Source: an uncultured bacterium (GTDB taxonomy: Bacteria > Hydrothermota > Tepidihabitantia > SM23-42). From it: a stretch of 64,000 nucleotides of DNA. Both the position numbers and the translations under genes were made by a program. The notes beneath the pieces are model-generated. The model searched no databases, was not told the DNA's origin, and saw only the letters and a program-made list of their open reading frames with translations. The DNA lies in assembly GCA_964419565.1 (NCBI GenBank), contig CAYQPW010000007.1:31398-95397 (forward strand). Reading direction: 5' to 3'. How positions within the stretch are numbered: the stretch's first letter is position 1; every line of letters begins with the position of its first letter. Below, in pieces: positions 1 through 64,000 of this stretch.

Positions 1-690
1 AAGGACCGCTTAACCTTTGATATGAATGAATCTGATACATATGCGCTCGAGGAAGCGATATTACTTAAAGAAAAATTCAGCGGAACCCTCACCGCAGTTT
101 CATTGGGGACAGCTGAAGCTGAAGACACCCTGCGCATCGCACTGGCCAAGGGTGCTGATAATGCGATACGTATAAAAGCTGAGGATTTCGATGAACTGGA
201 TGGGTTCAAGACAGCTCAACTCATCAAAGCAGCAATAAAAGATCTGAAATTCGATGTCATCTTCACGGGCTGTATAGCGACTGACGATTATTTTTCCCAA
301 GTTGGCGTTGCCCTTGCTGAAATGCTCGGTATACCCCATGCCACTTTAGTCACCAAAGTCGATATTCAGGAAAATAAGGCACAGGTTTACCGAGAACTTG
401 AAGGTGGATTATTAGAACATCTTGAAATGACGCTGCCATCACTTTTTACGATCCAGACAGGGATAAATGAACCACGGTATGCTTCGCTGATCGCTATAAG
501 ACGTGCGGCAAAAAAGGAAATCAAGGTCATCGGAGCTTCTGACATCGATCAAACAGGGATTCAAGCGGGCACAGTTCTTGAAGAACTATTTCCGCCTCCA
601 GTAGGCAAACATGCAGAAATTCTATCTGGTAGTACAGACGAAATCGCAGTGAAATTGACCGGTATTATTAAGGACAAAGGTCTTATATAA
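1..690 (+). CDS. etfB: electron transfer flavoprotein beta subunit, 5' end outside window
   Basis: Frame is open from nt 1 (KDRLTFD precedes the Met at 22), so the gene is cut by the window edge. EtfB-like sequence (NESDTYALEEA, LRIALAKGAD, FTGCIATDD), directly upstream of etfA. Confidence 0.85.
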   Translation, partial: KDRLTFDMNESDTYALEEAILLKEKFSGTLTAVSLGTAEAEDTLRIALAKGADNAIRIKAEDFDELDGFKTAQLIKAAIKDLKFDVIFTGCIATDDYFSQVGVALAEMLGIPHATLVTKVDIQENKAQVYRELEGGLLEHLEMTLPSLFTIQTGINEPRYASLIAIRRAAKKEIKVIGASDIDQTGIQAGTVLEELFPPPVGKHAEILSGSTDEIAVKLTGIIKDKGLI

Positions 691-702
691 CGGGGGTGAG
701 AA

Positions 703-1686
703 ATGAGTGAGATTTTTGCGTTGGTCGAACATCGACAGGGGACAATTAGGGATATTACATATGAATTGATGAGTTGTGGTAGAAAACTTGCTGAAAACGC
801 AAGCGCAAAATTAACCGCTGTTATCCTCGGACATAATACTGATAGCATCGTTCAGGCTGTAAAAAGCCAGGCACACCGTCTGCTCGTCGTTGATAGCGAG
901 ATGTTCAAGGATTTCAACTCCGAACTCTATCAGATTACACTGAGCGAGATCATCAAACAACAGAATCCCCGGTTGACCCTGATCGGACATTCTGCTTTTG
1001 GTATGGATCTATGCCCGGCGCTCGCAGTTCAGGTCGGTTTGCCGTTTGCTACTGATTGTCTTGGAGTTGAAATTGTCGAACAGAAAATCAAGGTAACCCG
1101 CCAAATGTACGATGGTAAATTGAATGCCAGGGTACTCTTGCGTGAAAATCCTGGTCACATGATAACCTTGCGCAGCGGTTGTTTTCCCGCCGGAGAAAGC
1201 AGTTTAGAGGGGGTCGTGGAAAACCTGGATATCACGGTATCGTCGCAACCTGATTATAGAAAGTTCATCGAGTACATAGAAGCAGCGATCGGTGATGTTG
1301 ATATCACCAAGTCTGATATTCTGGTCAGCATCGGCCGCGGCGTAAAAGAGCAGGCCAATATCTCAGTTATTGAAGATTTTGCAGCGGCGATAGGCGGTGT
1401 TGTTTCTTGTTCAAGACCAGTTGTTGATGCTGGATGGCTCACCAAGGACCGGCAGGTAGGTTCATCGGGCAAAACGGTAAAACCAAAGTTATATATTGCC
1501 CTGGGTATTTCAGGTGCGTTCCAGCACATTGTCGGTATGAAGAGTGCGGATACGATAATCGCGGTCAATAAGGATCCAAATGCACCGATCTTCAATGAAG
1601 CAGACTACGGTATTGTCGACGACCTGTTCAAAGTCGTACCGGTCTTGAAAAATAAGATCTTAGAGATGAAACAGGCGAAAGGATAA
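703..1686 (+). CDS. etfA: electron transfer flavoprotein alpha subunit
   Basis: 327 aa. C-terminal EtfA FAD-binding signature RPVVDAGW..QVGSSGKTVKPKLYIALGISGAFQHIVGM. GGGGGTGAG ribosome-binding site upstream. Confidence 0.9.
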   Translation: MSEIFALVEHRQGTIRDITYELMSCGRKLAENASAKLTAVILGHNTDSIVQAVKSQAHRLLVVDSEMFKDFNSELYQITLSEIIKQQNPRLTLIGHSAFGMDLCPALAVQVGLPFATDCLGVEIVEQKIKVTRQMYDGKLNARVLLRENPGHMITLRSGCFPAGESSLEGVVENLDITVSSQPDYRKFIEYIEAAIGDVDITKSDILVSIGRGVKEQANISVIEDFAAAIGGVVSCSRPVVDAGWLTKDRQVGSSGKTVKPKLYIALGISGAFQHIVGMKSADTIIAVNKDPNAPIFNEADYGIVDDLFKVVPVLKNKILEMKQAKG

Positions 1687-2871
1687 ATGTTGATGAAGAA
1701 TTTTATAACGCTGAATCCGGAAGTGCGTGATGCGATCATCGAGTCGGGCGGCGATGATGTGATAAAGTGCTATCAATGCGGTCGCTGTATGGCGGCATGT
1801 CCATGGAATCTTCTCGATGGCTTGGATTACACTACTTATCGGTTCTGTCAGCGGATCAAGCTCGGTGCGATAATCGACAGTGAAGAAAAAGAAGAGATCG
1901 CTGCTGATACTATCGATGTGTTTAGATGCGTTGGCTGCGATTCGTGCAAAGCTGAATGTCCACGCGGCGTTAGTCTTTCTGATGTATTGCGTGCGGTTCG
2001 GAGAATACTCGTTGATTTTGACTCTTATCCCAGCGAACTTAAGAGTGTTGTTGCTCGCCTCTATAACTCGGGGAATCCGCTCGGTGAGCCAGCTGAGAAA
2101 AGAGCTGATTGGGCAGCTGGTCTGGACACACCACAATACACGGAAAAGCTTGATTATCTCTATTTCCCTTGTTGCCTGCCGGCATATGACGCGCGTGCAA
2201 GAAAAGTTGCTCAGGCTACGGCGAAGATATTAAAGCGTGGTGGGATCTCATTTGGCATTCATGGTAAGGATGAATTCTGCTGCGGCGAGGCAGTCCGGCG
2301 AGTCGGTGCAGAAAAAGTCTTTCAGACTGCGGTCAAGCAAAACACCGAGTTGTTCAAGGCATCTAATGTTAAAAAGGTGATAGTAACATCACCGCACTGC
2401 CTGGTTACTTTTACCAAGGAATATCCAGCATACTACGATAAATTCGAAACCCAGCATGCAGTACAGCTTTTCGACCAGATGATCACAGAGAAGAAAATCT
2501 CTCCAAAGCGACCTTTTGAAAAAACAGTCGTTTACCATGATCCCTGTACACTCGGTCGGCAGATGGGTATTTATGAAGAACCAAGGAGAATCTTGAATAG
2601 CATCCCGGGTTTGAAACTTATTGAGATCCCTGTTTTTAATAGGGATTTCAGTGTCTGCTGTGGCGGCGGTGCAATGGGCTTATGGCGAGATTGGCCTCAA
2701 GATGAAAGGCTTGCTAATTTGAGAGCTGATCAGATCCTGGCTACCAATGCTGATGTCCTTTGTGTCGCTTGTCCATACTGCCTCCAGATGTTCGAAGAGA
2801 CACTGAAATCCATGAATGCCAGCATCGAGGTCATGGATATTTCCGAGATCCTTGAAAGTGCGTTAGAGTAA
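1687..2871 (+). CDS. soluble Fe-S oxidoreductase with two CCG domains (HdrD / GlcF / LutA-like)
   Basis: Two ferredoxin motifs (CYQCGRCMAACP, CVGCDSCKAECP) followed by two cysteine-rich CCG-type segments (FCCGEA..SPHC; VCCGGG..CPYC). No obvious transmembrane stretch. Start abuts the etfA stop. Confidence 0.8.
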   Translation: MLMKNFITLNPEVRDAIIESGGDDVIKCYQCGRCMAACPWNLLDGLDYTTYRFCQRIKLGAIIDSEEKEEIAADTIDVFRCVGCDSCKAECPRGVSLSDVLRAVRRILVDFDSYPSELKSVVARLYNSGNPLGEPAEKRADWAAGLDTPQYTEKLDYLYFPCCLPAYDARARKVAQATAKILKRGGISFGIHGKDEFCCGEAVRRVGAEKVFQTAVKQNTELFKASNVKKVIVTSPHCLVTFTKEYPAYYDKFETQHAVQLFDQMITEKKISPKRPFEKTVVYHDPCTLGRQMGIYEEPRRILNSIPGLKLIEIPVFNRDFSVCCGGGAMGLWRDWPQDERLANLRADQILATNADVLCVACPYCLQMFEETLKSMNASIEVMDISEILESALE

Positions 2872-2882
2872 GGGACCGTGCC

Positions 2883-4373
2883 ATGGAATTAAAAAATATT
2901 ATTGAGCATATCCCTGATGAGAACAAATTAAAGATACGCGCGCGACCATATTTCAACCATTCGGTCGAGATGAAAAAAATATTCTCACCAATGGAGCGCG
3001 CCAAAGTCCTGGAAAGTGTCGGTCTGAATGTATTTTATTTCCCATCGGAGATGATAAGCGGTTGTGATCTATTGAGTGATTCTGGTGTATCGACGATGAC
3101 GAGTGAACAATGGGCGGCTCTTCATACTGGAGATGAAGCGTATGGTTCAAATCGCGGTTTTTACTTGTTAATGGATCAGATAAAAGAGACTTTCGGCAAA
3201 GATTTCTTTAATGATCCCACTACCGGCCGACCAAATGCATTTATTTTTCATCAAGGCAGATCATGTGAAGATGCTTTATTCACGATACTCGGCAAACAGG
3301 GTGATGATCTAATCATCCCGAGCAATGGCCATTTTGATACGACTGGTGCCAATATCAAGGCAAATAAGATCAAAGCATTGAATTTCTTCTGCCCAGAGCT
3401 TAAGGATAAAAACTCAACTTCACATTTTAAAGGGGATATGGATATCCCAAGACTAAATGAGCTGTTCAGCGAATCCCATGATCGTATCCCGGTAGTCTAT
3501 ATTACCATCACCAACAATACTGCGGCTGGTCAACCGGTCTCAATGGAAAATATAAGAGGTGTGGCTGAGCTGTGCCGGAAATATAAGACTCCTCTGTTCT
3601 TTGATGCTTGCCGGTTTGCTGAAAATGCCTGGTTCATTAAGCAGTACGAGTCGGGTTATGATCATAAGTCAATTAAAGAGATCGTGCTCGAGATGTTTTC
3701 TCACGCCGATGGCTTTACGATAAGTTTTAAAAAGGACGGGCTCGTTAATATGGGGGGTGGTTTATTCTTAAGAGATGAGGGGCTGTTTATCAATAAATAT
3801 CCAGAGATCCCAGATGCCTTGCTCAATTATCAACTCATCAAGGAAGGACATCCTACATACGGTGGTCTTTCGGGTCGCGATATCATGGCATTGAATATCG
3901 GTTTAAAGATAATAACCAAAGAGGAGTATCTTACCTATCGGATTGAACAGGTGAGTGAGTTTGGCAAGGCCATGGATAGATTAGGGATTCCAGTACTGTT
4001 GCCTACAGGCGGTCATGCAGTGTATCTTGATGTCAACCGTTTCTTTGCCGGGACATCTATTAAACCAGAGGATTTTGGCGGTGTGGCGTTGACTGCCGTG
4101 CTTTTGGCAGCTTATGGCCACAGGGCTTGTGAACTCGGTCATTTTGCCTTTGGATCATATGATCAAAGTACGCAAAAAGAAATAGCTCCTGAAGTCAACT
4201 TTGTCAGGTTCGCAATCCCTCGTTTAAGGTACGAAAAGACCGACCTTGATGCGGTTGCTCAGGCAGTGCATGCATTACAACAATATCGTGACCATATCCC
4301 GGGTGTCGAGGTCACCTCAGGCAGAGCACTATCTTTGCGCCATTTCAAGGCGAGGTTTAGATTTAAAGGATAG
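2883..4373 (+). CDS. beta-eliminating lyase (tryptophanase / tyrosine phenol-lyase family)
   Basis: 496 aa. PLP-lysine context ISFKKDGLVNMGGG resembles the SAKKD..GG motif of tryptophanase; FDACRFAENA segment also typical. Confidence 0.75.
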   Translation: MELKNIIEHIPDENKLKIRARPYFNHSVEMKKIFSPMERAKVLESVGLNVFYFPSEMISGCDLLSDSGVSTMTSEQWAALHTGDEAYGSNRGFYLLMDQIKETFGKDFFNDPTTGRPNAFIFHQGRSCEDALFTILGKQGDDLIIPSNGHFDTTGANIKANKIKALNFFCPELKDKNSTSHFKGDMDIPRLNELFSESHDRIPVVYITITNNTAAGQPVSMENIRGVAELCRKYKTPLFFDACRFAENAWFIKQYESGYDHKSIKEIVLEMFSHADGFTISFKKDGLVNMGGGLFLRDEGLFINKYPEIPDALLNYQLIKEGHPTYGGLSGRDIMALNIGLKIITKEEYLTYRIEQVSEFGKAMDRLGIPVLLPTGGHAVYLDVNRFFAGTSIKPEDFGGVALTAVLLAAYGHRACELGHFAFGSYDQSTQKEIAPEVNFVRFAIPRLRYEKTDLDAVAQAVHALQQYRDHIPGVEVTSGRALSLRHFKARFRFKG

Positions 4374-4382
4374 CATGTATTT

Positions 4383-6056
4383 ATGAGCAGTAAAGATTTC
4401 ATACGCGCGGTCATTGATGAGGATTTGAAAACAGGTAAGCATAAGTCTGTAAAGACCCGTTTTCCGCCCGAGCCCAATGGATGGATCCACATAGGAAACG
4501 CAAAGGCAGTATCGATAAATTTCGGTATTGCCCGAGATTATAAAGGCCTTTGCAATCTGCGTTTTGATGATTCAAATCCAGTAAAGGAAAAACAGGAATA
4601 CATCGATGCGATCAAGCAAGACATCCGCTGGTTGGGATACGATTGGGGAGACCGTGAGTATTATGCCTCTGATTATTTTGAGCAGCTTTATGATTGGGCT
4701 CTGCAGTTAATCAAAAAAGGCAAAGCCTATGTCGATGACTTGAGTGCTGATAAGATAAGGGAATACCGGGGCACGCTGACTGAACCTGGTAAAAAGAGCC
4801 CTTTTCGAGATCGAAGCATCGAGGAGAACCTCGATCTGTTTTCACGCATGCGCGCAGGTGAATTCCCAGATGGTTCCAGGGTGTTGCGAGCAAAGATCGA
4901 CATGGCCGCGGCCAATATGAATATGCGTGACCCGGTCATGTATCGTATCTTACATAAACCACATCACAGGCAGGGCGATAAGTGGTGCATCTATCCAACT
5001 TATGACTGGACGCATGGGCAATCTGATTCGATCGAAAAGATCACGCATTCATTGTGTTCTTTGGAATTTGAAGATCACCGCCCGCTCTATAACTGGTTTC
5101 TCGAACAACTCGGCATCTATCATCCAGAGCAAATAGAATTTGCACGGCTCAACTTGACTTACACAGTGATGAGTAAGCGCTTGCTTATAAAGCTGGTCGA
5201 GGCAGGTCATGTGGCGGGCTGGGATGACCCGAGGATGCCGACCTTATCAGGATTACGCCGGCGCGGGTACACGCCCGGGTCGGTACGTGACTTTCTGGAT
5301 CGTATCGGCGTAGCCAAGACCGACAGCATTATTGATATCGCGTTGCTCGAGCATTGTGTGCGTGAAGATCTGAACAGGCATGCATTGCGGGTCATGGCGG
5401 TTCTTAAGCCTTTGGAAGTGGTCATTGATAATTATCCTGAGGATAAAACAGAGGAGCTGGAAGCAATAAACAATCCAGAAGATATGAGTATGGGAACCAG
5501 GAAAGTGCCTTTTTCACGTATGCTGTACATTGAACAGGATGATTTTCGTGAGGACCCTCCAAAAAAGTTCTTCCGTCTTGCTCCAGGTCGAGAAGTGCGG
5601 TTGCGTTATGCATATTTTATAAGATGCAATAAGGTTATAAAGGATAAAACAGGCAAGGTAACAAGATTACACTGCACATATGATCCAGAAACACGGGGCG
5701 GGGATGCACCGGATGGCCGGAAAGTAAAGGCGACACTCCATTGGGTTTCAGCCGCGCGCGCTATAAAGGCGGAGGTACGGCTCTATGATCGACTTTTCGG
5801 AAAACCAGATCCCGGTGATGTTGAAAAAGGGCAAGATTTCACAGCGAATATAAATCCCCATTCTCTGGAAACGCGCACCGGTTGTTTTGTTGAACCCACT
5901 TTACAAGATGCGAATCCGGGTGATAGATTTCAATTCGAGCGCCTGGGATATTTTTGCGTCGATGCTGATTCATCAAAAAATTCACTTGTTTTCAACCGGA
6001 CGATTACATTGCGCGATACCTGGGCGAAAATAGAAAGGTCGCTCAAGATAAAATGA
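4383..6056 (+). CDS. glnS: glutaminyl-tRNA synthetase
   Basis: [17 protein letters not shown] (HIGH region as in GlnRS) and VMSKR (KMSKS) motifs. 557 aa with a GlnRS-type C-terminal anticodon-binding region. Confidence 0.9.
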
Positions 6057-7003
6057 CTCTTATGTTCTCGATAAATAGATTGATGGAAGGCGACAAGCGT
6101 ACTATCGCCCAGGTCATTAGCATTATTGAGAATGACACGTCGACGGAAATACTTAAAAAGATCTTTCCCCGTACCGGCAATGCCTATCATGTTGGCATAA
6201 CCGGACCGCCCGGCGCTGGCAAGTCGACACTTGTCAATGCTATTGCAAAGAGGCTGCTTTCTAAAAAGAAAAAGATCGGGATAATTGCGGTTGATCCTAC
6301 ATCACCTTTTTCCGGCGGTGCCTTATTGGGTGATCGTATTCGGATGAACGACCTGTCCTTGAATCAAAATGTTTTTATTAGAAGTATGGCCTCCCGTGGC
6401 AGTCTTGGAGGATTAGCAAGGAAAACAAAGGATGCTGCTTTGGTAATGGATGCGGCTGGTATGGACTATATTCTTATTGAGACAATAGGTGTCGGCCAGG
6501 TCGAGCTGGATATAGCAGAGGTATGTGATACTACGGTCGTGGTTCTCGTTCCCGAATCAGGCGACAGTATTCAGGCGATGAAAGCAGGCTTACTGGAAAT
6601 CGCCGACATCATCGCTGTTAACAAAGGGGATCGCGAGGGGTGTGACCGTCTGCTTATGGAGTTGAAATTTGCGTTTGAATTACGCGAACAAAGAACAGGC
6701 TGGCATTTTCCAATTCTCAAGACGACCGCGATCAAGGAAACAGGAGTCGATGCGCTTGTCAATGCGCTACAAAAACATGAGGTCTATTTGCGTAAGAGCG
6801 GCCGACTTGAACAAGAGAGGAAAGCCAAAATACTGGTGCGTATCAATGAATTGATCAAGGACAGGATAGAATTGCATTTGAAAGAAAGGATCGTGAAAGA
6901 TAAGGAGCTCATAAATACCATAGATAAAATATACCGGCGAAAAACGAATCCGTACAGCATCGCTGATACGATAACCAGGAAAATATTAAAAGCTAAAAAG
7001 TAG
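6053..7003 (+). CDS. meaB: MeaB/ArgK-type G-protein chaperone for B12 mutases
   Basis: P-loop [16 protein letters not shown] and NKGD motifs. ATGA overlap with glnS stop. Directly upstream of a B12 mutase large subunit. Confidence 0.85.
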
Positions 7004-7012
7004 CGAGGGTAT

Positions 7013-8644
7013 ATGATGAAGGATGATTGGGATAAAAAACTAAAAACCTGTAAAGAGCGTGATGCAAAATTCACAACGGTATCTGGACAAGCCATAAAAC
7101 CGCTCTATACGCCGGACGATATTGAGGGTTTTGATTATGATAGAGATCTCGGTTACCCGGGTGAATTCCCTTATGTACGGGGTGTCTATACAAATATGTA
7201 TCGTGGACGGCTCTGGACCATGCGTCAATTTTCAGGTTTTGGTACGCCTAAAGATACGAACAAACGATACAAATATCTTCTAAATCACGGCCAGACCGGT
7301 CTTTCAGTGGCCTTTGATTTTCCCACCCTGTACGGACGCGATTCTGATGATCCTTTTGCTCGCGGCGAAGTCGGTAAGTGCGGTGTTGCGATCGATACGC
7401 TGAGGGATATGGAGATATTATTCAAAGGCATACCGCTCGAACGCATCTCGACATCGATGACGATCAATCCTCCTGCTGCAATGCTTCTGGCGATGTATAT
7501 TGTTGTTGGTGAAAAACAAGGTGTACCTATGAATGTATTGACCGGAACGATCCAAAACGACATGCTGAAAGAATATCAAGCTCAAAAAACATGGATATAT
7601 CCACCCGAGCCATCGATGCGGATAATCACCGACATAATGGCATACTGTGCTGAACACGTTCCCAAATGGAATACTATATCTATATCCGGTTATCACATAA
7701 GAGAAGCTGGCTCCACGGCACTTCAGGAGCTCGCCTTCACTTTGAAAAACGGATTTACTTATGTCGAATACGGTATGAAAGCCGGTTTATCGGTCGATCA
7801 GTTCGCCCCCAGACTTTCGTTTTTCTTTAACTCGCACCTTGATTTCTTTGAAGAAATCGCAAAATACCGTGCCGCCCGAAGGATCTGGGCACGGCTCATG
7901 CAGGATAAATATAATGCCCAGAATCCGCGGTCTTATCTAATGCGGTTTCACACGCAAACAGCGGGTTGCACTTTGACCGCTCAGCAGCCTGATAACAACA
8001 TAATACGCACCGCATTCCAGGCGCTCGCCGCCGTGCTTGGAGGAACCCAGTCACTACATACAAACTCAATGGATGAAACCTATGCCTTGCCTACTGAAAA
8101 CGCAGTGAAGATCGCTTTGCGCACCCAGCAGCTGATCGCCTATGAAACCGGTGTTGTCAATGCGATCGATCCACTGGGAGGTTCCTATTATGTCGAGACA
8201 TTGACTAATGAACTCGAAGAAGGAGCTTATAAATATTTCAAGAAGATCGATAAACTCGGTGGTGTGGTCAATGCGATTGATAAGGGATTTTTCCAGCGCG
8301 AGATATCGAGAAGCGCTTATCAATATCAAAAGAGTCTGGAGCACAGAACAAAATACCATGTCGGAGTAAATATTTTTGAAGAAAAAAGCAAAGCAGACAT
8401 TGAAATACTAAAAATCCCGAAACAAGTTGAACGTGATCAGGTAAGGGCACTCAAAAACATAAAACGGGAGCGTAATAGTAGAAAGGTCAAGGAATACCTC
8501 AAAGCATTACGCAGCGCTGCTTCAAGTGGCGCTAATCTGATGCCGAGGATACTCGATTGCGTGCGCGCTTATGCGACACTCGGTGAGATGTGTAATACCT
8601 TGAAAGAGGAGTTTGGCGAGTACCATGAACCGATTATTTTCTAA
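7013..8644 (+). CDS. icmA: acyl-CoA mutase large (substrate-binding) subunit with isobutyryl-CoA-mutase-type specificity residues
   Basis: Full-length similarity to the methylmalonyl-CoA mutase TIM-barrel domain. TMRQFSGFG has Phe73 where MCM has Tyr89; [14 protein letters not shown] has Gln191 where MCM has Arg207. Confidence 0.75.
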
Positions 8645-8753
8645 AAGATGGAAGAGGGGTTTGGGTTTGGATGCTGGAGTGAAGATAGAGGATAGATCAG
8701 TATATATAAACTGGTTATTTAGTATCCAAACCATAACCAAATAACCATTTTGT
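8645..8753. repeat. intercistronic imperfect hairpin element, family 1, copy A
   Basis: Starts right after the stop codon with AAGATGG..GGGGTTTGGGTTTGGATGCTGGA. 3' arm is TATCCAAACCATAACCAAATAACCATTTTG, just before the ribosome-binding site of the next gene. Confidence 0.7.
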
Positions 8754-8767
8754 TAGCAGGGGGTTTT

Positions 8768-9256
8768 ATGACAAGAAAAATTAGGGTTCTCGTTGGCAAA
8801 CCCGGTCTTGATGGACATGACCGGGGTGCAAAAGTCGTGGCCGCTGCCTTGCGCGATGCCGGTATGGAGGTTATCTATACTGGATTGCACCAGACCTGCG
8901 AGAGCATTGTGGAGGCTGCAATACAGGAGGATGTCCATATTATCGGGCTCTCCATACTGTCGGGTGCACATATGACAATATTCACCAAGGTGCTGGCTTT
9001 ACTGGGTAAGAAACGAGCAAAGGACATTATCGTCATCGGTGGGGGGATTATACCTCAGGAGGATATGAAAAAGCTGGAAAAGAAAGGCGTGAAGAAACTA
9101 TTCGGTCCGGGCACGCCGACAACCGAGATCGTGGATTGGATCAGAACCAGGGTAAAGAGCAGCCAGCCCAGAAAGACAAAGCCGCGTACGTCTAAAAAGA
9201 AGAGCACTGCTAAGAAAAGCAAGAAGCCAAGAACAAAGGCAAAAGGCAGGAAATAG
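8768..9256 (+). CDS. icmB: B12-binding small subunit of acyl-CoA mutase, with lysine-rich C-terminal tail
   Basis: [15 protein letters not shown] contains the DxHxxG cobalamin-binding motif; SILSG and GGGIIP motifs present. ATG at 8768 is preferred over the TTG at 8750 because AGGGGG lies 6 nt upstream. Confidence 0.85.
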
Positions 9257-9314
9257 GAAGTTGGGAAGATCTGATGGTGGAAAAAGAAGAAAGAGACGCT
9301 AATCAGGGTTTTCT

Positions 9315-10172
9315 ATGAATTCAAAACCTGTAAAACTCGGAAAGTTTGAGCTTACAATAGTATCAGACGGTAGATTTTGGCTTGACGGCGGTGCGATGTT
9401 CGGAGTCGTGCCCAAAGTAATATGGAATAGAATGAGTCCTTCTGATGATCTTAACAGGATCGAGCTGGGTTTGAACTGTCTTATGATAAGACGTAAGGAT
9501 AATCTGATCCTTGTCGATACAGGTATCGGTGATAAGCTTAAAGATAGGTTTAGAGATATTTACCGGGTGCAAAGAGAATCTGGCATTATCCAGGTTTTAC
9601 GCGAGCGCGGCATTAAACCTGAGCATATCGATTACGTAATAAATACACACTTGCATTTTGACCACTGCGGTGGCAATACTCACAAACATAATGGCACGGC
9701 AGTACCGATGTTTCCTAATGCCCGATATGTTATTCAAAAACAGGAATGGTATGATGCAACACATCCAAATGAACGGACGAAAGCAAGTTATCTAAAAGAA
9801 AATTTCCTTCCTCTTGAGGAAAAAAATCAGCTTTTACTCGTTGACGGAGACCAGGAGATCATCGAGGGGGTCAAGGTAGTCGTTACCAATGGTCATACCA
9901 GGGGTCACCAGTCAGTTTTGATCGAATCACAAGGTGAAAAAGCGATATATCTCGGTGATTTTATCCCGACCACATCGCACCTAAAAATACCTTATATTAT
10001 GAGTTATGATCTATATCCACTTGAGCTAATCGAGAGAAAAAAGATTATTTTGCAGACCGCAGTCGATGAACATTGGTTGTTGATCTTTGAACACGATCCT
10101 GATACTCCATTTGCTTATATAATCGAAGAAAACGGAAAAGCTGTTTTACAGCCGTTGCACAATGAGATATAA
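9315..10172 (+). CDS. metallo-beta-lactamase-fold hydrolase
   Basis: HLHFDHCGG (HxHxDH) zinc-binding motif plus a later GH..GH segment; 285 aa. Confidence 0.75.
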   Translation: MNSKPVKLGKFELTIVSDGRFWLDGGAMFGVVPKVIWNRMSPSDDLNRIELGLNCLMIRRKDNLILVDTGIGDKLKDRFRDIYRVQRESGIIQVLRERGIKPEHIDYVINTHLHFDHCGGNTHKHNGTAVPMFPNARYVIQKQEWYDATHPNERTKASYLKENFLPLEEKNQLLLVDGDQEIIEGVKVVVTNGHTRGHQSVLIESQGEKAIYLGDFIPTTSHLKIPYIMSYDLYPLELIERKKIILQTAVDEHWLLIFEHDPDTPFAYIIEENGKAVLQPLHNEI

Positions 10173-10295
10173 GAATTTGTCGGATAAATCAGACCACTGC
10201 CATATGATTGATGGTCGTAAATGTGCGATTTATCGCACGCAGGGTTTGTAATAATTGACTATTTTAAATTTGACGTGTAATATGGGGGAAACGCA

Positions 10296-11843
10296 ATGAA
10301 GACTGAAGATAGACTCAAACAGCTTGAAGAGCTGAATCAACAAGCACAACTCGGCGGAGGTGAGAAACGCACAAAAGCTCAGCATGATAGAGGAAGACTG
10401 ACTGCGCGTGAACGTATTGATTTGCTGATGGATAGAGGAACATTTCGAGAGACGGATAAATTTGTTACGCACAGATGCAGTGATTTTAACATGCAGGAAA
10501 GCAAAGTATTAGGAGACGGCGTGGTAACTGGTTATGGCCGGATAAATGGCCGCCCGGTATGCATTTTTGCTGAGGACTTCACTGTCTTCGGCGGGTCATT
10601 ATCCAAGGCATATGCTGAGAAAGTCTGTAAGCTCCAGGACCTTGCTCTTAAAATGGGGTGTCCGGTCATCGGGCTCAAAGATTCAGGAGGAGCAAGAATT
10701 CAGGAAGGAGTTGATTCCTTGGCGGGTTATACCGATGTTTTTTTAAGGAATGTGCTTTCGGCCGGTGTTGTACCGCAGATATCAGCGATCATGGGGCCAT
10801 GCGCGGGCGGCGCTGTCTATTCGCCGGCAATGACCGATTTTGTGATCATGGTGCAGGGTTCTTTTATGTTTCTTACCGGACCTGATGTTGTTAAGGCAGC
10901 GACGCATGAAGAGGTTACGTTTGAAGAACTTGGTGGCGCCATGGTGCATAATGAAAAGTCTGGGGTCGCTCATTTTGCGGTAGACTCAGAGATTGAATGT
11001 ATCGATCTCATTAAGAACCTGCTTTCTTTTATTCCCCAGAATAATCTCGAAGACCCTCCTCAAATAGACGGCAGCGACGATATAAACCGTATGGAAGATG
11101 ATCTTGATACGATCATCCCGGATAGTCCGAAAAAACCTTATGATATGCACGCGATATTGAAAATGGTCATTGATAATGGCGAATTGCTTGAAGTCCACAA
11201 ACATTATGCGAAGAACCTTATCGTTGGTTTCGCAAGATTCAATGGTCGGGCTGCTGGTATCGTCGCAAATCAGCCAGCTGTTCTGGCCGGCGTTCTGGAT
11301 ATTGAATCAGCTATGAAAGGTGCGAGATTTGTAAGATTCTGTGATTGTTTCAATATCCCTATCGTTACCTTTGTCGATGTGCCAGGATTCTTACCCGGGA
11401 CATCCCAGGAGTGGGGCGGCGTCATTAAAAATGGTGCAAAATTGCTTTATGCATTTTGTGAAGCGACTGTCCCGAGAGTTACTGTTATTACACGTAAAGC
11501 CTATGGTGGTGCCTACTGTGTCATGAGTTCAAAACATACCCGGGCCGATATCAATTATGCTTGGCCCAGCGCCGAGATTGCGGTAATGGGGCCAGACGGA
11601 GCAGTAAAGATCCTGTACCGTAAGGAAATAAAGGAAGCGAAGGATCCAAAGATGCTGGAGAAAAAGCTGATCGATGAATATACTGAGAAATTCGCCAATC
11701 CTTTTGTCACGGCGAGTAAAGGATATATCGATGCCGTTATCAAACCTTCCCAGACAAGGCCCAGAATCATTGAAGCCCTGGAAATGATTGAAAATAAAAG
11801 GGATACTAATCCACCGAGAAAACACGGGAATATACCGTTGTAG
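10296..11843 (+). CDS. pccB: propionyl-CoA carboxylase beta subunit / methylmalonyl-CoA carboxyltransferase
   Basis: N-terminus [33 protein letters not shown] is typical of PccB-type carboxyltransferases. 515 aa with two crotonase-like halves. Confidence 0.85.
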
Positions 11844-11891
11844 CATTGAAGATTTAAGATTGAAGATTTGAGATTTTGGATAACTGATTAA

Positions 11892-13403
11892 ATGCCAATG
11901 AAAATATTTAAGAAAATATTAGTCGCCAATCGTGGTGAGATCGCTGTACGGATCTTACGTGCTTGTCGTGAAATGGATATAGCATCAGTCACGATCTATT
12001 CAGATGCTGACCAGAATGCTCTGCACACCAAGTACGCTGATGAAGTCTGCCATATCGGTCGAGCACCAGCAGCGGAAAGTTATTTAAAGATCGACAAGAT
12101 AATCAAAGCAGCCAAAGATACCGGTGCTGAAGCGATTCATCCGGGCTATGGATTCCTTGCTGAGAATACGGATTTTGCCGAAGCTTGTGAATCGGCCGGC
12201 ATTGTATTCATCGGTCCATCATCACAAGCTATCAAGCTGCTGGGTGATAAGATCGCATCCAAAAAGACAATGGGTGCTGCCGGTATCCCGGTAATCCCAG
12301 GAAGCAGCGGTGCGGTAAAGAGAGAATCCGAGGCTCTGAAGACAGCCGAACAAATAGGTTTTCCAGTACTCATTAAGGCAGCCGGTGGAGGTGGTGGTAA
12401 GGGGATGCGCGTTGTGAAAGAACCTGGTGAATTGCCCAGCGCGATGAAGCAAGCTATTAATGAAGCACAGGCTGCTTTCAGTAACCCGGTCGTTTTTATT
12501 GAAAAATTTCTTGAAGCACCACGTCATATCGAATTTCAGATCCTCGCTGACAATCACGGCAATTCCATTCATTTGTTTGAAAGGGAATGCTCAGTCCAGC
12601 GACGGCATCAAAAACTGATCGAAGAGTCACCTTGCTCGATCATGACCCCGGAACTACGTTCGACCATGGGACAGGCAGCCGTGAAAGCAGTAAAGGCATC
12701 TGCATATACAAATGCAGGAACCGTTGAATTCATGGTCGATAAGAACAGGAAGTTCTATTTTCTGGAAATGAATACGAGGCTTCAGGTTGAGCATCCTGTT
12801 ACTGAATTGATAACCGGTATCGATATTGTTAAGGAACAATTGAAGATCGCAGCGGGTCAGACTCTGTCCTTGAAACAAGATGACATAAAGATGAATGGTG
12901 CTTCTATTGAATGTCGGATCTCGGCCGAGGACCCGGAGAACAATTTCGCCCCTTCAACCGGGAGGATAATCGAGATCAGAGAACCAGGTGGTCCAGGTAT
13001 TAGGTTAGATAGCGGGGTCTATGAAGGATTTGAAGTGCCGATATACTACGATCCTTTGATCGCCAAACTCCTTGTCTGGGCTCCTTCCCGAGAAGAGGCC
13101 ATTTCCAGAGCGAGGCGTGCCCTGAAAGAATATACGATTAGAGGGATCAAAACATCAATACCATTTCATATTCTTGTAATGAATAATACCGAGTTTATCA
13201 AAGGTGATTATGACACTACGTTTATCGACAAGGTCTTAGGTAAGGTAGTCTATAAGAAAGAATATCATGAAGTCGCTGCAATAGCTGCAACCATAGGAAA
13301 AATCATGAAAGAAAAACAGACAGTGGCAGGAAAACCAAACAGCCGCAGGGCATTAAATTCATGGAAGTTATCTGCACGCAAATCGATTATGAGGGGTAGT
13401 TAG
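11892..13403 (+). CDS. biotin carboxylase subunit (ATP-grasp), stand-alone
   Basis: ILVANRGEIAVRI, HPGYGFLAEN, GGGGKGMR and ECSVQRRHQKLIEE motifs. 503 aa, no biotinyl domain. Confidence 0.9.
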   Translation: MPMKIFKKILVANRGEIAVRILRACREMDIASVTIYSDADQNALHTKYADEVCHIGRAPAAESYLKIDKIIKAAKDTGAEAIHPGYGFLAENTDFAEACESAGIVFIGPSSQAIKLLGDKIASKKTMGAAGIPVIPGSSGAVKRESEALKTAEQIGFPVLIKAAGGGGGKGMRVVKEPGELPSAMKQAINEAQAAFSNPVVFIEKFLEAPRHIEFQILADNHGNSIHLFERECSVQRRHQKLIEESPCSIMTPELRSTMGQAAVKAVKASAYTNAGTVEFMVDKNRKFYFLEMNTRLQVEHPVTELITGIDIVKEQLKIAAGQTLSLKQDDIKMNGASIECRISAEDPENNFAPSTGRIIEIREPGGPGIRLDSGVYEGFEVPIYYDPLIAKLLVWAPSREEAISRARRALKEYTIRGIKTSIPFHILVMNNTEFIKGDYDTTFIDKVLGKVVYKKEYHEVAAIAATIGKIMKEKQTVAGKPNSRRALNSWKLSARKSIMRGS

Positions 13404-13404
13404 C

Positions 13405-13896
13405 GTGGCTGATATTGTCAAGGTTGACGATCAGACGATCAGGGTAGATGTCAAAAAGCAGGATGAGAAATTCTGTGTTTTTCTCAACGGTGAAGCAAAA
13501 CAGGTAGAGGTGATCGATGAGCGCGGCTCGCACATGACATTGATAATAGATGGCAGACCTTTCGACGTTGTTTTTGCTGATAATAACACGATAATTGTCA
13601 ACAACCAGGAATACACTATCGATATTTTTGATGAACAAGTGGCAAAATTGATGAAAACAAGCGCTGGTAAATCCCAGAAACAGGAACTCGTGGTAAAAGC
13701 AGCGATGCCTGGTTTGATAATTGAGGTGTGTGTTAAAGAAGGTGAAACTGTCAGCGATGGTCAGGGGTTACTCATTATCGAGGCGATGAAGATGCAAAAT
13801 GAAATGTGCAGTTCCAGAGATGGCGTAATAGCAAAAATCAATGTTGAAAAAGGACAGACTGTAAATCGTGGTGACAAATTGATCGTAATAAGATGA
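13405..13896 (+). CDS. biotin carboxyl carrier protein (biotinyl domain)
   Basis: EAMKMQNE biotinylation motif near the C-terminus. GTG start 1 nt after the biotin carboxylase stop. Confidence 0.85.
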   Translation: MADIVKVDDQTIRVDVKKQDEKFCVFLNGEAKQVEVIDERGSHMTLIIDGRPFDVVFADNNTIIVNNQEYTIDIFDEQVAKLMKTSAGKSQKQELVVKAAMPGLIIEVCVKEGETVSDGQGLLIIEAMKMQNEMCSSRDGVIAKINVEKGQTVNRGDKLIVIR

Positions 13897-13952
13897 AATG
13901 CCAAACACGAGATCCGAGATCATAGGCAATATCAAATCACAGAATTCATGCA

Positions 13953-14042
13953 TATCAGGATACCAGAATATCAGTGAGAAGCAGACCAGAAACTCAGAAT
14001 ATCAGGTTAAAAATCTGGTCTTCTGGCATGCTGATACTCTGA
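13953..14042. repeat. TATCAG-type intergenic repeat cluster (copy 1)
   Basis: TATCAGGATACCAGAATATCAG (13953-13974), a second CAGAATATCAG (13995-14005) and the complementary CTGATACTCTGA (14031-14042). Confidence 0.6.
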
Positions 14043-14092
14043 TGTGCACTTTTTAAAGCAAGAGATATGGGAATTTAGCAATTGAGGAAGGC

Positions 14093-15643
14093 ATGTTTTT
14101 CTCTCCTGATGATATAAAAAATCTGAGATACAGAGACGATTTGGGCGATCCTGGAGAGTTCCCCTTTACCAGGGGTGTTTACCCGACTATGTATACCGGA
14201 CGACTATGGACCATGCGACAGTATGCTGGTTATGCAACCGCTGAGGAGTCAAACCGCCGCTATCGATATCTTCTGAAGCACGGGCAGACTGGTTTGTCAG
14301 TTGCTTTTGATCTACCGACTCAGATGGGTTATGATTCTGACCATGCTCTTGCTCATGGTGAGGTCGGCAAGACCGGTGTTGCGATCGATACTCTAGAGGA
14401 TATGGAGATATTATTCAGGGGTATACCTCTTGAACGTGTTAGCACATCAATGACGATCAATGCTACTGCAGCGGTACTTCTGGCCATGTATATTGCGGTT
14501 GCAGAAAAACAAGGTGTTAGCAGAGAAAAGTTGGCCGGTACTGTTCAGAATGATATTCTTAAGGAATATGTTGCGCGTGGTACATATATATATCCACCCA
14601 AAGCATCGATCAGTCTCTCGGTCAATATCATGAAATACTGCAGTAAGCATTTACCTAAATGGAATACCATTTCAGTTTCTGGATATCATATAAGGGAAGC
14701 CGGGGCTACTGCGGTGCAGGAGCTTGCTTTTACGCTCGCTAATGGTATAACATACGTTCAACATGCGATCGAACACGGGGGGCTCGATGTTGATTCTTTT
14801 GCTCCCCGTATATCGTTTTTCTTTAATGCTCACAATAATTTCTTTGAAGAGATAGCGAAATTCAGGGCCGCGCGCAGGATCTGGGCACGTATCATGAAGA
14901 TTCGTTTTAAGGCAAGGGATCCGAAATCCTGGATGCTGCGTTTTCACACGCAAACAGCAGGGTCGACACTGACCGCTCAGGAATCCGACAATAATGCGAT
15001 CCGGGTTGCCTATCAAGCACTGGCTGCAGTCCTGGGCGGGACACAAAGTTTACATACGAACTCGCGCGACGAGGCTTTGTCTTTGCCGAGCGAAGATTCG
15101 GTAAAGCTCGCGCTACGTACTCAACAGCTCATTGCATACGAAAGCAAGATTCCAGAAACGATCGATCCACTGGGGGGATCGTATTATATCGAATCATTGA
15201 CTGGCAATATTGAAAAACAGGTAAATGAATACTTGGAAACGATCGAATCAATGGGTGGTGTTTTACTAGCTATTGAAAAGGGATATTTTCAGGAAGAGAT
15301 ACACCGCAGCGCTTACGAATTCCAAAAAGCTGTTGAAAGTGGCGATATTAGTGTGATTGGGGTAAATCGTTTCGCTGCTGAGGAAACTAGAAAAATTTTC
15401 ACCGCGGTCAAGGTTTCACCCATAGCCGTGAAAAACCAGGTGCAAAGAACAAGGAGAATTAAAACAAAGCGCAATAACGTCGAGACAAGGGCGCTTTTGA
15501 AGAAATTAGAGCGAGCAGCGACCGCGGGTGAGGATCTAGTGGAACCGATACTGTCGTGTGTTAAAGCTTATGCGACTATCGGTGAAATTTCAGATACATT
15601 AAGGGACGTGTATGGCGAATATAAAGAGAAGAGTATATTTTGA
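14093..15643 (+). CDS. methylmalonyl-CoA mutase large (substrate-binding) subunit, no fused or adjacent B12 domain
   Basis: TMRQYAGYA (Tyr44, equivalent to MCM Tyr89) and [14 protein letters not shown] (Arg162, equivalent to MCM Arg207). 516 aa. Confidence 0.85.
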
Positions 15644-15730
15644 ACATACAAATGGAAACTTGGTATGGGTTTGGCGCCCCGCTTTGCAGTACGAGGTCGG
15701 GGAAGCAAGAGTAACTAAAGGAGGTTTCAG

Positions 15731-16819
15731 ATGATTTTTGGTATCCCTCGGGAAGTTCCGCCTTTTAAGAACACACCGGAATATAGAGTTGGATTTTCTC
15801 CCATGGCCGCAAAAGAACTTATGTTATACGGTGCAAAATTTTATGTCGAGACAAAAGCTGGAGAAGGTGCAGGATTCTCAGACGAGGATTATGAAAGGGC
15901 TGGCGCGACTATTGTTTACTCGAAAGAAGAAGCATATCGACGAGCAGATATTGTTATTAAGGTCAGGCGCCCTCAGCAGGAAGAATTTCAATATATGAAT
16001 GAGGGACAGATCCTGATGGGTTTTATCCATATGGTTACTGCTCGTAAAGCTTTTATTAAAACTGTTCAGGATAAAAAAATGACCATCATCGGCTACGAAA
16101 TAATGCAAAATGAGGATGGCCGGCTGCCGGTCGTTATACCGATGAGTGAAATGGCAGGTAAACTTTCAGTACAGATCGCTGGTCGCTTATTAGAATCACC
16201 AGGTGGTGGAAGGGGTATTCTATTGGGTGGTATAGCTGGTATCCCGCCCGCTGAAGTCGTGATCCTGGGTGCTGGTACTCTTGGTTGTAATGCTGCAAAA
16301 TCCTTTGCCTTTTCTGGTGCCAATGTTTATGTTCTCGACGTCGTTCGTGATAAACTCGATAGTCTTGTATGTCAAACCAGCGGCAGTCGGATCACAACTA
16401 TGTTTTCAACAAAACATAATATTGAAAAACTCCTCAAGTTTGCCGACGTTGTGATTTGTGCGGTGTTGGAACCTGGCAAACGTTCCCCGATCCTTATTAC
16501 AAAAGAGATGGTTGGTGCAATGCGTCCTGGCGCGGTGCTGATCGATTTTTCTATTGATCAGGGTGGCTGTTCTGAGACGTCAAAGATATCACCAAGCGGT
16601 CAGTTTATTTATAAGGTTGGCGGGGTTATTCATTTCTGCATGCCTAACGCGACGACGCTCGTTGCCCGGACTGCGACACACACGATTAGTTCAGGGATCT
16701 TTCCATTTCTCAGAATATTAACTGAAAAAGGGATAGAGATAACATTGAAGGAAAATTATGCTTTAAAACACGGTATCTATGTTGAGCGTGGTATTATCAG
16801 GGAGGAGTACAGGGTATGA
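15731..16819 (+). CDS. ald: alanine dehydrogenase / PNT-family NAD dehydrogenase
   Basis: MSEMAGKLSVQIAGRLLE..GGGRGILLGG..VVILGAGTLG matches the AlaDH catalytic and Rossmann signature. AAAGGAGG ribosome-binding site. Confidence 0.7.
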   Translation: MIFGIPREVPPFKNTPEYRVGFSPMAAKELMLYGAKFYVETKAGEGAGFSDEDYERAGATIVYSKEEAYRRADIVIKVRRPQQEEFQYMNEGQILMGFIHMVTARKAFIKTVQDKKMTIIGYEIMQNEDGRLPVVIPMSEMAGKLSVQIAGRLLESPGGGRGILLGGIAGIPPAEVVILGAGTLGCNAAKSFAFSGANVYVLDVVRDKLDSLVCQTSGSRITTMFSTKHNIEKLLKFADVVICAVLEPGKRSPILITKEMVGAMRPGAVLIDFSIDQGGCSETSKISPSGQFIYKVGGVIHFCMPNATTLVARTATHTISSGIFPFLRILTEKGIEITLKENYALKHGIYVERGIIREEYRV

Positions 16820-18111
16820 GTTGGTTCGACAGTTATAAAGAAAAAAAATGTTCTATTGAGGATGCTGTTTCGGTCGTTAAGGACAATGACCGGATCTATG
16901 TCAGCGGTAATGCGGCGACTCCTTTTGGGTTGATGGATGCGCTTGAGCAGCGAAAGGATGAACTGCATAATGTTGAACTTGCGCATGTGCTTTTATTTGG
17001 TGATGAACCTTTGTCAAAGCCCGGAATGGAAGGTCATTTTCGACACAACTCGCTTTTCGTGGGTCCAGCTGACCGTGCAGCCGTGAATGCGGGTAAAGCG
17101 GATTATATCCCGGTTTTTCTTTACGAGATACCGAGTCTTTTCTATACGGGTTTGTTACCAGTTGATGTAGCTTTTATGCATCTATCACCTCCTGATGAAC
17201 ATGGTTTCATGAGCTATGGGGTCGAATGTTTGGCTTCAAAAGCTGCTGCAGAGTCAGCCAAGATCGTAGTCGCCCAGGTAAATGAGAAGATGCCGCGCGC
17301 TCTTGGTGATTCGTTCATACATGCATCAAGAGTGTCCAAGATCGTTGAGATCTCAGAAGATTTACCTGAGTTACAGCCCATCCCGTTCACTGATGTTGAG
17401 AAGAAAATCGGCGCAAATGTTGCCAGTCTGGTCGAAGATGGTTCTACTGTTCAGTTGGGTATCGGCGGGATCCCTAACGCCGCGCTTAAAGCTATGTTCG
17501 ACAGGAGGGATCTCGGTGTTCATACAGAAATGGTTTCAGATAGCATAATTGAAGCTATTGAAGCAGGCGTTATTACCGGTTCGAAAAAAACGCTGCATAA
17601 CAGTAAGATCATCGCGACATTTTATTTGGGAACAAAAAAGATCTATGAATTTATCGATAATAATCCAGTATTTGAGACCCACCCATGCAACTATACAAAC
17701 CATCCTTATATTATAGGACAAAACGAAAAGATGGTTGCGATAAATTCCGCGATTGAAGTCGACCTTACCGGGCAGGTATGCTCAGATTCCATCGGTACGA
17801 GGATCTATTCGGGTTTTGGTGGCCAACTTGATTTTATAAGGGGTGCTGCTCAATCCAAAGGCGGTAAACCCATTATCGCTTTGTCATCGACTGCCAAAGG
17901 GGGTAAGCTAAGCAAGATCGTACCTACTATGCAGGTAGGCGCTGGTGTGGTAACAACACGCGCTGATGTCCATTATGTTGTTACTGAGCACGGTGTTGCA
18001 AATTTACACGGCAAGAATCTGCGCCAGCGTGCCGAAGCCCTTATCTCTATAGCTCATCCGGATTTTCATAATATCCTCGAAGAAGAAGCAAAGAAAAGGA
18101 AATTGCTCTAG
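16816..18111 (+). CDS. acetyl-CoA hydrolase/transferase family CoA-transferase (4-hydroxybutyrate/butyryl-CoA:acetate type)
   Basis: 431 aa, the size of Cat2/AbfT-type enzymes. VQLGIGGIPNA, HTEMVSD and GFGGQLDFIRGA segments. Confidence 0.75.
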   Translation: MSWFDSYKEKKCSIEDAVSVVKDNDRIYVSGNAATPFGLMDALEQRKDELHNVELAHVLLFGDEPLSKPGMEGHFRHNSLFVGPADRAAVNAGKADYIPVFLYEIPSLFYTGLLPVDVAFMHLSPPDEHGFMSYGVECLASKAAAESAKIVVAQVNEKMPRALGDSFIHASRVSKIVEISEDLPELQPIPFTDVEKKIGANVASLVEDGSTVQLGIGGIPNAALKAMFDRRDLGVHTEMVSDSIIEAIEAGVITGSKKTLHNSKIIATFYLGTKKIYEFIDNNPVFETHPCNYTNHPYIIGQNEKMVAINSAIEVDLTGQVCSDSIGTRIYSGFGGQLDFIRGAAQSKGGKPIIALSSTAKGGKLSKIVPTMQVGAGVVTTRADVHYVVTEHGVANLHGKNLRQRAEALISIAHPDFHNILEEEAKKRKLL

Positions 18112-18143
18112 GAGTGTAGTCTAACATTTAACAATTCTTTATC

Positions 18144-18542
18144 ATGACTTTGGATCATATAGGTATCGCCGTCAAATCAATAGAAAAGAGATTAGCTATC
18201 TGGAAAAATGCATTGGGTTTGACCTTTGTCAAAATAGAAGAGATCCAGGATCAGAAGGTCAAGGTGGCAAGGTTGGATGTCGGTGGTACAGAGATCGAAT
18301 TATTAGAACCGACAGATAATGACAGTCCTATTTCTAATTTCATAGAAAAAAGAGGGGAGGGTATTCATCATCTGTGTTTTCAGGTGGATGATATTGAAAG
18401 GGCCCTGACCGAGATAAAAGGTCAAGGCATAAAATTGATCGATGAGATCCCGAGAACTGGCGCAGGAGGGAACAAGATAGCTTTTATCCATCCAAAGGAT
18501 ATGGGTGGTGTATTGATCGAATTAACCCAAAAAAAGATTTAA
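18144..18542 (+). CDS. mce: methylmalonyl-CoA epimerase (VOC/glyoxalase fold)
   Basis: 132 aa. LDHIGIAV...EGIHHLCF...[14 protein letters not shown] is the typical epimerase pattern. Confidence 0.8.
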
Positions 18543-18570
18543 CGATTAATAATGATTTTTCTAAGGAGGA

Positions 18571-19740
18571 ATGATGCATATCGAGTCAAAAATAGTGCAT
18601 GGTGGTCAGCATCCTGATAAGGAGACTGGTGCCCTCGCACCACCGATCTATCAGACATCGACTTTTGCATTCCGTGATGCTGATCATGGCGCACGGCTTT
18701 TTAAGCAGGAAGAAACAGGTTATATCTATACAAGGCTTAGTAATCCGACCATCGATCTGCTTGCCAAAAAGGTCGCTTTACTGGAATCTACTGAGGCCGG
18801 GGTCGTATTTGCATCGGGCCTTGCGGCGATTTTCAATTTAGTAGTGACGCTCTCAAAAGCAGGTGAACATATCGTTTCTGACGATACTATCTATGGCGGA
18901 ACTTACGCACTGTGCAAGAATATTCTTCCCAACTTAGGTATTGAAGTAACGTTCTGCGATACTGCGGATGCTGATCAGCTGAGATCTGCGATACGCGATA
19001 ACACAAGATTAGTATTCACAGAAACACCAGCAAACCCGACACTGAAAATCATTGATATCGCCAAATGCGCAGAAGTGACACACGCTAAGAAAATTCCTCT
19101 GTGTGTTGACAATACTTTTGCAACACCCTATCTTCAGAGACCAGTAGAACTCGGCGCTGATATTGTTGTTCACTCAGCGACAAAGTACTTTGGTGGTCAT
19201 GGTGATATTATCGGCGGCATTGTCGTTGGAAAAAAGGATTTTATCCATGGACTCTGGGAGAATGCCAAAGAGATAGGAGCATGCAATTCGCCATTCAATG
19301 CGTGGCTCGTATTACGCGGTCTTAAAACTCTGGCAGTAAGGATGGACCGCCACTGCATGAATGCGATGAAAATCGCAGAATATCTTAATAAACATGACAG
19401 AGTTGAGAAAGTATATTATCCAGGGCTTTTATCGCACCCGGGGCATGAACTCGCCAAGAAACAGATGAGTGGCTTTGGCGGCATGGTCGGATTTGATGTG
19501 AAAGGTGGCAAAGAAGCAGGTAAGGTAATAATGAATTCTGTTAGATTATGTATCCTTGCGGTAAGTCTTGGTGATGCTGATACCCTCATCGAGCACCCTG
19601 CCTCAATGACGCATTCGACTTATTCTGACGGAGAATTACGTGATTGCGGGATCAATCCTGGCTATGTAAGATTATCAGTGGGTCTTGAACACGCTGATGA
19701 TATAATCGCTGATCTTGACCAGGCTCTTAGTAAGTTATAG
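18571..19740 (+). CDS. methionine gamma-lyase / Cys-Met-metabolism PLP enzyme
   Basis: HSATKYFGGHGD PLP-lysine motif; YTRLSNPT and DNTFATPYLQRP segments; 389 aa. Confidence 0.75.
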   Translation: MMHIESKIVHGGQHPDKETGALAPPIYQTSTFAFRDADHGARLFKQEETGYIYTRLSNPTIDLLAKKVALLESTEAGVVFASGLAAIFNLVVTLSKAGEHIVSDDTIYGGTYALCKNILPNLGIEVTFCDTADADQLRSAIRDNTRLVFTETPANPTLKIIDIAKCAEVTHAKKIPLCVDNTFATPYLQRPVELGADIVVHSATKYFGGHGDIIGGIVVGKKDFIHGLWENAKEIGACNSPFNAWLVLRGLKTLAVRMDRHCMNAMKIAEYLNKHDRVEKVYYPGLLSHPGHELAKKQMSGFGGMVGFDVKGGKEAGKVIMNSVRLCILAVSLGDADTLIEHPASMTHSTYSDGELRDCGINPGYVRLSVGLEHADDIIADLDQALSKL

Positions 19741-19804
19741 AAGATGGGTTGGGGTTTGGAAACTAGAAATCCCGCATCCTAACCCTGACCAAATAACGAT
19801 TTTG
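19741..19804. repeat. intercistronic imperfect hairpin element, family 1, copy B
   Basis: AAGATGGGTTGGGGTTTGGA ... TCCTAACCCTGACCAAATAACGATTTTG. Same position relative to the upstream stop and downstream AAGGAGG. Confidence 0.7.
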
Positions 19805-19817
19805 TCAAGGAGGTTTG

Positions 19818-20864
19818 ATGATTGGAATTGTTGGCTACGGTTCATATTTACCGAGATATAGGATCAAGGTAGAAGAGATCGCTCATCAATGGGGTCGAGA
19901 CCCTGAAACAGTGAAACGTGGTTTAATGCTTAAGGAAAAGACTGTACCTGGACTCGATGAAGATACAATCACGATTTCGGTCGAAGCTGCACGTAATGCA
20001 TTGAAAAGAGCTGGTATTGACCCGACTGATATTGGTGCTCTTTATATCGGTTCTGAGTCGCATCCATATGCTGTAAAACCATCTGGTACAGTCGTTGCTG
20101 AAGCTCTGGGTGCTGTACCGAATGTGCACATAGCAGATTATGAGTTTGCCTGTAAAGCGGGAACTGAGGCGATGTTCGTAGGTTACGGTCTAGTAAAAGC
20201 CGGTCTTGTAAAATATGCACTTGCTATTGGTGCTGATACATCACAGGGTGCACCTGGTGACGCATTGGAGTTCTCTGCATCGGCTGGCGGTTCGGCATTC
20301 ATATTTGGCAAAGAGCGGGTAGTCGCTGAGGTTTTGGACACATTTTCCTATACGACCGACACGCCTGACTTCTGGCGTCGAGAAGGTGCTTTTTATCCAT
20401 TGCATGGCGGTCGTTTTACAGGTGAACCCGCATATTTCAAACATGTTCTAGGTGCTGGACATGCGATCCTGGAAAAGAGCGGGTATAAACCTGAGGACTT
20501 CGCCTATGCGATATTTCACATGCCAAATGGGAAATTTCCTCTGACTGCAGGTAAAAAGTTGGGTTTTACAAAAGAGCAAATGGAGCCCGGTTGGATAGTG
20601 CCTTTGATGGGTAATACATATTCAGGTTCGTCACCCACGGGTTTTTCTGCGACCCTGGACATTGCTAAACCCGGTGATCTGATATTGCTCGTGTCATTCG
20701 GGTCTGGAGCTGGAAGTGATGCCTTCGTATTCAAAACCACTGACCTGATCGATGAGGTACGTGATAAGGCCGAGAAACTTAGAGAGATGCTTGATAATAA
20801 CCGTATTTACCTTGATTATGGTCAATATGCAAAATATCGGGGTAAGATCATAATGAACGAATAA
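19818..20864 (+). CDS. HMG-CoA synthase, short archaeal type
   Basis: About 348 aa. GSESHPY (Glu), [11 protein letters not shown] (Cys), FHMPNGKF (His) and GNTYSGSS motifs. ATG 19818 preferred over TTG 19815 on spacing from AGGAGG. Confidence 0.8.
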
Positions 20865-20874
20865 GGAGGCTGGT

Positions 20875-22020
20875 GTGAGAGAAGTAGTTGCTATTGGTTG
20901 TGGAATGACAAAATTCGGTGAACTCTGGACCATGTCATTGAGGGATATTTTTGTCGATGCGGCACTGAAGGCTATCAAGGATGCGGGTGTTGATCATATA
21001 GATTCAATGTATGTCGGTGCGATGACCCCAGGACTTTTTGTCGGCCAAGAACATATCGGTGCCTTAATGGCTGATTATCTCGGCGTCGCGCCGGTTCCCG
21101 CAGTGCGTGTCGAGTCAGCCTGTTGCTCAGGTGGTATGGCACTGAGACTTGGATTTTTTGAAATCTCTTCAGGATATAGTGATATTGTTTTGGTCGGCGG
21201 GGTTGAGAAAATGAACGATGGTGCTGACGCCACTTATGCACTTGCTACGGCAGCAGATCAGGAGTATGAGGTTTATCAGGGCGTAACCTTTCCCGGACTG
21301 TATGCACTGATCGCACGGGCTCATATGCATCGCTACGGGACAACACGAAAACAGCTGGCTGCGGTTTCAGTTAAGAATCATCGAAACGGTGCCATGAATC
21401 CTAATGCACAATTTCCACAGGAGGTGACCATTGAACAGGTGATCAATGCAACGCTCGTCGCTGATCCGCTTACTGTGCTTGATAGTTCACCAGTATCTGA
21501 TGGTGCAGCTTGTGTTATACTCGCATCGGCTGACCTTGCCAAGAAAATGGGAGTAAGACCGGTCAAGATAATCGGTTCAGGGGCAGCTACAGATACTTTC
21601 GCTCTGCACGACCGTGAAGATATCACGACCCTCAAAGCGGTTGAATTATCTGGTGAAGCAGCTTATAAAATGGCTGGCGTAAAACCATCAGATATTGATT
21701 TAGCCGAGGTTCATGATTGTTTTTCGATCGCAGAAATATGTATTATTGAAGAATTAGGATTCACGGAAAAAGGCAAAGGCGGACCATTTACTGAACAGGG
21801 AAATACAGCATTGAATGGAAAGATTCCGGTCAATACATCGGGTGGTCTGAAATCCAAAGGACATCCGGTTGGAGCAACGGGTATCGCGCAGGTCGTTGAA
21901 GTCGTTGAACAGCTGCAGGGAAAAGCTGGTAAACGTCAGGTGAAGAATCCTCAAATCGGCTTAACTCAGAATATGGGTGGTTCAGGTGCTTCATCAGTCG
22001 TTCATATTTTTAAAATATAA
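20875..22020 (+). CDS. acetyl-CoA acetyltransferase, archaeal/SCP-x-type thiolase
   Basis: [10 protein letters not shown] (active Cys), EVHDCFS and [17 protein letters not shown] motifs. GTG start after GGAGG. Confidence 0.8.
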
Positions 22021-22117
22021 AAGAAGGGTTTGATTTGGATGCTGGAAAAAGCAAAATCGAGGTTTTAATATAGATGTTTGAAGTCCAGCTTCCTAACCAT
22101 GACCCAATAACCATTTG
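22021..22117. repeat. intercistronic imperfect hairpin element, family 1, copy C
   Basis: AAGAAGGGTTTGATTTGGATGCTGGA ... TCCAGCTTCCTAACCATGACCCAATAACCATTTG. GCTGGA and TCCAGC are perfectly complementary. Confidence 0.7.
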
Positions 22118-22130
22118 ATAAGGAGGTCAC

Positions 22131-22520
22131 ATGCCATCACCAAGATATCGCCGTGAGATGCCGCAGCGCTACCGTCTTGAGGCAGCAAAATGCAGGAGCT
22201 GCGGTAAGCTGTCATTTCCTCCACGCTTGATCTGTTCAGGTTGCGGCGCTCGTGAATTCGACAGTTCAAAGATGTCAGATACCGGGACAATTCTTTCATA
22301 TACAACGATCCGAGTTGCGCCTGCAAATTTCTCTAGGCAGGTACCTTATTCGATTGCTATTGTGGAATCGGATAATGGTATTAGAGTGACGACTCAGGTC
22401 GTTGATTGCCGACCCGAGGATCTGAAAATCGGCAAGAAAGTAAAGTTTGTGTTCAGAAAAATGTACGAAGAAGGACATACCGGGATTATTTGCTACGGCT
22501 ATAAGACTGTGCTTGTTTGA
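22131..22520 (+). CDS. DUF35 OB-fold / zinc-ribbon protein (thiolase-HMGCS scaffold type)
   Basis: 129 aa. [20 protein letters not shown] rubredoxin-like zinc ribbon followed by an OB-fold-like half. Adjacent to the thiolase and HMGCS. Confidence 0.8.
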
Positions 22521-22524
22521 GGTA

Positions 22525-24135
22525 ATGATGTATAGAATTGAATCGAAAATAAGTGTAAACGATCCAGAGTATAAGGCTAATGAATTAGCTATGAAGAAGG
22601 CTGTTGGTGTCTTGAAGGAGCGTCTTGCCGAGGTCAAAAAAGGCGGTCCTGATTATATGCATAAAAAACATGTTGAGCGAGGTAAGCTCTTTGTTCGTGA
22701 TCGCCTTAAATTACTGCTCGATCCAGATACGCCGTTTCTCGAATTGAGTCCTCTTGCGGCCTGGGATATGTATGATAACGGCCACCCGTCGGCTGCGATC
22801 ATAACGGGTATCGGTTTAATACATGAACGAGAAGTTATGGTCATTGCCCATGATGCAACGGTAAAGGGTGGTACCTATGTCCCTGAAACGATAAAAAAAC
22901 ATATCCGTGCGCAAGAAATTGCGATGGAGAATCGATTACCTTGTATATATCTGGTTGATTCAGGTGGGATTTTTCTGCCTTTGCAGGTCGGGACATTCCC
23001 TGATCGATTCCATTTTGGTCGCATATTTTTCAACCAGGCAAGAATGTCTGCTGCGAACATCCCTCAGATATCCGTCGTCCTCGGATTCTGTACGGCAGGC
23101 GGCGCATATCAACCAGCGATGAGTGACGAGGTTGTTATTGTCAAAGGTGTGGGCACTATCTACATCGGGGGGCCTCCGTTAGTCAAAGCGGCGACTGGTG
23201 AAGTTGTCAGTGAAGAGGACTTAGGAGGTGCTGATGTCCATTGCCGGATTTCAGGTGTTGCTGATCATTATGCCAGCGATGATGAACACGCTCTTGAAAT
23301 TACCCGCAGTATCGTCGAAAATCTTGGTCAACAACCGGGATACCCGCTGTTGAGAAGTCAACCAGAAGAACCAGCATATGATCCAAAAGAACTTTACGGT
23401 ATCATCCCTGCCGATCCTAAGAAGACCTTTGATATGAGGGAGATAATTGCACGTATCGTGGACCGTAGTGATTTTCAAGAATTCAAAGAGCTTTATGGTC
23501 CTACTATTGTCTGCGGTTTTGCGCGCATTATGGGTTACCCGGTTGGTATTCTGGCAAATAACGGCGTCTTGTTTTCTGAATCTTCGCAAAAAGGTGCGCA
23601 TTTTGTCACGATGTGCTCGGTGAGGAAGATCCCTTTACTTTTTCTACAGAATATTACTGGTTTTATCGTTGGCAAAAGGTATGAACATCAGGGTATAGCC
23701 AAAGACGGTGCTAAATTGGTGCATGCTGTGGCTAATGCACAGGTTCCGAAATTTACGGTTATGATAGGTGGTTCGTACGGTGCAGGGAATTACGGCATGT
23801 GCGGACGAGCTTATGACCCACGACTACTCTGGATGTGGCCTACTGCCCGGATTTGTGTCATGGGTGGTGAACAGGCTGCTGGTGTTCTGACCGATATCAA
23901 GGTAAGAGCTTTAATAAAACAGGGGAAGAAACCGACCCAGCAGGAAATTGATGAGATAAAAAAGCCTATTTTAGCTAAATACGAACAAGAATCGAGTGCT
24001 TACTATTCGACCGGTCGGCTTTGGGATGACGGGATTATCGATCCTCTTGATACACGGCAGCTTCTCGGTTTAGGTATCGGTATGTCACTAAATGCACCGA
24101 TTCCTGATCACAGATTTGGTGTTTTTAGAATGTAA
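22525..24135 (+). CDS. methylcrotonyl-CoA carboxylase beta subunit (carboxyltransferase)
   Basis: N-terminal [35 protein letters not shown] is MCC-beta/GcdA-like. In-frame ATG at 22525 used because the track start at 22447 overlaps the DUF35 gene. Confidence 0.8.
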
Positions 24136-24149
24136 TTTACAGAGGGAAC

Positions 24150-24500
24150 ATGGGATTGAAAGGTGGTGCAATGAAAAAAATCAAGTTCAAGGATATCGTT
24201 GCTGGGGTTAAAAAACCATGGCAGCCCAAGGATGTTGCTTTTATTAATGATACAGCTTTACGCGTTGCCAAGATCGAAGGTGTATACAACTGGCACACAC
24301 ACCGTGATGAAGATGAGTTTTTTTTCGTTCTCAAAGGTAAAATTTCCATTGATACTGAAGAGGGCGAAGTAGAAATCAAGGAAAATCAGGGATTTTTGGT
24401 AAAACGCGGCAAGCGACATCGTTCGAGGGCAAAAAAAGCTGCCTGGATATTGCTTGTCGAACCGGTGAAAACAAAGACTCTTGGAGAAGATAATCAATGA
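24150..24500 (+). CDS. cupin-domain protein
   Basis: About 110 aa. NWHTHRDEDEFFFVLKG...G..V.RG..H is a cupin-2-like metal motif. An alternative start at 24171 is equally plausible. Confidence 0.6.
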   Translation: MGLKGGAMKKIKFKDIVAGVKKPWQPKDVAFINDTALRVAKIEGVYNWHTHRDEDEFFFVLKGKISIDTEEGEVEIKENQGFLVKRGKRHRSRAKKAAWILLVEPVKTKTLGEDNQ

Positions 24501-24628
24501 CAAATACCAAAAACCAAAGATCAAAGGAATGTAAAAATCTCAATAGGTATATTTGACATTGGAGATTTGGTTATCATTTGGCATTTCTGATTTGAAATTT
24601 GTAATTATGAATTAAAAGGATATATCGT

Positions 24629-25420
24629 ATGCAAAGAGAAAATCTGCAGACGCTTTTATATGATATTGAAAAAGGTGTGGCGAAGGTGACGTTCAACCGA
24701 CCGGATGTTCACAACGCGTTCAATGATAGCATGATACGCGAGCTCGGCGATGTTTTCGATGATATCGGGCAGCGGCAGGATGCCCGTGTTGTGGTTATGA
24801 CTGGTAAGGGTAAGTCCTTTTGTGCTGGTGCCGATCTGAACTGGATGCGTCGTGTTAAGGACTATGATTATGAAGACAATCTAAAAGAATCTTTGGAACT
24901 TGCGGACATGCTGTATAAGATATATTCATCACCTAAGCCAACAATCGCTCAGGTCAATGGAGCGGCAATAGGTGGTGGCACCGGTCTGGTTGCAGTTTGC
25001 GATATCGCAATTGCAGCAGACAGGGCAAAGTTCAGTTTCAGCGAAGTGAAGCTTGGTCTTATCCCTGCGTGTATTTCACCGTATGTGATAAAAAAATGCG
25101 GTGAAGGCAAATGCCGCGAGTTCTTTTTAACCGGTGAACGGTTGACTGCACAGAGAGCTTGTGCTGCGGGTTTGATCAACATAGTCACGTCACCTGATGA
25201 ACTTGGTAATACTGTCGGTGAATTGGTGCAGAAGTTGTTGTCGAGTGGTCCCGAGGCGATCGCAAAGTGCAAAGAATTATTGCGTAATGTTGCTGAAATG
25301 CCCTTTGAAAAGGGCAAGGCATATACAGCTGAGGTGATTGCACGATTGCGCATCTCTGATGAAGGACAGGAGGGGATGGCAGCGTTTTTTGATAAAAGAA
25401 AGCCGAAGTGGAACAAATAG
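24629..25420 (+). CDS. enoyl-CoA hydratase family, probably methylglutaconyl-CoA hydratase
   Basis: Crotonase fold (FNRPDVHNAF, GKSFCAGADL, VNGAAIGGG, EGMAAFFDKRKPKW). Position between MCC beta and alpha genes. Confidence 0.75.
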   Translation: MQRENLQTLLYDIEKGVAKVTFNRPDVHNAFNDSMIRELGDVFDDIGQRQDARVVVMTGKGKSFCAGADLNWMRRVKDYDYEDNLKESLELADMLYKIYSSPKPTIAQVNGAAIGGGTGLVAVCDIAIAADRAKFSFSEVKLGLIPACISPYVIKKCGEGKCREFFLTGERLTAQRACAAGLINIVTSPDELGNTVGELVQKLLSSGPEAIAKCKELLRNVAEMPFEKGKAYTAEVIARLRISDEGQEGMAAFFDKRKPKWNK

Positions 25421-25685
25421 TGAATTTCAAATTACAAATACCAAATGACAAACGAATTCTCCAACTATGCGGGAACCACGATTTACATGTACTATATAAT
25501 CAAAAATGATAAATCCCGCAATCCTATTTGTAGAATTATAATACGAAGCGGGATAAATCGGGACAAGATCCAGATATCAAACCGAAGTGGTTCAAGGATT
25601 CAGATAAATGATGGCAATACAGAGGGATATTTTATCTGTATAAATCTGCACCAGTCTGTTTGCATCGATTTGTGCGGAGCAAAAA

Positions 25686-27191
25686 ATGTTTAAAAAAATA
25701 TTGATTGCCAACCGCGGTGAGATTGCTATTCGCATCGCCCGAGCTTGTCACGAGCTGGGGATATCAACGGTCGGGGTTTATTCAAAAGCTGATGCTGCTT
25801 CACGCCATCTTTGGCATATGGATGACGCTGTTTTTATAGGTGATCCTGCGCCTCAGTCGAGTTATCTAAATATCCTCAAAATAATCGAAGTAGCTCAGCA
25901 GTATGGCGTCCAGGCAATACATCCAGGATATGGTTTTCTAGCCGAGAATGCCCGGTTTGTTAAAGCATGCGAAGAAGCAGGTATCGTATTTATTGGTCCG
26001 AATTCCAGAGCTATGGCTTTGGTTGGCGACAAGGTTGCATCGCGCAATACAGTTAAACATGCCGATGTACCTATTATCCCGGGTATGGAAGCAAGTAGCA
26101 CTGATCTGATCGCCTTCCGAAATATGGCCTCCCAGGTTGGCTATCCGGTGATCGTCAAAGCGTCTATGGGCGGGGGTGGCAAGGGGATGAGGATAGTGCG
26201 TAGCGACCGGGAACTTGAATCAAACATCGCTGCTGGACAAAGAGAAGCTCAAAGTGCATTTGGTGATGCTACAGTGTATCTTGAAAAGTATATTGAGAAA
26301 CCAAGGCATATTGAATTCCAGGTTATTCGTGACACGCATGGTAATGTCGTTCATTTGTACGAACGTGAGTGCTCTATCCAGCGACGGCACCAGAAGATCA
26401 TCGAAGAGACTCCCTCACCAGCTCTTGATAATTCTCTGCGAGAGGAAATGGGTGAAGCTGCAAAGAGGGTTATTGAAGCAGCAGATTACACAAACGCTGG
26501 GACAGTTGAATTCCTCGTTGATGAAAATGGGAAATTTTATTTTCTCGAAGTGAATGCACGTGTCCAGGTGGAACACCCGATTACGGAAATGGTTACCGGT
26601 GTTGACTTAGTACGTGAACAGATACTGGTTGCGACCGGTGAAAAACTTAACTTCACCCAGACAGATATATGCCAGCGCGGTCACGCAGTGGAATCCCGTA
26701 TTTATGCTGAAGATCCAGATAATAACTTTATGCCTTCACCCGGCAGAATACTCTATTTGCTTGAACCAAGTGGTCCAGGTGTCCGAGTCGATTCAGGTAT
26801 ATACCAGGGTTGGGATGTACCGCCCCATTATGACCCGATACTTTCAAAACTTATAACCTGGGCTGAGACAAGAGAAGCATCCCTGAGACGTATGTCCCGT
26901 GTTCTGGAGGAATATATTATTCTTGGGATAAAAACTAATATAAGATTTCTGAAGTGTATCATGGACTCCGAAAAATTCATAACCGGCAAGTATCATACAC
27001 ATTTTATTGATGATAATGAAAGAGACTTGATACCTGAATATGATAGAATAGACCAGGTCTTGATCGCCGCTTCGCTGATAAAAAAGACACGGCGGACAGG
27101 GGTCAGGGTCCCGGCTATTTCCAGCTCATCAGAACAGGCAAAAACAACGACTCCCTGGCAAGAATTAGGTCATTGGGAGATATGCAGATAG
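25686..27191 (+). CDS. biotin carboxylase subunit (MCC alpha, BC part), stand-alone
   Basis: ILIANRGEIAIRI, HPGYGFLAEN, GGGGKGMR and ECSIQRRHQKIIEE motifs. 501 aa, no biotinyl domain. Confidence 0.88.
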   Translation: MFKKILIANRGEIAIRIARACHELGISTVGVYSKADAASRHLWHMDDAVFIGDPAPQSSYLNILKIIEVAQQYGVQAIHPGYGFLAENARFVKACEEAGIVFIGPNSRAMALVGDKVASRNTVKHADVPIIPGMEASSTDLIAFRNMASQVGYPVIVKASMGGGGKGMRIVRSDRELESNIAAGQREAQSAFGDATVYLEKYIEKPRHIEFQVIRDTHGNVVHLYERECSIQRRHQKIIEETPSPALDNSLREEMGEAAKRVIEAADYTNAGTVEFLVDENGKFYFLEVNARVQVEHPITEMVTGVDLVREQILVATGEKLNFTQTDICQRGHAVESRIYAEDPDNNFMPSPGRILYLLEPSGPGVRVDSGIYQGWDVPPHYDPILSKLITWAETREASLRRMSRVLEEYIILGIKTNIRFLKCIMDSEKFITGKYHTHFIDDNERDLIPEYDRIDQVLIAASLIKKTRRTGVRVPAISSSSEQAKTTTPWQELGHWEICR

Positions 27192-27215
27192 TGAAGGGAT
27201 ATATGATTGATCGGG

Positions 27216-27283
27216 TTATCAGAGGATCACGATGGTCATATCCCCTGATATCCTGTCGGCCTGATACCCGTGTATTCTGATAA
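27216..27283. repeat. TATCAG-type intergenic repeat (copy 2, inverted orientation)
   Basis: TTATCAGA (27216-27223) and TCTGATAA (27276-27283) are a perfect inverted pair enclosing CCTGATATCCTG and CCTGATACCC. Confidence 0.6.
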
Positions 27284-27296
27284 TCTTACATAAGCC

Positions 27297-27785
27297 ATGG
27301 AATATAAATTCATACACCGAAACGAGATCCATACAGTGAAGATCAAGAAATCTGATAAGGGCTATCAGTTCACTGTTGATGGGAAGGACTATGACATCGT
27401 CAACTATTCGAAACATGAAAATATAATATCTTTTACATTTAACAAAGAGTCTTACAATATATACTATGCACAGGATAAGGATATGATATATCTGGCAACA
27501 GGCGGTGAGTACTACGCGTTTGTTTCTGACCGGGGTGGTTCAATGAAAGGCAGAAGAACACACGGTCAGATGGGTAATAGTGTAAGCTCACCTATGCCTG
27601 GTTTATTGGTAAAGATTATGGTCGCAGTCGGCGATAATGTTAAACAAGGGACGACTCTTGCCATAGTGGAAGCAATGAAGATGCAAAATGAATTGCGCGC
27701 GCCGCGTGACGGGATTATACGGCAGATAAATAACCGCGAAGGTGATCAGGTTGATGCTTTGAAACCGATCGTTGAGCTGACATAA
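27297..27785 (+). CDS. biotin carboxyl carrier protein (MCC alpha, BCCP part)
   Basis: EAMKMQNE biotinylation motif. 162 aa, paralogous to 13405-13896. Confidence 0.85.
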   Translation: MEYKFIHRNEIHTVKIKKSDKGYQFTVDGKDYDIVNYSKHENIISFTFNKESYNIYYAQDKDMIYLATGGEYYAFVSDRGGSMKGRRTHGQMGNSVSSPMPGLLVKIMVAVGDNVKQGTTLAIVEAMKMQNELRAPRDGIIRQINNREGDQVDALKPIVELT

Positions 27786-27934
27786 GGAGAAACTCGTCGT
27801 TAAGTTTGCACATCGACTTTTCGCATGAACCAAGGCCCCGGATAAATTCAAGAAAAAGAGGCGGAAGACAATTTCTGAGATCGACACGAGTGGCGATGCA
27901 GCATAACCTTTAACTATAACAGAAGGTGTGATAT

Positions 27935-28318
27935 ATGTATAGTAAGAAAGTGATGGACCATTTTATGAACCCGCGTAATGTAGGTGAAATCAAAGATGCC
28001 GATGGTGTCGGAGAAGTCGGTAACCCTGTATGTGGTGATGTTATGACCTTTTATATAAAAGTAAAGAATGGTATTATTAAGGATGTTAAATTCAAGACAT
28101 TTGGTTGTGGTGCGGCGATCGCTGTGTCGAGTATGGTCAGCGAAATGGCCAAGGGAAAAACGATTAAGGAAGCAATGGAGATCACGAACAGGTCGGTGGT
28201 TGATGAACTCGGCGGTTTACCCAATCAGAAACTGCATTGCTCTAACCTTGGTGCTGATGCTTTGCATAAGGCGATTGAAAATTATGTGAGAAAGACAAAG
28301 AAAGATATCGATGAATAG
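27935..28318 (+). CDS. iscU: Fe-S cluster assembly scaffold IscU/NifU N-terminal type
   Basis: GNPVCGDVM, FKTFGCGAAIA and LHCSNLGADAL carry the three conserved Cys. Confidence 0.9.
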   Translation: MYSKKVMDHFMNPRNVGEIKDADGVGEVGNPVCGDVMTFYIKVKNGIIKDVKFKTFGCGAAIAVSSMVSEMAKGKTIKEAMEITNRSVVDELGGLPNQKLHCSNLGADALHKAIENYVRKTKKDIDE

Positions 28319-28354
28319 GCTGCAGAACATTGAACTGCAGAGAAGGGGTGTGTA

Positions 28355-28822
28355 ATGCTGAGTGATAGAGACGAAATAATACAAATAGTAAATGAGGTTA
28401 AGAAAATTATCGATAGTAAATATGACCGGGACGAAAAACTTGCCGCGGTGTCCCATCTTTTAAAAGACAAGATCCCATATTATGACTGGGTGGGATTTTA
28501 TATTGCTGACCAGGCAAAGAAGGAACTTATTCTTGGACCTTTTGTCGGAGAACCGACTGAACATACCCGCATCGCCTTTGGTGAAGGGATTTGTGGACAA
28601 GCCGCGGCAATAAAAAAGCCATTTGTAGTTCAGGACATAAGGAAAGAAACGAATTATCTCTCCTGTAGTGTTAAGGTGATGTCCGAAATAGTATATCCCA
28701 TAATGAAGCAAGGTGAGGTTGTTGGAGAACTCGATATTGATTCGCATACCCTCTCTCCTTTCACTGACAAGGATAATGCCCTGCTGGGTAAGATCTGTAC
28801 ATTGATCGCTGTTTTATTATAA
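28355..28822 (+). CDS. GAF-domain protein (free methionine-R-sulfoxide reductase-like)
   Basis: 155 aa. YDWVGFY...GPFVGEP...GEGICGQAA...SEIVYPI...GELDIDS is the pattern of single-domain GAF/fRMsr proteins. Confidence 0.7.
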   Translation: MLSDRDEIIQIVNEVKKIIDSKYDRDEKLAAVSHLLKDKIPYYDWVGFYIADQAKKELILGPFVGEPTEHTRIAFGEGICGQAAAIKKPFVVQDIRKETNYLSCSVKVMSEIVYPIMKQGEVVGELDIDSHTLSPFTDKDNALLGKICTLIAVLL

Positions 28823-29000
28823 GTCCGTGGATTTGGCGGCCGATATCATAATGATGCGCCGGTAGAGGAGGGTTTGTTCGTGGAGAAAAATACTGCTATA
28901 TATTATGTTCGCACTTGCGATGAAGCCTGTATCGAGGTGGTTCAGAGAGACCAGCATTTGGTGCAGTGATTTTTTAGTTATGGTCTGCAAAGGAGGTAAA

Positions 29001-29777
29001 ATGGCGTTTAAAAATATTATTGTCGAGACTGATGGTAATTTAGGGATTTTAAAAATCAATCGACCTGACGTTTTAAATGCGGTGAACCTTGAGACGATAG
29101 TCGAAATTGAACGAGCGATGGTTGAATTCCAGGAAGATGATACTGTCGCTGTCGTGATAATAACGGGTCAAGGCAAGTCTTTTGTTTCCGGTTCAGATAT
29201 CGCTCGTTTGGCTGAAATGGATTCCTTGGAGGCTAGAGAATACAGCAGGATCGGCCAGCGCGTGCTGTCATACATCGAAAATATGGAAAAACCAGTGATC
29301 GCTGCAGTAAATGGATATGCCCTAGGTTCAGGGTGTGAGCTTGCTATGGCTTGTGATATGAGGATTGCATCGGATAAGGCAAAGTTTGGTCAACCCGAGG
29401 TAAAACTTGGTCTGATCCCTGGTCATGCTGGGACGCAGCGTCTTGCCAGATTGGTCGGGGTCGGTAAAGCAAAAGAACTAATCTATACGGGCGACATTAT
29501 TGACGGACAGGAAGCGCTGAGAATTGGTTTAGTTAATCAGGTTGTTGCCTCTGATGCTCTTTTGGAAGTGGTGAAAAACATCGCTAATAAAATAGCCAGC
29601 GCGGGTAAAATTGCAGTTCACATTGCCAAAACAGTCATCAACCGCGGTATTAATACGAATCTCGAAACAGCAAATTCATATGAAATGGAAGCCTTCAGCA
29701 TATTATTTTCGACTGATGAGGCCAAAGAAGGCATGAAGGCTTTTTTGGAGAAAAGAAAACCTAAATGGAACAAATAG
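29001..29777 (+). CDS. crt: enoyl-CoA hydratase (crotonase)
   Basis: INRPDVLNA, GKSFVSGSDI, VNGYALGSGCELAMACD and EGMKAFLEKRKPKW motifs. ATG 29001 follows AGGAGG (28991-28996); the track start at 28905 is an unsupported extension. Confidence 0.85.
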   Translation: MAFKNIIVETDGNLGILKINRPDVLNAVNLETIVEIERAMVEFQEDDTVAVVIITGQGKSFVSGSDIARLAEMDSLEAREYSRIGQRVLSYIENMEKPVIAAVNGYALGSGCELAMACDMRIASDKAKFGQPEVKLGLIPGHAGTQRLARLVGVGKAKELIYTGDIIDGQEALRIGLVNQVVASDALLEVVKNIANKIASAGKIAVHIAKTVINRGINTNLETANSYEMEAFSILFSTDEAKEGMKAFLEKRKPKWNK

Positions 29778-29952
29778 ACAAAATACTAAGTACTAAATGC
29801 GAAACTCTGGACAATAATGAGGGACCAAAATTCAAATTCTCTAAACTCAGTCTTGAATTTCGTATTTGTTCAGGTATGAATTTTCCGCCCGAGGCGGGTC
29901 AGCCTTAGGCTGTAGATATTGTAATTTAGAGTTTTCTGCGATAGGAGGATAG

Positions 29953-31290
29953 ATGATTTTGGATGATAGACTTCAAAATGTCGCGATTATCGGCGCTGCA
30001 GGGAAGATGGGGAGTGGTATCGGTGTCATGGTCGCTCAGGAAATAGCAAAATTAAAGTTAAAGCCAGAAAATAATGATAAGGTGTTCAGTGTTAATCTTA
30101 TCGACATAAGTGAACGAGCGCTCGATGGACTACGTGGATACATGAAAACTCAACTGACCAAGGTCGCTGAAAAATCGACAGTACATTTAAGAAAATTATA
30201 CGAGGGGCGTAAGGATCTTGTTGAGAACGCTGATATCATCAGGGCCTTCGTAGATAACGCGTCAGCTGTATTGAACTATACGACAGATCTCAATACGGCG
30301 AAGGATGCATATCTGGTCTTCGAGGCGATCGTTGAAAATGAAAGGGTCAAGACGAAGATCTATAAGAAATTGAAAAGAATATGTTCCCCGGATACGATGT
30401 TCTTGACGAATACTTCGAGTATTCCTATATCCTACCTTGATAGACAGGCGGGTCTGGGTGGTCGTTTGATCGGCTACCACTTTTATAACCCGCCTGTTGT
30501 GCAACGTCTCGTTGAAGTCATCTCGGCCGAAACCACGATCGATGAACTCAAGAAAATCGCCGATGAACTGGGCAAGAGGCTGCGCAAAAAATTAGTACCA
30601 GCATTTGATATATCCGGATTTATTGGAAATGGTCATTTCATACGTGATGGTTTATTTGCGCTCAATGAAGTGGACCAGTTGAAAGGTACTCTTCGCTATC
30701 CGGGAGCGATCTATGTTGTCAATAAAGTGACTCAGGATTTTCTTTTAAGACCGATGGGTATTTTCCAACTTATCGATTATGTCGGGATCGATGTTTTTCA
30801 ATGTATATTAAAGGTCATGCGGACACATCTCGGGGATAAGACCCTCAAAAACAAACTGATTGATAAAATGGTCAAACAAGGTGTTCTGGGTGGACAGTAT
30901 GCAGATGGTTCGCAAAAAGATGGTTTTCTGAAGTACGACAAAAATCGACCGGTCGGTGTCTATAATTTCAGTAAAAAAGACTATTTTGTGTTCAGTGATA
31001 ATTGGAAAAAGAAAACAGATGCGCGGATCGGCTCATTGCCTGATGGTTTCGTGCCCTGGAAAGCGCTTCTTATGAACCCTAAAAAGGAAGGTGTTTTAAA
31101 AAATCATTTCGATGCGCTGAAAAAAATGGACACGTTAGGAGCCAGACTTGCATTGGCTTTCCTCAAGGAAACTAAATCGATTGGTGAACAGCTGATTAGC
31201 AGCGGAGTTGCAGCCTCAGCTGAAAATGTAAACGCGGTTTTAACTAATGGATTTTATTGGCTTTACGGTCCGATAAATAATTATGTATAG
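29953..31290 (+). CDS. 3-hydroxyacyl-CoA dehydrogenase, long form (445 aa)
   Basis: N-terminal Rossmann IIGAAGKMGSGI, LTNTSSIPIS and GYHFYNPP motifs. Has a C-terminal extension relative to my recollection of about 280-aa Hbd enzymes. Confidence 0.75.
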   Translation: MILDDRLQNVAIIGAAGKMGSGIGVMVAQEIAKLKLKPENNDKVFSVNLIDISERALDGLRGYMKTQLTKVAEKSTVHLRKLYEGRKDLVENADIIRAFVDNASAVLNYTTDLNTAKDAYLVFEAIVENERVKTKIYKKLKRICSPDTMFLTNTSSIPISYLDRQAGLGGRLIGYHFYNPPVVQRLVEVISAETTIDELKKIADELGKRLRKKLVPAFDISGFIGNGHFIRDGLFALNEVDQLKGTLRYPGAIYVVNKVTQDFLLRPMGIFQLIDYVGIDVFQCILKVMRTHLGDKTLKNKLIDKMVKQGVLGGQYADGSQKDGFLKYDKNRPVGVYNFSKKDYFVFSDNWKKKTDARIGSLPDGFVPWKALLMNPKKEGVLKNHFDALKKMDTLGARLALAFLKETKSIGEQLISSGVAASAENVNAVLTNGFYWLYGPINNYV

Positions 31291-31316
31291 GAAAAGATAA
31301 TAAGGATATGGATGAT

Positions 31317-31378
31317 AGGATTGGGTTTGGACGTTGGATTTTTTCCCGTTTCTTTACTAAAACCCAATAATAATCTTG
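31317..31378. repeat. intercistronic hairpin element, family 1, divergent copy D
   Basis: GGATTGGGTTTGGACGTTGGA ... CTAAAACCCAATAATAATCTTG, ending just before AAAGGAG and the ATG at 31392. Confidence 0.5.
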
Positions 31379-31391
31379 CAAAGGAGTTTTT

Positions 31392-32639
31392 ATGCCGTTT
31401 CTGAGAAAAAAAATATATGCTTGTGCGGGTTTCAATACCGTTGCTTTAGGTACCGGTAGAAAGGAATTCCACCCCAAAAAGCCGCGACCGGGTATTGAAT
31501 ACTACATTAAAGAAGCAGGTCTTGGATCGCTAAATCAAATACAGCATCCCGATGCAATAGATGAAGGCGTTATTGGAAACTTTATTGCTGAAAGGTTTTG
31601 TAAACAAGGTAACCTTGGCGGCTTTTTGCCCATGGTTCATCCAACCTTTCAATATAAACCATGCACCCGGGTCGAGGGTGCTTGTGACTCAGGCGGACTC
31701 GCTCTCGTTGTTGCAGTAAAGACGATACTCGCTGACCTGGCTGAGGCTGTTTTATGTATCGGTGTTGAGGTTCAAAATTCGGTTAAGGCGGTTTATGGTG
31801 CTGATTATCTCGCCGCAGCCGGCTGGTACTCTGGAGAAAGAAAACAGGGGCACGCATATTTCTTCCCCGATCAATTTTCACAGCGTGCTGGTGCTTGTTT
31901 TGAAAAGTTCGGCAAGGAAAGAACGCGTGCTGGAATGGCGCAGTGGTATGTTAATGCGATTGAAAATGCTCGCAAATACCCAAAAGCTCAAGAGTTTCAT
32001 AATAGGAATCCTGAATTATACGCTACTGGCATGATGTCACCTAACCCCAAAGCATTTTGTGAACACATAAATGTTTTTGATTGTTCAAAAGTATCGGATG
32101 GTGGTTCCTCGATAATTTTTGCTTCTGAACAAGGCTTAGAAAAATTGGGTGTCAACAAGAAAGATGCGGCCGAGGTCGTTGCCTATGCACAGGTTCAAGA
32201 TAACTTAACGACCCCGCCAAAAGATTTGACAAAATTATCGACATGTGCAGTAGCAGCCGAACGGGCTTTCGAGCGAGCGGCGATCAAATCGACTGATCTC
32301 AGCGTGCTTGAGGTACATGATTGTTTCACTATCGCTGGTCTTTTAGCGATAGAGGCCGTTGGTTTTGCCGGATACGGCGAAGGTGCTGATTTTGTCAAGG
32401 ATGGTCAGACAGCTAAAAGCGGAGTTATACCGACAAATACCACTGGCGGTCTTATCGGGTATGGTCATCCTACTGGGGCGACTGGTGTTCGGCAAGCCGT
32501 TGACGTGGTTGATCAATTGCTCGGAAAGTCAGGAGACTGTCAGGTAAATATCGGCGCTGATCGTCCATACGGTATGCTGTCGAGTATGGGCGGAAATGAT
32601 AAGACTGTAGTCGCAATGATTTTCAGGAAAACTGACTGA
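31392..32639 (+). CDS. thiolase-like protein (SCP-x / archaeal type)
   Basis: RVEGACDSGG, EVHDCFTIAG and NTTGGLIGYGHPTGATG motifs; 415 aa. Confidence 0.75.
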   Translation: MPFLRKKIYACAGFNTVALGTGRKEFHPKKPRPGIEYYIKEAGLGSLNQIQHPDAIDEGVIGNFIAERFCKQGNLGGFLPMVHPTFQYKPCTRVEGACDSGGLALVVAVKTILADLAEAVLCIGVEVQNSVKAVYGADYLAAAGWYSGERKQGHAYFFPDQFSQRAGACFEKFGKERTRAGMAQWYVNAIENARKYPKAQEFHNRNPELYATGMMSPNPKAFCEHINVFDCSKVSDGGSSIIFASEQGLEKLGVNKKDAAEVVAYAQVQDNLTTPPKDLTKLSTCAVAAERAFERAAIKSTDLSVLEVHDCFTIAGLLAIEAVGFAGYGEGADFVKDGQTAKSGVIPTNTTGGLIGYGHPTGATGVRQAVDVVDQLLGKSGDCQVNIGADRPYGMLSSMGGNDKTVVAMIFRKTD

Positions 32640-32649
32640 AATATAAAAT

Positions 32650-33357
32650 ATGCTAATTGGAAACAAACTCTATTATTTTGATGAGATAGACTCGACCAAC
32701 GAGTATGCAAAGACATTTTTAAAAGATGCTCCTGAAGGAGCGGTAATACTTGTCGATCAGCAGACTGCCGGTCGTGCACGATTTGGAAAGAAGTGGTTTT
32801 CACCTGAAGGTGGCCTCTGGATGTCGGTAATCCTTCATCCACCTGACCATTCACTTATCGCGATTATTGCGGGGATTGCAGTATGCAAGACACTGCACAT
32901 GAACGGCATTCTCACAGGTATTAAATGGCCTAACGATATAATGCTCAATGGTAAAAAGATCGGTGGTATACTGACAGAAGTGAGCGACGATGCTGTGGTT
33001 TTGGGTATCGGGATCAATCTTAACATACGAAAATTCCCTGATGAACTAAAAGATACAGCGAGTTCTGTATTTCTTGAAACAAAGAAACATCTTGAGAAGA
33101 AGATGGTGTTTGACATGCTCTGCAGGCGACTGGATGATTGCTACAAATTATTAAAGGATAAGCAGATCAGAGATTTGCTGACTGAATGGCGTCACTATAC
33201 GATCCTCCTTGGACAAGAAGTAGTAATCGAAATGCCGGACAAAAAATTAGACGGGAAGGTTCTCGATATTAGCAATGATGGTTCGTTGGTGATAATGAAT
33301 CAAGATGGTAAAATCCAGAGGGTAGTCGCCGGGATATGTCACCTAAAGAAAAGATAA
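32650..33357 (+). CDS. birA: biotin-protein ligase, catalytic-only (no N-terminal HTH)
   Basis: QTAGRARFGKKWFSPEGG (GRGRxGR-like biotin-binding loop), KWPNDI and KIGGILTE motifs. 235 aa. Confidence 0.85.
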   Translation: MLIGNKLYYFDEIDSTNEYAKTFLKDAPEGAVILVDQQTAGRARFGKKWFSPEGGLWMSVILHPPDHSLIAIIAGIAVCKTLHMNGILTGIKWPNDIMLNGKKIGGILTEVSDDAVVLGIGINLNIRKFPDELKDTASSVFLETKKHLEKKMVFDMLCRRLDDCYKLLKDKQIRDLLTEWRHYTILLGQEVVIEMPDKKLDGKVLDISNDGSLVIMNQDGKIQRVVAGICHLKKR

Positions 33358-33460
33358 TGATTGCATGGAGCAAAGAGCATAGGGTAAAGCGGATGGAAAC
33401 GATGATAAAGCCAGTAATTCTCCGCACCGTGCACTTAGCACTTTGCGCTTGGCATTTTTC

Positions 33461-33970
33461 ATGATACAAATATATACTGGTAATGGCAAGGGGAAGACAA
33501 CCGCTGCTTTGGGTTTAGCTTTGAGAGCGGTGGGTCATGGTTTGAAAGTAATCATGATCCAGTTCATGAAAGGGAAGATCGACTATGGCGAACTGGAAGC
33601 GGCAAAACACCTGCCTGGTCTGGTCATTGAACAATACGGACGACCAGAGTTCGTTAATCCAGAAAATCCTTCTGAGGAAGACATACAGTTTGCCCGGGAT
33701 GCTCTGGCGCGTGCCCAGGAGGTTATTAAGAAAAGAAAGTTTGACATAATCATTCTGGATGAAATAAATGTCGCGGTCGCCTATGGGCTTATCGCCGTAC
33801 AAAAAGTGATCGAACTTTTAAAGAGAACACCCCGACAAAAAGAGCTTGTTCTCACTGGACGATATATGCCTGAAGAGTTTATCGAGTATGCCGATCTAAT
33901 AAGTGAAGTAAAGGAGATCAAACATCATTTCCAAAAAGGCACATCTGCCCGGAAAGGTATTGAATACTGA
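33461..33970 (+). CDS. cobO: ATP:cob(I)alamin adenosyltransferase, CobO/BtuR type
   Basis: IQIYTGNGKGKTTAALG P-loop and ILDEINVA segments. ATG 33461 preferred over the TTG at 33443. Confidence 0.85.
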   Translation: MIQIYTGNGKGKTTAALGLALRAVGHGLKVIMIQFMKGKIDYGELEAAKHLPGLVIEQYGRPEFVNPENPSEEDIQFARDALARAQEVIKKRKFDIIILDEINVAVAYGLIAVQKVIELLKRTPRQKELVLTGRYMPEEFIEYADLISEVKEIKHHFQKGTSARKGIEY

Positions 33971-34020
33971 GAAGCAGTTGACTTTTTCACTAAATTACAT
34001 AGAATGGAATAGGAGGTTAG

Positions 34021-34206
34021 ATGATCATACCAACTGAAAAAATATATGAGAGATTTGAGAACAAATACAAGGCGGTCAACGTAACAGCTTTGCAAGCGAG
34101 AAAATTCAAGGACGATCAGGTAAAAGGTCTCTTAGAAGAACACGTCAATCCGATCTTTGAAGCTATCAAGAAAATGCTTGCCGGGAAAATAAGGTATCAA
34201 GATTGA
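34021..34206 (+). CDS. rpoZ: DNA-directed RNA polymerase omega subunit
   Basis: 61 aa. NKYKAVNVTALQARKF resembles the omega signature. AGGAGG ribosome-binding site. Confidence 0.75.
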   Translation: MIIPTEKIYERFENKYKAVNVTALQARKFKDDQVKGLLEEHVNPIFEAIKKMLAGKIRYQD

Positions 34207-35381
34207 ATATTGTTCTTGGCATAACAGGTTCTATTGCTGCATATAAGTCATTGGAATTGATACGTTTACTTAAAAAGGACGGTGCTGATGTAAAAGTCGT
34301 TCTCACTGAATCAGGCCGTAACTTTGTTACACCACTTAGCTGTCAAACACTCTCCGGAAATGAAGTATATTTGGATCAGTTCGTGTTGAGCAAGACCATA
34401 AAACACCTTTCATTGTCCGAGTGGGCGGACATATTGGTAATAGCTCCAGCAACTGCAAACATTATTGGTAAAGCTGCGAACGGTATTGCTGATGATCTGC
34501 TTTCAACTACCTTTCTTTCTTTCGGTAAATCAGTCTTATTTGTACCGGCAATGGACACGGGCATGTGGGATAATAAAATTTTACAGGAAAATGTGAAGAC
34601 ACTGCGCCGTATCGGCTACCATGTAATGGATCCGAGTTCTGGTTCACTGGCATCAGGTAAGGTAGGTCGGGGACGTTTTCCTGCAGTTACGATCATATAT
34701 AGGAAGATACTCTCCCTTACTCATGGTTATAAGGATCTTAGGGGGATGAAATTTCTTGTATCAGGCGGTCGCACCGAGGAAGATATCGATCTGGTGCGAG
34801 TGATAACGAACCGTTCATCAGGCCGAATGGCAAGAGAGCTGCTGTACGCTATTATCTGCCGTGGTGGAATTGCAAAAGCTGTAATAGGTGAGGTGACCGT
34901 CGATTTTCCAGATGATATGGACACCGTAAATACAAGGACTTCTTCTGAGATGTTGAAAGAACTGGAAGATCATATGGCATGGTGTGATTGTCTTATTATG
35001 GCTGCTGCTGTCGGTGATTACCGTCCTTGTAAAAGGATTTCGGAGAAGTTACATGATCGATCACTCACTCTTCAGTTCGAAAGAAATCAAGATATACTCA
35101 AGGAGCTGACCAGAAAAAAGCCTTTGCCATTAGTCGTCGGGTTCTCACTTGAAGATAGTGACGATCAAACAAGAGGAAAAGCTAAAATGACCTCGAAAAA
35201 CTGTGATATGATCGTGCTTAATAATTCATCAGCGATTGCGAGCGACCACAGCAAGGCGGTTATACTGAAAAAAGACGGCTCGATCATGAAATTAGGCGAA
35301 GTCACTAAGTGGCAACTTGCCAACAGCATTCTTGATGCGTGTCTCGGGGAGTATAATATAAGCCATAACGGGCAAAATTAA
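34203..35381 (+). CDS. coaBC: bifunctional phosphopantothenoylcysteine decarboxylase / synthetase
   Basis: N-terminal flavoprotein motif LGITGSIAAYK and PAMDTGMW; C-terminal CoaB half (SGGRTEEDIDLVR.ITNRSSG, AAAVGDY). Confidence 0.9.
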   Translation: MNIVLGITGSIAAYKSLELIRLLKKDGADVKVVLTESGRNFVTPLSCQTLSGNEVYLDQFVLSKTIKHLSLSEWADILVIAPATANIIGKAANGIADDLLSTTFLSFGKSVLFVPAMDTGMWDNKILQENVKTLRRIGYHVMDPSSGSLASGKVGRGRFPAVTIIYRKILSLTHGYKDLRGMKFLVSGGRTEEDIDLVRVITNRSSGRMARELLYAIICRGGIAKAVIGEVTVDFPDDMDTVNTRTSSEMLKELEDHMAWCDCLIMAAAVGDYRPCKRISEKLHDRSLTLQFERNQDILKELTRKKPLPLVVGFSLEDSDDQTRGKAKMTSKNCDMIVLNNSSAIASDHSKAVILKKDGSIMKLGEVTKWQLANSILDACLGEYNISHNGQN

Positions 35382-35396
35382 TTAGCAGTAAAATTC

Positions 35397-36761
35397 ATGG
35401 AAGAAAAACGCATTCCACCACACTCACTGGAGGCTGAAGAAGCAGTCATCGGTGCTATGCTGCTTGATGCGCAAGCACTGCCAAAGGTAATGGAGATCCT
35501 TAACGAGAGCAATTTTTACTCTCCTGCTAATCAGAAGATATACCGCGCGATCCTTTACCTTTTTGGTGAGAACGTTGCTTCGGATCTCGTTACCGTGACA
35601 AACTGGCTTAAACAGAACAAAATGCTCGATGATATCGGCGGGCCTGAATACCTTTCAAACCTCGTGGCAAATGTCCTGACCACGGCAAATGTTGAACATC
35701 ATGCACGGGTCGTTCTGGATAAAGCGATCAAGCGGAATATCATTCACACCTCGATGGAAATGCTAAAGAGCAGCTTTGAGGATAATCAAGCTGCAGCCGA
35801 GCTCGTTGACTTCGCGCAGAATTCTGTGTTTCAGATAAAAGAAAGCGGTTTGAGAAAAGAACCAGTCCATATTCGTACCTATATCACCGGGATTCTCGAA
35901 GCGGCTGAAGCGATGCGCGGTGAACGTATGATAACCGGTGTTGAAACCGGTTATTATAAACTCGATGAAATGACCTCGGGTTTTCAAAAAGGCGATTTTA
36001 TCGTCATCGCAGGCCGACCTTCAATGGGTAAAACAGCTTTCGCTTTGAATGTTGCCGGTTATGCATCGATCGAACATAGTGTACCGGTCGGCATATTTTC
36101 GCTTGAGATGTCTGGTGAAGCACTTGTCCAGAGGCTTCTTTGTAGCGAAGCCAGGGTCAGTCTCAGAAATTTAAGGCGCGGTATGTTGCGTAATGAAGAC
36201 TGGGTCAATCTTGCTACTGCAGCCGGGAATCTTGATAAGGCTCCTGTCTATATCGATGATTCTGCGACCTTATCGATATATGAGCTTAAAGCAAAAGCAC
36301 GCAGGTTGAAAGCTGAAAATGATATCGGCGTTCTGATAATCGATTACCTGCAGCTCTTAGAGGGTCCTAAGACATTCCGTTCGTCTTCAAGGACACAAGA
36401 GATATCAGAGATTTCCCGAGCCCTTAAAGGGTTGGCAAAAGAATTGAATATCCCATTGCTTGTTGTGTCTCAGTTATCGCGCATGCCAGAACATCGCAAT
36501 GACAAGAGGCCTTTATTAGCAGATCTCAGAGAAAGCGGAGCTATCGAACAGGATGCTGATGTGGTTATCTTCATTTACCGTGAGGAGGTTTACAATAAGG
36601 AGACTGACAAGAAAGATATCGCTGAAATACTTCTTGCCAAACAACGCAATGGCCCGACCGGTATGCTGGAGCTCGGGTTCAAGGGTGAGTATACATTATT
36701 CGATAATGTAACTTTTCGTGAAGAGATGGCGATGGAAGAAGAGGAAGATGAACCTTTTTAG
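35397..36761 (+). CDS. dnaB: replicative DNA helicase
   Basis: PPHSLEAEEAVIGAML N-terminus, Walker A AGRPSMGKT, IIDYLQL, SQLSR and ESGAIEQDADVV motifs. Confidence 0.95.
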   Translation: MEEKRIPPHSLEAEEAVIGAMLLDAQALPKVMEILNESNFYSPANQKIYRAILYLFGENVASDLVTVTNWLKQNKMLDDIGGPEYLSNLVANVLTTANVEHHARVVLDKAIKRNIIHTSMEMLKSSFEDNQAAAELVDFAQNSVFQIKESGLRKEPVHIRTYITGILEAAEAMRGERMITGVETGYYKLDEMTSGFQKGDFIVIAGRPSMGKTAFALNVAGYASIEHSVPVGIFSLEMSGEALVQRLLCSEARVSLRNLRRGMLRNEDWVNLATAAGNLDKAPVYIDDSATLSIYELKAKARRLKAENDIGVLIIDYLQLLEGPKTFRSSSRTQEISEISRALKGLAKELNIPLLVVSQLSRMPEHRNDKRPLLADLRESGAIEQDADVVIFIYREEVYNKETDKKDIAEILLAKQRNGPTGMLELGFKGEYTLFDNVTFREEMAMEEEEDEPF

Positions 36762-37485
36762 CCTTATCGGTGATTTTTCGTCATTTTTCTTTCGGAGTTT
36801 GTTCATTCCCTGGAAAATAAGGACGACTCGGGGCAGGATATTAGAACAAGTTTTTAATATCGGAATTGGTTCTTTGCCGATCATTATGATCATTGCCGCA
36901 TTCACTGGTTTAGTCTCTACAGTTCAGACAACCTACCAACTGATCGGAACTGTACCTCGTTATATTGTCGGGACGACGGTCGGTAGAATGGTATTGATCG
37001 AGCTCGGTCCGATCTTGACCGCGCTTATGATTAGCGGTCGTTGTGCTTCATCGATGGCTGCAGAGATCGGTTCTATGAGGGTTACTGAGCAGATCGATGC
37101 GCTGGAGATTATGGCTATCGACCCATACCGTTTTCTCAATCTGCCGCGCATAGTTGGAACTTTCATTGCTTTGCCAGTTCTCACTGTTATATCCGAGTTT
37201 ATTGCATTGGGTTGTGGTGCCTTGTATGCGAATTATTTTCTGAATATTCCGTTCAGTGTTTTTAACTATGGCATGATCCATTTTTTCTCTATGCGTGATT
37301 TCCTCGGCGGGCTTGTCAAGTCGCTTTTTTTCTCACTCGTGATCGGCGCTTCGGGCTGTTATTTCGGTTTTATCGTTAAGGGTGGAGCAAAAGAGGTTGG
37401 TCGGGCAGCAACTTATGCTGTTGTGACAGCATCGATCCTCATCCTTATACTTGATTTTTTGGTTGCTCTGGTTATTTTTGGATGA
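36748..37485 (+). CDS. mlaE: MlaE-type ABC transporter permease
   Basis: Multi-pass hydrophobic protein with MRVTEQIDALE, the MlaE/Ttg2B signature. Start chosen at the in-frame ATG 36748; the exact start is uncertain. Confidence 0.8.
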   Translation: MNLFSLIGDFSSFFFRSLFIPWKIRTTRGRILEQVFNIGIGSLPIIMIIAAFTGLVSTVQTTYQLIGTVPRYIVGTTVGRMVLIELGPILTALMISGRCASSMAAEIGSMRVTEQIDALEIMAIDPYRFLNLPRIVGTFIALPVLTVISEFIALGCGALYANYFLNIPFSVFNYGMIHFFSMRDFLGGLVKSLFFSLVIGASGCYFGFIVKGGAKEVGRAATYAVVTASILILILDFLVALVIFG

Positions 37486-38171
37486 TAGAAGTAAAGAAAT
37501 TATCAAAGCGTTTTGATGACCTCATTGTCCTGGATGATGTCAGTTTTACAGTAGGTGAAGCACAACTCGTGGTCATCCTGGGGCCTTCAGGCACTGGTAA
37601 AACCGTGCTTCTTAAGGCCATTCTTGGTATTGTCCCGGTTGATAGCGGCGAGGTGCTCTTTGATAATACGGTAGTCCAGTCTGCAAAAGAGAACGAAATA
37701 TATAATATCAGGAAAAGAATAGGTTTTGTATTTCAGGGTACTGCGCTGTTCGATTCGATGAACGTCTGCGATAATATCGCCTTGCCGATCAAAGAACACA
37801 CAAGGCTATCAAATAAACAGATCAGGGATAAGGTCGAGGAAATATTGAAGATAATCGGCATGACCGGTAAAGAGAGGTTGTATCCGGGTTCGCTTTCTGG
37901 AGGGATGAAACGGCTCATTGCGGTCGGTCGTGCGCTTGCTTTGGACCCGCAATATTTGTTCTATGATGAACCGACCACGGGTCTCGATCCAATAATGAGA
38001 GACCGTGTAATAGAACTCATCATAGATCTGAAAAAAAATTATCGTAAGAGCGGTATCGTTGTCACCCATGACCTTGATATCGCAGAAAAAGTAGGCGATG
38101 ATATTTATTTATTAAAGAAAGGCAAGATCAGCAAACTGAAGAAGATCAGAAAGGAAATGTATAATGGGTAA
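37482..38171 (+). CDS. mlaF: MlaF-type ABC transporter ATPase
   Basis: Walker A GPSGTGKT, signature LSGGMKR, Walker B LFYDEPT. ATGA overlap with mlaE. Confidence 0.88.
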   Translation: MIEVKKLSKRFDDLIVLDDVSFTVGEAQLVVILGPSGTGKTVLLKAILGIVPVDSGEVLFDNTVVQSAKENEIYNIRKRIGFVFQGTALFDSMNVCDNIALPIKEHTRLSNKQIRDKVEEILKIIGMTGKERLYPGSLSGGMKRLIAVGRALALDPQYLFYDEPTTGLDPIMRDRVIELIIDLKKNYRKSGIVVTHDLDIAEKVGDDIYLLKKGKISKLKKIRKEMYNG

Positions 38172-38898
38172 ACAATTGAGAGCGACTTTTGTAGGTATCT
38201 TCATCATCATAGGCCTAATCCTATTTATTTTCTTGTACATTTGGTTTTCCGGTAGAATAGGCTTACGCAATACCTATGATGTTGTCGTTTTCTTCGATGA
38301 TGTAATAGGTCTAAGGGTTGGTGATCCAGTAATGGTTTACGGACTGGAAAAAGGTAAGGTCAAGGACCTGCAAATCGACCACGGCAAAATAAGGACACTG
38401 CTTGCGGTAGATCGTGAAATCATCATACCGGAGGATTCAAAGATTTCTATTAAGTCGATCAGCTATCTCGGTGATGACAGATACGTAAAAATCGTACCGG
38501 GTTCATCTGATAAGATCGACAGTGTTTATTACGGGAAAAGCGGTGGTTTTGATCTGGATGGTCTGGCATCGCAAATCGACAGTGTGATGACGGCGATAAA
38601 GAATTTTAATTTTGGAGATTTTGATCTCAACAAGATCGCTACAAGATTAACACGCGATATGAATCGAAGCCTTGAAGAACTTACAAAAAGCGTAAAAGGT
38701 CCTTCTGAAAAGATCGAAAATTTGGCCGAACGTCTGGATTCCCTAACTGTCTTGTTGACCGGTGACGGGACGATGGGCAAGCTGATAAAATCAGACGAGC
38801 TGTATGAAGAAATCAGGCAGACAAACCAAGCCCTGAGAAGCCTTATCGAGGATATCGAACAAAATCCACAGAAATACATAAACATAAAGGTATTTTAA
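38164..38898 (+). CDS. mlaD: MlaD / MCE-domain protein
   Basis: Single N-terminal TM helix followed by an MCE-like domain (GLRVGDPVMVYGLEKGKV). Overlaps the mlaF stop. Confidence 0.75.
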   Translation: MGKQLRATFVGIFIIIGLILFIFLYIWFSGRIGLRNTYDVVVFFDDVIGLRVGDPVMVYGLEKGKVKDLQIDHGKIRTLLAVDREIIIPEDSKISIKSISYLGDDRYVKIVPGSSDKIDSVYYGKSGGFDLDGLASQIDSVMTAIKNFNFGDFDLNKIATRLTRDMNRSLEELTKSVKGPSEKIENLAERLDSLTVLLTGDGTMGKLIKSDELYEEIRQTNQALRSLIEDIEQNPQKYINIKVF

Positions 38899-38921
38899 TA
38901 ATAACACCGCAGTAATCATCA

Positions 38922-40262
38922 ATGAAAACGAAATTCGTATGTCAGAATTGTGGTGCATCTGCGCCAAAGTGGCTCGGGCGTTGCCCAGGCTGTAATGAAT
39001 ACAATACAATGGTTGAGGAAGCCGTTGAAATAGTAAGCAAACATGTATCGAAAAGGATTGAAAAAGCCAGACCGCTTGACTTGTCGAGAATACCATATAA
39101 CAAAGAAATAAGAAGCGGACTTGGAATTGGTGAATTGGATCGTGTATTGGGCGGCGGTTTTGTTAAAGGTTCGCTTGTTCTCCTGGGCGGTGATCCAGGG
39201 ATCGGTAAGTCAACATTGATGCTTCAGATCTCGGATATGATGGCCCGCTCAGGGAAAAAAATACTCTATGTTGATGGCGAAGAGTCTCCATACCAAGTTC
39301 GCATGAGATCTGAACGATTGGGTATAAAAGGTAATGGTATTAGTGTTGTGACCGCTACCCAGCTCGAGTCGATAATCGAATGCGCTGATACTTATCGGCC
39401 GGATCTGATGGTTATCGATTCAATCCAGACGATTTACGGACTTCGTTTATCTTCAGCTCCGGGTAGTGTGGCACAAGTTAGAGAATGCGGCAGTGAATTG
39501 ATGAGATATGCAAAAGCTAAAGGCGTAACGACCGTTCTCATCGGTCATGTAACAAAATTCGGCGCTATTGCTGGGCCAAAAACTCTTGAGCATATGGTCG
39601 ATGCTGTTTTGTATTTTGAGGGAGATAGCAACCAGCAATACCGCATTGTCCGTGCTATCAAGAACCGTTTTGGTTCAACGAATGAAATAGGTGTTTTTGA
39701 AATGACCGCATCCGGCTTAAAAGAAGTGACCAACCCATCCTGTCTCTTCATATCAGACGCGACCTATTCAGGATCGGTTACAGTTGCGGTTATCGAAGGA
39801 TCAAGACCATTGCTCGTTGAGGTACAAGCTCTGACGAGTCCCACCTTTTATAATTTCCCACAGCGCGTAGCCACGGGGATCGATTACAAGAGACTCTCAA
39901 TGTTACTTGCAGTACTGGAAAGGCGTGCTGGGATAGGAGTCTATAATTACGATTGTTTTGTCAATGCAGTCGGGGGTATTAAGGTCCTTGAGACCTCTAA
40001 TGACCTGGGGATCATCCTCGCTATCGCATCTTCGGTAAAGGACGTGGCGATCGACAAACATACAGTCGTCATAGGCGAAGTCGGTCTGGGCGGAGAAATA
40101 AGGTCTGTATTTGGCATATTGCCAAGATTAAAAGAAGCTGAGAAGATGGGTTTTAAACAGGCGATCGTGCCAAAAAATAATGCCCAGCAAGATGGCATTA
40201 AAATGAAGATTTTCGGTGTTACCGATGTTAAAGAAGCGGTAAAATTGACGTTGAATAAGTAG
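38922..40262 (+). CDS. radA: DNA repair protein RadA/Sms
   Basis: Zinc ribbon CQNCGASAPKWLGRCPGCNEYNT, Walker A GGDPGIGKST, KNRFG motif, Lon-like C-terminal domain. Confidence 0.95.
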   Translation: MKTKFVCQNCGASAPKWLGRCPGCNEYNTMVEEAVEIVSKHVSKRIEKARPLDLSRIPYNKEIRSGLGIGELDRVLGGGFVKGSLVLLGGDPGIGKSTLMLQISDMMARSGKKILYVDGEESPYQVRMRSERLGIKGNGISVVTATQLESIIECADTYRPDLMVIDSIQTIYGLRLSSAPGSVAQVRECGSELMRYAKAKGVTTVLIGHVTKFGAIAGPKTLEHMVDAVLYFEGDSNQQYRIVRAIKNRFGSTNEIGVFEMTASGLKEVTNPSCLFISDATYSGSVTVAVIEGSRPLLVEVQALTSPTFYNFPQRVATGIDYKRLSMLLAVLERRAGIGVYNYDCFVNAVGGIKVLETSNDLGIILAIASSVKDVAIDKHTVVIGEVGLGGEIRSVFGILPRLKEAEKMGFKQAIVPKNNAQQDGIKMKIFGVTDVKEAVKLTLNK

Positions 40263-40304
40263 TCTATACGGAAGTCGATCGGCTATTTGTTCACAGGAGG
40301 AAGC

Positions 40305-40952
40305 ATGAAATGGTTTAGACGCGAAAATAAGTTTATTCTGGATTCATCAAGCATCATTGATGGACGAGTTATCCATCTTTTCGATAAAAAAATATTAGAA
40401 GGCAGGATCATAATACCCGATCTGGTGCTGTTTATTGTTAAGAGATTTATTGGACCGCGTGGCGAAACAGCGGTAAATGTTCTCAAGCGAAATGCAACTG
40501 TCGAGTTCGTCGATGTGAAGGGTAATGGCTTAGTTGAAGAGGAGTGTGTGCTTAAGGTTGCCCGCAGTAAACGCGCAAAAGTGATTACGACATCAGATGA
40601 AGTTCGACGGCACGCACAACTTTTTCCACAGGTAAAGATCCTCGACATCAGGGACCTTTACCGCTTGCTTACGCCGATTTTTGTGCCTAATAAGCTCATA
40701 TCAGTGAGGATCCTGAAGCGAGGATTGAATCACACCGAGGGCGTCGGTTATATTGAAGGTGTGAAGATAGTCGTTGAGAATGGTGCCAAGTATGTGAATC
40801 AAACGGTTAGTGCCCGGGTGACAACCATGCTCGCATTCGAAACGGGTAACCTTGTATTTTGCGTTCTTGCTGGGGAAGAGGGGGAGAATTCTACGCCGGT
40901 AAACAAAGTAAGAAACAGAGGAGGTCGGGTCGATGGATCATCACATCGATGA
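40305..40952 (+). CDS. PIN + TRAM domain protein (YacL-like)
   Basis: ILDSSSIIDGR (PIN acidic start), T.D motif in VITTSDE, C-terminal TRAM-like beta domain. Follows radA as yacL does in Firmicutes. AGGAGGAAGC precedes ATG 40305. Confidence 0.65.
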   Translation: MKWFRRENKFILDSSSIIDGRVIHLFDKKILEGRIIIPDLVLFIVKRFIGPRGETAVNVLKRNATVEFVDVKGNGLVEEECVLKVARSKRAKVITTSDEVRRHAQLFPQVKILDIRDLYRLLTPIFVPNKLISVRILKRGLNHTEGVGYIEGVKIVVENGAKYVNQTVSARVTTMLAFETGNLVFCVLAGEEGENSTPVNKVRNRGGRVDGSSHR

Positions 40953-41997
40953 AATCCTCAAGAAACTTACTCTGGCGACCGGGGTCGGATATTCGGGCGA
41001 TATTAAAAATATAGTACAGGATCAGCTGAAGAATCTCAATATCGATGCAAAGATCGAGAAAGATGGCAGTGTCTGTGGTTATCTCAAAGGCACGACGGAT
41101 TGTGGTGTTATGATCGCATGTCATATTGATGAAGTAGGTTTCTTAATAAATTCTATTGATGATGCTGGCCGACTTGGATTGAGTGAAGTCGGCGGCAGTG
41201 ATGTGAGTATATTGCCCGGTCAAGAGGTTATGGTCCATGGGTCGAGATCGGTTCGGGGATATATCGGCGCTAAACCGCCACATTTGGTACCCAAGGAGGA
41301 TCGCGAGACGATATTAGCTATTGATAAACTCTTTGTGGATACCGGCTTGCCGATAAATGAGGTAAAAAAAGTATTTAAGATCGGTGATAGTGTTTCGTTT
41401 CTTGGTAAATATCGGAGCCTGCAAAGTGATTTGCGCACTGTTAAATCCCTTGATAACCGTGCGAGTGTTGCTTGCGGGATAATGGCGATGCATGAATTGT
41501 CTCAGCGCAAGCGAAACTTGAACATCTATTTTGTCGCTACCAGTCAAGAGGAGTTCAGTGGTCTCGGAGCACGTACACACGCCTATCGACTTCCGGTTGA
41601 TTATGCAATTGTTGTAGATGTATCGTTCGGCGAGCACCCGGATCTTAAGGAGCATGAATATACGACACTTGGCAGCGGGCCAGTGATCGGGCGGGGTGCG
41701 ACCATACCTGAAAAATTGAGCGATCTGCTTATCGAAACAGCGAAAGAATTCGATATACCGTATCAAATTGAGCCTCTGCCTACCCGTACTGGTACTGATG
41801 CTGACGGCATTGCCTTTTCACGTGAAGGGATAGCTACCTGTGTCATCGGGATACCTCTGCGCTATATGCATACACCAGTGGAAGTTGTCTGTCTTAAGGA
41901 TATAGCATATACCAAGGATTTGATAGTAAAATATATTGAAAAACTTATGAAAAATGAAAAAAATCGCGTTTGTGGCGTTCGGCCAGAGGATGGTTGA
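40933..41997 (+). CDS. M42-family aminopeptidase (FrvX/CelM type)
   Basis: 354 aa. CHIDEVGF, KSLDNRAS and TSQEEFSGLGA motifs match the M42 metal-binding pattern. Confidence 0.8.
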   Translation: MDHHIDEILKKLTLATGVGYSGDIKNIVQDQLKNLNIDAKIEKDGSVCGYLKGTTDCGVMIACHIDEVGFLINSIDDAGRLGLSEVGGSDVSILPGQEVMVHGSRSVRGYIGAKPPHLVPKEDRETILAIDKLFVDTGLPINEVKKVFKIGDSVSFLGKYRSLQSDLRTVKSLDNRASVACGIMAMHELSQRKRNLNIYFVATSQEEFSGLGARTHAYRLPVDYAIVVDVSFGEHPDLKEHEYTTLGSGPVIGRGATIPEKLSDLLIETAKEFDIPYQIEPLPTRTGTDADGIAFSREGIATCVIGIPLRYMHTPVEVVCLKDIAYTKDLIVKYIEKLMKNEKNRVCGVRPEDG

Positions 41998-42021
41998 CAT
42001 CGATAATAATATGACTATAAT
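41994..42021 (+). promoter_or_regulatory. sigma-70-type promoter upstream of the sdhB-like gene
   Basis: TTGACA (41994-41999), 16-nt spacer, TATAAT (42016-42021). AT-rich region about 97 nt upstream of ATG 42119. Confidence 0.6.
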
Positions 42022-42118
42022 AGACAGATTTTTTTTAGTTCAATTAAAATATAATAAAGGTCGTTTTGCTTTTATTCAATATTCAAAAGTCATTGGAATA
42101 AGAGGAGGTTTTTAGAAA

Positions 42119-42874
42119 ATGCCTGAAAAAGATAATATAATGGATACAATTGCTGAATCCAATAAATCGGTCGTTACTGGGATCGATGAAAAGGACATCG
42201 AACATTGGATCACCATATCCATCCTGGGAAGAGAATACAAGGTTCCTGCAGGCCTTACGATCATGCAAGCGATGGAATTTGCAGGCTATCGATTTATTAG
42301 ATCGTGCGGTTGTCGAGCAGGATTCTGTGGTGCTTGTACGACCGTTTACAGGATCGAGGGCGATTACCGGTTGAAAACTGCGATGGCTTGTCAAACAAGA
42401 GTTGAACAGGGTATGTACCTGACTCAGATTCCTTTTACACCAGCCGAAAAAGCGAACTACGATATCAATAAACTATCCCCAGGTATTGAGGCTTTCTTGG
42501 CTAATTATCCCGAGATTCTAAGGTGTTTAGGTTGTAATGCGTGCACTAAGGCATGTCCTCAGGATATTGATGTGATGGAATATATCGCCGCTGGTAAAAG
42601 AGGCGATGTCGGATTGATGGCAGAAATATCTTTTGATTGCATAATGTGTGGATTGTGTGCAATACGCTGTCCTGCAGAACTCGCGCAGTATAATTATGCT
42701 CAGCTCGCGAGGAGGCTCCATGGGAAATATGAAACACCAGCTCCAGAACATTTAAACGCAAGGGTAAAAGAGATCGGCGATGGCAAATACAATTCAGAAC
42801 TCGATAAACTTGTGCAGACTAATACAGAGGAATTAAGAAAACTGTATACCGCACGGGATATAGAAAAGGCTTGA
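42119..42874 (+). CDS. succinate dehydrogenase / fumarate reductase Fe-S subunit-like protein
   Basis: N-terminal 2Fe-2S pattern SCGCRAGFCGAC...C, then CLGCNACTKACP and CIMCGLCAIRCP ferredoxin motifs. 251 aa. Confidence 0.75.
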   Translation: MPEKDNIMDTIAESNKSVVTGIDEKDIEHWITISILGREYKVPAGLTIMQAMEFAGYRFIRSCGCRAGFCGACTTVYRIEGDYRLKTAMACQTRVEQGMYLTQIPFTPAEKANYDINKLSPGIEAFLANYPEILRCLGCNACTKACPQDIDVMEYIAAGKRGDVGLMAEISFDCIMCGLCAIRCPAELAQYNYAQLARRLHGKYETPAPEHLNARVKEIGDGKYNSELDKLVQTNTEELRKLYTARDIEKA

Positions 42875-42884
42875 GGGGGTAAAA

Positions 42885-44540
42885 ATGGCAGAACTGAAAT
42901 TCATCGGTGGTTATCCAGAATACATGAGAAAGCATATCGAAGTGGTCAACAGCACCAGGGCTCAGCGCAAGGATTTCACCCCTAAAGCGATGACCATGGA
43001 AGAGCGTGATGAAGTGCTAAAAGTCCACCCTGATTATGCCCCTGGCGGGAAACGTGCGATCGGCTTAGGACCCAATAAAGGGGATATGGCACCGAATGAA
43101 GTGGCTGATCTACTTGAAGCATATCCTTTGATCAAGGGCGATGAAATAGATGTGAACAAACCGGATTACACTGTCGACCTTTTGATCGTGGGCGGCGGTC
43201 TGGCTGGAACTTCAGCGGCGGTCTGGGCAAATGATAAGGGTGTTGATACAGAGAAGATACTTCTTGTGAATAAATTACGGCACGGCGATGCTAATTCAAT
43301 AATGGCTGAGGGTGGTACTCAGGCGGCAGATCGAGATAATGATTCGCCAGCGCGTCATTTCCTTGATGCGATCGGTGGTGGTCATTTTACAAATAAACCC
43401 GATGTATTAAGAGCTCTTGTTGAAGATGCACCGCTCATTATGAAGTGGCTTTGCGATCTGGGTGCGATAATCGACCGTGAAAACGACAGCAGTTTTGTTG
43501 AAAAAGCCGGCGGTGGAACATCGAGAAGAAGGATGCATGCATGCAAAGACTACACAGGATTGGAAGAGTTGAGAGTTATCAGGGATGAATTCAGGAGCCG
43601 GCAGATACCGTGCATTGAATATTATCCGGTCATAGAAATCCTGACCGACGGCAATCGGGTAACGGGTGCAGTGCTCTACAATCTGGAGACCGGTGATTAC
43701 AAGATCGTACAGGCCAAAGCCACGATTTTGGCAACCGGCGGTTTTGGAAGACTCCATGTTCGTGGTTTTCCAACGACAAATCATTATGGTGCGACTTGTG
43801 ACGGTGTTGTCCTTGCCTACCGCGCCGGTGCCAGACTGAGAGATACGGATACGGTCCAGTATCATCCGACCGGTGCTGCATACCCTCAGCAGATAATCGG
43901 TCTTTTGCTAACCGAGAAACTAAGAGGCATGGGTGCGCAGCCGGTCAACAAAGATGGCGAAGCATTCGTTTTTCCTCTGGAACCACGTGATGTCGAAGCA
44001 GCGAGTTTTATTCGAGAGTGTTATGTGAAAGACAAGGGTGTTGTAACACCTACTGGTATGCGTGGTGTCTGGCTTGATACACCGATGATCGAGTTGAAAA
44101 ATGGCAGCGGCGCGATTGAAAAATCATTTCCGGGTATGTTTCGTATGTTCCAACGGTTCGATCTTGATATGCGTAAAGATCCGGTTCTTGTATTCCCTAC
44201 ATTGCACTATCAGAATGGCGGCGTTGAAACCGACCCGTGGGGAAAGACGAATGTCGATGGCTTGTGGGTTGCCGGTGAAGTTTCTGGCGGCGTGCATGGC
44301 AAGAACCGTCTCATGGGTAACTCAACCCTTGATTGCTTGGTTTTCGGTCGCAGGTCAGGGATCTCTACTGCCGAATATCTTAAATCTAATCCCGGGTATG
44401 GGAAATTAACGACCGATCATTTGAATAATTATGTGAAATTGCTCAAAGAGGCTGGTATCGAGACGACCCGTAAGGCACCTATTTTACTCCCTGAATACCG
44501 CGGTAAGGCAGTACTGGCTCGTATGATCGATATTTTTTAG
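42885..44540 (+). CDS. SdhA/FrdA-family FAD flavoprotein with N-terminal extension
   Basis: LLIVGGGLAGTSAA dinucleotide fold begins near residue 98. VQYHPTG, TLHYQNGG and GEVSGGVHGKNRLMGNS motifs. GDANSIMAEGG has Asn where SdhA has the FAD-linking His. Confidence 0.8.
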   Translation: MAELKFIGGYPEYMRKHIEVVNSTRAQRKDFTPKAMTMEERDEVLKVHPDYAPGGKRAIGLGPNKGDMAPNEVADLLEAYPLIKGDEIDVNKPDYTVDLLIVGGGLAGTSAAVWANDKGVDTEKILLVNKLRHGDANSIMAEGGTQAADRDNDSPARHFLDAIGGGHFTNKPDVLRALVEDAPLIMKWLCDLGAIIDRENDSSFVEKAGGGTSRRRMHACKDYTGLEELRVIRDEFRSRQIPCIEYYPVIEILTDGNRVTGAVLYNLETGDYKIVQAKATILATGGFGRLHVRGFPTTNHYGATCDGVVLAYRAGARLRDTDTVQYHPTGAAYPQQIIGLLLTEKLRGMGAQPVNKDGEAFVFPLEPRDVEAASFIRECYVKDKGVVTPTGMRGVWLDTPMIELKNGSGAIEKSFPGMFRMFQRFDLDMRKDPVLVFPTLHYQNGGVETDPWGKTNVDGLWVAGEVSGGVHGKNRLMGNSTLDCLVFGRRSGISTAEYLKSNPGYGKLTTDHLNNYVKLLKEAGIETTRKAPILLPEYRGKAVLARMIDIF

Positions 44541-44570
44541 CACAGATCATTGATATCGGCTTGATATATG

Positions 44571-44600
44571 AAGGGGCAGCGTGAAGCTGCCCCTTTTTTA
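44571..44600. terminator. rho-independent terminator between convergent genes
   Basis: AAGGGGCAGC-GTGAA-GCTGCCCCTT stem-loop (8 GC-rich bp plus AA/TT) followed by TTTTTT. Lies between the SdhA-like stop (44540) and the minus-strand stop (44625). Confidence 0.85.
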
Positions 44601-44624
44601 TTATTAACCGTAATCCGTTATCGG

Positions 44625-46208
44625 TTAACTGTCCAATATCTTGTTTACTTCTTCCTTGTCAACATCCATGACATAGGGGATACCCGAAATCTTGGCCGCT
44701 TCCTTGGTGATCGATGCGATGTCATCACGGGTGATGTGTTCGAGCGCGAATTTTCGGTTTCCAGTCATTAATTGCTTGAGCCCCTGGGCAAGCCGTTCAA
44801 TATATGTATATACACCCAAGGCGCCGGTTGGTACCTGGTCAAAATCTTTACCCAGTTCTTTGCGTAATTTCGGTGCAGTCACGAATATCTCTTCTTTTCT
44901 ATTCCCAAAACGCTCGACAAATACGGGTACTTCTGCTTCGTTTATCTTACGACCAATGGTTTTCCCGACCATCGCGGCACATAACGGAGCCCGGGCCATA
45001 CCCACGAGCTTTGTATAAGGTGCACCGAGCGCCAGGGCTTTAAATATCTGGTCTTCGAATGCGATACCGCCGGCAAATGCCAGGTCTGCTACATACTTGC
45101 CTTTCTTTGCCAAGCGGTGTGTATACTCATAGGTAAGCGAATGGATCTCGACCGGCGGTATACCCCATTCATTCATCATGCGCCATGGACTCATGCCCGT
45201 ACCGCCGCCGGCACCGTCAACAGTCAATAGATCGATCTTAGCTTCCGAAGCGAATTTTACAGCTCGTGCCAGATCAGCCGGACGGTAAGCACCAGTTTTT
45301 AGGAAGACATATTTTGCACCTGCTTGACGGAGTTCCTCGACTCTCTTGCAGAAAGATTCCAGCTCGACCATACCGATCCTAGAATGTCTTTCAAATTCAG
45401 AAAAGGCTCTTCTATTGAAGGCTTCGATAACATCCGGGTCTAATGGATCGGGTAAAACCACATAACCGCGTTTTCTCAGGGTCTGGGCTTTTTTAAGGTC
45501 CTTTATTTTTACTTCTCCGCCGATATCTTTTGCGCCTTGTCCCCATTTTAATTCAGCGGTTTCGACACCTAATTTCTGTATGGCAAATTCCTGTACACCA
45601 AGCCTCGTATCTTCTACGTTAGCCTGGATAATGATCATACCATAACCATCTTTCTGCCATTTCTTATAGGTTTTTACACGGTATTCCAGGTCTGGTGCTT
45701 TAAGGATCTTCCCGTTCTTAATCTCACTTGTCATATCCATGGCTACGACATTCTCGCCAATTGTAAGCATGCACCCGGCCAGGGCTGTGCCGATCGCGAG
45801 TCCGTCCCAGTTGTTCTTGGCTACATTTGTCGATCCCAGGCCCGGGACAACCATGGGGAACTTCAACTTGATGGATTTATTAGCACCCACTTTCTGGTTC
45901 AAGTTGACATTAGGGAAGATCGCTTTATCCGGATCAGCTTCGATACCGATCGCGCCTACGGCCGTTCCCATGATATTGAAGTGGGAATAATCGACTGGAT
46001 AGTTCTTTTCTGATGCAGCAGTTATGATTCCAAATGGCTGCGGATAGATAACTTCGTGACCGCGGTAAGCAGATTTACCGACTTCGCACATACCGATACA
46101 GCCATCCACACAGGTGACGCACATCCCACTTAAGGGTACTATAGAATCTTCAGTTCTATTTTTTGTTAAGGTTGCAGCTGACGCATTTATTTTTGATAAA
46201 GACGGCAT
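44625..46208 (-). CDS. glutamate synthase domain-2-like FMN/Fe-S oxidoreductase (GltB-related)
   Basis: VDGAGGGTGMSP FMN-domain signature and N-terminal CVTCVDGCIGMC cysteine cluster. ATG at 46208 follows AAAGGAG; the GTG at 46223 in the track overlaps that ribosome-binding site. Confidence 0.8.
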   Translation of the reverse strand: MPSLSKINASAATLTKNRTEDSIVPLSGMCVTCVDGCIGMCEVGKSAYRGHEVIYPQPFGIITAASEKNYPVDYSHFNIMGTAVGAIGIEADPDKAIFPNVNLNQKVGANKSIKLKFPMVVPGLGSTNVAKNNWDGLAIGTALAGCMLTIGENVVAMDMTSEIKNGKILKAPDLEYRVKTYKKWQKDGYGMIIIQANVEDTRLGVQEFAIQKLGVETAELKWGQGAKDIGGEVKIKDLKKAQTLRKRGYVVLPDPLDPDVIEAFNRRAFSEFERHSRIGMVELESFCKRVEELRQAGAKYVFLKTGAYRPADLARAVKFASEAKIDLLTVDGAGGGTGMSPWRMMNEWGIPPVEIHSLTYEYTHRLAKKGKYVADLAFAGGIAFEDQIFKALALGAPYTKLVGMARAPLCAAMVGKTIGRKINEAEVPVFVERFGNRKEEIFVTAPKLRKELGKDFDQVPTGALGVYTYIERLAQGLKQLMTGNRKFALEHITRDDIASITKEAAKISGIPYVMDVDKEEVNKILDS

Positions 46209-46251
46209 TTTTTCTCCTTTCACTGTAAAAGTTTTTTGGCGAATGGTAATA

Positions 46252-46273
46252 GGTTACGATGCCCGTTGTACGT
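46252..46273. repeat. left arm of inverted repeat flanking the four-helix-bundle ORF
   Basis: GGTTACGATGCCCGTTGTACGT. Its core ACGATGCCCGTT is complementary in 11 of 12 nt to AACGGGCTTCGT at 46720-46731. Confidence 0.65.
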
Positions 46274-46286
46274 ACAGTCCTGACGA

Positions 46287-46697
46287 TCACGAACCATTTT
46301 TATCATCCTGCCTAAACTGGCGCCATGCCGATAATAGATTATAAAGCTGGCGTCCAGATTTATCATAGACATCTATTAAATTTTCACAAAGCGAGGTATC
46401 TACAAGATGACCATAGATATCTCTTGTTTGACATATGCTTACAACTGTTTCATTACATTCAGCCATTGCATCGTCCAAATACTTGCGAAATCCAGACTTC
46501 TGATGCCTTTTAGCATAACCTTCAGCAATAAGGCGGGGGATAGCTTTTGAAGATCGGCTCAGTTGACTTACCAGATCATATTTCTCGTTCTTTAGCAATT
46601 GGGGGATCAGTTTTTTCATTACTTCTATACAGGCAGTGTATGTGTTTCGATACACCTCAAGGTCTTGAAAACTGGTTATTCGTTTTCTATTCTTCAT
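46287..46697 (-). CDS. four-helix-bundle protein (23S rRNA intervening-sequence protein / Avd family)
   Basis: 136 aa. FQDLEVY...QLSRSSKAIPRLIAEGYAKR is the hallmark of this family. Confidence 0.8.
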   Translation of the reverse strand: MKNRKRITSFQDLEVYRNTYTACIEVMKKLIPQLLKNEKYDLVSQLSRSSKAIPRLIAEGYAKRHQKSGFRKYLDDAMAECNETVVSICQTRDIYGHLVDTSLCENLIDVYDKSGRQLYNLLSAWRQFRQDDKNGS

Positions 46698-46710
46698 ACG
46701 TATCCCTTTG

Positions 46711-46748
46711 ACGACGAACGAAACGGGCTTCGTTGCCCTTGCCGATAC
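46711..46748. repeat. right arm of inverted repeat flanking the four-helix-bundle ORF
   Basis: ACGACGAACGAAACGGGCTTCGTTGCCCTTGCCGATAC. Contains a local AACGAA/TTCGTT hairpin and shares the CGTTGCCCTTGCCG motif with 49342-49356. Confidence 0.65.
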
Positions 46749-46751
46749 ACA

Positions 46752-47450
46752 TCATTTTTTACTTTTCCGTTGATCTGGCCTGCCTTCGCAAGTGCCGCAG
46801 TCACCGGTCGTTCCCATCCAGCATTGATAGTCATCGTGTGTTTCAATGCAGGTTGGTTCGAGTGAAAGACAGCCACTGCACAGGTCAGTCGTTGCATCTG
46901 GACCCTGACATCGTAACTGACAAGCCGGGCAGATATAGATGCAACCACCACACAGGCGACATGTTTCTGATCTTATGTCAAAAGGGGTGGTGATTTTCTT
47001 TTTATAACCCCGTTCAACGAAACCGATCGCACCTGCTTGCATCTGCTCTTTGCACATCCTGACACATTTTCCACACAGAATACAATCTTCATGTCGTACA
47101 GGTAGTCTTACCTTGGTGACGCTAAATTTTGATGCCAGGTCCTGGATCGTCTTTGATGAAGGGCAGATCGCAACGAGCATTTCGATCATCATCTTGCGCG
47201 CCTTTATTACTCTTTTCGTATTTGTGCGTACGACAAGTCCATCCTCGACAGGATAGGTACAAGAACTAACAAGTTTGGCACTGTCGCCTTCACCGATCTC
47301 TACAAGGCATAGCCGACAGCCACCATAAGGTTCTAACCCATCGTCATAACACAGTGTTGGGATTTCAAGACCATAGAACTTGCAAACCTCCAAAACCGTT
47401 GTATAACTATCAGGAACCCGGACATTGAGACCATTTAGTTTTATTGTCAT
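46752..47450 (-). CDS. NuoG/HydA N-terminal-like Fe-S protein (2Fe-2S plus 4Fe-4S), no catalytic domain
   Basis: CYDDGLEPYGGCRLCLVEI..SC 2Fe-2S pattern; CILCGKCVRMC and CRLCGGCIYICP ferredoxin motifs; Cys-rich tail. Ends at 232 aa with no H-cluster motifs. Confidence 0.75.
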   Translation of the reverse strand: MTIKLNGLNVRVPDSYTTVLEVCKFYGLEIPTLCYDDGLEPYGGCRLCLVEIGEGDSAKLVSSCTYPVEDGLVVRTNTKRVIKARKMMIEMLVAICPSSKTIQDLASKFSVTKVRLPVRHEDCILCGKCVRMCKEQMQAGAIGFVERGYKKKITTPFDIRSETCRLCGGCIYICPACQLRCQGPDATTDLCSGCLSLEPTCIETHDDYQCWMGTTGDCGTCEGRPDQRKSKK

Positions 47451-47462
47451 TTTTGCTCCTAT

Positions 47463-49256
47463 TTACTCGACCAGTATGGCTTCGAATCTGCATACTTCTG
47501 CACACGAACCACATTTTGTACATTTCTTTTGATCGATAGTGTGTACTTCTTTTTTCTTGCCTGAAATAGCATTTACGGGGCATACTTTCAAACAGGCCAT
47601 ACAGCCTGTGCAGCGTTCGTCAAGGATAGTATATTTTATTAGTGGTTTGCATACACGAGCCGGGCATTTCTTATCTTTAATATGCGCAATGTATTCGTCT
47701 TTGAAATATCTCATTGTCGACAAGACCGGGTTGGCTGCAGTTTGCCCAAGACCGCACATTGAGGCGTCCTTTGTCGCGATGGCTAGATCTTCAAGCAGCT
47801 CAAGATCAGAAAGCTCGCCTTTGCCCTTAGTTATTCTGTCAAGTATCTGCCACATCATCTGGGTACCCTCACGGCATGAAAGACACTTACCGCACGATTC
47901 GTCTCTTAAGAAATTCATAAAGTATTTGGCAACATCGATCATGCACGTCTCTTCATCCATGACGATCATCCCGCCTGAACCCATCATTGAACCGACTTTT
48001 GTTAGACTTTCATAGTCGATCGGTAGATCAAGGAGATTTTCGGGGATGCAGCCACCAGAGGGACCGCCTGTTTGAACTGCCTTGAAACGCTTGTTATTGG
48101 GGATACCCCCGCCAACATCATAAATGATTTCTTTTACTGTGAGTCCCATTGGTACTTCAACGAGTCCAGTGTTGTTTATTTTACCTACTAGTGAGAATAT
48201 TTTAGTACCCTTGCTACCTTTGGTGCCCATGCCAGCAAACCATTTCGCACCTCTGAGGATTATCTGGGGGACGTTCGCCCAGGTTTCAACATTATTTATG
48301 TTCGTAGGTTTATTGAATAAACCTCTCTTCACTGGATAAGGTGGTCTTTGTTTGGGCACACCGATGCGACCAGAGATCGCAGCTAACAGTGAAGTCTCCT
48401 CACCGGACACAAAAGCACCCGCACCGCGAACAACCTCGATCGTGAAGTTGAAGCCGGTTCCAAGAATATCTTTTCCAAGTAAACCATATTCATTAGCTTG
48501 TTTTATCGCGATATTGAGGCGCTTTAAGGCCAAAGGATATTCAGTACGAACATATATGAATCCTTTTTGTGCACCGATGGCTTTTGCACCGATCGTCATA
48601 CCTTCAAGTACAGCATGGGGGTCTGCTTCAAGGATACTCCGGTCCATAAAAGCACCTGGATCGCCTTCATCTGCATTGCAAACCAGATATTTCACTGGTT
48701 CCTTTTCTTCTCTGCAAAGCTCCCATTTCCGTCCTGTCGGAAACCCGGCTCCGCCACGACCACGAAGTCCCGAGGTTTTTATCTCATCGATTATTACTTT
48801 TGGTTCCATTCCAGAGAGTGCTTTTTCCAGAGCTTTATAACCGTCAAAGGCGATATATTCTTCAATATCCTCTGGGTCGATGCGACCGCGATTTCTCAAT
48901 ACGATCAATCGTTGGTGTTTGAAAAAACCAATATCACTCATTTTAGGTATCGGTTTTTCTTCCTTCGGCGGGACATACATTAATTTTTTTACGGGTCGCC
49001 CTTTTAAAAAATGTTCTTCAACAAGATGGGGGATATCGCGAACAGAAAGATTTTGATAGAAAATACCTTCGGGTTGTACAACGACTATCGGTCCACGTTC
49101 ACAGAACCCATTACATCCTGTTGATATGACCGCTATTTCTTTTTGCAGCCCTCTTTTTGCGATCTCGGTTTCTAGTGCTTTCTTGATCTCGAAAGACCCT
49201 GCCGCGACACATCCAGTTCCAGCACAGACAAGCAAATGTGTTCGATATTGTTTCAA
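47463..49256 (-). CDS. NuoF/HydB/HndC-like NADH-binding FMN Fe-S subunit
   Basis: N-terminal thioredoxin-like 2Fe-2S (LLVCAGTGC..GCNGFCERGP), GLRGRGGAGFPTG FMN/NADH motif, ESCGKCLSCREG N3 cluster, two C-terminal CxxCxxCxxxCP motifs. TTG start 5 nt after AGGAGG. Confidence 0.9.
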   Translation of the reverse strand: MKQYRTHLLVCAGTGCVAAGSFEIKKALETEIAKRGLQKEIAVISTGCNGFCERGPIVVVQPEGIFYQNLSVRDIPHLVEEHFLKGRPVKKLMYVPPKEEKPIPKMSDIGFFKHQRLIVLRNRGRIDPEDIEEYIAFDGYKALEKALSGMEPKVIIDEIKTSGLRGRGGAGFPTGRKWELCREEKEPVKYLVCNADEGDPGAFMDRSILEADPHAVLEGMTIGAKAIGAQKGFIYVRTEYPLALKRLNIAIKQANEYGLLGKDILGTGFNFTIEVVRGAGAFVSGEETSLLAAISGRIGVPKQRPPYPVKRGLFNKPTNINNVETWANVPQIILRGAKWFAGMGTKGSKGTKIFSLVGKINNTGLVEVPMGLTVKEIIYDVGGGIPNNKRFKAVQTGGPSGGCIPENLLDLPIDYESLTKVGSMMGSGGMIVMDEETCMIDVAKYFMNFLRDESCGKCLSCREGTQMMWQILDRITKGKGELSDLELLEDLAIATKDASMCGLGQTAANPVLSTMRYFKDEYIAHIKDKKCPARVCKPLIKYTILDERCTGCMACLKVCPVNAISGKKKEVHTIDQKKCTKCGSCAEVCRFEAILVE

Positions 49257-49291
49257 CTCAACCTCCTATGAAAAAAACAGGTAAGGGTATT

Positions 49292-49380
49292 GGGCTACGA
49301 TGCCCGTTTCGTAAGATAAGGTGACGTTTATATTGTCTCTACGTTGCCCTTTGCCGTTGAACGATACGGGTTGCGTTACT
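49292..49380. repeat. ORF-less copy of the repeat that flanks the four-helix-bundle gene
   Basis: GGGCTACGATGCCCGTTTCGT ... CTACGTTGCCCTTTGCCGTTGAACGATACGGGTTGCGTTAC. The arms can pair (about 13 bp including G-U). Lies in the 142-nt gap between the hndB-like and nuoF-like genes. Confidence 0.65.
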
Positions 49381-49398
49381 GTTACCTTTACCATTCTG

Positions 49399-49782
49399 TT
49401 AATAGGTTCTCTCACTGCCTACAGCTAAGGCATATTCTTTCACAACATTCCCTTTGAGGACGTGGTCTTCCAGTATCTTCTTCATCTTGGTTGTAGTTAG
49501 ATCGACATATTTCACTGGTGGTTTGCCGCTTATTTCGACGGTAGCCATTGGTTCACGGCTGCACAAACCGGCACATCCCGAGGTGGTGACGATTACGTCC
49601 CTTATTTTTTTCTTGTCGATTTCACTCATCAAGTTGGTGAGAATTTCACGAGCACCGGCAGCAATACCACAAGTCCCCATGTGTACTGTTATCTTGGCTT
49701 TCGCTTTACCTTGTCTTAGATTAGCTGTTCTTCTTACTTTATCCCTTATTTTTTCTAAATCGCCGATTTTCAATTTCTTCAT
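49399..49782 (-). CDS. thioredoxin-like [2Fe-2S] ferredoxin (HndB-like)
   Basis: 127 aa. VHMGTCGIAAGA and TSGCAGLCSREP cysteine pairs. Confidence 0.8.
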   Translation of the reverse strand: MKKLKIGDLEKIRDKVRRTANLRQGKAKAKITVHMGTCGIAAGAREILTNLMSEIDKKKIRDVIVTTSGCAGLCSREPMATVEISGKPPVKYVDLTTTKMKKILEDHVLKGNVVKEYALAVGSERTY

Positions 49783-50336
49783 TTATTACTCCTTTCATCA
49801 AGTTTTTTAAACTCTTTTTTTAAATTATTTCTCAAATATTTGATAACTTCAGAATTATTTAATGGTATATCTTTTAGGTCTTTCTTAATTGTTTTTGTAT
49901 CAAAGATAAAAGTATAATTGTTTTTATGGTGTTTATATAAAAAATCTACGTCCAGACCCTGGGTAGCGACTAAGGTCATCAATGTTTTGGTCATATCGCC
50001 GATAGGTTTACGGTCGATATGATCGTGCATAAAAGTTGCAGTTATTGTCGTACCTTTTCCTTTTTTCGATTTTATGTGGAAGCTGCCGTTTGCTTCTTTT
50101 GTTGCTTGAGCTAACATCGATAAACCAAGACCGATCCTTCTGGTTTTTTTGGTACTGAAAAATGGATCAAGAGCTCTAGTCAATGTTTTTTTATCCATGC
50201 CCATACCATTATCCTGGATCGTCAAAATCAACTTATTTCTTGCGGTATCTTCATTGATAGATATTTTAATCTTTTCTGCGCCAGCCGCAATGCTATTTTC
50301 CACGATATCAAGTACATGAAGTGAGAGGTCTTGCAT
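49779..50336 (-). CDS. HATPase_c-only protein (histidine-kinase-like ATPase without HisKA domain)
   Basis: N box VENSIAAGA, DNGMGMD (G1), GLGLSM (G2). 185 aa, no phospho-acceptor His domain. ATGA overlap with the next gene. Confidence 0.75.
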   Translation of the reverse strand: MQDLSLHVLDIVENSIAAGAEKIKISINEDTARNKLILTIQDNGMGMDKKTLTRALDPFFSTKKTRRIGLGLSMLAQATKEANGSFHIKSKKGKGTTITATFMHDHIDRKPIGDMTKTLMTLVATQGLDVDFLYKHHKNNYTFIFDTKTIKKDLKDIPLNNSEVIKYLRNNLKKEFKKLDERSNK

Positions 50337-50338
50337 CG

Positions 50339-51085
50339 CTATGCTTCCATAATGATATTTCGCCCGTCGCGTTTAGAAAAAGCCATTTTTATTTCACTCA
50401 AAGTTGGTTGTGCGAGTAGAAAAGACGTCGTGACTTTACCGATATCCTCGAGGAAGTGCGCATCCGAAGATGTTACTAATGGATATCGAGCGGTCGCGGG
50501 AAATTTAATGTTTACCTGAGCCCGTGTCGTGTTTGGAGAAATTTCAAGTGCATCGATATTAAGACCGTCGGGTATGAACCCGAGCTGCCCAAAAATGCTG
50601 TAGGTTTCACGATCAATATGAGAGGCTATAACCAGACCGCTATTGAGATGGATCTGCTTGACTATTTCAGCTAAAGGCAGTGTCGTAGCACTGATAAGGA
50701 GTCTGTTATTATACGCTTCAACTTCATCAAATTCATTTACAACAATCTGCTGTCCGAAAAGTTCTTCATTATTCTCACCCGGCATTAATGCTTTATAGAC
50801 CAATTTTTGCATTGTCAATACTGCATCTACAGTATCGAACAGTGCGATCATGTGGACTTCTTCGGAACTGGCTACTTCCATACCTGCTAATACAGCGAGG
50901 TCTTTTCCTTTTGCGGCATTAAATGTTGCTCTTACGTTCTCGGCAGAATTGTGATCACAAACTGCTATGATATCAAGCTTCATTTCCTCAGCTTTTGCCA
51001 CGATCCTTTTGGGTGACATCGTTAGGTCGGCACACGGCGACAAACACGTATGAATGTGGAGATCTGCTCGATAACATTGGAGCAT
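50339..51085 (-). CDS. PHP-domain phosphoesterase
   Basis: ADLHIHTCLSPCA and AVCDHNS motifs of the PHP fold; 248 aa. Confidence 0.8.
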   Translation of the reverse strand: MLQCYRADLHIHTCLSPCADLTMSPKRIVAKAEEMKLDIIAVCDHNSAENVRATFNAAKGKDLAVLAGMEVASSEEVHMIALFDTVDAVLTMQKLVYKALMPGENNEELFGQQIVVNEFDEVEAYNNRLLISATTLPLAEIVKQIHLNSGLVIASHIDRETYSIFGQLGFIPDGLNIDALEISPNTTRAQVNIKFPATARYPLVTSSDAHFLEDIGKVTTSFLLAQPTLSEIKMAFSKRDGRNIIMEA

Positions 51086-51444
51086 TACCGTATTCCAGAT
51101 ATGCCTACTTTATATAATCTACCGATCAATTCAAAAGCCGGTAGATCACTTGTGAGAATAATGATGTTTTCTGTTTTTGCTTTGTTTAGAGTCTCTGCAT
51201 CAGGTATACGGTCGTTAACTATAATTATGCCAGCCAATTCTTTTAGTTTAGCGACCGCAACGATATTCGGGTGCCCCTGCAACGTTACCCAAATGTCACC
51301 CGCTTTGGTATTGGCCATGACATCGCTGAGCAGATCACTTGCGTAGCCACCTTTGATTTCCCGCTCAATAAGCTCTGGGCAGGTGACTGCCTTCGTGTTA
51401 CATGTATCAATAACATCTGATATCTTTATTTTTTTATCGTTCAT
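51085..51444 (-). CDS. DRTGG-domain protein
   Basis: 119 aa. SDLLSDVM...VTLQGHPNIVAVA...GIIIVN...IIILTSDL..F pattern of the DRTGG domain. Confidence 0.7.
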   Translation of the reverse strand: MNDKKIKISDVIDTCNTKAVTCPELIEREIKGGYASDLLSDVMANTKAGDIWVTLQGHPNIVAVAKLKELAGIIIVNDRIPDAETLNKAKTENIIILTSDLPAFELIGRLYKVGISGIR

Positions 51445-52724
51445 TTCTTTCCCTTGTTTTTTCTGATAAATAAACAGCCACTTAATTGCGCTTCATCACG
51501 TGCCACATCTTCAGCAAATGTTCGACAATCAGGCGCACCGCATACACCGCAATCTGTGCCGGGTAGTCTTTTCAATGTTTTTTCTATTAGTTCGGTTTTC
51601 CTGATCGCCTTTTCTCTGTTTTTATCAAGAGGTGCGAACGGTTTGGGCTTTACAGCTGCCTCAAACGAGAAATATTTTTCTTTATACAGCTTTTTAACAA
51701 AATGAGCGTCGACTCTTTTTTTACCGCCAAAGGTTTTGATCAACCGAAGAACATTACTTTTTGCGACAAATCTGTTTTCAACGGTCAACGGGCCACCAAT
51801 ACAGCCGTCAGGACATATCAAACATTCAAGGTATTCGATATTCCTGAGTTTCCCGGCCTCAACATCTTCGAGGATCTTTATTGTATCATAGACACCTGAT
51901 ACTGAAGCAGAATGAAAGTATTTTAAGCCACGGATCTCACCGCCTTCTATGGTCCAGCCGATCCCGATCCCGCTTATTTGACTGTGGGCGTCGAGGATGC
52001 GCGGGGTCTTAGTTCTTTTTAATTTCAACATCACATCGTTATAGATCTCCTGTATCGATAAGGCACCATCGAGGTTCGATTTTTTCATAGTTTCCGGGTA
52101 ATTTATTGAGACCATTTTTGCTGCACAAGGTGTGATATGTATGATACCGATATCTTGTTCTGCTACATTACGTTCACTGGCAATGTCAGATCGCAGATTT
52201 TTTGCAGCTATTTCGCGTGGTGGTTCGATAGGGATGATAAGATCGCAGAGGCTGGGGAATAAACGCTGAATAAGCCGAACGACTACCGGGCATGTCGACG
52301 AGATAACTGGTTTTGGTCCTTTGTTCTCGTCCAAGTATTCCTCGATCGCCCGGCTTGTCATCTCGCACATCCAGGCTTCATCATAGACCAGGTCAAACCC
52401 AAGGTCTTTAACTACTGCAAGAATTTCATTTGGCATGACATGTTGACCAAACTGAGAATATAATACTGGAGATGGAAGCGCAACCTTAAATTTAAATTTG
52501 TCAAGATCTGCTGAGGATGTAGTGATCGGTATGACGGCATTATATGGGCAGACCCGTAAGCACTCGCCGCAGTCAATACAACGTTCCTCATTAATAACCG
52601 CTTTATGGTTTTTCACCCTTATTGCTCGGGTTGGACAATGTTGCATGCACCGGACACAGCCGATGCACTTTTTTTTGTCTATTTTTACCGAGTGAAAACG
52701 TCGAGTTTTAATCGTATGTCCCAT
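51441..52724 (-). CDS. [FeFe]-hydrogenase-like protein, probably sensory rather than catalytic
   Basis: Two N-terminal ferredoxin motifs (CIGCVRCMQHCP, CIDCGECLRVCP). H-cluster-domain-like motifs SSTCPVV, ITPCAAK and ECLICPDGCIGGP. C-terminal CGVCGAPDCRTFAE (RnfB-type Fe-S domain). Confidence 0.75.
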   Translation of the reverse strand: MGHTIKTRRFHSVKIDKKKCIGCVRCMQHCPTRAIRVKNHKAVINEERCIDCGECLRVCPYNAVIPITTSSADLDKFKFKVALPSPVLYSQFGQHVMPNEILAVVKDLGFDLVYDEAWMCEMTSRAIEEYLDENKGPKPVISSTCPVVVRLIQRLFPSLCDLIIPIEPPREIAAKNLRSDIASERNVAEQDIGIIHITPCAAKMVSINYPETMKKSNLDGALSIQEIYNDVMLKLKRTKTPRILDAHSQISGIGIGWTIEGGEIRGLKYFHSASVSGVYDTIKILEDVEAGKLRNIEYLECLICPDGCIGGPLTVENRFVAKSNVLRLIKTFGGKKRVDAHFVKKLYKEKYFSFEAAVKPKPFAPLDKNREKAIRKTELIEKTLKRLPGTDCGVCGAPDCRTFAEDVARDEAQLSGCLFIRKNKGKK

Positions 52725-53151
52725 TTAAATTAAATATCATCTCTAATCTGGTGCTCTTACCCAGAGTTGAACGTATATCGAAGTGATCTGAATTCTTTTT
52801 GATGTTAGGTAGACCCATGCCTGCGCCAAAGCCCATTTCTCTTACTTCTTCTGTTGCTGTTGAATAGCCTGGCTTCATAGCTAGTTCGATATCAGCTATA
52901 CCTGGTCCTTTATCTTCGACCTTAAGAGTTATATTCTTCGCGTTTATGATAACCTTCATTAGACCACGCTCCGCATACATGACAACATTCATTTCTGCTT
53001 CATACGCAGCAATGGCGACCCTTCGTATGATGTCGGGGTCAGCACCGATATCTTTCAATATATTACGTATTTTTATGGAAGATTCACCGGCGTTTATGAA
53101 ATCTCCACCCTTTATCCTAAAAACTCGTTCAAAAGCAGCTTTGCCACGCAT
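52708..53151 (-). CDS. RsbW/SpoIIAB-like anti-sigma-type serine kinase (HATPase_c)
   Basis: 147 aa. AAYEAEMNVV (N box), EDKGPGI, GFGAGMGL. Confidence 0.7.
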   Translation of the reverse strand: MRGKAAFERVFRIKGGDFINAGESSIKIRNILKDIGADPDIIRRVAIAAYEAEMNVVMYAERGLMKVIINAKNITLKVEDKGPGIADIELAMKPGYSTATEEVREMGFGAGMGLPNIKKNSDHFDIRSTLGKSTRLEMIFNLNGTYD

Positions 53152-53157
53152 TATTTA

Positions 53158-53517
53158 TTAATTTTTCGAGTCTATAATAACACCTTTTATACCGTTAGCG
53201 TGCAGTATCCCGCATGAATCGAACATAGAGAGATTTGTTGTGAGAAGAGCGATATCGCAGTCCTTGCTTAATTTAACTGTTTCGGCTGAAGGTTCTTTCC
53301 CCCGGACAAAGACCACTGCACAAATGCCTGCAATATCACATGTCCGGATGACCTGGACATTGACCAATCCGGTCAAGAGAAGTTTGCCAGGTCCTGAAAA
53401 TCTGAGGACATCGCTCATCAGATCCGAGGCTTTTGCTGATTTTACATCTATTAGCAATTTATCAGAGCCGCACAAGAGTCTGCAGTTGAGCAATTCTTTT
53501 ATTTTTTTCAGAGTCAC
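53158..53517 (-). CDS. DRTGG-domain protein (second copy)
   Basis: 119 aa, paralogous to 51085-51444 (ASDLMSDVL..LLLTGLVN..AVVFVRG..IALLTTNL..F). GTGA overlap with the nuoE-like stop. Confidence 0.7.
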   Translation of the reverse strand: MTLKKIKELLNCRLLCGSDKLLIDVKSAKASDLMSDVLRFSGPGKLLLTGLVNVQVIRTCDIAGICAVVFVRGKEPSAETVKLSKDCDIALLTTNLSMFDSCGILHANGIKGVIIDSKN

Positions 53518-54281
53518 TTTCTTTTTTTGGTAGTTCTTTTCTTTTTTGAACTTCTTGTTATTCTTTTTTTAGCTTTTTTCTTTATTTTTTTCTTCGCAGG
53601 TTTTTTAGTAATTATTTTTCTCTTTTTTCTCTTGATGCTGGTTGTTTTTTTACTCCTCTTTACGCGTTTTGCTGGAATCTGTTTTTTCGTGAGTCTTTGC
53701 CTTTTTGGTTTTTTTGTAATTTTTTTCTTAGCTTTTATCTTAGTTATTTTTTTTGTAGTTTTCTTTTTAGCTTTTTGTTTGATTTTCTTTTTTCCCTGTG
53801 CCTTCATTGCTTTTGGTTTTTCTTTATTCTGATTTTCGATGATTAAATCAGCTTTTTTAGCGGTCGCTTTCCCATAATATTTTCCATCAACAACGACGAT
53901 AGGAGCTAATGCACAAGCCCCGAGACATGCAACTGTCTCTAATGTATAATTACCATCTTTGCTTGTACAACCCGGCTCGAGCTTGAGTCGATCCCGCAAA
54001 CGATCGAGAACTGCTGGAGCACCACGCACATGGCATGCCGTACCCAGACAGACTGTTACCAGATGTTTACCACGCGGTGTCAAGCTAAAAGCACGATAAA
54101 ATGAAGCTACGCTATAAACATCGATCAGAGGTATGGACAGTTCTTCTGATACCATGCTCAAAATCTCAGGAGGTAGCCAGTTGTACGCATCCTGGATGTC
54201 CTGAAGCACAGCGAGAAGACCGGATTTTTTCTTTCTATATCGTTTAATAATAGTTGAAGCTTTGCTAGTATTTAGTTTCAT
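53514..54281 (-). CDS. NuoE/HydC-like [2Fe-2S] subunit with about 100-aa lysine-rich C-terminal tail
   Basis: CLGTACHVRG and CLGACALAPIVVVDG cysteine motifs of NuoE. The last 106 residues contain 58 K/R by my count. GGGAG ribosome-binding site. Confidence 0.85.
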   Translation of the reverse strand: MKLNTSKASTIIKRYRKKKSGLLAVLQDIQDAYNWLPPEILSMVSEELSIPLIDVYSVASFYRAFSLTPRGKHLVTVCLGTACHVRGAPAVLDRLRDRLKLEPGCTSKDGNYTLETVACLGACALAPIVVVDGKYYGKATAKKADLIIENQNKEKPKAMKAQGKKKIKQKAKKKTTKKITKIKAKKKITKKPKRQRLTKKQIPAKRVKRSKKTTSIKRKKRKIITKKPAKKKIKKKAKKRITRSSKKKRTTKKRK

Positions 54282-54314
54282 ATAACTCCCTTCAGGATAT
54301 CATATTAGCTGATT

Positions 54315-54342
54315 ATTATATTGAATTTCTCACTCAAGTCAA
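54315..54342 (-). promoter_or_regulatory. sigma-70-type promoter of the nuoE-like operon
   Basis: On the minus strand TTGACT (54342-54337), 16-nt spacer, TATAAT (54320-54315), about 34 nt upstream of ATG 54281. Confidence 0.6.
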
Positions 54343-54421
54343 TAACATAGAAAGCATGAAATCATATAGCTAGCAGGTCGCGCCAGGGCTTTTTTAGTCT
54401 AAATTGTGGTAGTTTTAATGG

Positions 54422-55378
54422 TTATTTTTCTTCTTCTAATAATTTGACTTTTTCGCGTGCATTTACGATATAGCGTTTGACATCCTTATAATCAGGACAC
54501 ACTTCTATGACCAGATTCCATTCGCTTATCGCTTGTTCAAGCCGATCGTTGACATAGTGTTCGATCCCTTTAAGATAGTGTTTTTCACAGTATTGCCTGT
54601 CTTTTTCTGATAACGGTTGATCAGGGGCTGGTTTGGGTTCTTTTTTTATTACTGTTTTTTCAATGACTACCGGTTTATCGATTAGCAGGGTATCGACGAC
54701 CGTTATTTTTTTTGTTACGACAGGAGGACGGAAGTTAAAACCGATCAGCAGTTTTAAGGTGTCTTCGTAGAGCACTAAAGCATGGATGAAACTTCGAAAA
54801 TCCAAGGATACTGCACCGCTGAGCAGACCCGGTCGGAAACCACCATATAAGCCTATACTAAAATCACCGATCGGTTGTTTAAGAGCGATAATCCCATGAG
54901 GGGTAATCTCTCGATTACGTAAGGAATCTTGTATTTCAACGGCTGCGGTCAACTGTCGCCAGGTATAGGAGATTCCGCCCCTGAGTATCTTGTCATCATT
55001 GAGAATATTGGAAAAGCTGGTACCTAATGATACCTTGCCGTGATACCATGCGCCAAGGTCAAAAAGCGGGTCGGTTTGGTCGTATATTTTCAGGATGCCA
55101 GCATTGAAACCAATCGAGAAAGGGATCTTTTTGACATGGTATGAGATACTGCCCCAATTTCTTCGTTCGCGGCCTTCATGCATGTTCGAGAAACCAAGAC
55201 CGAAGTCTAAAAATCGTGCAGAAGCGCTAAAGACGGTGATTTCGCCGATGTCTTTTGGTTCAATAACGACCTGATAATTACCTTGATAAGCAGTATATGC
55301 CGCATTCGAAAAAGTCTGGTAACTGATCGGTGTTGAGACACTATTGAGACTGAACGCTAAAATAATGAGGGTAAGCAA
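54422..55378 (-). CDS. hypothetical exported protein: beta-rich N-domain plus C-terminal TPR-like helix pair
   Basis: Hydrophobic N-terminus, alternating beta-strand-like pattern for about 210 aa, Lys/Pro linker, then KHYLKGIEHYVNDRLEQAISEWNLVIEVCPDY. TTG start 3 nt after the pepA stop. Confidence 0.4.
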   Translation of the reverse strand: MLTLIILAFSLNSVSTPISYQTFSNAAYTAYQGNYQVVIEPKDIGEITVFSASARFLDFGLGFSNMHEGRERRNWGSISYHVKKIPFSIGFNAGILKIYDQTDPLFDLGAWYHGKVSLGTSFSNILNDDKILRGGISYTWRQLTAAVEIQDSLRNREITPHGIIALKQPIGDFSIGLYGGFRPGLLSGAVSLDFRSFIHALVLYEDTLKLLIGFNFRPPVVTKKITVVDTLLIDKPVVIEKTVIKKEPKPAPDQPLSEKDRQYCEKHYLKGIEHYVNDRLEQAISEWNLVIEVCPDYKDVKRYIVNAREKVKLLEEEK

Positions 55379-55380
55379 GG

Positions 55381-56877
55381 TTATGTGATCTCCCGGATAA
55401 ATTCAACGAGCGTTCTTGTGCCGTATCCGGTTCCTCCTTTCGGAGTGAAGAACTTAGCTTTATCGCTCATTTCTTTGCCAGCCATATCGATGTGTATCCA
55501 TCGTGCTTTGCTGACGAATGTTTCCAGGAATAAACCGGCAGTAATAGACGAGGCCTTCCGACCACCCGAGTTCTTTACATCGGCAACATCACTTTTTATC
55601 TGATCACTATATTCACTGAACAGAGGCAATTGCCACATTTTTTCACCGGTTTTTGCAGTAGTACTGAGGAGTAGATCGATGAGACGCTGGTCATTGCCCA
55701 TTACTGCAGCGGCGATATCACCGAGTGCCACTACACATCCCCCAGTAAGAGTTGCAATATCGATTATCGTCTCAGCTCCCTTGCTTTCAGCGTAGCATAA
55801 TGCATCAGCAAGGGTCATCCTGCCTTCTGCATCGGTCGAGATAATTTCGATGCTTTTTCCATTTCTGGCGCGAACAATATCACCCGGTCTCGAGGCCGCA
55901 CCAGACGGCATATTCTCAACGGCAGGGATTATCGCCATGATATTCACCTTTGCTCGGGTTCTAACCAGAGAAAGAAATGCGCCGATAACAGCTGCACCGC
56001 CTGACATATCGCCTTTCATGCGTGACATACCTGATGCTGGTTTCAGCGAGATCCCGCCGGAATCAAAGGTGACGGTCTTGCCGATCAAACATATCAATGG
56101 TCGGTTTGCGTTTTTATATTTTAGAACGATAAACGCCGGTTTATTGTCACTGCCTTTGGCGACTGATAATAGAGCGTTCATTTTTAATTTTTCAAGGTTT
56201 TTTTCTTTTAATATACGTAATTGAACGAGTTTACTTATGCCCAGGTTCTTTACTGTTTTCTTCAACCTGCTTGCAAGCTTCAGGGGAGTTAAGTTATTAG
56301 CCGGTTCGTTTATAAAATCCCGTGCGATATTTTGTCCTTGTGCAAGGATCCGGCCATATGCGATACCTTGTTTAAGACGGGCGATTTTGTTACGGTCTAT
56401 TTCTGCAACAGAGAAATGAGTGATGTGTTTCTCGACCGATTCCTTATAATAGCAGAATTCGTATAGAGCGAGCAAAGTGCCTTCTATTAGTGCCTGCGCT
56501 GCTTGTTCTGGTGCAATACCACCGATCCCTGCACCATGAACGATCGTGGCGATCTTTTTTACATGTACCTTGTCAGCACGTTTTATCGCAACTCCAGCGG
56601 CTTTTCTGATTTTTTCAATATCGAAATAATCCTTTTTACCCAACCCCACGATCATTACTCTATCTGCCTTAATTTTGTTGAATGTATGGATTATCAATGT
56701 TTCGCCGAGTTTACCTGAGAATTCGCCTTTTCTTATAAGTTCAGTTATCTTTCCGTTAAGAGCTTTGTCAACAGAGCCAGTGGAACCGCCCGGGCGGCGT
56801 ACTCCTTCAAATAAATTTACAATGATCATATCGCCTTTAAAATGCGTTATTTTTGTGTTTATAATGTCTATTTTCAT
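55381..56877 (-). CDS. pepA: leucyl aminopeptidase (M17)
   Basis: GKTVTFDSGGISLKP and STDAEGRMTLADAL (NTDAEGRL-type) metal-site motifs; 498 aa. Confidence 0.92.
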   Translation of the reverse strand: MKIDIINTKITHFKGDMIIVNLFEGVRRPGGSTGSVDKALNGKITELIRKGEFSGKLGETLIIHTFNKIKADRVMIVGLGKKDYFDIEKIRKAAGVAIKRADKVHVKKIATIVHGAGIGGIAPEQAAQALIEGTLLALYEFCYYKESVEKHITHFSVAEIDRNKIARLKQGIAYGRILAQGQNIARDFINEPANNLTPLKLASRLKKTVKNLGISKLVQLRILKEKNLEKLKMNALLSVAKGSDNKPAFIVLKYKNANRPLICLIGKTVTFDSGGISLKPASGMSRMKGDMSGGAAVIGAFLSLVRTRAKVNIMAIIPAVENMPSGAASRPGDIVRARNGKSIEIISTDAEGRMTLADALCYAESKGAETIIDIATLTGGCVVALGDIAAAVMGNDQRLIDLLLSTTAKTGEKMWQLPLFSEYSDQIKSDVADVKNSGGRKASSITAGLFLETFVSKARWIHIDMAGKEMSDKAKFFTPKGGTGYGTRTLVEFIREIT

Positions 56878-56884
56878 AATCTCA

Positions 56885-56912
56885 AGTATATTCTTGAATC
56901 TTTAAAAGTCAA
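56885..56912 (-). promoter_or_regulatory. sigma-70-type promoter placed for a leaderless pepA mRNA
   Basis: Minus strand: TTGACT (56912-56907), 16 nt, TATACT (56890-56885), then 7 nt to the ATG at 56877. No Shine-Dalgarno sequence. Confidence 0.5.
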
Positions 56913-56947
56913 GCATACATGGTATGCTTCGATGAATTTTCCTTATA

Positions 56948-56975
56948 TTGACTTTTAAAATGCTATATATATAAT
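56948..56975 (+). promoter_or_regulatory. sigma-70-type promoter placed for a leaderless aminotransferase mRNA
   Basis: TTGACT (56948-56953), 16 nt, TATAAT (56970-56975), then 5 nt (TTCAC) to ATG 56981. No Shine-Dalgarno sequence. Confidence 0.55.
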
Positions 56976-56980
56976 TTCAC

Positions 56981-58177
56981 ATGACAGTAATTAAACTATC
57001 GAACAGGGCAGAGCAAATGCCATACTCGGCAATTCGTAAGCTGGTGCCATTTGCAGATGAAGCCAAGAAAAAAGGTAAACATGTATTCCATTTGAATATT
57101 GGACAACCTGATATCAAAACACCATCTGAGATATTTGAATCAATCGCTGGTTACCGTGAAGAAGTCCTCAGTTACGGCCCGTCGGGCGGTCTGCTTGATC
57201 TTAGAGTAGCGGTTGTTGATTACCACCGCAGTCTTGGGTTTGATATTGATATCGATAATGTCTGGATCACTACTGGCGGTAGCGAGGCGATCATCTTTGC
57301 GATGATGACGGTGGCTGATCCAGGTGATGAGATAATTGTATTTGAACCTTTCTATACTAATTATAACGGTTTTGCAGTGATGTCGCAGTTGAAGCTTGTT
57401 CCTATTACGACGAAAGTTGAGGACGGTTTTCATTTACCTGATAAACAGACCATCGAGTCGAAGATTACCAGTAAGACAAAGGCAATACTTATTAACACAC
57501 CTAATAATCCAACCGGAACAGTCCTGAATGAAGAAGAGATGTTCCTTATTAACAGTCTATGCAAGAAATACAACCTCTATCTTCTTTCAGACGAGGTATA
57601 CCGGGAGTTCGTGTACGACGGCAAAGTACAGATAAGTGCGCTTTCTTTGCCCGAAATTAAAGACCGGGTCATTGTTATGGATTCAATATCCAAGCGTTTC
57701 TCGGCGTGCGGGGCCCGGGTAGGCTCGATCATAAGCCATAACAAACTGATCATGGATCGGTTACTTAAATTCGGCCAGGCACGATTGTGTCCGCCGACTC
57801 TGGAACAGGTTGGCGCGATCGCTGCCTATAAGAATATTAATAAGTATATTCGACCGATGATCGAAGAATATGAAATGCGGAGGAATAGACTGTTCGAACG
57901 ATTGGGCAAGATACCCGGGGTTTTAGCTCATAAACCTGAAGGTGCTTTTTATAGTGTTTTGAAATTGCCGGTAAAAAATACTGATACGTTTTGCAAGTGG
58001 CTTCTAACCGATTTTGTATATCAGAACAATACCGTAATGCTTGCTCCAGCTAATGGTTTTTATTCTTCGCCAGATAAGGGCCTCAGTGAAGTTCGTGTTG
58101 CTTATGTCCTAAAGATCGAAGATCTGAACAAAGCCGTGGATGTCCTGAATGCTGCTCTTCAGTCATACAAGGATTAG
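56981..58177 (+). CDS. class I/II PLP aminotransferase (aspartate/aromatic type)
   Basis: NIGQPD, NTPNNPTG and SISKRFSACGARVG (PLP Lys) motifs; 398 aa. Confidence 0.85.
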   Translation: MTVIKLSNRAEQMPYSAIRKLVPFADEAKKKGKHVFHLNIGQPDIKTPSEIFESIAGYREEVLSYGPSGGLLDLRVAVVDYHRSLGFDIDIDNVWITTGGSEAIIFAMMTVADPGDEIIVFEPFYTNYNGFAVMSQLKLVPITTKVEDGFHLPDKQTIESKITSKTKAILINTPNNPTGTVLNEEEMFLINSLCKKYNLYLLSDEVYREFVYDGKVQISALSLPEIKDRVIVMDSISKRFSACGARVGSIISHNKLIMDRLLKFGQARLCPPTLEQVGAIAAYKNINKYIRPMIEEYEMRRNRLFERLGKIPGVLAHKPEGAFYSVLKLPVKNTDTFCKWLLTDFVYQNNTVMLAPANGFYSSPDKGLSEVRVAYVLKIEDLNKAVDVLNAALQSYKD

Positions 58178-58187
58178 AACCTGGTAA

Positions 58188-59057
58188 ATGAACCCAGTTG
58201 TTCAACTTCAGAAAAGCGGTGTTGGGCTTACCCGTTTGATCCCTCCCAAATTGGCCGACAAGATAGCGATCTTGGCAGGATTTCTATACTGCTATTTTTC
58301 AAAAAAGAAAAGAGACTATATCACAAGCAATTTAAAACATATCTTCGCTAATGATAACATCAGTCAGGAGCAAATGAATTGTCTTATGAAAAGAACATTT
58401 GCGAATTTTGCCCTTACCATGACAGATTTTTTTAGATTATCTTTTATGTCAAAACAGCGTATTATCGACAGCACTGAATGCATCGGTTATGGACATGTCA
58501 AAAAAGCTCTCGCTTTAGGAAGCGGCTGTATATTGATTACTCTGCATTTGGGGAATTGGGATTATGCCGGAGCCTATCTTGCTGCCCGGGGTGTGCCTAT
58601 GACCGCGTTGGTCGAGGAAACTAATTCTGAAATGCTCGCGCTATACACCAGACACCGCGAGAGTACGGGTATGAGGACTTACTCGGTTAATCGAGCAGGA
58701 TATGCATTCCTCGATATAATTAAGAATAATCGGGTTCTGGCGGTGCTTGCTGACCGCGATGTAGCGAAGAATGGCATACCGGTAAATTTCTTTTCCGGAA
58801 AAAGGATGATCCCGAAAGGTTTGGCCGAGATCATAATTAAGAAAAAAATACCGGTTGTTTTTGCCTATATGGTTCTAGATACTTCAATCAGACGCGCTCG
58901 TTATCTGGGTGTTATTGAGGAACCTTTTGTTTATGAAGGTGAAGCTGATTCGTTCAACCGGCTTATGGTCGAGAAATTTGAGGGTTTCATCAAAAAATAT
59001 CCAGAGCAGTGGTTTGTGTTTCATCACGAGTGGCTTGATGAGGATCGGAAAATTTAA
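58188..59057 (+). CDS. lysophospholipid / lipid A-type acyltransferase (HtrB/LpxL/PatA family)
   Basis: HLGNWD (HX4D/E) catalytic motif and LADRD segment; 289 aa. Confidence 0.75.
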   Translation: MNPVVQLQKSGVGLTRLIPPKLADKIAILAGFLYCYFSKKKRDYITSNLKHIFANDNISQEQMNCLMKRTFANFALTMTDFFRLSFMSKQRIIDSTECIGYGHVKKALALGSGCILITLHLGNWDYAGAYLAARGVPMTALVEETNSEMLALYTRHRESTGMRTYSVNRAGYAFLDIIKNNRVLAVLADRDVAKNGIPVNFFSGKRMIPKGLAEIIIKKKIPVVFAYMVLDTSIRRARYLGVIEEPFVYEGEADSFNRLMVEKFEGFIKKYPEQWFVFHHEWLDEDRKI

Positions 59058-59498
59058 ATGTCAGAGATCACTAAGATACAGATCAAGATTATCGGGAGAT
59101 TTATACCCAAATATCAAAGTGAGCAGGCATCCGGTTGTGATCTGTATGCTGACATTGCAGAGGACATTATTCTGAGGGCTGGAACATACTGTACAGTACC
59201 GACTGGAGTAAGTATTGAAATACCTGATGGTTATGAGGCACAAGTCAGGCCACGCAGTGGGCTGGCTATGAAATATGGCATCGGCGTTTTGAATACGCCA
59301 GGTACGATTGATGCAGATTATCGCGGTGAAATAAAGGTTATTCTTTTTAATCTTGGGTGTGAACCTTTTAATATCAGATCGGGTGACCGGATAGCACAGT
59401 TGGTATTCAGCCGGGTAGTCCAGGGAGAATTCATCCAGGTCGAACGATTGGAAGATACAAAACGCGGCAGCGGTGGCTTTGGGCATACAGGGAAATGA
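59058..59498 (+). CDS. dut: dUTP diphosphatase
   Basis: ASGCDLYA, RPRSGLA, GTIDADYRGE and RGSGGFGHTG motifs. Start abuts the upstream stop. Confidence 0.95.
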   Translation: MSEITKIQIKIIGRFIPKYQSEQASGCDLYADIAEDIILRAGTYCTVPTGVSIEIPDGYEAQVRPRSGLAMKYGIGVLNTPGTIDADYRGEIKVILFNLGCEPFNIRSGDRIAQLVFSRVVQGEFIQVERLEDTKRGSGGFGHTGK

Positions 59499-59532
59499 TC
59501 GTGCCAGAAAATCATTTGATCATGGGGATCTC

Positions 59533-59554
59533 TATCAGGATATCAGAAGATATC
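59533..59554. repeat. TATCAG-type intergenic repeat (copy 3)
   Basis: TATCAGGATATCAGAAGATATC, compared with TATCAGGATACCAGAATATCAG at 13953-13974. Confidence 0.55.
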
Positions 59555-59594
59555 GGGAGGGATTTGTTTTGTCTTTGAAAATGCGAGGGGCTGG

Positions 59595-60716
59595 ATGAAG
59601 ATTTTGATAGTTGCTGATGATTTTTATCCACATACCGGTGGTGTTCCAGAACATATGCTTTATCTTTGGCAGTGTTTGAGGAAGATGGGACATGATGCAA
59701 AGATCCTTGCGCCATCTTTCGGGAATAATCATCCATATGTCGATCAGAGTATAGTACGAATGGGCAGGGGTATGCTCATTCCAAAGAACAAGTCCTTCTC
59801 AGTTTTAAACCTCGGTTTTATTAGCATCCCCTGGAAATTAAGACGTTTTCTAAACAAGGAGAATTTTGACATCATCCATATCCATGGACCTCTGGCACCT
59901 GTTTTGCCATATTATATTTTGAAGTACTCTCACGCAAAGAACTTCGTTACATTTCACGCAGCACACGAAGATAGTCTTGGCTATTTATTATGGGAACCAG
60001 TTTTGGAACAGTATTTCAGAAAGATAAATGGTTTGATCGCCGTGTCAGAAGTATCCCGGGATTCTGTTTCTAAATATTTCCCGGGTAATTATCGTTTGAT
60101 ACCGAATGGTATCGATACTAGTCGATTCAGACCAGATGTTGAGTCGATACCATATTTAGACAAATTTGCACCAAAGATTTTGTTTGTCGGCAGATTTGAA
60201 CCGCGGAAAGGGTTAAAGTATTTACTGCAAGCTTATCCGATGATTCTCAAGGAGTTCCCGGGCGCTAAGCTTGTTGTCGTTGGTTCTGGGGTCCTGGAAC
60301 ATTACTATCGCAGCTATATGGATGGTTATCTGGAGGAACATGTGATTTTTGCGGGTCATGTGAGTCCGGACGAATTGCCCAAGTATTATGCCTCCTGTGA
60401 TATCTTTTGTTCACCGGCTACCGGCGGTGAGAGTTTTGGCATTGTTTTGCTTGAAGCGATGGCTTCGGGAAAACCAATAATCGCAGCTGATATCCCTGGT
60501 TATAGGACTGTCATGCACGATGGCGAAGAGGGTTTGTTTTTTAAAATATGTGATCCATCTTCACTCGCTGAGAAAGCAATAGAGATGTTAAAGAATAAGA
60601 AAAGAATGAAAACGATGGGTATCAAGGGTAGGGACAAAGCGTTGACGTATGACTGGGAGATTGTCACGAGGAAGGTCGTTGATTTTTATTCTGAGATACT
60701 GAAGGCTGGAGACTGA
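59595..60716 (+). CDS. GT4-family glycosyltransferase (PimA-like)
   Basis: MKILIVADDFYPHTGGV N-terminus and GESFGIVLLEAMASGKPII (EX7E) motif. Confidence 0.85.
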   Translation: MKILIVADDFYPHTGGVPEHMLYLWQCLRKMGHDAKILAPSFGNNHPYVDQSIVRMGRGMLIPKNKSFSVLNLGFISIPWKLRRFLNKENFDIIHIHGPLAPVLPYYILKYSHAKNFVTFHAAHEDSLGYLLWEPVLEQYFRKINGLIAVSEVSRDSVSKYFPGNYRLIPNGIDTSRFRPDVESIPYLDKFAPKILFVGRFEPRKGLKYLLQAYPMILKEFPGAKLVVVGSGVLEHYYRSYMDGYLEEHVIFAGHVSPDELPKYYASCDIFCSPATGGESFGIVLLEAMASGKPIIAADIPGYRTVMHDGEEGLFFKICDPSSLAEKAIEMLKNKKRMKTMGIKGRDKALTYDWEIVTRKVVDFYSEILKAGD

Positions 60717-60718
60717 TC

Positions 60719-62002
60719 GTGTGGAGAACACTCAAGAATAGGAATTTTTCGATATTCGTACTGTCACAGACGGTGAGTCAGTTTGGCGACAAACTCGACT
60801 ATATAGCGCTCATCGGCATTATCGGACTCTTCCCAAAAAAGGCTTCCTTTTTGCTTTCCCAGTTGATCATAGCAATTACCTTGCCGGTCATCATTTTCGG
60901 TCCTATCACCGGTGTCCTTATTGATCGCTGGCACAGGAAAAAGGTCATGGTCGTCTGTGATTCCTTGAGGATGCTTTGTGCTTTTCTAATCCCTCTTGTA
61001 TTGATCCTGACGAATAATATATATCCAGTTTTTATAGTTGTTTTTTTCATGTTTTTACTGACTTTATTTTTTAATACTGCAAGAAGTTCGATAATACCGA
61101 ATCTTGTTCCAAAGGGACATATTCTTAAGGCAAATTCACTGGTGAACTTTGTCGGCAGAGCAGCTACTTTTCTCGGTATGCTGATTGGCGGTTTGGTGGT
61201 TGATTGGTATATGTGGCCCAGACTCATAGGCTTAGCTGGTTGGACTGTCGCTTTTATTATTGATGGTATCACTTTCGGCATTTCTGCTTTCATGCTGTAT
61301 ATTATGAAGGTAGAATTAACCGAACCGCCAGAGCGCGAGAAACATCTTGAAGCAAGGGGATTTCTTATCCTGGTGCGAAACGGTTTGTTAAAGGTCTGGC
61401 ACGAATTAAAGCATGCCTTACAGATGATACCGAAAAATAAAGACCTTGGTTTTGCAATGTCTTCTATTGTCCTCATGATCATCGGGACTTGCGTAATCTA
61501 CGTTCTTGTTATACCTACTATCCAGCAGGACTTAGGGTGGGGTACGAGCGGTGTCGGTATCCTTGCTGCTGCCGGTGCGATAGGATTACTTGTCGGTGCT
61601 CTTCTTATTGGGATTATCGGTCATCATTTTGACCTTAAGAACTTAATGCTATTCTGTTTTATCCTGATCGGCGGCGGTTTGATTCTTTTTCCGTTCCTTA
61701 CACACCAGCTTTTATTCGCCGGCGTTATTTTTATCGCTGGTCTGGCAATTTCCCCGATTTTCATCGGTCAGGATACTCTTATCCATCAAAGTGCGGATGA
61801 ACTCGTTCGCGGCAGGATGTTCTCGATACGGGATTGGATCTATCATTGTTTGATCGCGATCGGTTCTTTGTTCATAGGTTTTCTAACTACCTTCGTAAAC
61901 AAGGATGCCATATTTTGGGTGTCCGGGGCAATGCTGGCTTTCCTGGCCGTGCTTGGATGGTTGGTCTTGGCTCGCGGTAAAACCCGTCAGGAATACGAGT
62001 AG
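60719..62002 (+). CDS. MFS transporter
   Basis: About 12 hydrophobic segments. GVLIDRWHRKK loop motif between TM2 and TM3. GTG start. Confidence 0.8.
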   Translation: MWRTLKNRNFSIFVLSQTVSQFGDKLDYIALIGIIGLFPKKASFLLSQLIIAITLPVIIFGPITGVLIDRWHRKKVMVVCDSLRMLCAFLIPLVLILTNNIYPVFIVVFFMFLLTLFFNTARSSIIPNLVPKGHILKANSLVNFVGRAATFLGMLIGGLVVDWYMWPRLIGLAGWTVAFIIDGITFGISAFMLYIMKVELTEPPEREKHLEARGFLILVRNGLLKVWHELKHALQMIPKNKDLGFAMSSIVLMIIGTCVIYVLVIPTIQQDLGWGTSGVGILAAAGAIGLLVGALLIGIIGHHFDLKNLMLFCFILIGGGLILFPFLTHQLLFAGVIFIAGLAISPIFIGQDTLIHQSADELVRGRMFSIRDWIYHCLIAIGSLFIGFLTTFVNKDAIFWVSGAMLAFLAVLGWLVLARGKTRQEYE

Positions 62003-62026
62003 ATTATCAAGACCCACCCTCGACAT

Positions 62027-62800
62027 ATGATGAAGGCGCTGCAATTTCACAGGATCACGCCTAAATTCCAGCTTTGCGGCACATGGAATACACCGGAACA
62101 GTTTAGGCTTTTTTTAGATCAACTCATTGATATGGGCGCCAGGGTAGAGCTTCCAAAAAAGAACGATAAAGGGATTATAATAACTTTTGATGATGGGGAA
62201 GATACGGTATATGAATATGCATTTCCCATTCTTAAAAAATATGGTATTAGGGCACTGGTCTTTCTAGTTGTTGGTTATATCGGTCAGGATAATCTATGGG
62301 ATATATCCATGACCGGTAAGCGAGTTCGTCATCTATCCTGGAACCAGATCCTTGAAATGAAAAAATGGGGTATTGAATTCGGTTCGCATACGATGAGCCA
62401 CCGGAATTTGACGTTGCTTAGCAAACAAGAGGTTGAATATGAAATATTCGAATCTAAAAGGATTCTGGATCGGGAAATAGGTGGCTGCCGAAGCATATCT
62501 TATCCTTTTAACAGAGTGAATCGCGAAATAGTCGAAACAACGAGTAAAGCAGGTTATGAATTTGGTTTTGGAGGTGATGGTCAAGATCTTCTTTTATTAA
62601 AAAAAGAGGGGATATATATTATCGATACAAAAAAGAGTCTAAAAACAAAGGTTCTCGAAAAGCCGGTAATTTTCTATCGCTATGACCGGATCAAACAGAA
62701 AGTCATAAATTACTTCACGATAGCAACTATGCTTAGCCGGCAAAGAAGAAGAGGTAATGATCCAGCTCCTCTCGATGGGAGGTCATACGGTAAAACATGA
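62027..62800 (+). CDS. polysaccharide deacetylase (NodB-fold)
   Basis: IIITFDDGEDT (TFDDG) and GSHTMSH motifs. Confidence 0.8.
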   Translation: MMKALQFHRITPKFQLCGTWNTPEQFRLFLDQLIDMGARVELPKKNDKGIIITFDDGEDTVYEYAFPILKKYGIRALVFLVVGYIGQDNLWDISMTGKRVRHLSWNQILEMKKWGIEFGSHTMSHRNLTLLSKQEVEYEIFESKRILDREIGGCRSISYPFNRVNREIVETTSKAGYEFGFGGDGQDLLLLKKEGIYIIDTKKSLKTKVLEKPVIFYRYDRIKQKVINYFTIATMLSRQRRRGNDPAPLDGRSYGKT

Positions 62801-62888
62801 ATCATGCTGTCAAAGAGAACAGTAAAAGGAGCTAGGTTTGTGTTTGAATCAACGCAAAGCTCGGTTAGTTTTTTAAAAAGGAGGTTTT

Positions 62889-63623
62889 ATGTTTAGAAAT
62901 TCTGCAATCATGTTGGTTCTTGCAGGAGTATTGGTTTTTGCACAGTCAAGTGATTCGCTGGTAGATGTAGCTATAGATCTATATGAGACACGGCACTTAA
63001 ATAGCTCAAACCTGATTGAAAGTGCCGAGATATTAGGAAACCTGGCTGATCAGGAGCCAGATAACGTGAGAGTCCTGTACGAATATGCAAAAGTCCATTA
63101 TCTCTTAGGTGATGAGGCAAAAACCAAGGGTGAGAAGCTCGTACTCTATGAAAAAGGCAAAGATCTGGCAGAGATTGCGATCAAACTCGATGAGCAAGCG
63201 GTATGGGCGCACTTTTGGTATGTCGTTAATCTCGGCAGGATAGGACAGACAAAGGGTGTTCTGAACTCACTGGCGTCAGTACCCGAGATAAAGAAGGAAT
63301 TAGATAAGATATTGAAAATTGACCCGCACCATACCGGAGCTCTCGACGTTAAGGCAATGTTATATTATGAATTGCCGGGATTATTGGGCGGGAATTTAAA
63401 CAAGTCTTTTGAAGCACTCAATCAAGGGATTGCAATTGATTCCAATTATGCTCTGCTTTATGTTGATATGGGGAAAGTGTTGATTAAGAAAAAAGAATAC
63501 GAGCAGGCACGATGGTACTTAAAAAAAACTCTGGAACTACAAAAACCGACCTATGTTGCTGATTATGTATTAGATGACAGGTCAGATGCTCTGAAACTAC
63601 TCGAGGAGATAAAGGACAAGTAG
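62889..63623 (+). CDS. exported all-helical TPR-like protein (possibly TatT-like)
   Basis: Signal peptide MFRNSAIMLVLAGVLVFAQS, then repeated helix-pair pattern (AHFWYVVNLGR, ALLYVDMGKVLIKKKEYEQARWYLKK). Confidence 0.5.
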   Translation: MFRNSAIMLVLAGVLVFAQSSDSLVDVAIDLYETRHLNSSNLIESAEILGNLADQEPDNVRVLYEYAKVHYLLGDEAKTKGEKLVLYEKGKDLAEIAIKLDEQAVWAHFWYVVNLGRIGQTKGVLNSLASVPEIKKELDKILKIDPHHTGALDVKAMLYYELPGLLGGNLNKSFEALNQGIAIDSNYALLYVDMGKVLIKKKEYEQARWYLKKTLELQKPTYVADYVLDDRSDALKLLEEIKDK

Positions 63624-63748
63624 TTCATTCGAGATTTCAAATTGTAGATTTTATCCGGTAATTACTGATTCAAGACGTATACAAGCATTCTGGAGTATTG
63701 TCAGTGGTTGACATTGTATACATTTAGAATATGATATAGAATCAGAAT

Positions 63749-64000
63749 ATGAAAAAGGAAGAACTTAAGAAAAGAACCAAACAATTTGCACTGGATATTA
63801 TAAAATTCGTTGGTACTTTGCCTAATAACCGCATTGTAAGTTTGATTGAACAACAATTAGTAAGATCTGCGACATCGGTTGGTGCTAATTATCGTTCAGC
63901 ATCTGGAGCACAATCCCATGCTCACTTTATCCATAAAATGAATATCGTATTGGAAGAAGCTGATGAATCGCATTACTGGCTTGAGGTTATATTAGCTCTT
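63749..64000 (+). CDS. four-helix-bundle protein (23S rRNA IVS protein / Avd family), 3' end outside window
   Basis: ATG at 63749, open to the window end. FALDIIKF..LP...QLVRSATSVGANYRSA...F..K...EEADESHYWLE is the family hallmark. Confidence 0.8.
   Translation, partial: MKKEELKKRTKQFALDIIKFVGTLPNNRIVSLIEQQLVRSATSVGANYRSASGAQSHAHFIHKMNIVLEEADESHYWLEVILAL

Follow-up and report, generated by a model that had tools for sequence, protein, structure and literature searches.

An archaeal-type HMG-CoA synthase/thiolase/DUF35 gene trio joined to methylcrotonyl-CoA carboxylase genes, and its possible part in a lyase-free leucine catabolism

The canonical liu cluster, represented here by that of an Azospirillum plasmid, consists of genes for an isovaleryl-CoA dehydrogenase (IVD), a thiolase, an ACAD, the beta subunit of methylcrotonyl-CoA carboxylase (MCC-beta), a hydratase and MCC-alpha, and is closed by HMG-CoA lyase. 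In Streptomyces and Melissococcus, the HMGS gene adjoins that of HMG-CoA reductase (HMGR). The clusters described below, which contain an archaeal-type trio of HMG-CoA synthase (HMGCS), thiolase and DUF35 protein, differ from both, as those joined to MCC genes are without the lyase and the trio loci have no HMGR nearby. The cultured Desulfurella acetivorans A63 has its trio inside a single 12-gene operon whose genes abut or overlap behind a PAS/sigma-54 activator, in the order ACAD, HMGCS, thiolase, DUF35, ECH, EtfB, EtfA, MCC-beta, biotin carboxylase (BC), biotin carboxyl carrier protein (BCCP), glyoxalase-fold protein and CoA-transferase. The top PDB matches of its ACAD are isovaleryl-CoA dehydrogenases, leuA adjoins the operon, and the gene content has the look of a catabolic unit. 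Zixibacteria-type clusters have thiolase II, HCDH and ACAD added after BCCP, and a Calditrichaeota contig carries MCC by itself, without trio, hydratase or lyase.

The window analyzed here is a stretch of 64,000 nucleotides from an uncultured bacterium of the Hydrothermota. ORF, domain and profile checks place eight genes between positions 19818 and 27785, every one on the + strand. These genes and the features around them are:

16816–18111, + strand: butyryl-CoA:acetate-type CoA-transferase (PF02550, PF13336)
19737–19812, + strand: one copy of an intergenic repeat particular to the species, just 5' of the HMGCS ribosome-binding site and outside the pathway
19818–20864, + strand: archaeal-type (short, 348 aa) HMG-CoA synthase (TIGR00748, PDB 6ESQ match)
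20875–22020, + strand: archaeal/SCP-x-type acetoacetyl-CoA thiolase (PRK06064, 6ESQ thiolase match)
22131–22520, + strand: DUF35 scaffold protein, zinc ribbon plus OB fold (PF12172, PF01796)
22525–24135, + strand: MCC beta subunit, the carboxyltransferase (MCC-beta matches)
24150–24500, + strand: small cupin (PF07883)
24629–25420, + strand: LiuC-like 3-methylglutaconyl-CoA hydratase (ECH_1, 211 bits)
25686–27191, + strand: biotin carboxylase, N-terminal portion of the MCC alpha subunit, which is split here (Biotin_carb_N, CPSase_L_D2, Biotin_carb_C)
27297–27785, + strand: BT-like domain and biotin carboxyl carrier (BT-BCCP), the C-terminal part of the split MCC alpha (Biotin_lipoyl)
28905–32639, + strand: crotonase, 3-hydroxyacyl-CoA dehydrogenase and second SCP-x-type thiolase (Pfam)

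The HMGCS matches the TIGR00748 archaeal HMGCS equivalog with 551.6 bits (cut-off 353) and the Methanothermococcus HMGCS of PDB 6ESQ with 468 bits. It resembles the methanogen enzyme roughly as closely as it does some bacterial ones, with no evident adaptation to a new reaction direction. The catalytic Glu (in GSESHPY), Cys (in FACKAGT) and His (in FHMPNG) are intact, and the gene is preceded by the ribosome-binding site AAGGAGG. The thiolase scores 546 bits with PRK06064 and 390 bits with the 6ESQ thiolase, and retains the Cys, HDCF and GH motifs. The DUF35 protein consists of zf-ChsH2 and OB_ChsH2_C domains, with a CxxC...CxxC pattern that reads CRSCG...CSGCG. Further copies of the intergenic repeat occur at 8648–8760, 22026–22126 and 31308–31338; it was not found in the trio loci of other species.

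The carboxyltransferase aligns with P. aeruginosa MCC-beta (3U9R_B) at 719 bits and with human MCC-beta at 706 bits, against 474 bits for geranyl-CoA carboxylase beta, at most 276 bits for ordinary PCC-beta-type entries and a distant 153 bits for the glutaconyl-CoA decarboxylase GcdA. The highest score overall, 735 bits, goes to 9tps, an entry with the title PCC beta; close homologues of the carboxyltransferase are named methylcrotonoyl-CoA carboxylase by NCBI, and the beta gene of the canonical liu cluster is 63% identical. The alpha subunit is split, the biotin carboxylase being 48% identical to residues 1–497 of Azospirillum MCC alpha, and the BT-BCCP, which carries the AMKM motif (as EAMKMQ), aligning with residues 504–653 of the fused protein; one BT-BCCP homologue gives a weak ACCA_BT match. 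Pfam and profile scans detected no membrane decarboxylase subunit in the gene string. The hydratase has PRK07468 and PRK05674 as its top NCBIfam models, both under their cut-offs, and shares 49% identity over its full length with the Azospirillum liu-cluster hydratase, compared with 31% for the second crotonase of the window. The cupin, whose closest PDB match is the uncharacterized cupin 3d82, is present in nine loci, all of them WOR-3/Cloacimonadota-type clusters, and is missing from those of Zixibacteria and Desulfurella.

The DUF35 stop codon occupies 22518–22520 and the first in-frame carboxyltransferase ATG is at 22525, so that the two modules, which have HMG-CoA as their sole common metabolite, are separated by a spacer of 4 nt. 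Spacers of 105–150 nt occur elsewhere in the string. The sequence-only reading had named the same eight genes, in the same places and on the same strand, and had given the 4-nt spacer between the trio and MCC-beta; all of this is confirmed.

The junction is conserved. DUF35 is followed by MCC-beta in 30 of the 53 informative loci (related trio loci with sufficient downstream sequence). The record labels of these 30, about nine at phylum level, are WOR-3, Stahlbacteria, TA06, Cloacimonadota, Zixibacteria, Aminicenantes, Acidobacteriota, Ignavibacteria and Desulfurella, a recurrence that places the adjacency beyond chance. The gap between the two genes is ≤40 nt in 10 loci and <400 nt in 26 of 35, and shrinks to 2–5 nt in five. 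The remaining 23 informative loci carry the trio without MCC, with beta-oxidation genes or AtuA/DUF4387 as neighbours instead, implying that the trio has other contexts too. We found no publications on the linkage between the trio and MCC.

Neither HMG-CoA lyase nor the mevalonate pathway is represented near the trio. No HMGL-like or HMG-CoA-reductase domain was detected by Pfam among the ~58 ORFs of the window, and six-frame phmmer searches of the window with real probe proteins for HMG-CoA lyase, class I and class II HMGR, MVK, PMK and MDD gave no match. In 88 related loci, the same probes revealed no lyase, HMGR of either class, MVK, PMK or MDD at a distance of up to 10 kb from the trio. 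As a control of sensitivity, the lyase probe still picks up the distant LeuA of Desulfurella (E = 4e-9). The earlier observation that lyase and reductase are missing from the window is thus borne out, and the proposed link of the trio to leucine or isovalerate metabolism gains support from a conserved, often translationally tight linkage and from the lack of nearby mevalonate genes.

The string is part of an amino-acid/acyl-CoA catabolic gene island of ~45 kb, counting the 9.3 kb directly 5' of the window, in which the genes share one direction. Upstream of the string are three ACADs, EtfBA, an HdrD-like protein, a mutase, PCC, MCM, a CoA-transferase, an epimerase and methionine gamma-lyase; downstream are crotonase, HCDH, thiolase, BirA, CobO and CoaBC. 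A clear isovaleryl-CoA dehydrogenase was not found in the window and its upstream extension, where the ACADs are all Bcd-like short-chain types. The three genes at 28905–32639 make up a downstream acetoacetyl-CoA/crotonyl-CoA module; in one related locus (L016), their counterparts stand immediately 5' of the trio. The CoA-transferase scores 341 bits with TIGR03948, under the cut-off, and is a possible activator of isovalerate; its homologue is the last gene of the Desulfurella operon.

We tentatively favour, at somewhat short of an even chance, a lyase-free catabolism of leucine or isovalerate in which the HMGCS/thiolase/DUF35 complex would operate in reverse and replace HMG-CoA lyase. An archaeal complex that makes HMG-CoA stands directly before leucine-breakdown enzymes that end at HMG-CoA, in the usual place of the lyase, and the trio is therefore probably reversed. 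In the proposed route, 3-methylcrotonyl-CoA would be carboxylated by MCC (beta subunit, BC and BT-BCCP) at the expense of ATP, and the LiuC-like hydratase would yield HMG-CoA. The enzyme thioester would be re-formed on the HMGCS subunit, and a retro-Claisen cleavage would release acetyl-CoA and acetoacetyl-CoA, the latter passing via the shared CoA site and swinging to the thiolase, where exergonic thiolysis would pull the reaction. The net conversion would be HMG-CoA + 2 CoA → 3 acetyl-CoA + H2O. The three proteins would form a complex, MCC and hydratase would have the substrate specificities assigned above, and the rest of the genome would likewise lack a lyase.

The final step of HMGCS is an on-enzyme thioester hydrolysis, and the route needs this step reversed; we know of no demonstration that HMGCS acts in reverse physiologically. 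Citrate synthase, which is chemically analogous, reportedly runs reversed in D. acetivorans. Estimates from textbook values are ~+25 kJ/mol for the thiolase condensation and ~−30 kJ/mol for HMGCS, and the overall trio reaction would therefore lie close to equilibrium and be open to reversal when the acetyl-CoA/CoA ratio is low. An ATP-grasp biotin carboxylase without a membrane decarboxylase subunit points to carboxylation and to flux towards HMG-CoA. The sequence-only reading had offered either a lyase-independent catabolic link or a biosynthetic route; the former is favoured by this carboxylase, the Desulfurella operon and the catabolic island, and the latter is disfavoured. The trio may also, as that reading supposed, serve a purpose other than isoprenoid synthesis.

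It is unlikely that the trio instead runs forward from 3 acetyl-CoA, with MCC and hydratase adding leucine or isovalerate carbon to an HMG-CoA pool drained by an HMGR/mevalonate pathway elsewhere. The textbook direction of each enzyme of the string leads to HMG-CoA, leucine has been proposed to feed mevalonate in the archaeon Calditenuis (PMC12979851) and demonstrated to do so for the sterols of Trypanosoma brucei (PMC5993337), and a mevalonate pathway is known in some FCB bacteria (Hayakawa 2017, as cited in PMC6107057). However, the searches up to 10 kb from the trio, which found none of these genes in the window or the 88 loci, argue against such a supply, as does the contrast with the HMGS–HMGR pairs of Streptomyces and Melissococcus. 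The Desulfurella operon, with its IVD, EtfBA, CoA-transferase and sigma-54/PAS activator, resembles an inducible high-flux catabolic unit and not a housekeeping source of isoprenoids. Campylobacterota are generally users of the MEP pathway, which also counts against this explanation.

It is quite unlikely that leucine is broken down in the ordinary way, with an HMG-CoA lyase elsewhere in the genome. The trio would then run forward to some other end, for example to form acetoacetyl-CoA/HMG-CoA or as part of a ketogenic HMG-CoA cycle or PHA-type metabolism, and be co-located through shared acyl-CoA metabolites or regulation. The MCC-less trio loci and their different neighbours fit this arrangement, and the isolated Calditrichaeota MCC indicates that such genes can be scattered. 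By contrast, the linkage across phyla and the 2–5 nt spacers suggest a single pathway, the Desulfurella trio is placed between IVD and hydratase within the operon, and a forward trio beside a lyase would form a futile loop with net acetoacetyl-CoA hydrolysis.

Synthesis of branched C5 units by a route like the alternative isovaleryl-CoA pathway of myxobacteria is improbable. Acetyl-CoA would be converted by the trio to HMG-CoA, by the hydratase acting as a dehydratase to 3-methylglutaconyl-CoA, by MCC as a possibly ATP-yielding decarboxylase to 3-methylcrotonyl-CoA, and then to isovaleryl-CoA for iso-fatty acids or leucine. Myxococcus MvaS and LiuC reportedly run in this direction, biotin carboxylase reactions are close to equilibrium, the ACADs by etfBA, just 5' of the window, are of the often reductive Bcd type, and FCB bacteria are abundant in iso-branched lipids. 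Nevertheless, neither an AibA/AibB-type decarboxylase nor an AibC-type reductase was found in the window, whose sole CoA-transferase belongs to the acetyl-CoA hydrolase/transferase family. A complete ATP-grasp BC with BCCP is a hallmark of carboxylation, and the known decarboxylating relatives, such as the distantly matching GcdA, are without BC. In Desulfurella, the ACAD is closest to isovaleryl-CoA dehydrogenases, the sigma-54 activator is of a substrate type, and the adjoining leuA makes an alternative leucine route unneeded.

That two unrelated gene sets adjoin merely by chance in a long co-directional array is extremely improbable: ~44 kb of window genes lie in one orientation and the 105–150 nt spacers could contain promoters, but the synteny, with the junction recurring in 30–35 loci of about nine phylum-level labels, brings this explanation close to refutation. 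The 'MCC-linked' label is also clustered on the HMGCS tree, where just 4 of 500 shuffles gave equally few changes.

If the trio does end leucine catabolism in reverse, one thioester more would be retained than with the lyase and CoA-transfer to acetoacetate, a gain of about one ATP per leucine for an energy-limited anaerobe.

The archaeal-type HMG-CoA synthase (HMGCS), thiolase and DUF35 protein (the trio) are followed on the same strand by a methylcrotonyl-CoA carboxylase (MCC) module. The sequence-only reading had described these genes as one string, and the ORF listing together with Pfam and NCBIfam scans recovered every one of them where it had been placed, all on the + strand.

Genes of the trio and of the MCC module
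19818–20864, + strand, HMG-CoA synthase of 348 aa; TIGR00748 archaeal equivalog, 551.6 bits against a cut-off of 353
20875–22020, + strand, thiolase of the SCP-x/archaeal type; 390 bits to the 6ESQ thiolase
22131–22520, + strand, DUF35 protein; zinc ribbon (CxxC...CxxC) and OB fold
ATG 4 nt after the DUF35 stop codon, + strand, carboxyltransferase
After the cupin gene and before BC, + strand, hydratase; 49% identical to the Azospirillum liu hydratase
25686–27191, + strand, BC; 48% identical to Azospirillum MCC-alpha residues 1–497
Ending at 27785, + strand, BT-BCCP; aligns to MCC-alpha residues 504–653 and carries the biotinyl-lysine motif EAMKM (AMKM)

According to the ORF listing and the Pfam/NCBIfam assignments, HMGCS comes first among the trio genes, followed after 10 nt by the thiolase and after another 110 nt by DUF35. 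Alignment to 6ESQ shows that the catalytic Glu, Cys and His of HMGCS are kept (GSESHPY, FACKAGT and FHMPNG), as are, in the thiolase, the nucleophilic Cys and the HDCF and GH motifs (6ESQ_A). The thiolase scores 556.7 against the acetyl-CoA acetyltransferase equivalog NF053570, just under the cut-off of 600. A thiolase/HMG-CoA synthase/DUF35 complex has reportedly been described from Methanothermococcus thermolithotrophicus, and complexes of this archaeal type are physical 380-kDa assemblies with a fused CoA-binding site. The window trio resembles the M. thermolithotrophicus complex (PDB 6ESQ/6ET9) in being encoded by three adjacent genes for the same three proteins and in having the DUF35 zinc ribbon as well as every catalytic residue in common with it, and is predicted from its genes to form a complex of the archaeal type. 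By contrast, its host is a bacterium, it is strung with MCC and a methylglutaconyl-CoA hydratase without mevalonate genes, and we propose that it may run opposite to the archaeal direction. Tripartite architecture and a bacterial host are also common to PhlABC and MucABC, repurposed HMGS/ACAT/DUF35 acyltransferases that are used outside the mevalonate pathway (PMC12960953; PDB 5M3K, 9SKH). In those enzymes the HMGCS and thiolase catalytic residues are lost and Friedel-Crafts acetylation is carried out instead (PMC12960953), whereas the window proteins keep every catalytic residue. The window HMGCS scores 468 bits against the crystallised Methanothermococcus enzyme (6ESQ), a true HMGCS, and about 200 bits against the PhlABC/MucABC type.

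The carboxyltransferase scores 719 bits against Pseudomonas MCC-beta (3U9R_B) and 706 against human MCCB, compared with 474 for geranyl-CoA carboxylase beta and at most 276 for ordinary PCC-beta entries; its top match is 9tps (735 bits), although that entry is titled PCC beta. By these scores the protein is a member of the MCC-beta lineage. The second crotonase of the window is only 31% identical to the Azospirillum liu hydratase. With both PRK07468 and PRK05674 (NCBIfam) the hydratase of the module scores below the cut-off, and in Desulfurella it is matched by a crotonase of more generic type. The window thus probably has genes for a genuine MCC, its alpha subunit split, and for a LiuC-like methylglutaconyl-CoA hydratase; homology and this adjoining hydratase point to 3-methylcrotonyl-CoA as the likely MCC substrate.

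For a canonical liu cluster, and as the source of real reference proteins, we used the Azospirillum ramasamyi plasmid NZ_CP029830.1, in which the order is IVD, thiolase, ACAD (acyl-CoA dehydrogenase), MCC-beta, hydratase, fused MCC-alpha and HMG-CoA lyase. The window shares the beta, hydratase, alpha order, with an MCC-beta that is 63% identical. It differs in that HMG-CoA lyase is missing and the trio lies in the cluster instead, in the splitting of the alpha subunit into BC and BT-BCCP genes, in an extra cupin, and in the lack of an IVD inside the string. The split alpha subunit is found in both acyl-CoA carboxylases of the window (10296–13896 and 25686–27785), and the two BCCPs have a common N-terminal domain of ~90 aa. 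The cupin (116 aa, 24150–24500), between MCC-beta and the hydratase, is conserved only in clusters of the WOR-3/TA06/Cloacimonadota type; its nearest solved relatives, 3d82 and 2i45, are both uncharacterised. An ORF at 25445–25693 (82 aa) was taken as spurious: it matches no family, is of low complexity, is uncalled in public annotations and sits in a spacer with inverted repeats on either side.

Conservation of the arrangement was scanned with one genome per species in 80 loci around HMGCS homologues (62–96% identical), 53 of which were informative in that at least 2.5 kb of sequence lay beyond DUF35. MCC-beta is the next gene after DUF35 in 30 of the 53, in most cases with the hydratase, BC and BCCP after it, and the MCC-linked loci are labelled WOR-3, Stahlbacteria, TA06, Cloacimonadota, Zixibacteria, Aminicenantes, Acidobacteriota, Ignavibacteria and Desulfurella. 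The gap from DUF35 to MCC-beta measures 2–5 nt in five loci, at most 40 nt in ten and less than 400 nt in 26 of 35. A phylogeny of the trio had been proposed as a check by the sequence-only reading; a tree of HMGCS shows that the MCC-linked rows cluster, with as few changes in only 4 of 500 label shuffles, and that they form three groups (WOR-3-type, Zixibacteria-type and Desulfurella). In clusters of the Zixibacteria type, further genes follow for a classical thiolase, for 3-hydroxyacyl-CoA dehydrogenase and for acyl-CoA dehydrogenase.

At seven of the related loci (L017–L019, L022 (Ignavibacteriaceae), L025, L029 and L071) the trio adjoins an AtuA-like DUF1446 protein (~455 aa) and/or a DUF4387 protein (~118 aa), with no MCC, and at L025, L031 and L055 an upstream carboxyltransferase is just 44–45% identical to MCC-beta. 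These neighbours and upstream carboxyltransferases suggest that the trio has a second, uncharacterised partner module.

The most informative arrangement for comparison is that of Desulfurella acetivorans A63 (CP007051.1, locus L085), a cultured and fully sequenced organism in which 12 abutting or overlapping genes lie behind a PAS/sigma-54 activator.

Gene order of the Desulfurella operon
ACAD
HMGCS, thiolase, DUF35
Crotonase, EtfB, EtfA
MCC-beta, BC, BCCP
Glyoxalase-fold protein
CoA-transferase

The best solved relatives of the ACAD are isovaleryl-CoA dehydrogenases, and no lyase is found among the genes of the operon. Its gene content would read as a pathway of activating, oxidising, carboxylating and hydrating steps that starts from isovalerate and leads to the trio, and the operon is substrate-inducible in appearance. 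Genes for 2-isopropylmalate synthase and citrate synthase lie directly upstream of the sigma-54 activator (L085, 4193–7076), the citrate synthase gene being 1.7 kb upstream of the operon.

The window itself derives from an uncultured WOR-3/Stahlbacteria-type bacterium of salt-marsh sediment, and the sequencing runs in which the locus was detected are 18 DNA runs, most of them sampled from salt marsh; a search of RNA runs gave no match to the window trio or to the Desulfurella operon. The trio and the MCC module lie within ~45 kb of co-directional genes, including 9.3 kb just upstream of the window.

Genes around the trio and the MCC module
Upstream of the trio: three Bcd-like ACADs (beyond the left end of the window), EtfBA, HdrD-like iron-sulfur protein, beta-eliminating lyase
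Upstream of the trio: MeaB, mutase with B12 subunit, propionyl-CoA-carboxylase set, methylmalonyl-CoA mutase
Upstream of the trio: alanine dehydrogenase, CoA-transferase, epimerase-like protein, methionine gamma-lyase
Downstream of the MCC module: crotonase, 3-hydroxyacyl-CoA dehydrogenase, second SCP-x thiolase, biotin ligase, corrinoid adenosyltransferase, CoaBC

The island is one of amino-acid and acyl-CoA catabolism, with its own cofactor genes included. No ACAD is found inside the window; the three tandem ACADs precede etfB, etfA and the HdrD-like gene in the 9.3 kb left of position 1 (L092, 5661–9104). Among solved structures they come closest to butyryl-CoA dehydrogenases of the Bcd-Etf type, two of them matching 5OL2_C (bifurcating Bcd-EtfAB) best, and none of the three looks clearly like an isovaleryl-CoA dehydrogenase. 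Next after the BCCP (27935–28822) come genes for an IscU/NifU-like scaffold and for a stand-alone GAF-domain protein, a position kept in close relatives (L001, L007 and L008). Genes for 23S rRNA intervening-sequence proteins (PF05635) occur between unrelated genes at 46287–46697 (−), within a NuoEF/GltB-like operon, and at L095 10009–10362, just past the right end of the window.

A promoter and terminator scan of 18000–33500 returned sites no commoner than in shuffled sequence. The sequence TCCTAACCNTGACCNAATAAC, upstream of HMGCS and DUF35, was suspected to be a regulatory site and was dropped as a pathway regulator because it is part of an intergenic repeat confined to same-species contigs. 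The repeat (~100 nt, GGTTTGG.TTTGGATGCTGGA ... TCCTAACC.TGACC.AATAAC) has copies at 8648–8760, 19737–19812, 22026–22126 and 31308–31338, directly upstream of the RBSs of several genes of the acyl-CoA island, and inverted copies at 24560–24599 and 25423–25457 bracket the hydratase gene. The repeat is limited to same-species contigs (L081–L084) and is absent from L001, whose HMGCS is 96% identical.

Genes that could consume HMG-CoA by other routes were sought around the trio. The Pfam scan of about 58 window ORFs revealed neither HMGL-like nor HMG-CoA-reductase domains. A search of the six-frame translations of the window and 88 related loci (1.19 million residues) with the Azospirillum lyase as a probe found no HMG-CoA lyase; the only match was the Desulfurella 2-isopropylmalate synthase (E = 4e-9), and the detection of so distant a family member indicates that the probe was sensitive. 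The sequence-only reading, which had recognised no HMG-CoA lyase or reductase in the window, is borne out by the Pfam scan and the probe searches. For HMG-CoA reductase of class I or class II, neither the window nor the 10 kb around the trio at the 88 loci gave a match, using probes from a Streptomyces plasmid mevalonate cluster (class I) and Melissococcus MvaE (class II), which miss each other by phmmer, so that a very divergent reductase could escape. Probes for mevalonate kinase, phosphomevalonate kinase and diphosphomevalonate decarboxylase likewise gave no match in the window or within 10 kb at the 88 loci. On both control plasmids, Streptomyces and Melissococcus, the reductase directly adjoins the synthase.

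With no mevalonate gene near any of the 88 loci, and with a Desulfurella operon that is catabolic in make-up, we consider it unlikely that both modules supply HMG-CoA to a mevalonate pathway encoded elsewhere. Routing of leucine to mevalonate does have parallels, having been proposed for Calditenuis (PMC12979851) and being known in trypanosomes (PMC5993337). Were this the role of the locus, it would represent a dual-entry HMG-CoA supply for isoprenoids, likewise undescribed in bacteria.

Alternatively, an HMG-CoA lyase might be encoded elsewhere in the genome, with the trio serving another forward role. This is less likely, as it fits poorly with the spacers of 2–5 nt and with the position of the trio inside the Desulfurella operon. 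MCC-beta homologues sampled outside the trio context consisted of one stand-alone MCC and one trio-linked cluster, a sample too small for a test of mutual exclusion.

The sequence-only reading had also entertained a biosynthetic route to branched C5 units. In Myxococcus xanthus, the Aib pathway runs in the biosynthetic direction through MvaS, LiuC, AibA/AibB and AibC. It joins HMG-CoA synthase and methylglutaconyl-CoA hydratase outside isoprenoid synthesis, as the window would; unlike the window, it uses a biotin-free AibAB decarboxylase, an AibC reductase and a bacterial-type MvaS rather than an archaeal trio. Among the Pfam-scanned window ORFs, no AibA/AibB decarboxylase (of the glutaconate-CoA-transferase-like kind) or AibC reductase was found, the sole CoA-transferase being of the PF02550/PF13336 type, and the carboxylase has its full ATP-dependent set. 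In Desulfurella, leuA lies just upstream, which makes a second route to leucine superfluous in that organism. Isovaleryl-CoA synthesis in the myxobacterial style has accordingly lost ground and retains little probability. Chance adjacency, which synteny excludes, is scarcely credible.

The tie between the trio and leucine or isovalerate metabolism that the sequence-only reading had drawn is real, and the catabolic, lyase-independent of its two options is favoured by the conserved linkage and the Desulfurella operon. A role of the trio outside isoprenoid synthesis, which that reading had expected for both options, is a possibility. Because its BC is of the ATP-grasp type, the MCC module would be carboxylating, with flux towards HMG-CoA. 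HMG-CoA is the only metabolite that the module and the trio share, and it needs a consumer. Reversal of the trio is favoured since the synthase is the only enzyme of the operon that touches HMG-CoA, a step for which canonical clusters use the lyase. The net reaction would be HMG-CoA + 2 CoA -> 3 acetyl-CoA + H2O, in which exergonic thiolysis would pull the unfavourable retro-reaction of HMG-CoA synthase through the shared or fused CoA site. A low acetyl-CoA/CoA ratio would drive the cleavage, with neither free acetoacetate nor HMG-CoA lyase. In comparison with the lyase and CoA-transfer to acetoacetate, one thioester would be saved, or roughly one ATP per leucine. With textbook values of about +25 kJ/mol for the thiolase condensation and about −30 kJ/mol for the synthase, the sum is estimated to be near equilibrium; no concentration-scale term enters, because three CoA species stand on each side. 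We know of no experiment in which the covalent hydrolysis step of HMGCS has been made to run backwards. Direction of flux, complex formation and substrate specificities are what we infer from the sequences.

A precedent of another kind is citrate synthase, which reportedly runs in reverse in the roTCA cycle of Desulfurella acetivorans and of Thermosulfidibacter: a Claisen-condensing, thioester-hydrolysing enzyme driven backwards by mass action. HMGCS belongs to another family and has another mechanism. Citrate synthase works without a covalent enzyme thioester, and the likeness is one of analogy only, not of homology.

We tentatively propose, as a possibility somewhat short of even, a widespread and so far undescribed ending of leucine and isovalerate catabolism by a mirror-image archaeal metabolon in WOR-3, Zixibacteria, Aminicenantes, Acidobacteriota, Ignavibacteria, Cloacimonadota and Desulfurella. 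Full-text literature searches found no paper on the linkage of the trio to MCC or on a reversed HMG-CoA synthase. The present analysis adds the probe searches that exclude lyase and mevalonate genes in the surroundings of 88 loci, a direct comparison with a canonical liu cluster, the layout of the Desulfurella operon and the upstream extension with three ACADs before etfBA. As D. acetivorans A63 is in culture and has the complete operon, the idea can be put to a direct test. If it is true, this would be the second natural 'irreversible' synthase found to be driven backwards, after the reversed citrate synthase, and HMG-CoA synthase would be physiologically reversible, in parallel to the reversal of citrate synthase, which changed how the TCA cycle is understood. 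If the trio replaces the lyase, many abundant sediment phyla would possess a thioester-conserving variant of the final leucine step, and estimates of ATP yield would change for amino-acid fermenters and isovalerate oxidisers. The annotation 'HMG-CoA synthase' in these bacteria would then no longer imply a mevalonate pathway.

Follow-up and report, generated by a model that had tools for sequence, protein, structure and literature searches.

Four genes in the 64-kb window, that is, the whole stretch of DNA analyzed here, appear to specify a single enzyme. Our best explanation is that a NuoE-like subunit, a NuoF-like subunit, an Fe-S-only stub and a GltB-like protein together form a single soluble Fe-S flavoprotein complex, which would belong to Type 2 of the Bfu family (related to HydABC); we give this reading a probability of roughly 0.6. 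As a more tentative part of it, the third reaction may involve the 2-oxoglutarate/glutamate pair. Type 2 enzymes combine an Fe-S-only BfuA with a separate catalytic subunit. An initial annotation had suggested that the NADH/ferredoxin module is wired to the GltB-like subunit rather than to a hydrogenase, and this view is supported both by the lack of an H-cluster domain in the stub and by the recurrence of the linkage. Because the four-gene set recurs in many phyla, it probably encodes an undescribed NADH/ferredoxin-linked enzyme; a literature search found no published description of a NuoEF/stub/GltB-like complex.

Layout of the minus-strand gene run

The genes described below lie on the minus strand and may be co-transcribed from an upstream sigma-70-like promoter at 54315-54342 (TTGACT-16-TATAAT, 11/12 matches). 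This site, reported in the initial annotation, is the top one within 44300-54600; the number of promoter-like sites in the region (18) is not above the 21.8 expected from shuffled sequences. Every other feature of that annotation was also found where it had been placed, including the two 2Fe-2S proteins and the cluster motifs of the NuoF-like subunit described next.

The first core gene (53514-54281) encodes a NuoE/BfuC-like [2Fe-2S] subunit of 255 aa (PF01257, E 1.3e-49; HoxE/NuoE matches in NCBIfam) with a Lys/Arg-rich tail of 105 aa (55% K+R). Further along, 49399-49782 encodes an HndB-like thioredoxin-fold 2Fe-2S protein of 127 aa. It matches the NCBIfam ferredoxin model fdxn_Clost (E 4e-10) and scores 23.4 bits against PF01257, just below the 24.8 cut-off. 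Only three cysteines are present, and the position of the fourth ligand is occupied by a histidine (His34). Its gene was found in 8 of 80 surveyed loci, and we regard this protein as an optional extra of the complex.

The NuoF/BfuB-type subunit (47463-49256, 597 aa; Complex1_51K and NADH_4Fe-4S in Pfam) carries an NADH/FMN site, an N-terminal thioredoxin-like 2Fe-2S domain, an N3-type 4Fe-4S motif and, at its C-terminus, two CxxCxxCxxxC motifs that make up a 2x[4Fe-4S] ferredoxin-like domain. Residues 3-594 align end to end with NiFe-HydB of A. mobile (PDB 7t2r_B, E 2e-256), with the cysteines of the cluster motifs paired with cysteines. End-to-end alignments were also obtained with the BfuB subunits 7q4v_B, 9n5u_B and 9mqx_B; all four belong to bifurcating enzymes characterized by structure and biochemistry. 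Judged by its sequence, the NuoF of the window is a full Bfu-type subunit in a short form that has the ferredoxin domain.

The earlier gene list was right about the core genes but overlooked six genes between NuoE and HndB (49779-53517), a regulatory set that includes one sensory-type H-cluster protein. Two of the six, 53158-53517 and 51085-51444, encode 119-aa accessory proteins that are paralogues (24-31% identity); the former gave only a weak PucR-like match (E 2.6e-4), and a Pfam search with the latter yielded none. The first of these genes and its neighbor at 52708-53151, which encodes a regulatory histidine-kinase-like ATPase of 147 aa (PF13581, E 1.2e-8), are confined to loci L001, L003 and L062, while 51085-51444 shares the distribution of the sensor set. 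The set is completed by a regulatory PHP-domain phosphoesterase (50339-51085, 248 aa; PF02811, E 4e-10, plus PHP_C), a regulatory HATPase_c kinase-like protein (49779-50336, 185 aa; PF02518, E 1.7e-16) with weak homologues upstream in 13 loci, and a HydS-like, sensory-type [FeFe]-hydrogenase-like protein of 427 aa (51441-52724).

The HydS-like protein contains PF02906 (Fe_hyd_lg_C, E 2.5e-29), two Fer4 domains and a C-terminal PF04060 FeS domain. Its motifs are SSTCP (143), TPCAAK (199) and CPDGCIGG (304): the cluster cysteines are retained, and the proton-relay cysteine is replaced by threonine. We considered it as the missing HydA and ruled it out on account of these sensory-type motifs and of its occurrence in 3/80 loci. 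Such a restricted distribution leads us to class it as an accessory regulator. Since the operon carries a regulatory set of the H2-sensor type, it may serve as an alternative redox valve in the lineage of the window.

The Fe-S-only stub and its linkage to the GltB-like gene

The slot of HydA is occupied by a BfuA-like stub of 232 aa (46752-47450) with a [2Fe-2S] cluster, two [4Fe-4S] clusters and a Cys-rich tail specific to its family. As the initial annotation had predicted, profile searches detected Fer2_4 and Fer4 families (Fer4_7) without PF02906, hence no H-cluster domain, and a regex search for TSCCP, MPCxxK and CxxGCxxGG found none of them. The motif HxxxCxxCxxxxxC is also absent from the stub, which therefore lacks the A3 cluster. 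All of the 60 family members compared have Cys 64/123/126/129/133/164/167/170/174, and 95% of them have Cys 34/45/48. Seven extra cysteines are found in the tail, six of them invariant (177/181/191/201/210/218) and one, Cys 194, present in 98%.

The best solved relative of the stub (residues 3-187, E 7e-34) is WorA (PDB 9mqx_A, 247 aa), an Fe-S-only BfuA without A3 that recruits its partner through a C-terminal Zn-finger/adaptor (PMC12318220, PMC9304861). Hence, an Fe-S-only protein does sit in the HydA slot, as had been claimed, but its presence is not unusual in itself: WorA is of the same kind, and hydrogenases make up only about half of the HydABC homologues in the published Bfu classification.

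The conservation of the operon was surveyed around GltB-like orthologues, at 80 species-level loci that span more than 10 bacterial phyla and also archaea, with counts made over the testable loci (72 for the stub, 57 for NuoF and 53 for NuoE). In 72/72 loci the GltB-like gene is immediately preceded by the stub gene on the same strand, so their adjacency exceeds chance; a median of 65 bp separates the ends of the tblastn hits. NuoF was found in 57/57 loci and NuoE in 50/53, while genes outside the operon vary from locus to locus. The four-gene linkage is thus a recurring one across phyla, and we consider it very likely that the four gene products function together in a single complex.

Could the GltB-like gene be a mere neighbor, and NuoE, NuoF and the stub a diaphorase like HoxEFU or HydBC, working for the H-cluster protein of the operon or for a hydrogenase encoded elsewhere? 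The presence of that protein together with hydrogenase-type regulators would fit, as would the match of the stub to HoxU (E 1e-31), its best equivalog-level match in NCBIfam. The HoxU score is, however, 110 bits, far under the cut-off of 333; the H-cluster protein is rare and of sensory type, whereas the GltB-like gene invariably follows the stub; and no HydA, HoxYH or HydEFG genes were found in the 64-kb window. We regard this explanation as highly improbable.

Two forms of NuoF exist in the survey: 39/57 are fused to a GltD-like domain, and 18/57 are short as in the window. The long form has the domain set of NfnABC/StnABC (NuoE, NuoF, the NuoG N-terminal domain and GltD), and both dinucleotide-binding Gly motifs are intact in the sequence from locus L032. 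One might think, then, of an Nfn/Stn-type NADH/NADPH/ferredoxin transhydrogenase in which the GltB-like protein would be an internal electron-transfer or ferredoxin/flavodoxin-docking flavoprotein devoid of a substrate site. Glutamate dehydrogenase, encoded nearby at some loci, could provide the NADPH, and ferredoxin can feed Fd-dependent GltS alpha subunits, which take electrons straight from it. This possibility seems improbable, as the window and the 18 loci with short NuoF retain the GltB-like gene without a GltD domain. Furthermore, identities of 70-75% across phyla, putative active-site motifs included, suggest a constrained catalytic site in the GltB-like protein, and the characterized NfnABC and Stn enzymes work without such a subunit (PMC7483475, PMC9304861).

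The GltB-like flavoprotein and a proposed third substrate

The last gene of the run (44625-46208), with a strong ribosome-binding site (AAAGGAG) 5' of its ATG at 46208, encodes a GltB-FMN-domain-like flavoprotein of 527 aa. The predicted PF01645 domain was detected at 57.5 bits (cut-off 20.4), in a match restricted to residues 286-416 and 125 of 369 model positions. Two of its motifs are CVTCVDGCIGMC (residue 30) and GGGTG (residue 334). Its N-terminal cluster motif, recognized in the initial annotation, is CxxCx3Cx3C, and the four cysteines show at least 90% conservation across diverse members of the family. Alignment with the FMN domain of Escherichia coli GltB by hhalign (probability 78%, E 2e-5) revealed the shared motifs VEDTRLGV/VASGRFGV, QGAK(x4)GG and DG(x)GGTG(x)SP; in this alignment the equivalent of Arg992 is ambiguous by one residue and that of Glu903 does not align. 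The label “GltB-like” holds for the FMN barrel only: the glutaminase, central and GXGXG domains and the GltS 3Fe-4S motif are absent from the protein, and none of the three domains is encoded nearby.

In the AF2 model, the core forms a TIM barrel (pLDDT 71). Structure comparison matched it best to generic FMN TIM barrels (TM 0.4-0.55), the nearest folds being FMN-dependent alpha-hydroxyacid oxidases (lactate, glycolate, mandelate); a phmmer search against PDB chains matched none. The resemblance to GltS is therefore limited. Orthologues are of uniform length (526-529 aa), with identities of 70-95% across phyla and in archaea. Few full-length relatives fall below 50% identity, and NCBIfam has no model for the family, which stands as an isolated PF01645 subfamily. 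We propose that the GltB-like protein is the terminal or catalytic subunit, and its FMN is probably the site of the third substrate.

The identity of that substrate admits more than one explanation. Glutamate/2-oxoglutarate is our tentative choice. The sole recurrent metabolic neighbor in the surveyed loci is a gene for an ELFV-family glutamate dehydrogenase, at most 10 kb away in 18/80 loci: in 8 it comes immediately downstream, in 7 it precedes the operon genes on their strand, and in L051 it separates the stub from the genes further upstream. The GltD-like domain fused to NuoF in 39/57 loci also points to glutamate, since GltB naturally receives its electrons from GltD. The 64-kb window itself has no glutamate dehydrogenase gene; its neighbors (M17 and M42 aminopeptidases, an aminotransferase, alanine dehydrogenase and methionine gamma-lyase) indicate a context of amino-acid catabolism. 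Against this choice, a reaction that depends on NH3 would be redundant with glutamate dehydrogenase. The 2-oxoglutarate/glutamate couple has a potential of about -0.1 to -0.2 V. Bifurcation with it would therefore be energetically odd, as this is far above the mid-potential of roughly -400 mV typical of third substrates of Bfu enzymes (Table 1, PMC9304861).

An alternative is that the complex is real and the FMN subunit turns over a different small molecule, such as a 2-oxo, imino or 2-hydroxy acid (pyruvate/lactate, 2-hydroxyglutarate, glyoxylate) or an unrelated acceptor; linkage to glutamate dehydrogenase would then reflect a metabolism of NAD(P)H or 2-oxoglutarate that the two have in common. 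The oxidase folds nearest to the core, the partial alignment of the GltS synthase-site signature and the isolation of the subfamily all agree with this idea. Alpha-hydroxyacid oxidases have, however, the catalytic His/Arg motif SNHGGRQ, replaced here by the GltS-type DG(x)GGTG(x)SP, and QGAK(x4)GG is conserved; the only recurrent neighbor also points to glutamate. On balance, a different substrate seems unlikely.

Proposed electron path and closest known systems

In the complex that we favor, the FMN of NuoF would oxidize NADH or reduce NAD+, and the C-terminal 2x[4Fe-4S] domain would exchange electrons with ferredoxin. The [2Fe-2S] and the two [4Fe-4S] clusters of the stub would act as a wire, its Cys-rich tail perhaps providing an extra metal site and a docking element. 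Electrons would then pass to the N-terminal four-Cys cluster of the GltB-like protein and on to its FMN, where the third substrate would be reduced or oxidized. Our best guess for this step is 2-oxoglutarate + NH3 + 2e- <-> L-glutamate, the synthase half-reaction of a glutamate synthase that lacks the glutaminase domain. We consider it possible, though somewhat doubtful, that bifurcation or confurcation with ferredoxin takes place in the short form. The sequences themselves show the domains, the cofactor motifs and the conserved operon; from these we infer the complex, the direction in which electrons flow, bifurcation and the substrate.

The closest known systems include Type 2 Bfu enzymes such as WorABCSL of Acetomicrobium mobile (PDB 9mqx; PMC12318220, PMC9304861). 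Common to WorABCSL and the proposed complex are a BfuBC core of NuoE/NuoF type that has all of its clusters, an Fe-S-only BfuA of roughly 240 aa with A1, A2 and A4, without A3 or a catalytic domain, and with a Cys-rich C-terminal element, and a third-substrate subunit encoded next to BfuA. In WorABCSL, however, the partner is the tungstopterin pair WorL/WorS instead of a GltS-type FMN/[4Fe-4S] TIM-barrel protein, and a polyferredoxin subunit is present; besides, in most members of the GltB-like family the ferredoxin-like domain at the C-terminus of BfuB is replaced by a GltD domain. NfnABC/StnABC (PDB 9n5u; PMC7483475, PMC11829005) shares the NuoE-, NuoF-, NuoG-N-terminal- and GltD-like modules with the long form (window NuoF against NfnB, E 4e-228), but there the GltD-like module is fused to BfuA, whereas here it is on the NuoF C-terminus or, as in the window, absent; moreover, Nfn/Stn has no GltB-like subunit.

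Resemblance to NADPH-dependent glutamate synthase (GltBD) lies in the FMN barrel, its QGAK(x4)GG and DG(x)GGTG(x)SP motifs, and a GltD-type FAD/2x[4Fe-4S] module in the same operon at most loci. GltBD differs in having the Ntn-glutaminase, central and GXGXG domains and a 3Fe-4S Cys motif, replaced here by the N-terminal CxxCx3Cx3C. Electrons would enter here through NuoEF and a NuoG-like wire. The [FeFe]-hydrogenases HydABC/HndABCD share with the window's lineage the gene order NuoE, kinase-like, HndB-like, NuoF and the HydS-type sensor, PHP and kinase regulators (NuoF against HydB, 7q4v_B, E 1e-245), but the A subunit ends here after the Fe-S domains, without an H-cluster domain or P1-P3 motifs. 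HoxEFU also includes an Fe-S-only NuoG-N-terminal protein (HoxU, roughly 238 aa) encoded with NuoE and NuoF homologues; it differs in the low HoxU score of the stub, in the Bfu-type N- and C-terminal cluster domains of NuoF here, and in HoxYH, absent nearby.

Two minor features flank the GltB-like gene. A GC-rich hairpin with an 11-bp stem (44570-44596) lies between convergent gene ends, with a T-run on the plus strand; read on the minus strand, it is 3' of the GltB-like stop codon and lacks the T-run. On the other side, the interval 46209-46751, taken as a gap in the initial annotation, holds a minus-strand ORF of 136 aa for a 23S_rRNA_IVP/four-helix-bundle protein (46287-46697; PF05635, E 1.6e-15; TIGR02436, E 1.8e-13), with a promoter-like site inside (46366-46338, 10/12 matches). 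This ORF is unrelated to the core genes and interrupts the stub/GltB junction in the window's lineage, an observation that speaks against a single complex; it is probably not a subunit. L001 and L003 have a divergent IVP ORF at the corresponding position, while in most other loci the stub and the GltB-like gene are 5-140 bp apart.

Organization and conservation of the gene run

The gene run was defined by ORF listing combined with Pfam and NCBIfam scans. All its genes lie on the minus strand, and the run begins with a promoter-like site close to the consensus (54342-54315). The first gene encodes a NuoE-like protein (53514-54281; PF01257, E 1.3e-49) with the [2Fe-2S] cluster of BfuC, the NuoE subunit of the HydABC-related electron-bifurcating (Bfu) family. 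Six regulatory genes come next: a 119-aa protein with a weak PucR-like match only (53158-53517), a kinase-like ATPase (52708-53151; PF13581), a 427-aa Fe_hyd_lg_C protein (51441-52724; PF02906, E 2.5e-29), a second 119-aa protein without Pfam match (51085-51444), a PHP phosphoesterase (50339-51085; PF02811) and a HATPase_c protein (49779-50336; PF02518). They are followed by an HndB-like thioredoxin-fold protein whose PF01257 match is slightly below the cut-off (49399-49782), a NuoF of 597 aa with Complex1_51K and NADH_4Fe-4S domains (47463-49256), a 232-aa Fe-S-only stub with Fer2_4 and Fer4 domains (46752-47450), an ORF of the 23S_rRNA_IVP/four-helix-bundle type (46287-46697; PF05635, E 1.6e-15) and a 527-aa GltB-like protein (44625-46208). 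The latter carries the Glu_synthase family PF01645 that the initial annotation had anticipated (57.5 bits, cut-off 20.4). Its start is preceded by a strong AAAGGAG ribosome-binding site ahead of the ATG at 46208, and the resulting 527 aa are the length of its orthologues. All motifs quoted in the initial annotation were found, and the genes it named are there; the six regulatory genes and the IVP ORF had gone unmentioned.

Close relatives of the GltB-like protein are very numerous. Identity to it is 73-95% in the best 120 database clusters, whose names come from many phyla, and 587 loci encoding a relative turned up when a single genome per species was scanned. Eighty of these loci were retrieved with 10-kb flanks, and the window proteins were placed on them by tblastn. 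In 72/72 testable loci the GltB-like gene directly follows the stub on the same strand, the ends of the two hits being a median of 65 bp apart; NuoF was found in 57/57 and NuoE in 50/53 of the loci testable for each. A stub match was missing at four loci, each with the GltB-like gene 300 bp or less from a contig end. Genes outside the operon vary from locus to locus. The linkage of NuoEF, stub and GltB-like protein thus recurs in related genomes, which was the key test of the initial proposal. The operon occurs in uncultured lineages of sediments and bioreactors, among them WOR-3/Stahlbacteria, Zixibacteria, Aminicenantes, KSB1, Planctomycetota, Bacteroidota, Ignavibacteria and Methanoperedens, and the surveyed hosts also include Firmicutes, Latescibacterota and Spirochaetes. 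Complete genomes with the operon include CP070813, CP070677, CP070727 and CP070766.

Several genes of the run show peculiarities. The C-terminal 105 aa of the NuoE-like protein (53514-53830, -) form a tail with 55% Lys+Arg (KKKIKQKAKKK...); most of the other loci encode a NuoE of about 282 aa whose extension is instead Cys-rich and zinc-ribbon-like. The HndB-like protein (49399-49782, -) contains only three cysteines (38, 70 and 74), and its His34 occupies the position of the first cluster Cys in the NuoF N-terminal domain, so that its 2Fe-2S site may be His-ligated or degenerate. The IVP ORF between stub and GltB-like gene is confined to this lineage (46287-46697, -, in the window; 9515-9898 in locus L001; about 94 bp ahead of the GltB-like gene in L003), and its copies are highly diverged: that of L001 gave no tblastn match and that of L003 is 31% identical. 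The genes on either side are 80-95% identical. An ORF of 318 aa without Pfam match (54422-55378, -) lies between an M17 aminopeptidase gene and the operon promoter.

The Bfu core and its Fe-S-only subunit

As judged by Pfam, alignment and Cys positions, NuoF has the traits of BfuB, the NuoF subunit of Bfu enzymes: an FMN/NADH site, the B1 [4Fe-4S] cluster, an N-terminal [2Fe-2S] and a C-terminal 2x[4Fe-4S] domain. Residues 3-594 align with BfuB of the bifurcating A. mobile NiFe-HydABCSL (7t2r_B, E 2e-256), cluster-motif Cys being paired with Cys, and matches to HydB, NfnB and WorB are almost as strong.

Two architectures of NuoF exist. In 39 of the 57 testable loci the protein is long (about 1,058 aa), with Complex1_51K and NADH_4Fe-4S fused to Fer4_20 and Pyr_redox_2, a GltD-like module. 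The other 18 loci and the window have a short form of about 600-620 aa that ends in the 2x[4Fe-4S] domain. L001 is the closest relative of the window, with a GltB-like protein 95% identical, and its NuoF is of the fused form. The two NuoF proteins (47463-49256 in the window, 5734-8814 in L001) are 74% identical over the BLASTP alignment, which is gap-free up to residue 540 and divergent beyond. The difference is a C-terminal domain swap among close relatives, and the two NuoF forms provide a natural experiment on the function of the BfuB C-terminal domain. The window form ends in 57 aa of 2x[4Fe-4S] domain, those of L001 and L003 in a GltD-like extension of about 485 aa, and no GltD-like sequence was found in the window.

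The stub has the clusters that define the N-terminal part of BfuA, the NuoG-N-terminal-like subunit: A1 [2Fe-2S] plus [4Fe-4S] clusters (Fer2_4 and Fer4 families). Ligands for one [2Fe-2S] and two [4Fe-4S] clusters are kept in 95-100% of 60 family members, in which the tail shows seven further conserved cysteines, six of them invariant and one present in 98%. Neither the His-ligated cluster motif HxxxCxxCxxxxxC nor a C-terminal alpha/beta domain was found in the stub. Its best solved relative is WorA (9mqx_A, 247 aa, E 7e-34), the Fe-S-only BfuA of A. mobile WorABCSL, which lacks cluster A3 and recruits the catalytic module through a Zn finger and an adaptor helix at its C-terminus (PMC12318220). 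Type 2 Bfu enzymes combine an Fe-S-only BfuA with a third substrate handled on one or more additional subunits (PMC9304861). The operon fits this arrangement: by motif and domain searches the stub lacks clusters A3 and A5, and a dedicated partner gene comes next in every testable locus (72/72). Systems of this kind, in which a Bfu core is combined with an Fe-S-only BfuA and one more subunit for catalysis, are known already. The partners in the Bfu classification are hydrogenase, Fdh, Nfn, F420, Wor, Bam, Codh, Por, Mbh, Nuo and Rub, none of them GltB-like (PMC9304861). A less likely rival reading, compatible with the GltD-like module of the long NuoF form, is an Nfn-like transhydrogenase in which the GltB-like FMN protein would be an internal module.

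As the initial annotation had claimed, the stub lacks an H-cluster domain: PF02906 and the [FeFe]-hydrogenase motifs TSCCP (P1), MPCxxK (P2) and ExMxCxxGCxxG (P3) are all missing from it. Another rival reading, a diaphorase serving a hydrogenase encoded elsewhere, is poorly supported. The stub resembles HoxU of HoxEFU, but at 109.9 bits against model PRK07569 (cut-off 333) the likeness does not reach equivalog level. HoxYH and NiFe hydrogenase genes are missing from the 64-kb window, in which genes for HydA, HydEFG, class-II glutaminase and glutamate dehydrogenase were not found either.

Within the operon, PF02906 is confined to the separate 427-aa protein (51441-52724, -). This protein keeps the H-cluster cysteines (SSTCP, TPCAAK, CPDGCIGG), while Thr replaces the proton-relay Cys. 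It is surrounded by kinase and phosphatase genes, the pattern of sensory HydS-type proteins (compare PMC11406978). The possibility that it is the missing catalytic HydA was rejected on account of its sensory-type motifs and its occurrence in only 3/80 loci. The sensor set (49779-53517, -), located between the NuoE-like and HndB-like genes, comprises this protein, the two paralogous 119-aa proteins, the two kinase-like ATPases and the PHP phosphoesterase; beyond the window it is complete only in L001, L003 and L062. Its composition suggests H2- or redox-responsive control of a non-hydrogenase complex.

The GltB-like protein, a probable partner

PF01645 is the sole Pfam family in the GltB-like protein, and the match covers residues 286-416 only (model positions 186-310 of 369). 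No NCBIfam model was found for the protein, and a phmmer search of the PDB returned no chain at E <= 0.01. A library-wide HMMER search placed the protein in a subfamily that stands isolated, full-length relatives being few, and yielded no hint of function; identity between phyla is 70-75%. The AF2 model has a pLDDT of 71, with a well predicted barrel and values of about 30 in the first 100 or so residues, where the Cys motif lies. Foldseek retrieved generic FMN TIM barrels only (TM 0.4-0.55). The closest were FMN-dependent alpha-hydroxyacid oxidases, a result compatible with a rival reading in which the complex acts on a different oxo- or hydroxy-acid substrate.

Profile comparison with hhalign brought the protein closer to GltB. 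An alignment of diverse family members matched the E. coli GltB FMN domain with a probability of 78% over 356 columns; with a shallow alignment against full-length E. coli GltB, the figures were 27% and 81 columns. Motifs of the GltB-like protein paired with E. coli GltB motifs as follows: VEDTRLGV with VASGRFGV, KWGQGAKDIGGE with KVAQGAKPGEGGQ, and DGAGGGTGMSP with GYDGGTGASP. We take the QGAK motif to represent Q969 and K972 of the GltS synthase site, whose residues are Q969, K972, Q978, R992 and E903 (Azospirillum numbering). Q224 and K227 align with the first two. The position of Q978 is occupied by a Glu (E232), invariant in close orthologues; the R992 equivalent is ambiguous by one position (R247/G248), and E903 has no aligned residue.

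Unlike GltS, the protein lacks the 3Fe-4S Cys motif, and the region aligned to E. coli GCKYLRICHLNNC contains no Cys cluster. An N-terminal CxxCx3Cx3C motif (residues 30-41, with C30, C33, C37 and C41) is kept in at least 90% of diverse relatives. No Ntn glutaminase, central or GXGXG domain was detected by Pfam in the protein, nor were such domains found in the window or as recurring genes in the 80 loci. Retention of the GltS FMN motifs, with the 3Fe-4S motif replaced by N-terminal cysteines, argues at the sequence level for a distinct subfamily that shares the FMN site of GltS but would not be a glutamate synthase. The terminal gene is named glutamate-synthase-related in the genome annotation and could therefore pass for gltB, thus distorting reconstructions of nitrogen assimilation.

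Candidate substrate and genomic setting

The best supported interpretation of the operon product is a Type 2 Bfu-family complex, in which the Fe-S-only A subunit would wire the NuoEF core to a GltS-type FMN/[4Fe-4S] subunit. The third substrate is most plausibly 2-oxoglutarate plus NH3/glutamate, which we favor because the QGAK and GGTG motifs are retained, most relatives have the GltD fusion, and glutamate dehydrogenase is linked to the operon. An ELFV glutamate dehydrogenase gene is the only recurrent metabolic neighbor (18/80 loci), directly downstream in eight loci, upstream on the same strand in seven and directly before the stub in L051. Other downstream neighbors (GidA, PEPCK, PPDK, LarA, CinA, HsdM and others) were heterogeneous and were dropped as clues. 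Bifurcation with this substrate is uncertain, as we take the potential of the 2-oxoglutarate/glutamate couple to lie well above those of the mid-potential third substrates of Bfu enzymes. The latter are listed in Table 1 of PMC9304861.

A tentative proposal, to which we would give about one chance in four, is a widespread glutamate:NAD+/ferredoxin oxidoreductase with flavin-based bifurcation or confurcation, which in the opposite direction would act as a 2-oxoglutarate reductive aminase. It would be encoded at hundreds of loci in species-representative genomes of many anaerobic bacterial phyla and some archaea, with two NuoF forms (ferredoxin-type C-terminal domain or GltD fusion). We found no description of a GltB-like partner, a NuoF-GltD fusion or an association with glutamate dehydrogenase in the Bfu, Stn/Nfn, Hydrogenedentota and GltS literature, and publication elsewhere is possible.

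Bfu (HydABC-like) enzymes are a major means of NADH/ferredoxin balance in anaerobes, and authors on these enzymes consider that many third substrates are yet to be discovered. The operon would give the family a partner of a wholly different cofactor class, a GltS-type FMN protein. Should the glutamate:NAD+/ferredoxin reading be true, the glutamate/2-oxoglutarate nitrogen node would be coupled directly to the NADH and ferredoxin pools, and the third-substrate class and the domain arrangement would both be new to the family. Models of electron flow from amino-acid fermentation would change if glutamate/2-oxoglutarate is the substrate.

In the window flanks, genes for M17 and M42 aminopeptidases, an aminotransferase, alanine dehydrogenase, methionine gamma-lyase and a methylmalonyl-CoA pathway suggest that the host ferments amino acids. 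Genes of amino-acid and propionate metabolism are densely packed at 2883-33970 (+) and include two methylmalonyl-CoA mutase sets with MeaB and a B12-binding subunit, two carboxyltransferase/biotin carboxylase/BCCP sets, a beta-eliminating lyase, alanine dehydrogenase, CoA-transferase, methionine gamma-lyase, thiolases, enoyl-CoA hydratases and a corrinoid adenosyltransferase. EtfB-like and EtfA-like genes followed by a CCG-domain/4Fe-4S protein gene (22-2871, +) may constitute another flavin-based electron-transfer or bifurcation module. Convergent with the operon, a pair of genes (42119-44540, +) encodes a 2Fe-2S/4Fe-4S protein (251 aa) and an SdhA/FrdA/TfrA/NadB-like flavoprotein (551 aa). 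Every NCBIfam score of the pair is under the family cut-off, and only L001-L003 keep it beside the operon; the pair may form a soluble enzyme similar to fumarate reductase or aspartate oxidase.

Upstream of the operon, sigma-54 NtrC-type regulators (27 loci) and GAF/HisKA sensor kinases (21 loci) are often found. Directly upstream of NuoE, at least 10 loci encode a small Cys-rich protein (family of about 116 aa, without Pfam match; 4724-5179 in L032), preceded by a regulator and a sensor kinase of these types. Stand-alone GltB-like paralogues, 51-61% identical and sharing the N-terminal Cys motif, adjoin the operon in L072 (5012-6601, -) and L043 (4126-5709, +). The L072 paralogue (Methanoperedens) adjoins genes that, from the look of their N-terminal sequences, may be RibB-like and riboflavin-kinase-like, and that of L043 (assigned to Dethiobacter alkaliphilus) is flanked by two 266-aa genes that resemble IclR-type regulators by appearance.

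Follow-up and report, generated by a model that had tools for sequence, protein, structure and literature searches.

The segment at about 46241–46747 of the window (the whole 64,000-nt stretch of DNA analysed here, from an uncultured bacterium) is a single unit, a PF05635 gene between two conserved arms, each about 45 nt long and complementary to the other (Table 1). It lies in sense in the gap that separates the Fe-S gene from the GltB-like gene of a redox-enzyme operon. The cassette family to which it belongs is widespread, built like the ORF-bearing intervening sequences (IVS) of 23S rRNA and resident in mRNA operons. It is likely that the unit is a gene-plus-arms cassette of this intervening-sequence type, with an ORF-less copy nearby and turnover at the junction it occupies; the RNA-level steps of that model, taken alone, are considerably more tentative.

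Table 1. Positions, in window coordinates, of the cassette, its host operon and related hairpins.
Feature	Position	Strand	Remarks
136-aa four-helix-bundle ORF, invariant IPRLIAEGY and ECNET motifs	46287..46697	-	PF05635/TIGR02436 subfamily
5' arm of cassette	46698..46747	-	nhmmer E 7e-10; left boundary from cassette-free relative L225
5' arm core ACGAAGCCCGTTTCG	46733-46719	-	
Shine-Dalgarno-like AAAGGGA	46709-46703	-	within inner 5' arm
3' arm of cassette	46241..46286	-	nhmmer E 4e-4; right boundary approximate, from L225 comparison
3' arm core AACGGGCATCGTA	46267-46255	-	
Upstream host gene, 232-aa 2Fe-2S/4Fe-4S protein	46752..47450	-	
Downstream host gene, GltB-like FMN protein	44625..46208	-	527 aa from ATG 46208
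NuoF-like gene	47463..49256	-	between empty hairpin and cassette
ORF-less hairpin, same arm class, hndB-nuoF gap	49271..49396	-	covariance model 53.8 bits
Arms of hndB-nuoF hairpin	49380-49356 and 49312-49292	-	27-nt loop where cassette has ORF
Divergent ORF-less hairpin (GGGTTTGGGTTTGGATGCTGGA ... TCCAAACCATAACC)	8648..8753	+	covariance model 22.9 bits, E about 8e-4
Second divergent ORF-less hairpin, class of 8648..8753	19737..19805	+	20.1 bits, E about 4e-3
Third divergent ORF-less hairpin, class of 8648..8753	22012..22120	.	17.4 and 15.7 bits; no strand assigned by model

A first-pass annotation, made from the sequence alone, had read the ORF as a four-helix bundle of the rRNA-IVS type, and profile and fold matches bear this out. 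In a profile search the 136-aa protein matched PF05635 (E 1.6e-15, 57.7 bits against a cutoff of 33.8), TIGR02436 (E 1.8e-13, 50.6 bits against a cutoff of 24) and 2GSC (E 6e-6). Its AlphaFold2 model (pLDDT 85) has four helices in an up-down four-helix-bundle fold, with 2GSC (TM 0.82), 2RLD (0.79) and Avd 4DWL (0.72) as top PDB matches, and the Avd chain 8UB7_C also matching at about 0.72. Of the solved relatives, two stand-alone proteins, 2GSC and 2RLD, are closest to it, with Avd further off. Relative to syntenic orthologues, dN is 0.15–0.20 and dS is saturated (giving no dN/dS value); the ORF is under purifying selection. PF05635 is a very large family, first found inside ribosomal-RNA intervening sequences, and to our knowledge its sole characterised member is Avd, a pentameric nucleic-acid-binding adaptor of diversity-generating retroelements (DGRs). 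The membership of Avd in PF05635 is documented (PMC10053308).

At the occupied site the flanks quoted earlier (46252–46273 and 46714–46737) read letter for letter as given. The 13-mer AACGGGCATCGTA is present at both sites, with exactly two occurrences in the window (46255–46267 and 49296–49308). The CGTTGCCCTTGCCG module proposed earlier is an outer repeat unit and not the best register. The proposed stem around the ORF is weak in this copy. The flanks are paired in both the minimum-free-energy and centroid folds of 46240–46760, but the stem is marginal, as the arm duplex (-33.4 kcal/mol, shuffles -25.5 ± 4.2) was reached by 16 of 300 shuffles and Smith-Waterman complementarity of this copy gave a z of 1.1; the whole 521 nt folds like shuffles (z -0.07). 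Since the pairing of its arms barely exceeds that of shuffles, the window copy may be decaying. The GltB-like gene has its own Shine-Dalgarno sequence, AAAGGAG, outside the cassette arms, and most likely starts at the ATG given in Table 1 and not at GTG 46223. Rfam returned no family in the window or at either site, even at E up to 5, and none in 40 homologous loci.

Pairing of the termini, marginal in the window copy, is strong at the level of the family. Flank complementarity was scored with a Smith-Waterman test at 82 homologous loci and at shifted control positions, giving a median z of 2.9 with values above 4 at 32 of the 82 loci, against a median of 0 and a single value above 4 among 151 controls. 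When 31 joined flanks were aligned on sequence only, 86% of cells were paired, compared with 22–44% for slid partners, double changes occurred at 12 pairs (6.4 in shuffles) and the covariation score was 0.124 (0.079 in shuffles), neither of the latter values being reached in 500 shuffles; RNAalifold recovers the same core. In the family core, ACGA(A)GCCCGT(A)TCG pairs with CGA(A)ACGGGC(A)TCGT; the A·A mismatches are fixed, and a number of changes are compensatory. Read on the sense strand, the mismatch columns of the joined flanks are A·A in 13–18 of 31 and T·T in 0–4, and an arm-profile alignment of 33 filled cassettes gave 16–17 A·A against 2–8 T·T. Family flank complementarity, this extent of pairing and a second class with heptamer arms (described below) sustain the earlier suggestion of an IVS-type cassette in an mRNA operon. 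From these sequence patterns we infer an RNA-level role for the arms. A purely RNA-level constraint predicts an excess of G-U over A-C in paired columns, however, and none was found (30 vs 36), hence the arms could act as DNA inverted repeats.

Searches recovered 2735 protein homologues, the top 120 all at least 64% identical; 204 loci, at 58–74% identity, lie in representative genomes that cover more than a dozen phyla, homologues over more than a dozen phyla span 58–81% identity, and phyla are intermixed on the protein tree. The layout of the cassette has the 5' arm ending at the start codon and the 3' arm starting about 10 nt before the stop, with the last ORF codons and the stop codon lying within it. 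The arms have the form of terminal inverted repeats, with consistent left/right differences at fixed positions like those of transposon ends, and the arm sequence itself, beyond pairing, is kept across phyla; the arm cores are retained even between syntenic orthologues whose synonymous sites have reached saturation. On the protein tree the arm classes group together, with 20 changes where shuffles average 32.8 (none of 200 reaching it), and protein and arms have been inherited together and exchanged across phyla. As arm class follows the protein tree and the stop codon falls within the 3' arm, arms and ORF look, on sequence grounds, like one unit; for the same two reasons the earlier proposal that the ORF colonised pre-existing hairpins is not upheld, and the empty copies may just as well have arisen by deletion. 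In 73 of 76 loci the gene upstream runs in the same direction, with the cassette in sense (median gap 82 nt), a bias that could partly be co-orientation with replication. No reverse transcriptase-like neighbour cluster was found at 78 loci, nor any recurrent transposase, RAYT or integrase family within 2.5 kb of them. There was no rRNA within 2.5 kb of 40 homologous loci, no tRNA adjoining the cassette at 60 loci, and no subfamily member in IMG/VR contigs, sequenced plasmids or phages.

The related ORF-less copy previously noted in the hndB-nuoF gap is confirmed, with a similarity longer than first described. On the minus strand, the 5' flank of the cassette aligns with the 5' half of this hairpin at 29 of 37 positions and the 3' flank with its 3' half at 22 of 26, in the same order, hence the ORF takes the place of the 27-nt loop; neither alignment score was reached by any of 2000 dinucleotide shuffles. 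When 31 ORF-bearing cassettes supplied their joined flanks for a covariance model, the model found this hairpin on the minus strand with an E of about 4e-12 (38.4 bits on the plus strand). The hairpin folds at -28.5 kcal/mol (z -2.35), and its mismatch polarity agrees with the operon strand. Besides these two sites of the cassette's arm class, the window contains three or four divergent hairpins, of which that at 8648..8753 probably belongs to the same superfamily as the cassette arms; its arm class is that found around the PF05635 gene of locus L066. Beyond the window, ORF-less hairpins whose cores match exactly are present in at least 120 metagenome stretches, and 33 filled and 21 empty hairpins were counted at loci with homologues. 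The polarity of empty hairpins agrees with the gene that flanks them in all 9 strong cases. In metagenome hairpins it runs with the upstream gene in 18 and against it in 5, and over 83 of them the bias relative to gene strand is moderate, limited to strongly polar copies and based on crude ORF calling. Aligning the empty hairpins added little covariation, because the search pattern had fixed cores.

The occupant of the junction between the Fe-S and GltB-like genes has changed repeatedly among close relatives. Four states occur among ten relatives: this cassette, a second (class-B) cassette with CAGAT-type heptamer arms, an empty hairpin and a plain spacer. Sister genomes carry there a 27%-identical PF05635 gene with other arms, an empty hairpin or nothing. 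On the GltB tree 6 changes of junction state are needed, the states are scattered to the same degree as shuffled labels, and three well-supported sister pairs differ; GltB homologues at 80–95% identity are numerous. In two of the relatives (L007 and L226) the flanks show 1 mismatch in about 130 nt, the near-identity reaching as far as the final codons of the Fe-S gene and resuming at the GltB Shine-Dalgarno; between these matching flanks lies this cassette in one genome and an empty heptamer hairpin in the other. The 136-aa ORF is syntenic in four relatives at 73–77% identity, which also fits a long-resident, possibly domesticated gene. No target-site duplication was found at cassette boundaries defined against L225 and L226, and no recombinase or junction read was seen in neighbourhoods, boundary comparisons or DNA contigs; hence turnover could proceed by homologous recombination via the highly conserved flanking genes rather than by transposition. 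The NuoF gene, which lies between the two sites, is itself swapped in the window relative to the sister genome L101 (74% identity, against 90–95% for its neighbours). DNA contigs of salt-marsh and sediment runs contain the window's form. One 'skip' joint, from 46127 to 46894, came from about 85%-identical relatives and carries no information without the sequence that it skips.

The strongest competing explanation is that the arms are DNA terminal inverted repeats, acting single-stranded or as a cruciform, of non-autonomous mobile elements like MITEs or REP/BIME; the recombinase would be encoded elsewhere, PF05635 would be cargo or an accessory factor and the RNA stem a by-product. The balance of G-U and A-C in paired columns speaks for it, as do the conservation of arm sequence and not of pairing alone across phyla, the consistent left/right differences, as in transposon ends, the plentiful ORF-less copies and the rapid turnover at one junction. 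We nevertheless consider it fairly unlikely, given that no transposase, RAYT or integrase family recurs within 2.5 kb of the 78 loci, that no target-site duplication was found at the boundaries compared, and that DNA transposition alone does not predict the near-obligatory sense orientation (73 vs 3). An ordinary, vertically inherited accessory gene accompanied by ordinary intercistronic stability or coupling hairpins, with nothing mobile and a superficial likeness to IVS, would account for the conserved gene order in four relatives, the purifying selection on the ORF, and a Shine-Dalgarno sequence in the absence of a promoter of its own. It would leave unexplained why this protein and its arms recur in unrelated operons across more than a dozen phyla, the different PF05635 cassette, empty hairpin or nothing at the junction in sister genomes, and a distribution of junction states like that of shuffled labels, and it is accordingly improbable.

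Two further explanations carry very little weight. A DGR remnant, in which the ORF would be an Avd gene that has outlasted its reverse transcriptase and template repeat, draws on the inclusion of Avd in PF05635 and the matches of the model to Avd chains. It is highly improbable, since 2GSC and 2RLD are closer than Avd, no reverse transcriptase-like neighbour occurs at the 78 loci or among the genes called in about 18 kb of same-sequence contigs around the cassette, and a direct-repeat scan gave no TR/VR-like pair near the gene; a complete DGR was likewise rejected, with no reverse transcriptase or template/variable repeats beside the gene. That the similarity of the two sites reflects chance or low-complexity intergenic composition could be argued from the window stem, which, taken alone, is reached by 5–19% of shuffles. 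The flank shuffles, the covariance-model match and the same arms in dozens of independent loci, including the metagenome hairpins, rule this out for practical purposes. An integron gene cassette was also considered and rejected, as the ORF lies inside the hairpin and not before an attC, copies are single and in ordinary operons, and there is no integrase-like neighbour cluster.

Under the preferred reading, that of an intervening-sequence-type cassette, the unit would have no promoter of its own and would be read within the operon transcript, where pairing of the arms would give a long, imperfect stem whose purine-purine mismatches are fixed. This stem would enclose the ORF together with its Shine-Dalgarno sequence and stop codon, and translation of the ORF would thereby be limited to the interval before the 3' arm is synthesised. 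The stem could also serve as a cut site for a double-strand-specific RNase such as RNase III, uncoupling the upstream cistrons from the GltB-like cistron. By analogy with its RNA-binding relative Avd, the 136-aa protein would most likely bind its own arms, an expectation that follows from the binding of nucleic acid by Avd.

A bolder version, which we regard as doubtful, treats PF05635 proteins, together with their arms, as a mobile system that is self-contained and has no transposase. Each subfamily would recognise its own arm class, here the ACGAAGCCCGTATCG core with fixed A·A mismatches and in class-B the CAGAT heptamers, and with the help of the protein hairpins that bear those arms would be copied, exchanged or retained at transcribed gene junctions and in rRNA helices. 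An RNA intermediate is conceivable, by analogy with Avd and its reverse transcriptase, and the ORF-less hairpins may be non-autonomous dependants, as REPINs are of RAYTs.

The closest known counterparts are the ORF-bearing IVS (S23p ORF) of Coxiella burnetii and Leptospira (PMC4990558) and of CPR 16S/23S rRNA (bioRxiv 10.1101/2024.02.27.582315). The Coxiella burnetii IVS lies in helix 45 of 23S rRNA and has a 28-bp stem with GACAGAT heptamer repeats and RNase III excision (PMC4990558). The cassette resembles these elements in having the same protein family in the loop of a long stem of complementary termini, short tandem units in the arms (the class-B CAGAT-type heptamers being similar to the Coxiella GACAGAT), the ribosome-binding site of the ORF within the stem, the existence of ORF-less versions, and a patchy distribution among relatives. 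It differs in its host, which is the intercistronic gap of an mRNA operon and not a 23S or 16S rRNA helix, and in its arms, whose conserved core of 15 nt is unique to this subfamily and, with its fixed A·A mismatches, goes beyond simple heptamers.

PF05635 genes have also been described inside cas operons (Zhang and Ye 2013, PMC3936711), where a four-helix-bundle gene is likewise wedged into an unrelated operon, but flanking arms, empty copies and turnover are absent from that description. Avd (4DWL, 8UB7) shares the fold family, yet the cassette protein is distant from it in sequence, matches its fold less well than those of 2GSC and 2RLD, and has no reverse transcriptase or template repeat nearby. 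With REP/BIME plus RAYT and with MITEs the cassettes share short imperfect palindromes that are dispersed, intergenic and mostly intra-operon, gene-carrying and gene-less forms with common ends, and an arm class that tracks protein class; unlike them, they encode a four-helix bundle without a known catalytic motif, show no target duplication and place the gene within a single hairpin, not between separate REP units. In Xanthomonas and Nostoc, arrays of heptamer repeats lie between co-directional genes (Rehm et al. 2015, PMC4692102). As far as the accessible part of that paper goes, they are similar in consisting of short, G-rich units in tandem that are transcribed and enriched between aligned ORFs, and they may represent the same phenomenon reduced to its arms; that part of the paper reads them as G-quadruplex repeats and draws no link to PF05635 or inverted pairing.

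In the literature searched, only the rRNA version of an ORF-in-hairpin cassette is described. For rRNA intervening sequences themselves, we know of no account of their origin put forward in 30 years. The locus adds to them a gene-in-hairpin design in ordinary operons, with a sharply conserved and testable recognition core. At one orthologous junction it also provides a natural series, filled, filled by another class, empty hairpin and naive, between nearly identical flanks, which makes arm binding, RNase III cutting with cistron uncoupling, and the mode of exchange testable. For annotation, these cassettes and empty hairpins are unannotated operon features in many uncultured lineages.

The unit at approximately 46241-46747, whose limits follow from comparison with the homologous locus L225, is a gene with two complementary arms, of intervening-sequence design, sitting in an mRNA operon and accompanied by ORF-less copies. 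All genes of interest in the window lie on one strand (see table). The longest ORF of the GltB-like gene begins at GTG 46223; the ATG with AAAGGAG just 5′ of it was the start chosen by gene callers on identical contigs, and the window sequence was also found on salt-marsh metagenome contigs.

Operon genes and arm-related hairpins in the window
Feature	Position	Strand	Remarks
NuoE-like gene		minus	first in operon order
Sensory-hydrogenase-like block		minus	after NuoE-like gene
HndB-like 2Fe-2S protein	49399-49782	minus	
hndB-nuoF gap			142 nt, between HndB-like and NuoF-like genes
ORF-less (empty) hairpin	49271-49396	minus	in hndB-nuoF gap
NuoF-like gene	47463-49256	minus	597 aa
Fe-S protein	46752-47450	minus	232 aa
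Four-helix-bundle ORF	46287-46697	minus	136 aa
GltB-like FMN protein	ATG 46208 (most likely start)	minus	527 aa
GGGTTTGG...GGATGCTGGA...TCCAAACC intercistronic hairpin	8648-8753		cassette-arm covariance model
Same type	19737-19805		cassette-arm covariance model
Same type	22012-22120		cassette-arm covariance model
Same type	31308-31379		not significant with cassette-arm covariance model

The first-pass annotation had described flanks that could close a stem around the 136-aa ORF and a related ORF-less copy in the hndB-nuoF gap. The flanks are present in the window as quoted, and the likeness between the two copies, seen as collinear flank alignments, is longer than had been noted. On the coding strand, the 54-nt spacer 5′ of the ORF matches the 5′ half of the hndB-nuoF hairpin at 29 of 37 aligned positions and the 3′ spacer matches the 3′ half at 22 of 26, in the same order, with neither score attained in 2000 shuffles; at the empty site 27 nt lie between the halves, and at the occupied site the ORF does. 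A covariance model built from ORF-bearing cassettes only gave the empty hairpin 53.8 bits on the strand of the operon and 38.4 bits on the opposite strand. The empty site folds into a single extended, imperfect hairpin (−28.5 kcal/mol, z −2.35). At the occupied site, the MFE and centroid folds pair the flanks around the ORF, but the stem alone is marginal (−33.4 against −25.5 ± 4.2 kcal/mol, 16 of 300 shuffles equally good), hence the observation is right and its significance rests on arm homology rather than on the copy's own pairing energy. No promoter-like excess was seen in the window, and the cassette apparently depends on host transcription.

The 136-aa protein is a clear profile match to PF05635/TIGR02436, and its structure model has four helices (pLDDT 85). 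Among solved structures the nearest are Xcc0516 (2GSC) and BT_0352 (2RLD), Avd being more distant. It belongs to a tight subfamily in which the motifs IPRLIAEGY and ECNET are invariant. A homologue search gave 2735 matches, the best 120 of them at least 64% identical. When each species was represented by a single genome, 204 loci were found, of which the best 80 show 58-74% identity. These loci span WOR-3, Omnitrophota, Thermodesulfobacteriota, Planctomycetota, Nitrospirota, Elusimicrobiota, Gammaproteobacteria, Bdellovibrionota, Bacteroidota, Zixibacteria, Margulisiibacteriota, Auribacterota and several CPR phyla. The phyla are interleaved in the protein tree, which points to horizontal transfer of this widespread unit; searches of viral contigs, plasmids and phages found no subfamily members. 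At two loci (L088:1305-2144, L090:2501-3328) the called ORFs are 275-279 aa, the four-helix-bundle domain apparently extending into the downstream frame, and these products may represent fusion or read-through. A second PF05635/TIGR02436 ORF (E 2e-19) at 63749-64000 (plus strand), truncated by the window end, belongs to the classical subfamily rather than the IPRLIAEGY subfamily; the spacer 5′ of it holds a perfect 8-bp inverted repeat (63677-63684/63714-63721) unrelated to the cassette arms.

Arms are a feature of the subfamily as a whole. The layout common across loci is ...GGTAACGGTAACGAAGCCCGTATCGGTTAATGGTTAAGGTAACGTAA then ATG on the 5′ side and ACGTAACC..GACGAAACGGGCATCGTAACCGTTACC, from approximately 10 nt before the stop codon, on the 3′ side. 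Flank complementarity had a median z of 2.9 against 0 at shifted-position controls, exceeding 4 at 32 of 82 loci and one of 151 controls. Pairing was tested on a structure-blind MAFFT alignment of 31 joined flanks with a 27-pair model: the model was 86% paired (22-44% with partners slid), both sides had changed in 12 pairs against 6.4 in shuffles, and the covariation score exceeded all 500 shuffles. RNAalifold independently returned the same core helix, ACGA(A)GCCCGT(A)TCG opposite CGA(A)ACGGGC(A)TCGT, in which the bracketed positions are conserved sense-strand A·A mismatches (13-18 of 31, against 0-4 T·T). Pairing and mismatch positions are both preserved in variant arm classes such as AAGAGGCCGGTGTGG/CCAGACTGGCATCTT. 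Arm classes are also grouped on the protein tree (20 changes, compared with 32.8 for shuffles), hence arms and gene travel together. The unit is conserved under selection, as the arm cores persist although synonymous sites have reached saturation. No Rfam family matched.

An arm profile search of the homologous loci detected 33 ORF-filled and 21 ORF-less hairpins, and several loci carry two or three cassettes; at L035 (173-669, 2457-2946) and L057 (1035-1544, 2432-2939, 4989-5119) two or three cassettes or hairpins occur within 5 kb. At least 120 stretches with ORF-less hairpins bearing exact cores were found in a metagenome scan. Of the GGGTTTGG...CCAAACC hairpins in the window, four in number, three (8648, 19737 and 22012) were weak covariance-model matches (17-23 bits, above background), with arms similar to those flanking the PF05635 gene at locus L066. 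At a minority of the loci (L027, L028, L063, L092) a 3′-type arm precedes the ORF and a complete empty hairpin follows it, so that the gene lies between tandem hairpins and not within one. The final codons of the ORF fall within the 3′ arm, and arm class goes with the protein; together these sequence features mildly favour one unit, with the empty hairpins as deletion derivatives, over ORF entry into pre-existing hairpins.

At the junction between the Fe-S and GltB-like genes, the unit is quickly replaced or lost. We surveyed 10 taxa, including the window, with GltB-like homologues at 80-95% identity. The class A cassette occupies the junction in the window, L007 (GltB 90% identical to the window), L011 (83%) and L012 (90%); class B, a distinct PF05635 gene (126-127 aa, 27% identical) with CAGATNN heptamers as arms, in L101 (95%) and L104 (80%); a class-B hairpin without ORF in L226 (89%); and a plain spacer in L225 (94%), L102 (89%) and L103 (85%). 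On the GltB tree these four states need six changes, no fewer than shuffled labels, and supported sister pairs differ: window (A) and L101 (B), L007 (A) and L226 (B, empty; support 100/100), L011 (A) and L104 (B). L007 and L226 are nearly identical in nucleotides up to the last Fe-S codons and again from the GltB Shine-Dalgarno, with everything between differing. The hndB-nuoF gap also varies, with a class-A hairpin in the window and, in L101, one of class B (−41.5 kcal/mol); in L104 and L226 the two genes are 10 nt apart or overlap. Between window and L101, NuoF identity is only 74% while adjoining genes reach 90-95%, and this gene seems to have been swapped via a recombination tract; recombination through conserved flanks could therefore explain part of the turnover. 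In the closest relatives (L101:734-3814, L012, L102, L226) the NuoF-like protein is a 1026-1045-aa NuoF-GltD-type fusion, against 597 aa in the window. Contigs of ~85% identity from two metagenome runs link the 3′ part of the Fe-S gene to the 5′ part of GltB (joint 46127/46894), probably relatives with another junction occupant, with just the two ends of the joint given.

The interpretation in the first-pass annotation is partly supported: the gene-plus-arms design with ORF-less copies in an mRNA operon stands, and we infer a role for the arms in the transcript. The gene upstream points the same way in 73 of 76 loci (median gap 82 nt), and in 62 of 78 both neighbours do. Neighbours are unrelated housekeeping families, with no recurring reverse transcriptase, transposase or nuclease, and there was no rRNA gene within 2.5 kb in 40 loci nor an adjoining tRNA gene in 60 loci scanned, hence the IPRLIAEGY subfamily resides in mRNA operons, in the sense direction. 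All nine strongly polar empty hairpins near cassettes have a mismatch polarity that matches the strand of the adjacent gene, and among the metagenome hairpins polarity agrees with the upstream gene in 18 and disagrees in five. A stem formed in the operon transcript would enclose the ORF's Shine-Dalgarno and stop. This orientation bias, polarity and enclosure, with the rRNA precedent, argue for action in RNA. A live rival is that the arms act at the DNA level as inverted repeats: paired columns show no excess of G-U over A-C (30 against 36), which speaks against an exclusively RNA role. At the cassette sites and in their neighbourhoods we saw neither a target duplication nor a recombinase or an excision junction.

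In the rRNA precedent, the Coxiella 23S intervening sequence, GACAGAT repeats lie upstream of an S23p ORF and RNase III cleavage occurs in the stem (PMC4990558); these repeats match the heptamers of the class-B cassette found in relatives at the junction. Intervening sequences have also been described as insertions in CPR rRNA (bioRxiv 10.1101/2024.02.27.582315), PF05635 genes have been reported inside cas operons with arms unmentioned (PMC3936711), and Avd has been linked to PF05635 (PMC10053308). Heptamer arrays between aligned genes have been interpreted as G-quadruplexes (PMC4692102). In the literature searched, we found no account of PF05635 cassettes bracketed by hairpins within mRNA operons. 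To this picture the window contributes the negative G-U result, a PF05635 subfamily with a non-repetitive conserved arm core, arms that are indeed common to filled and empty copies, and an orthologous junction with four states.
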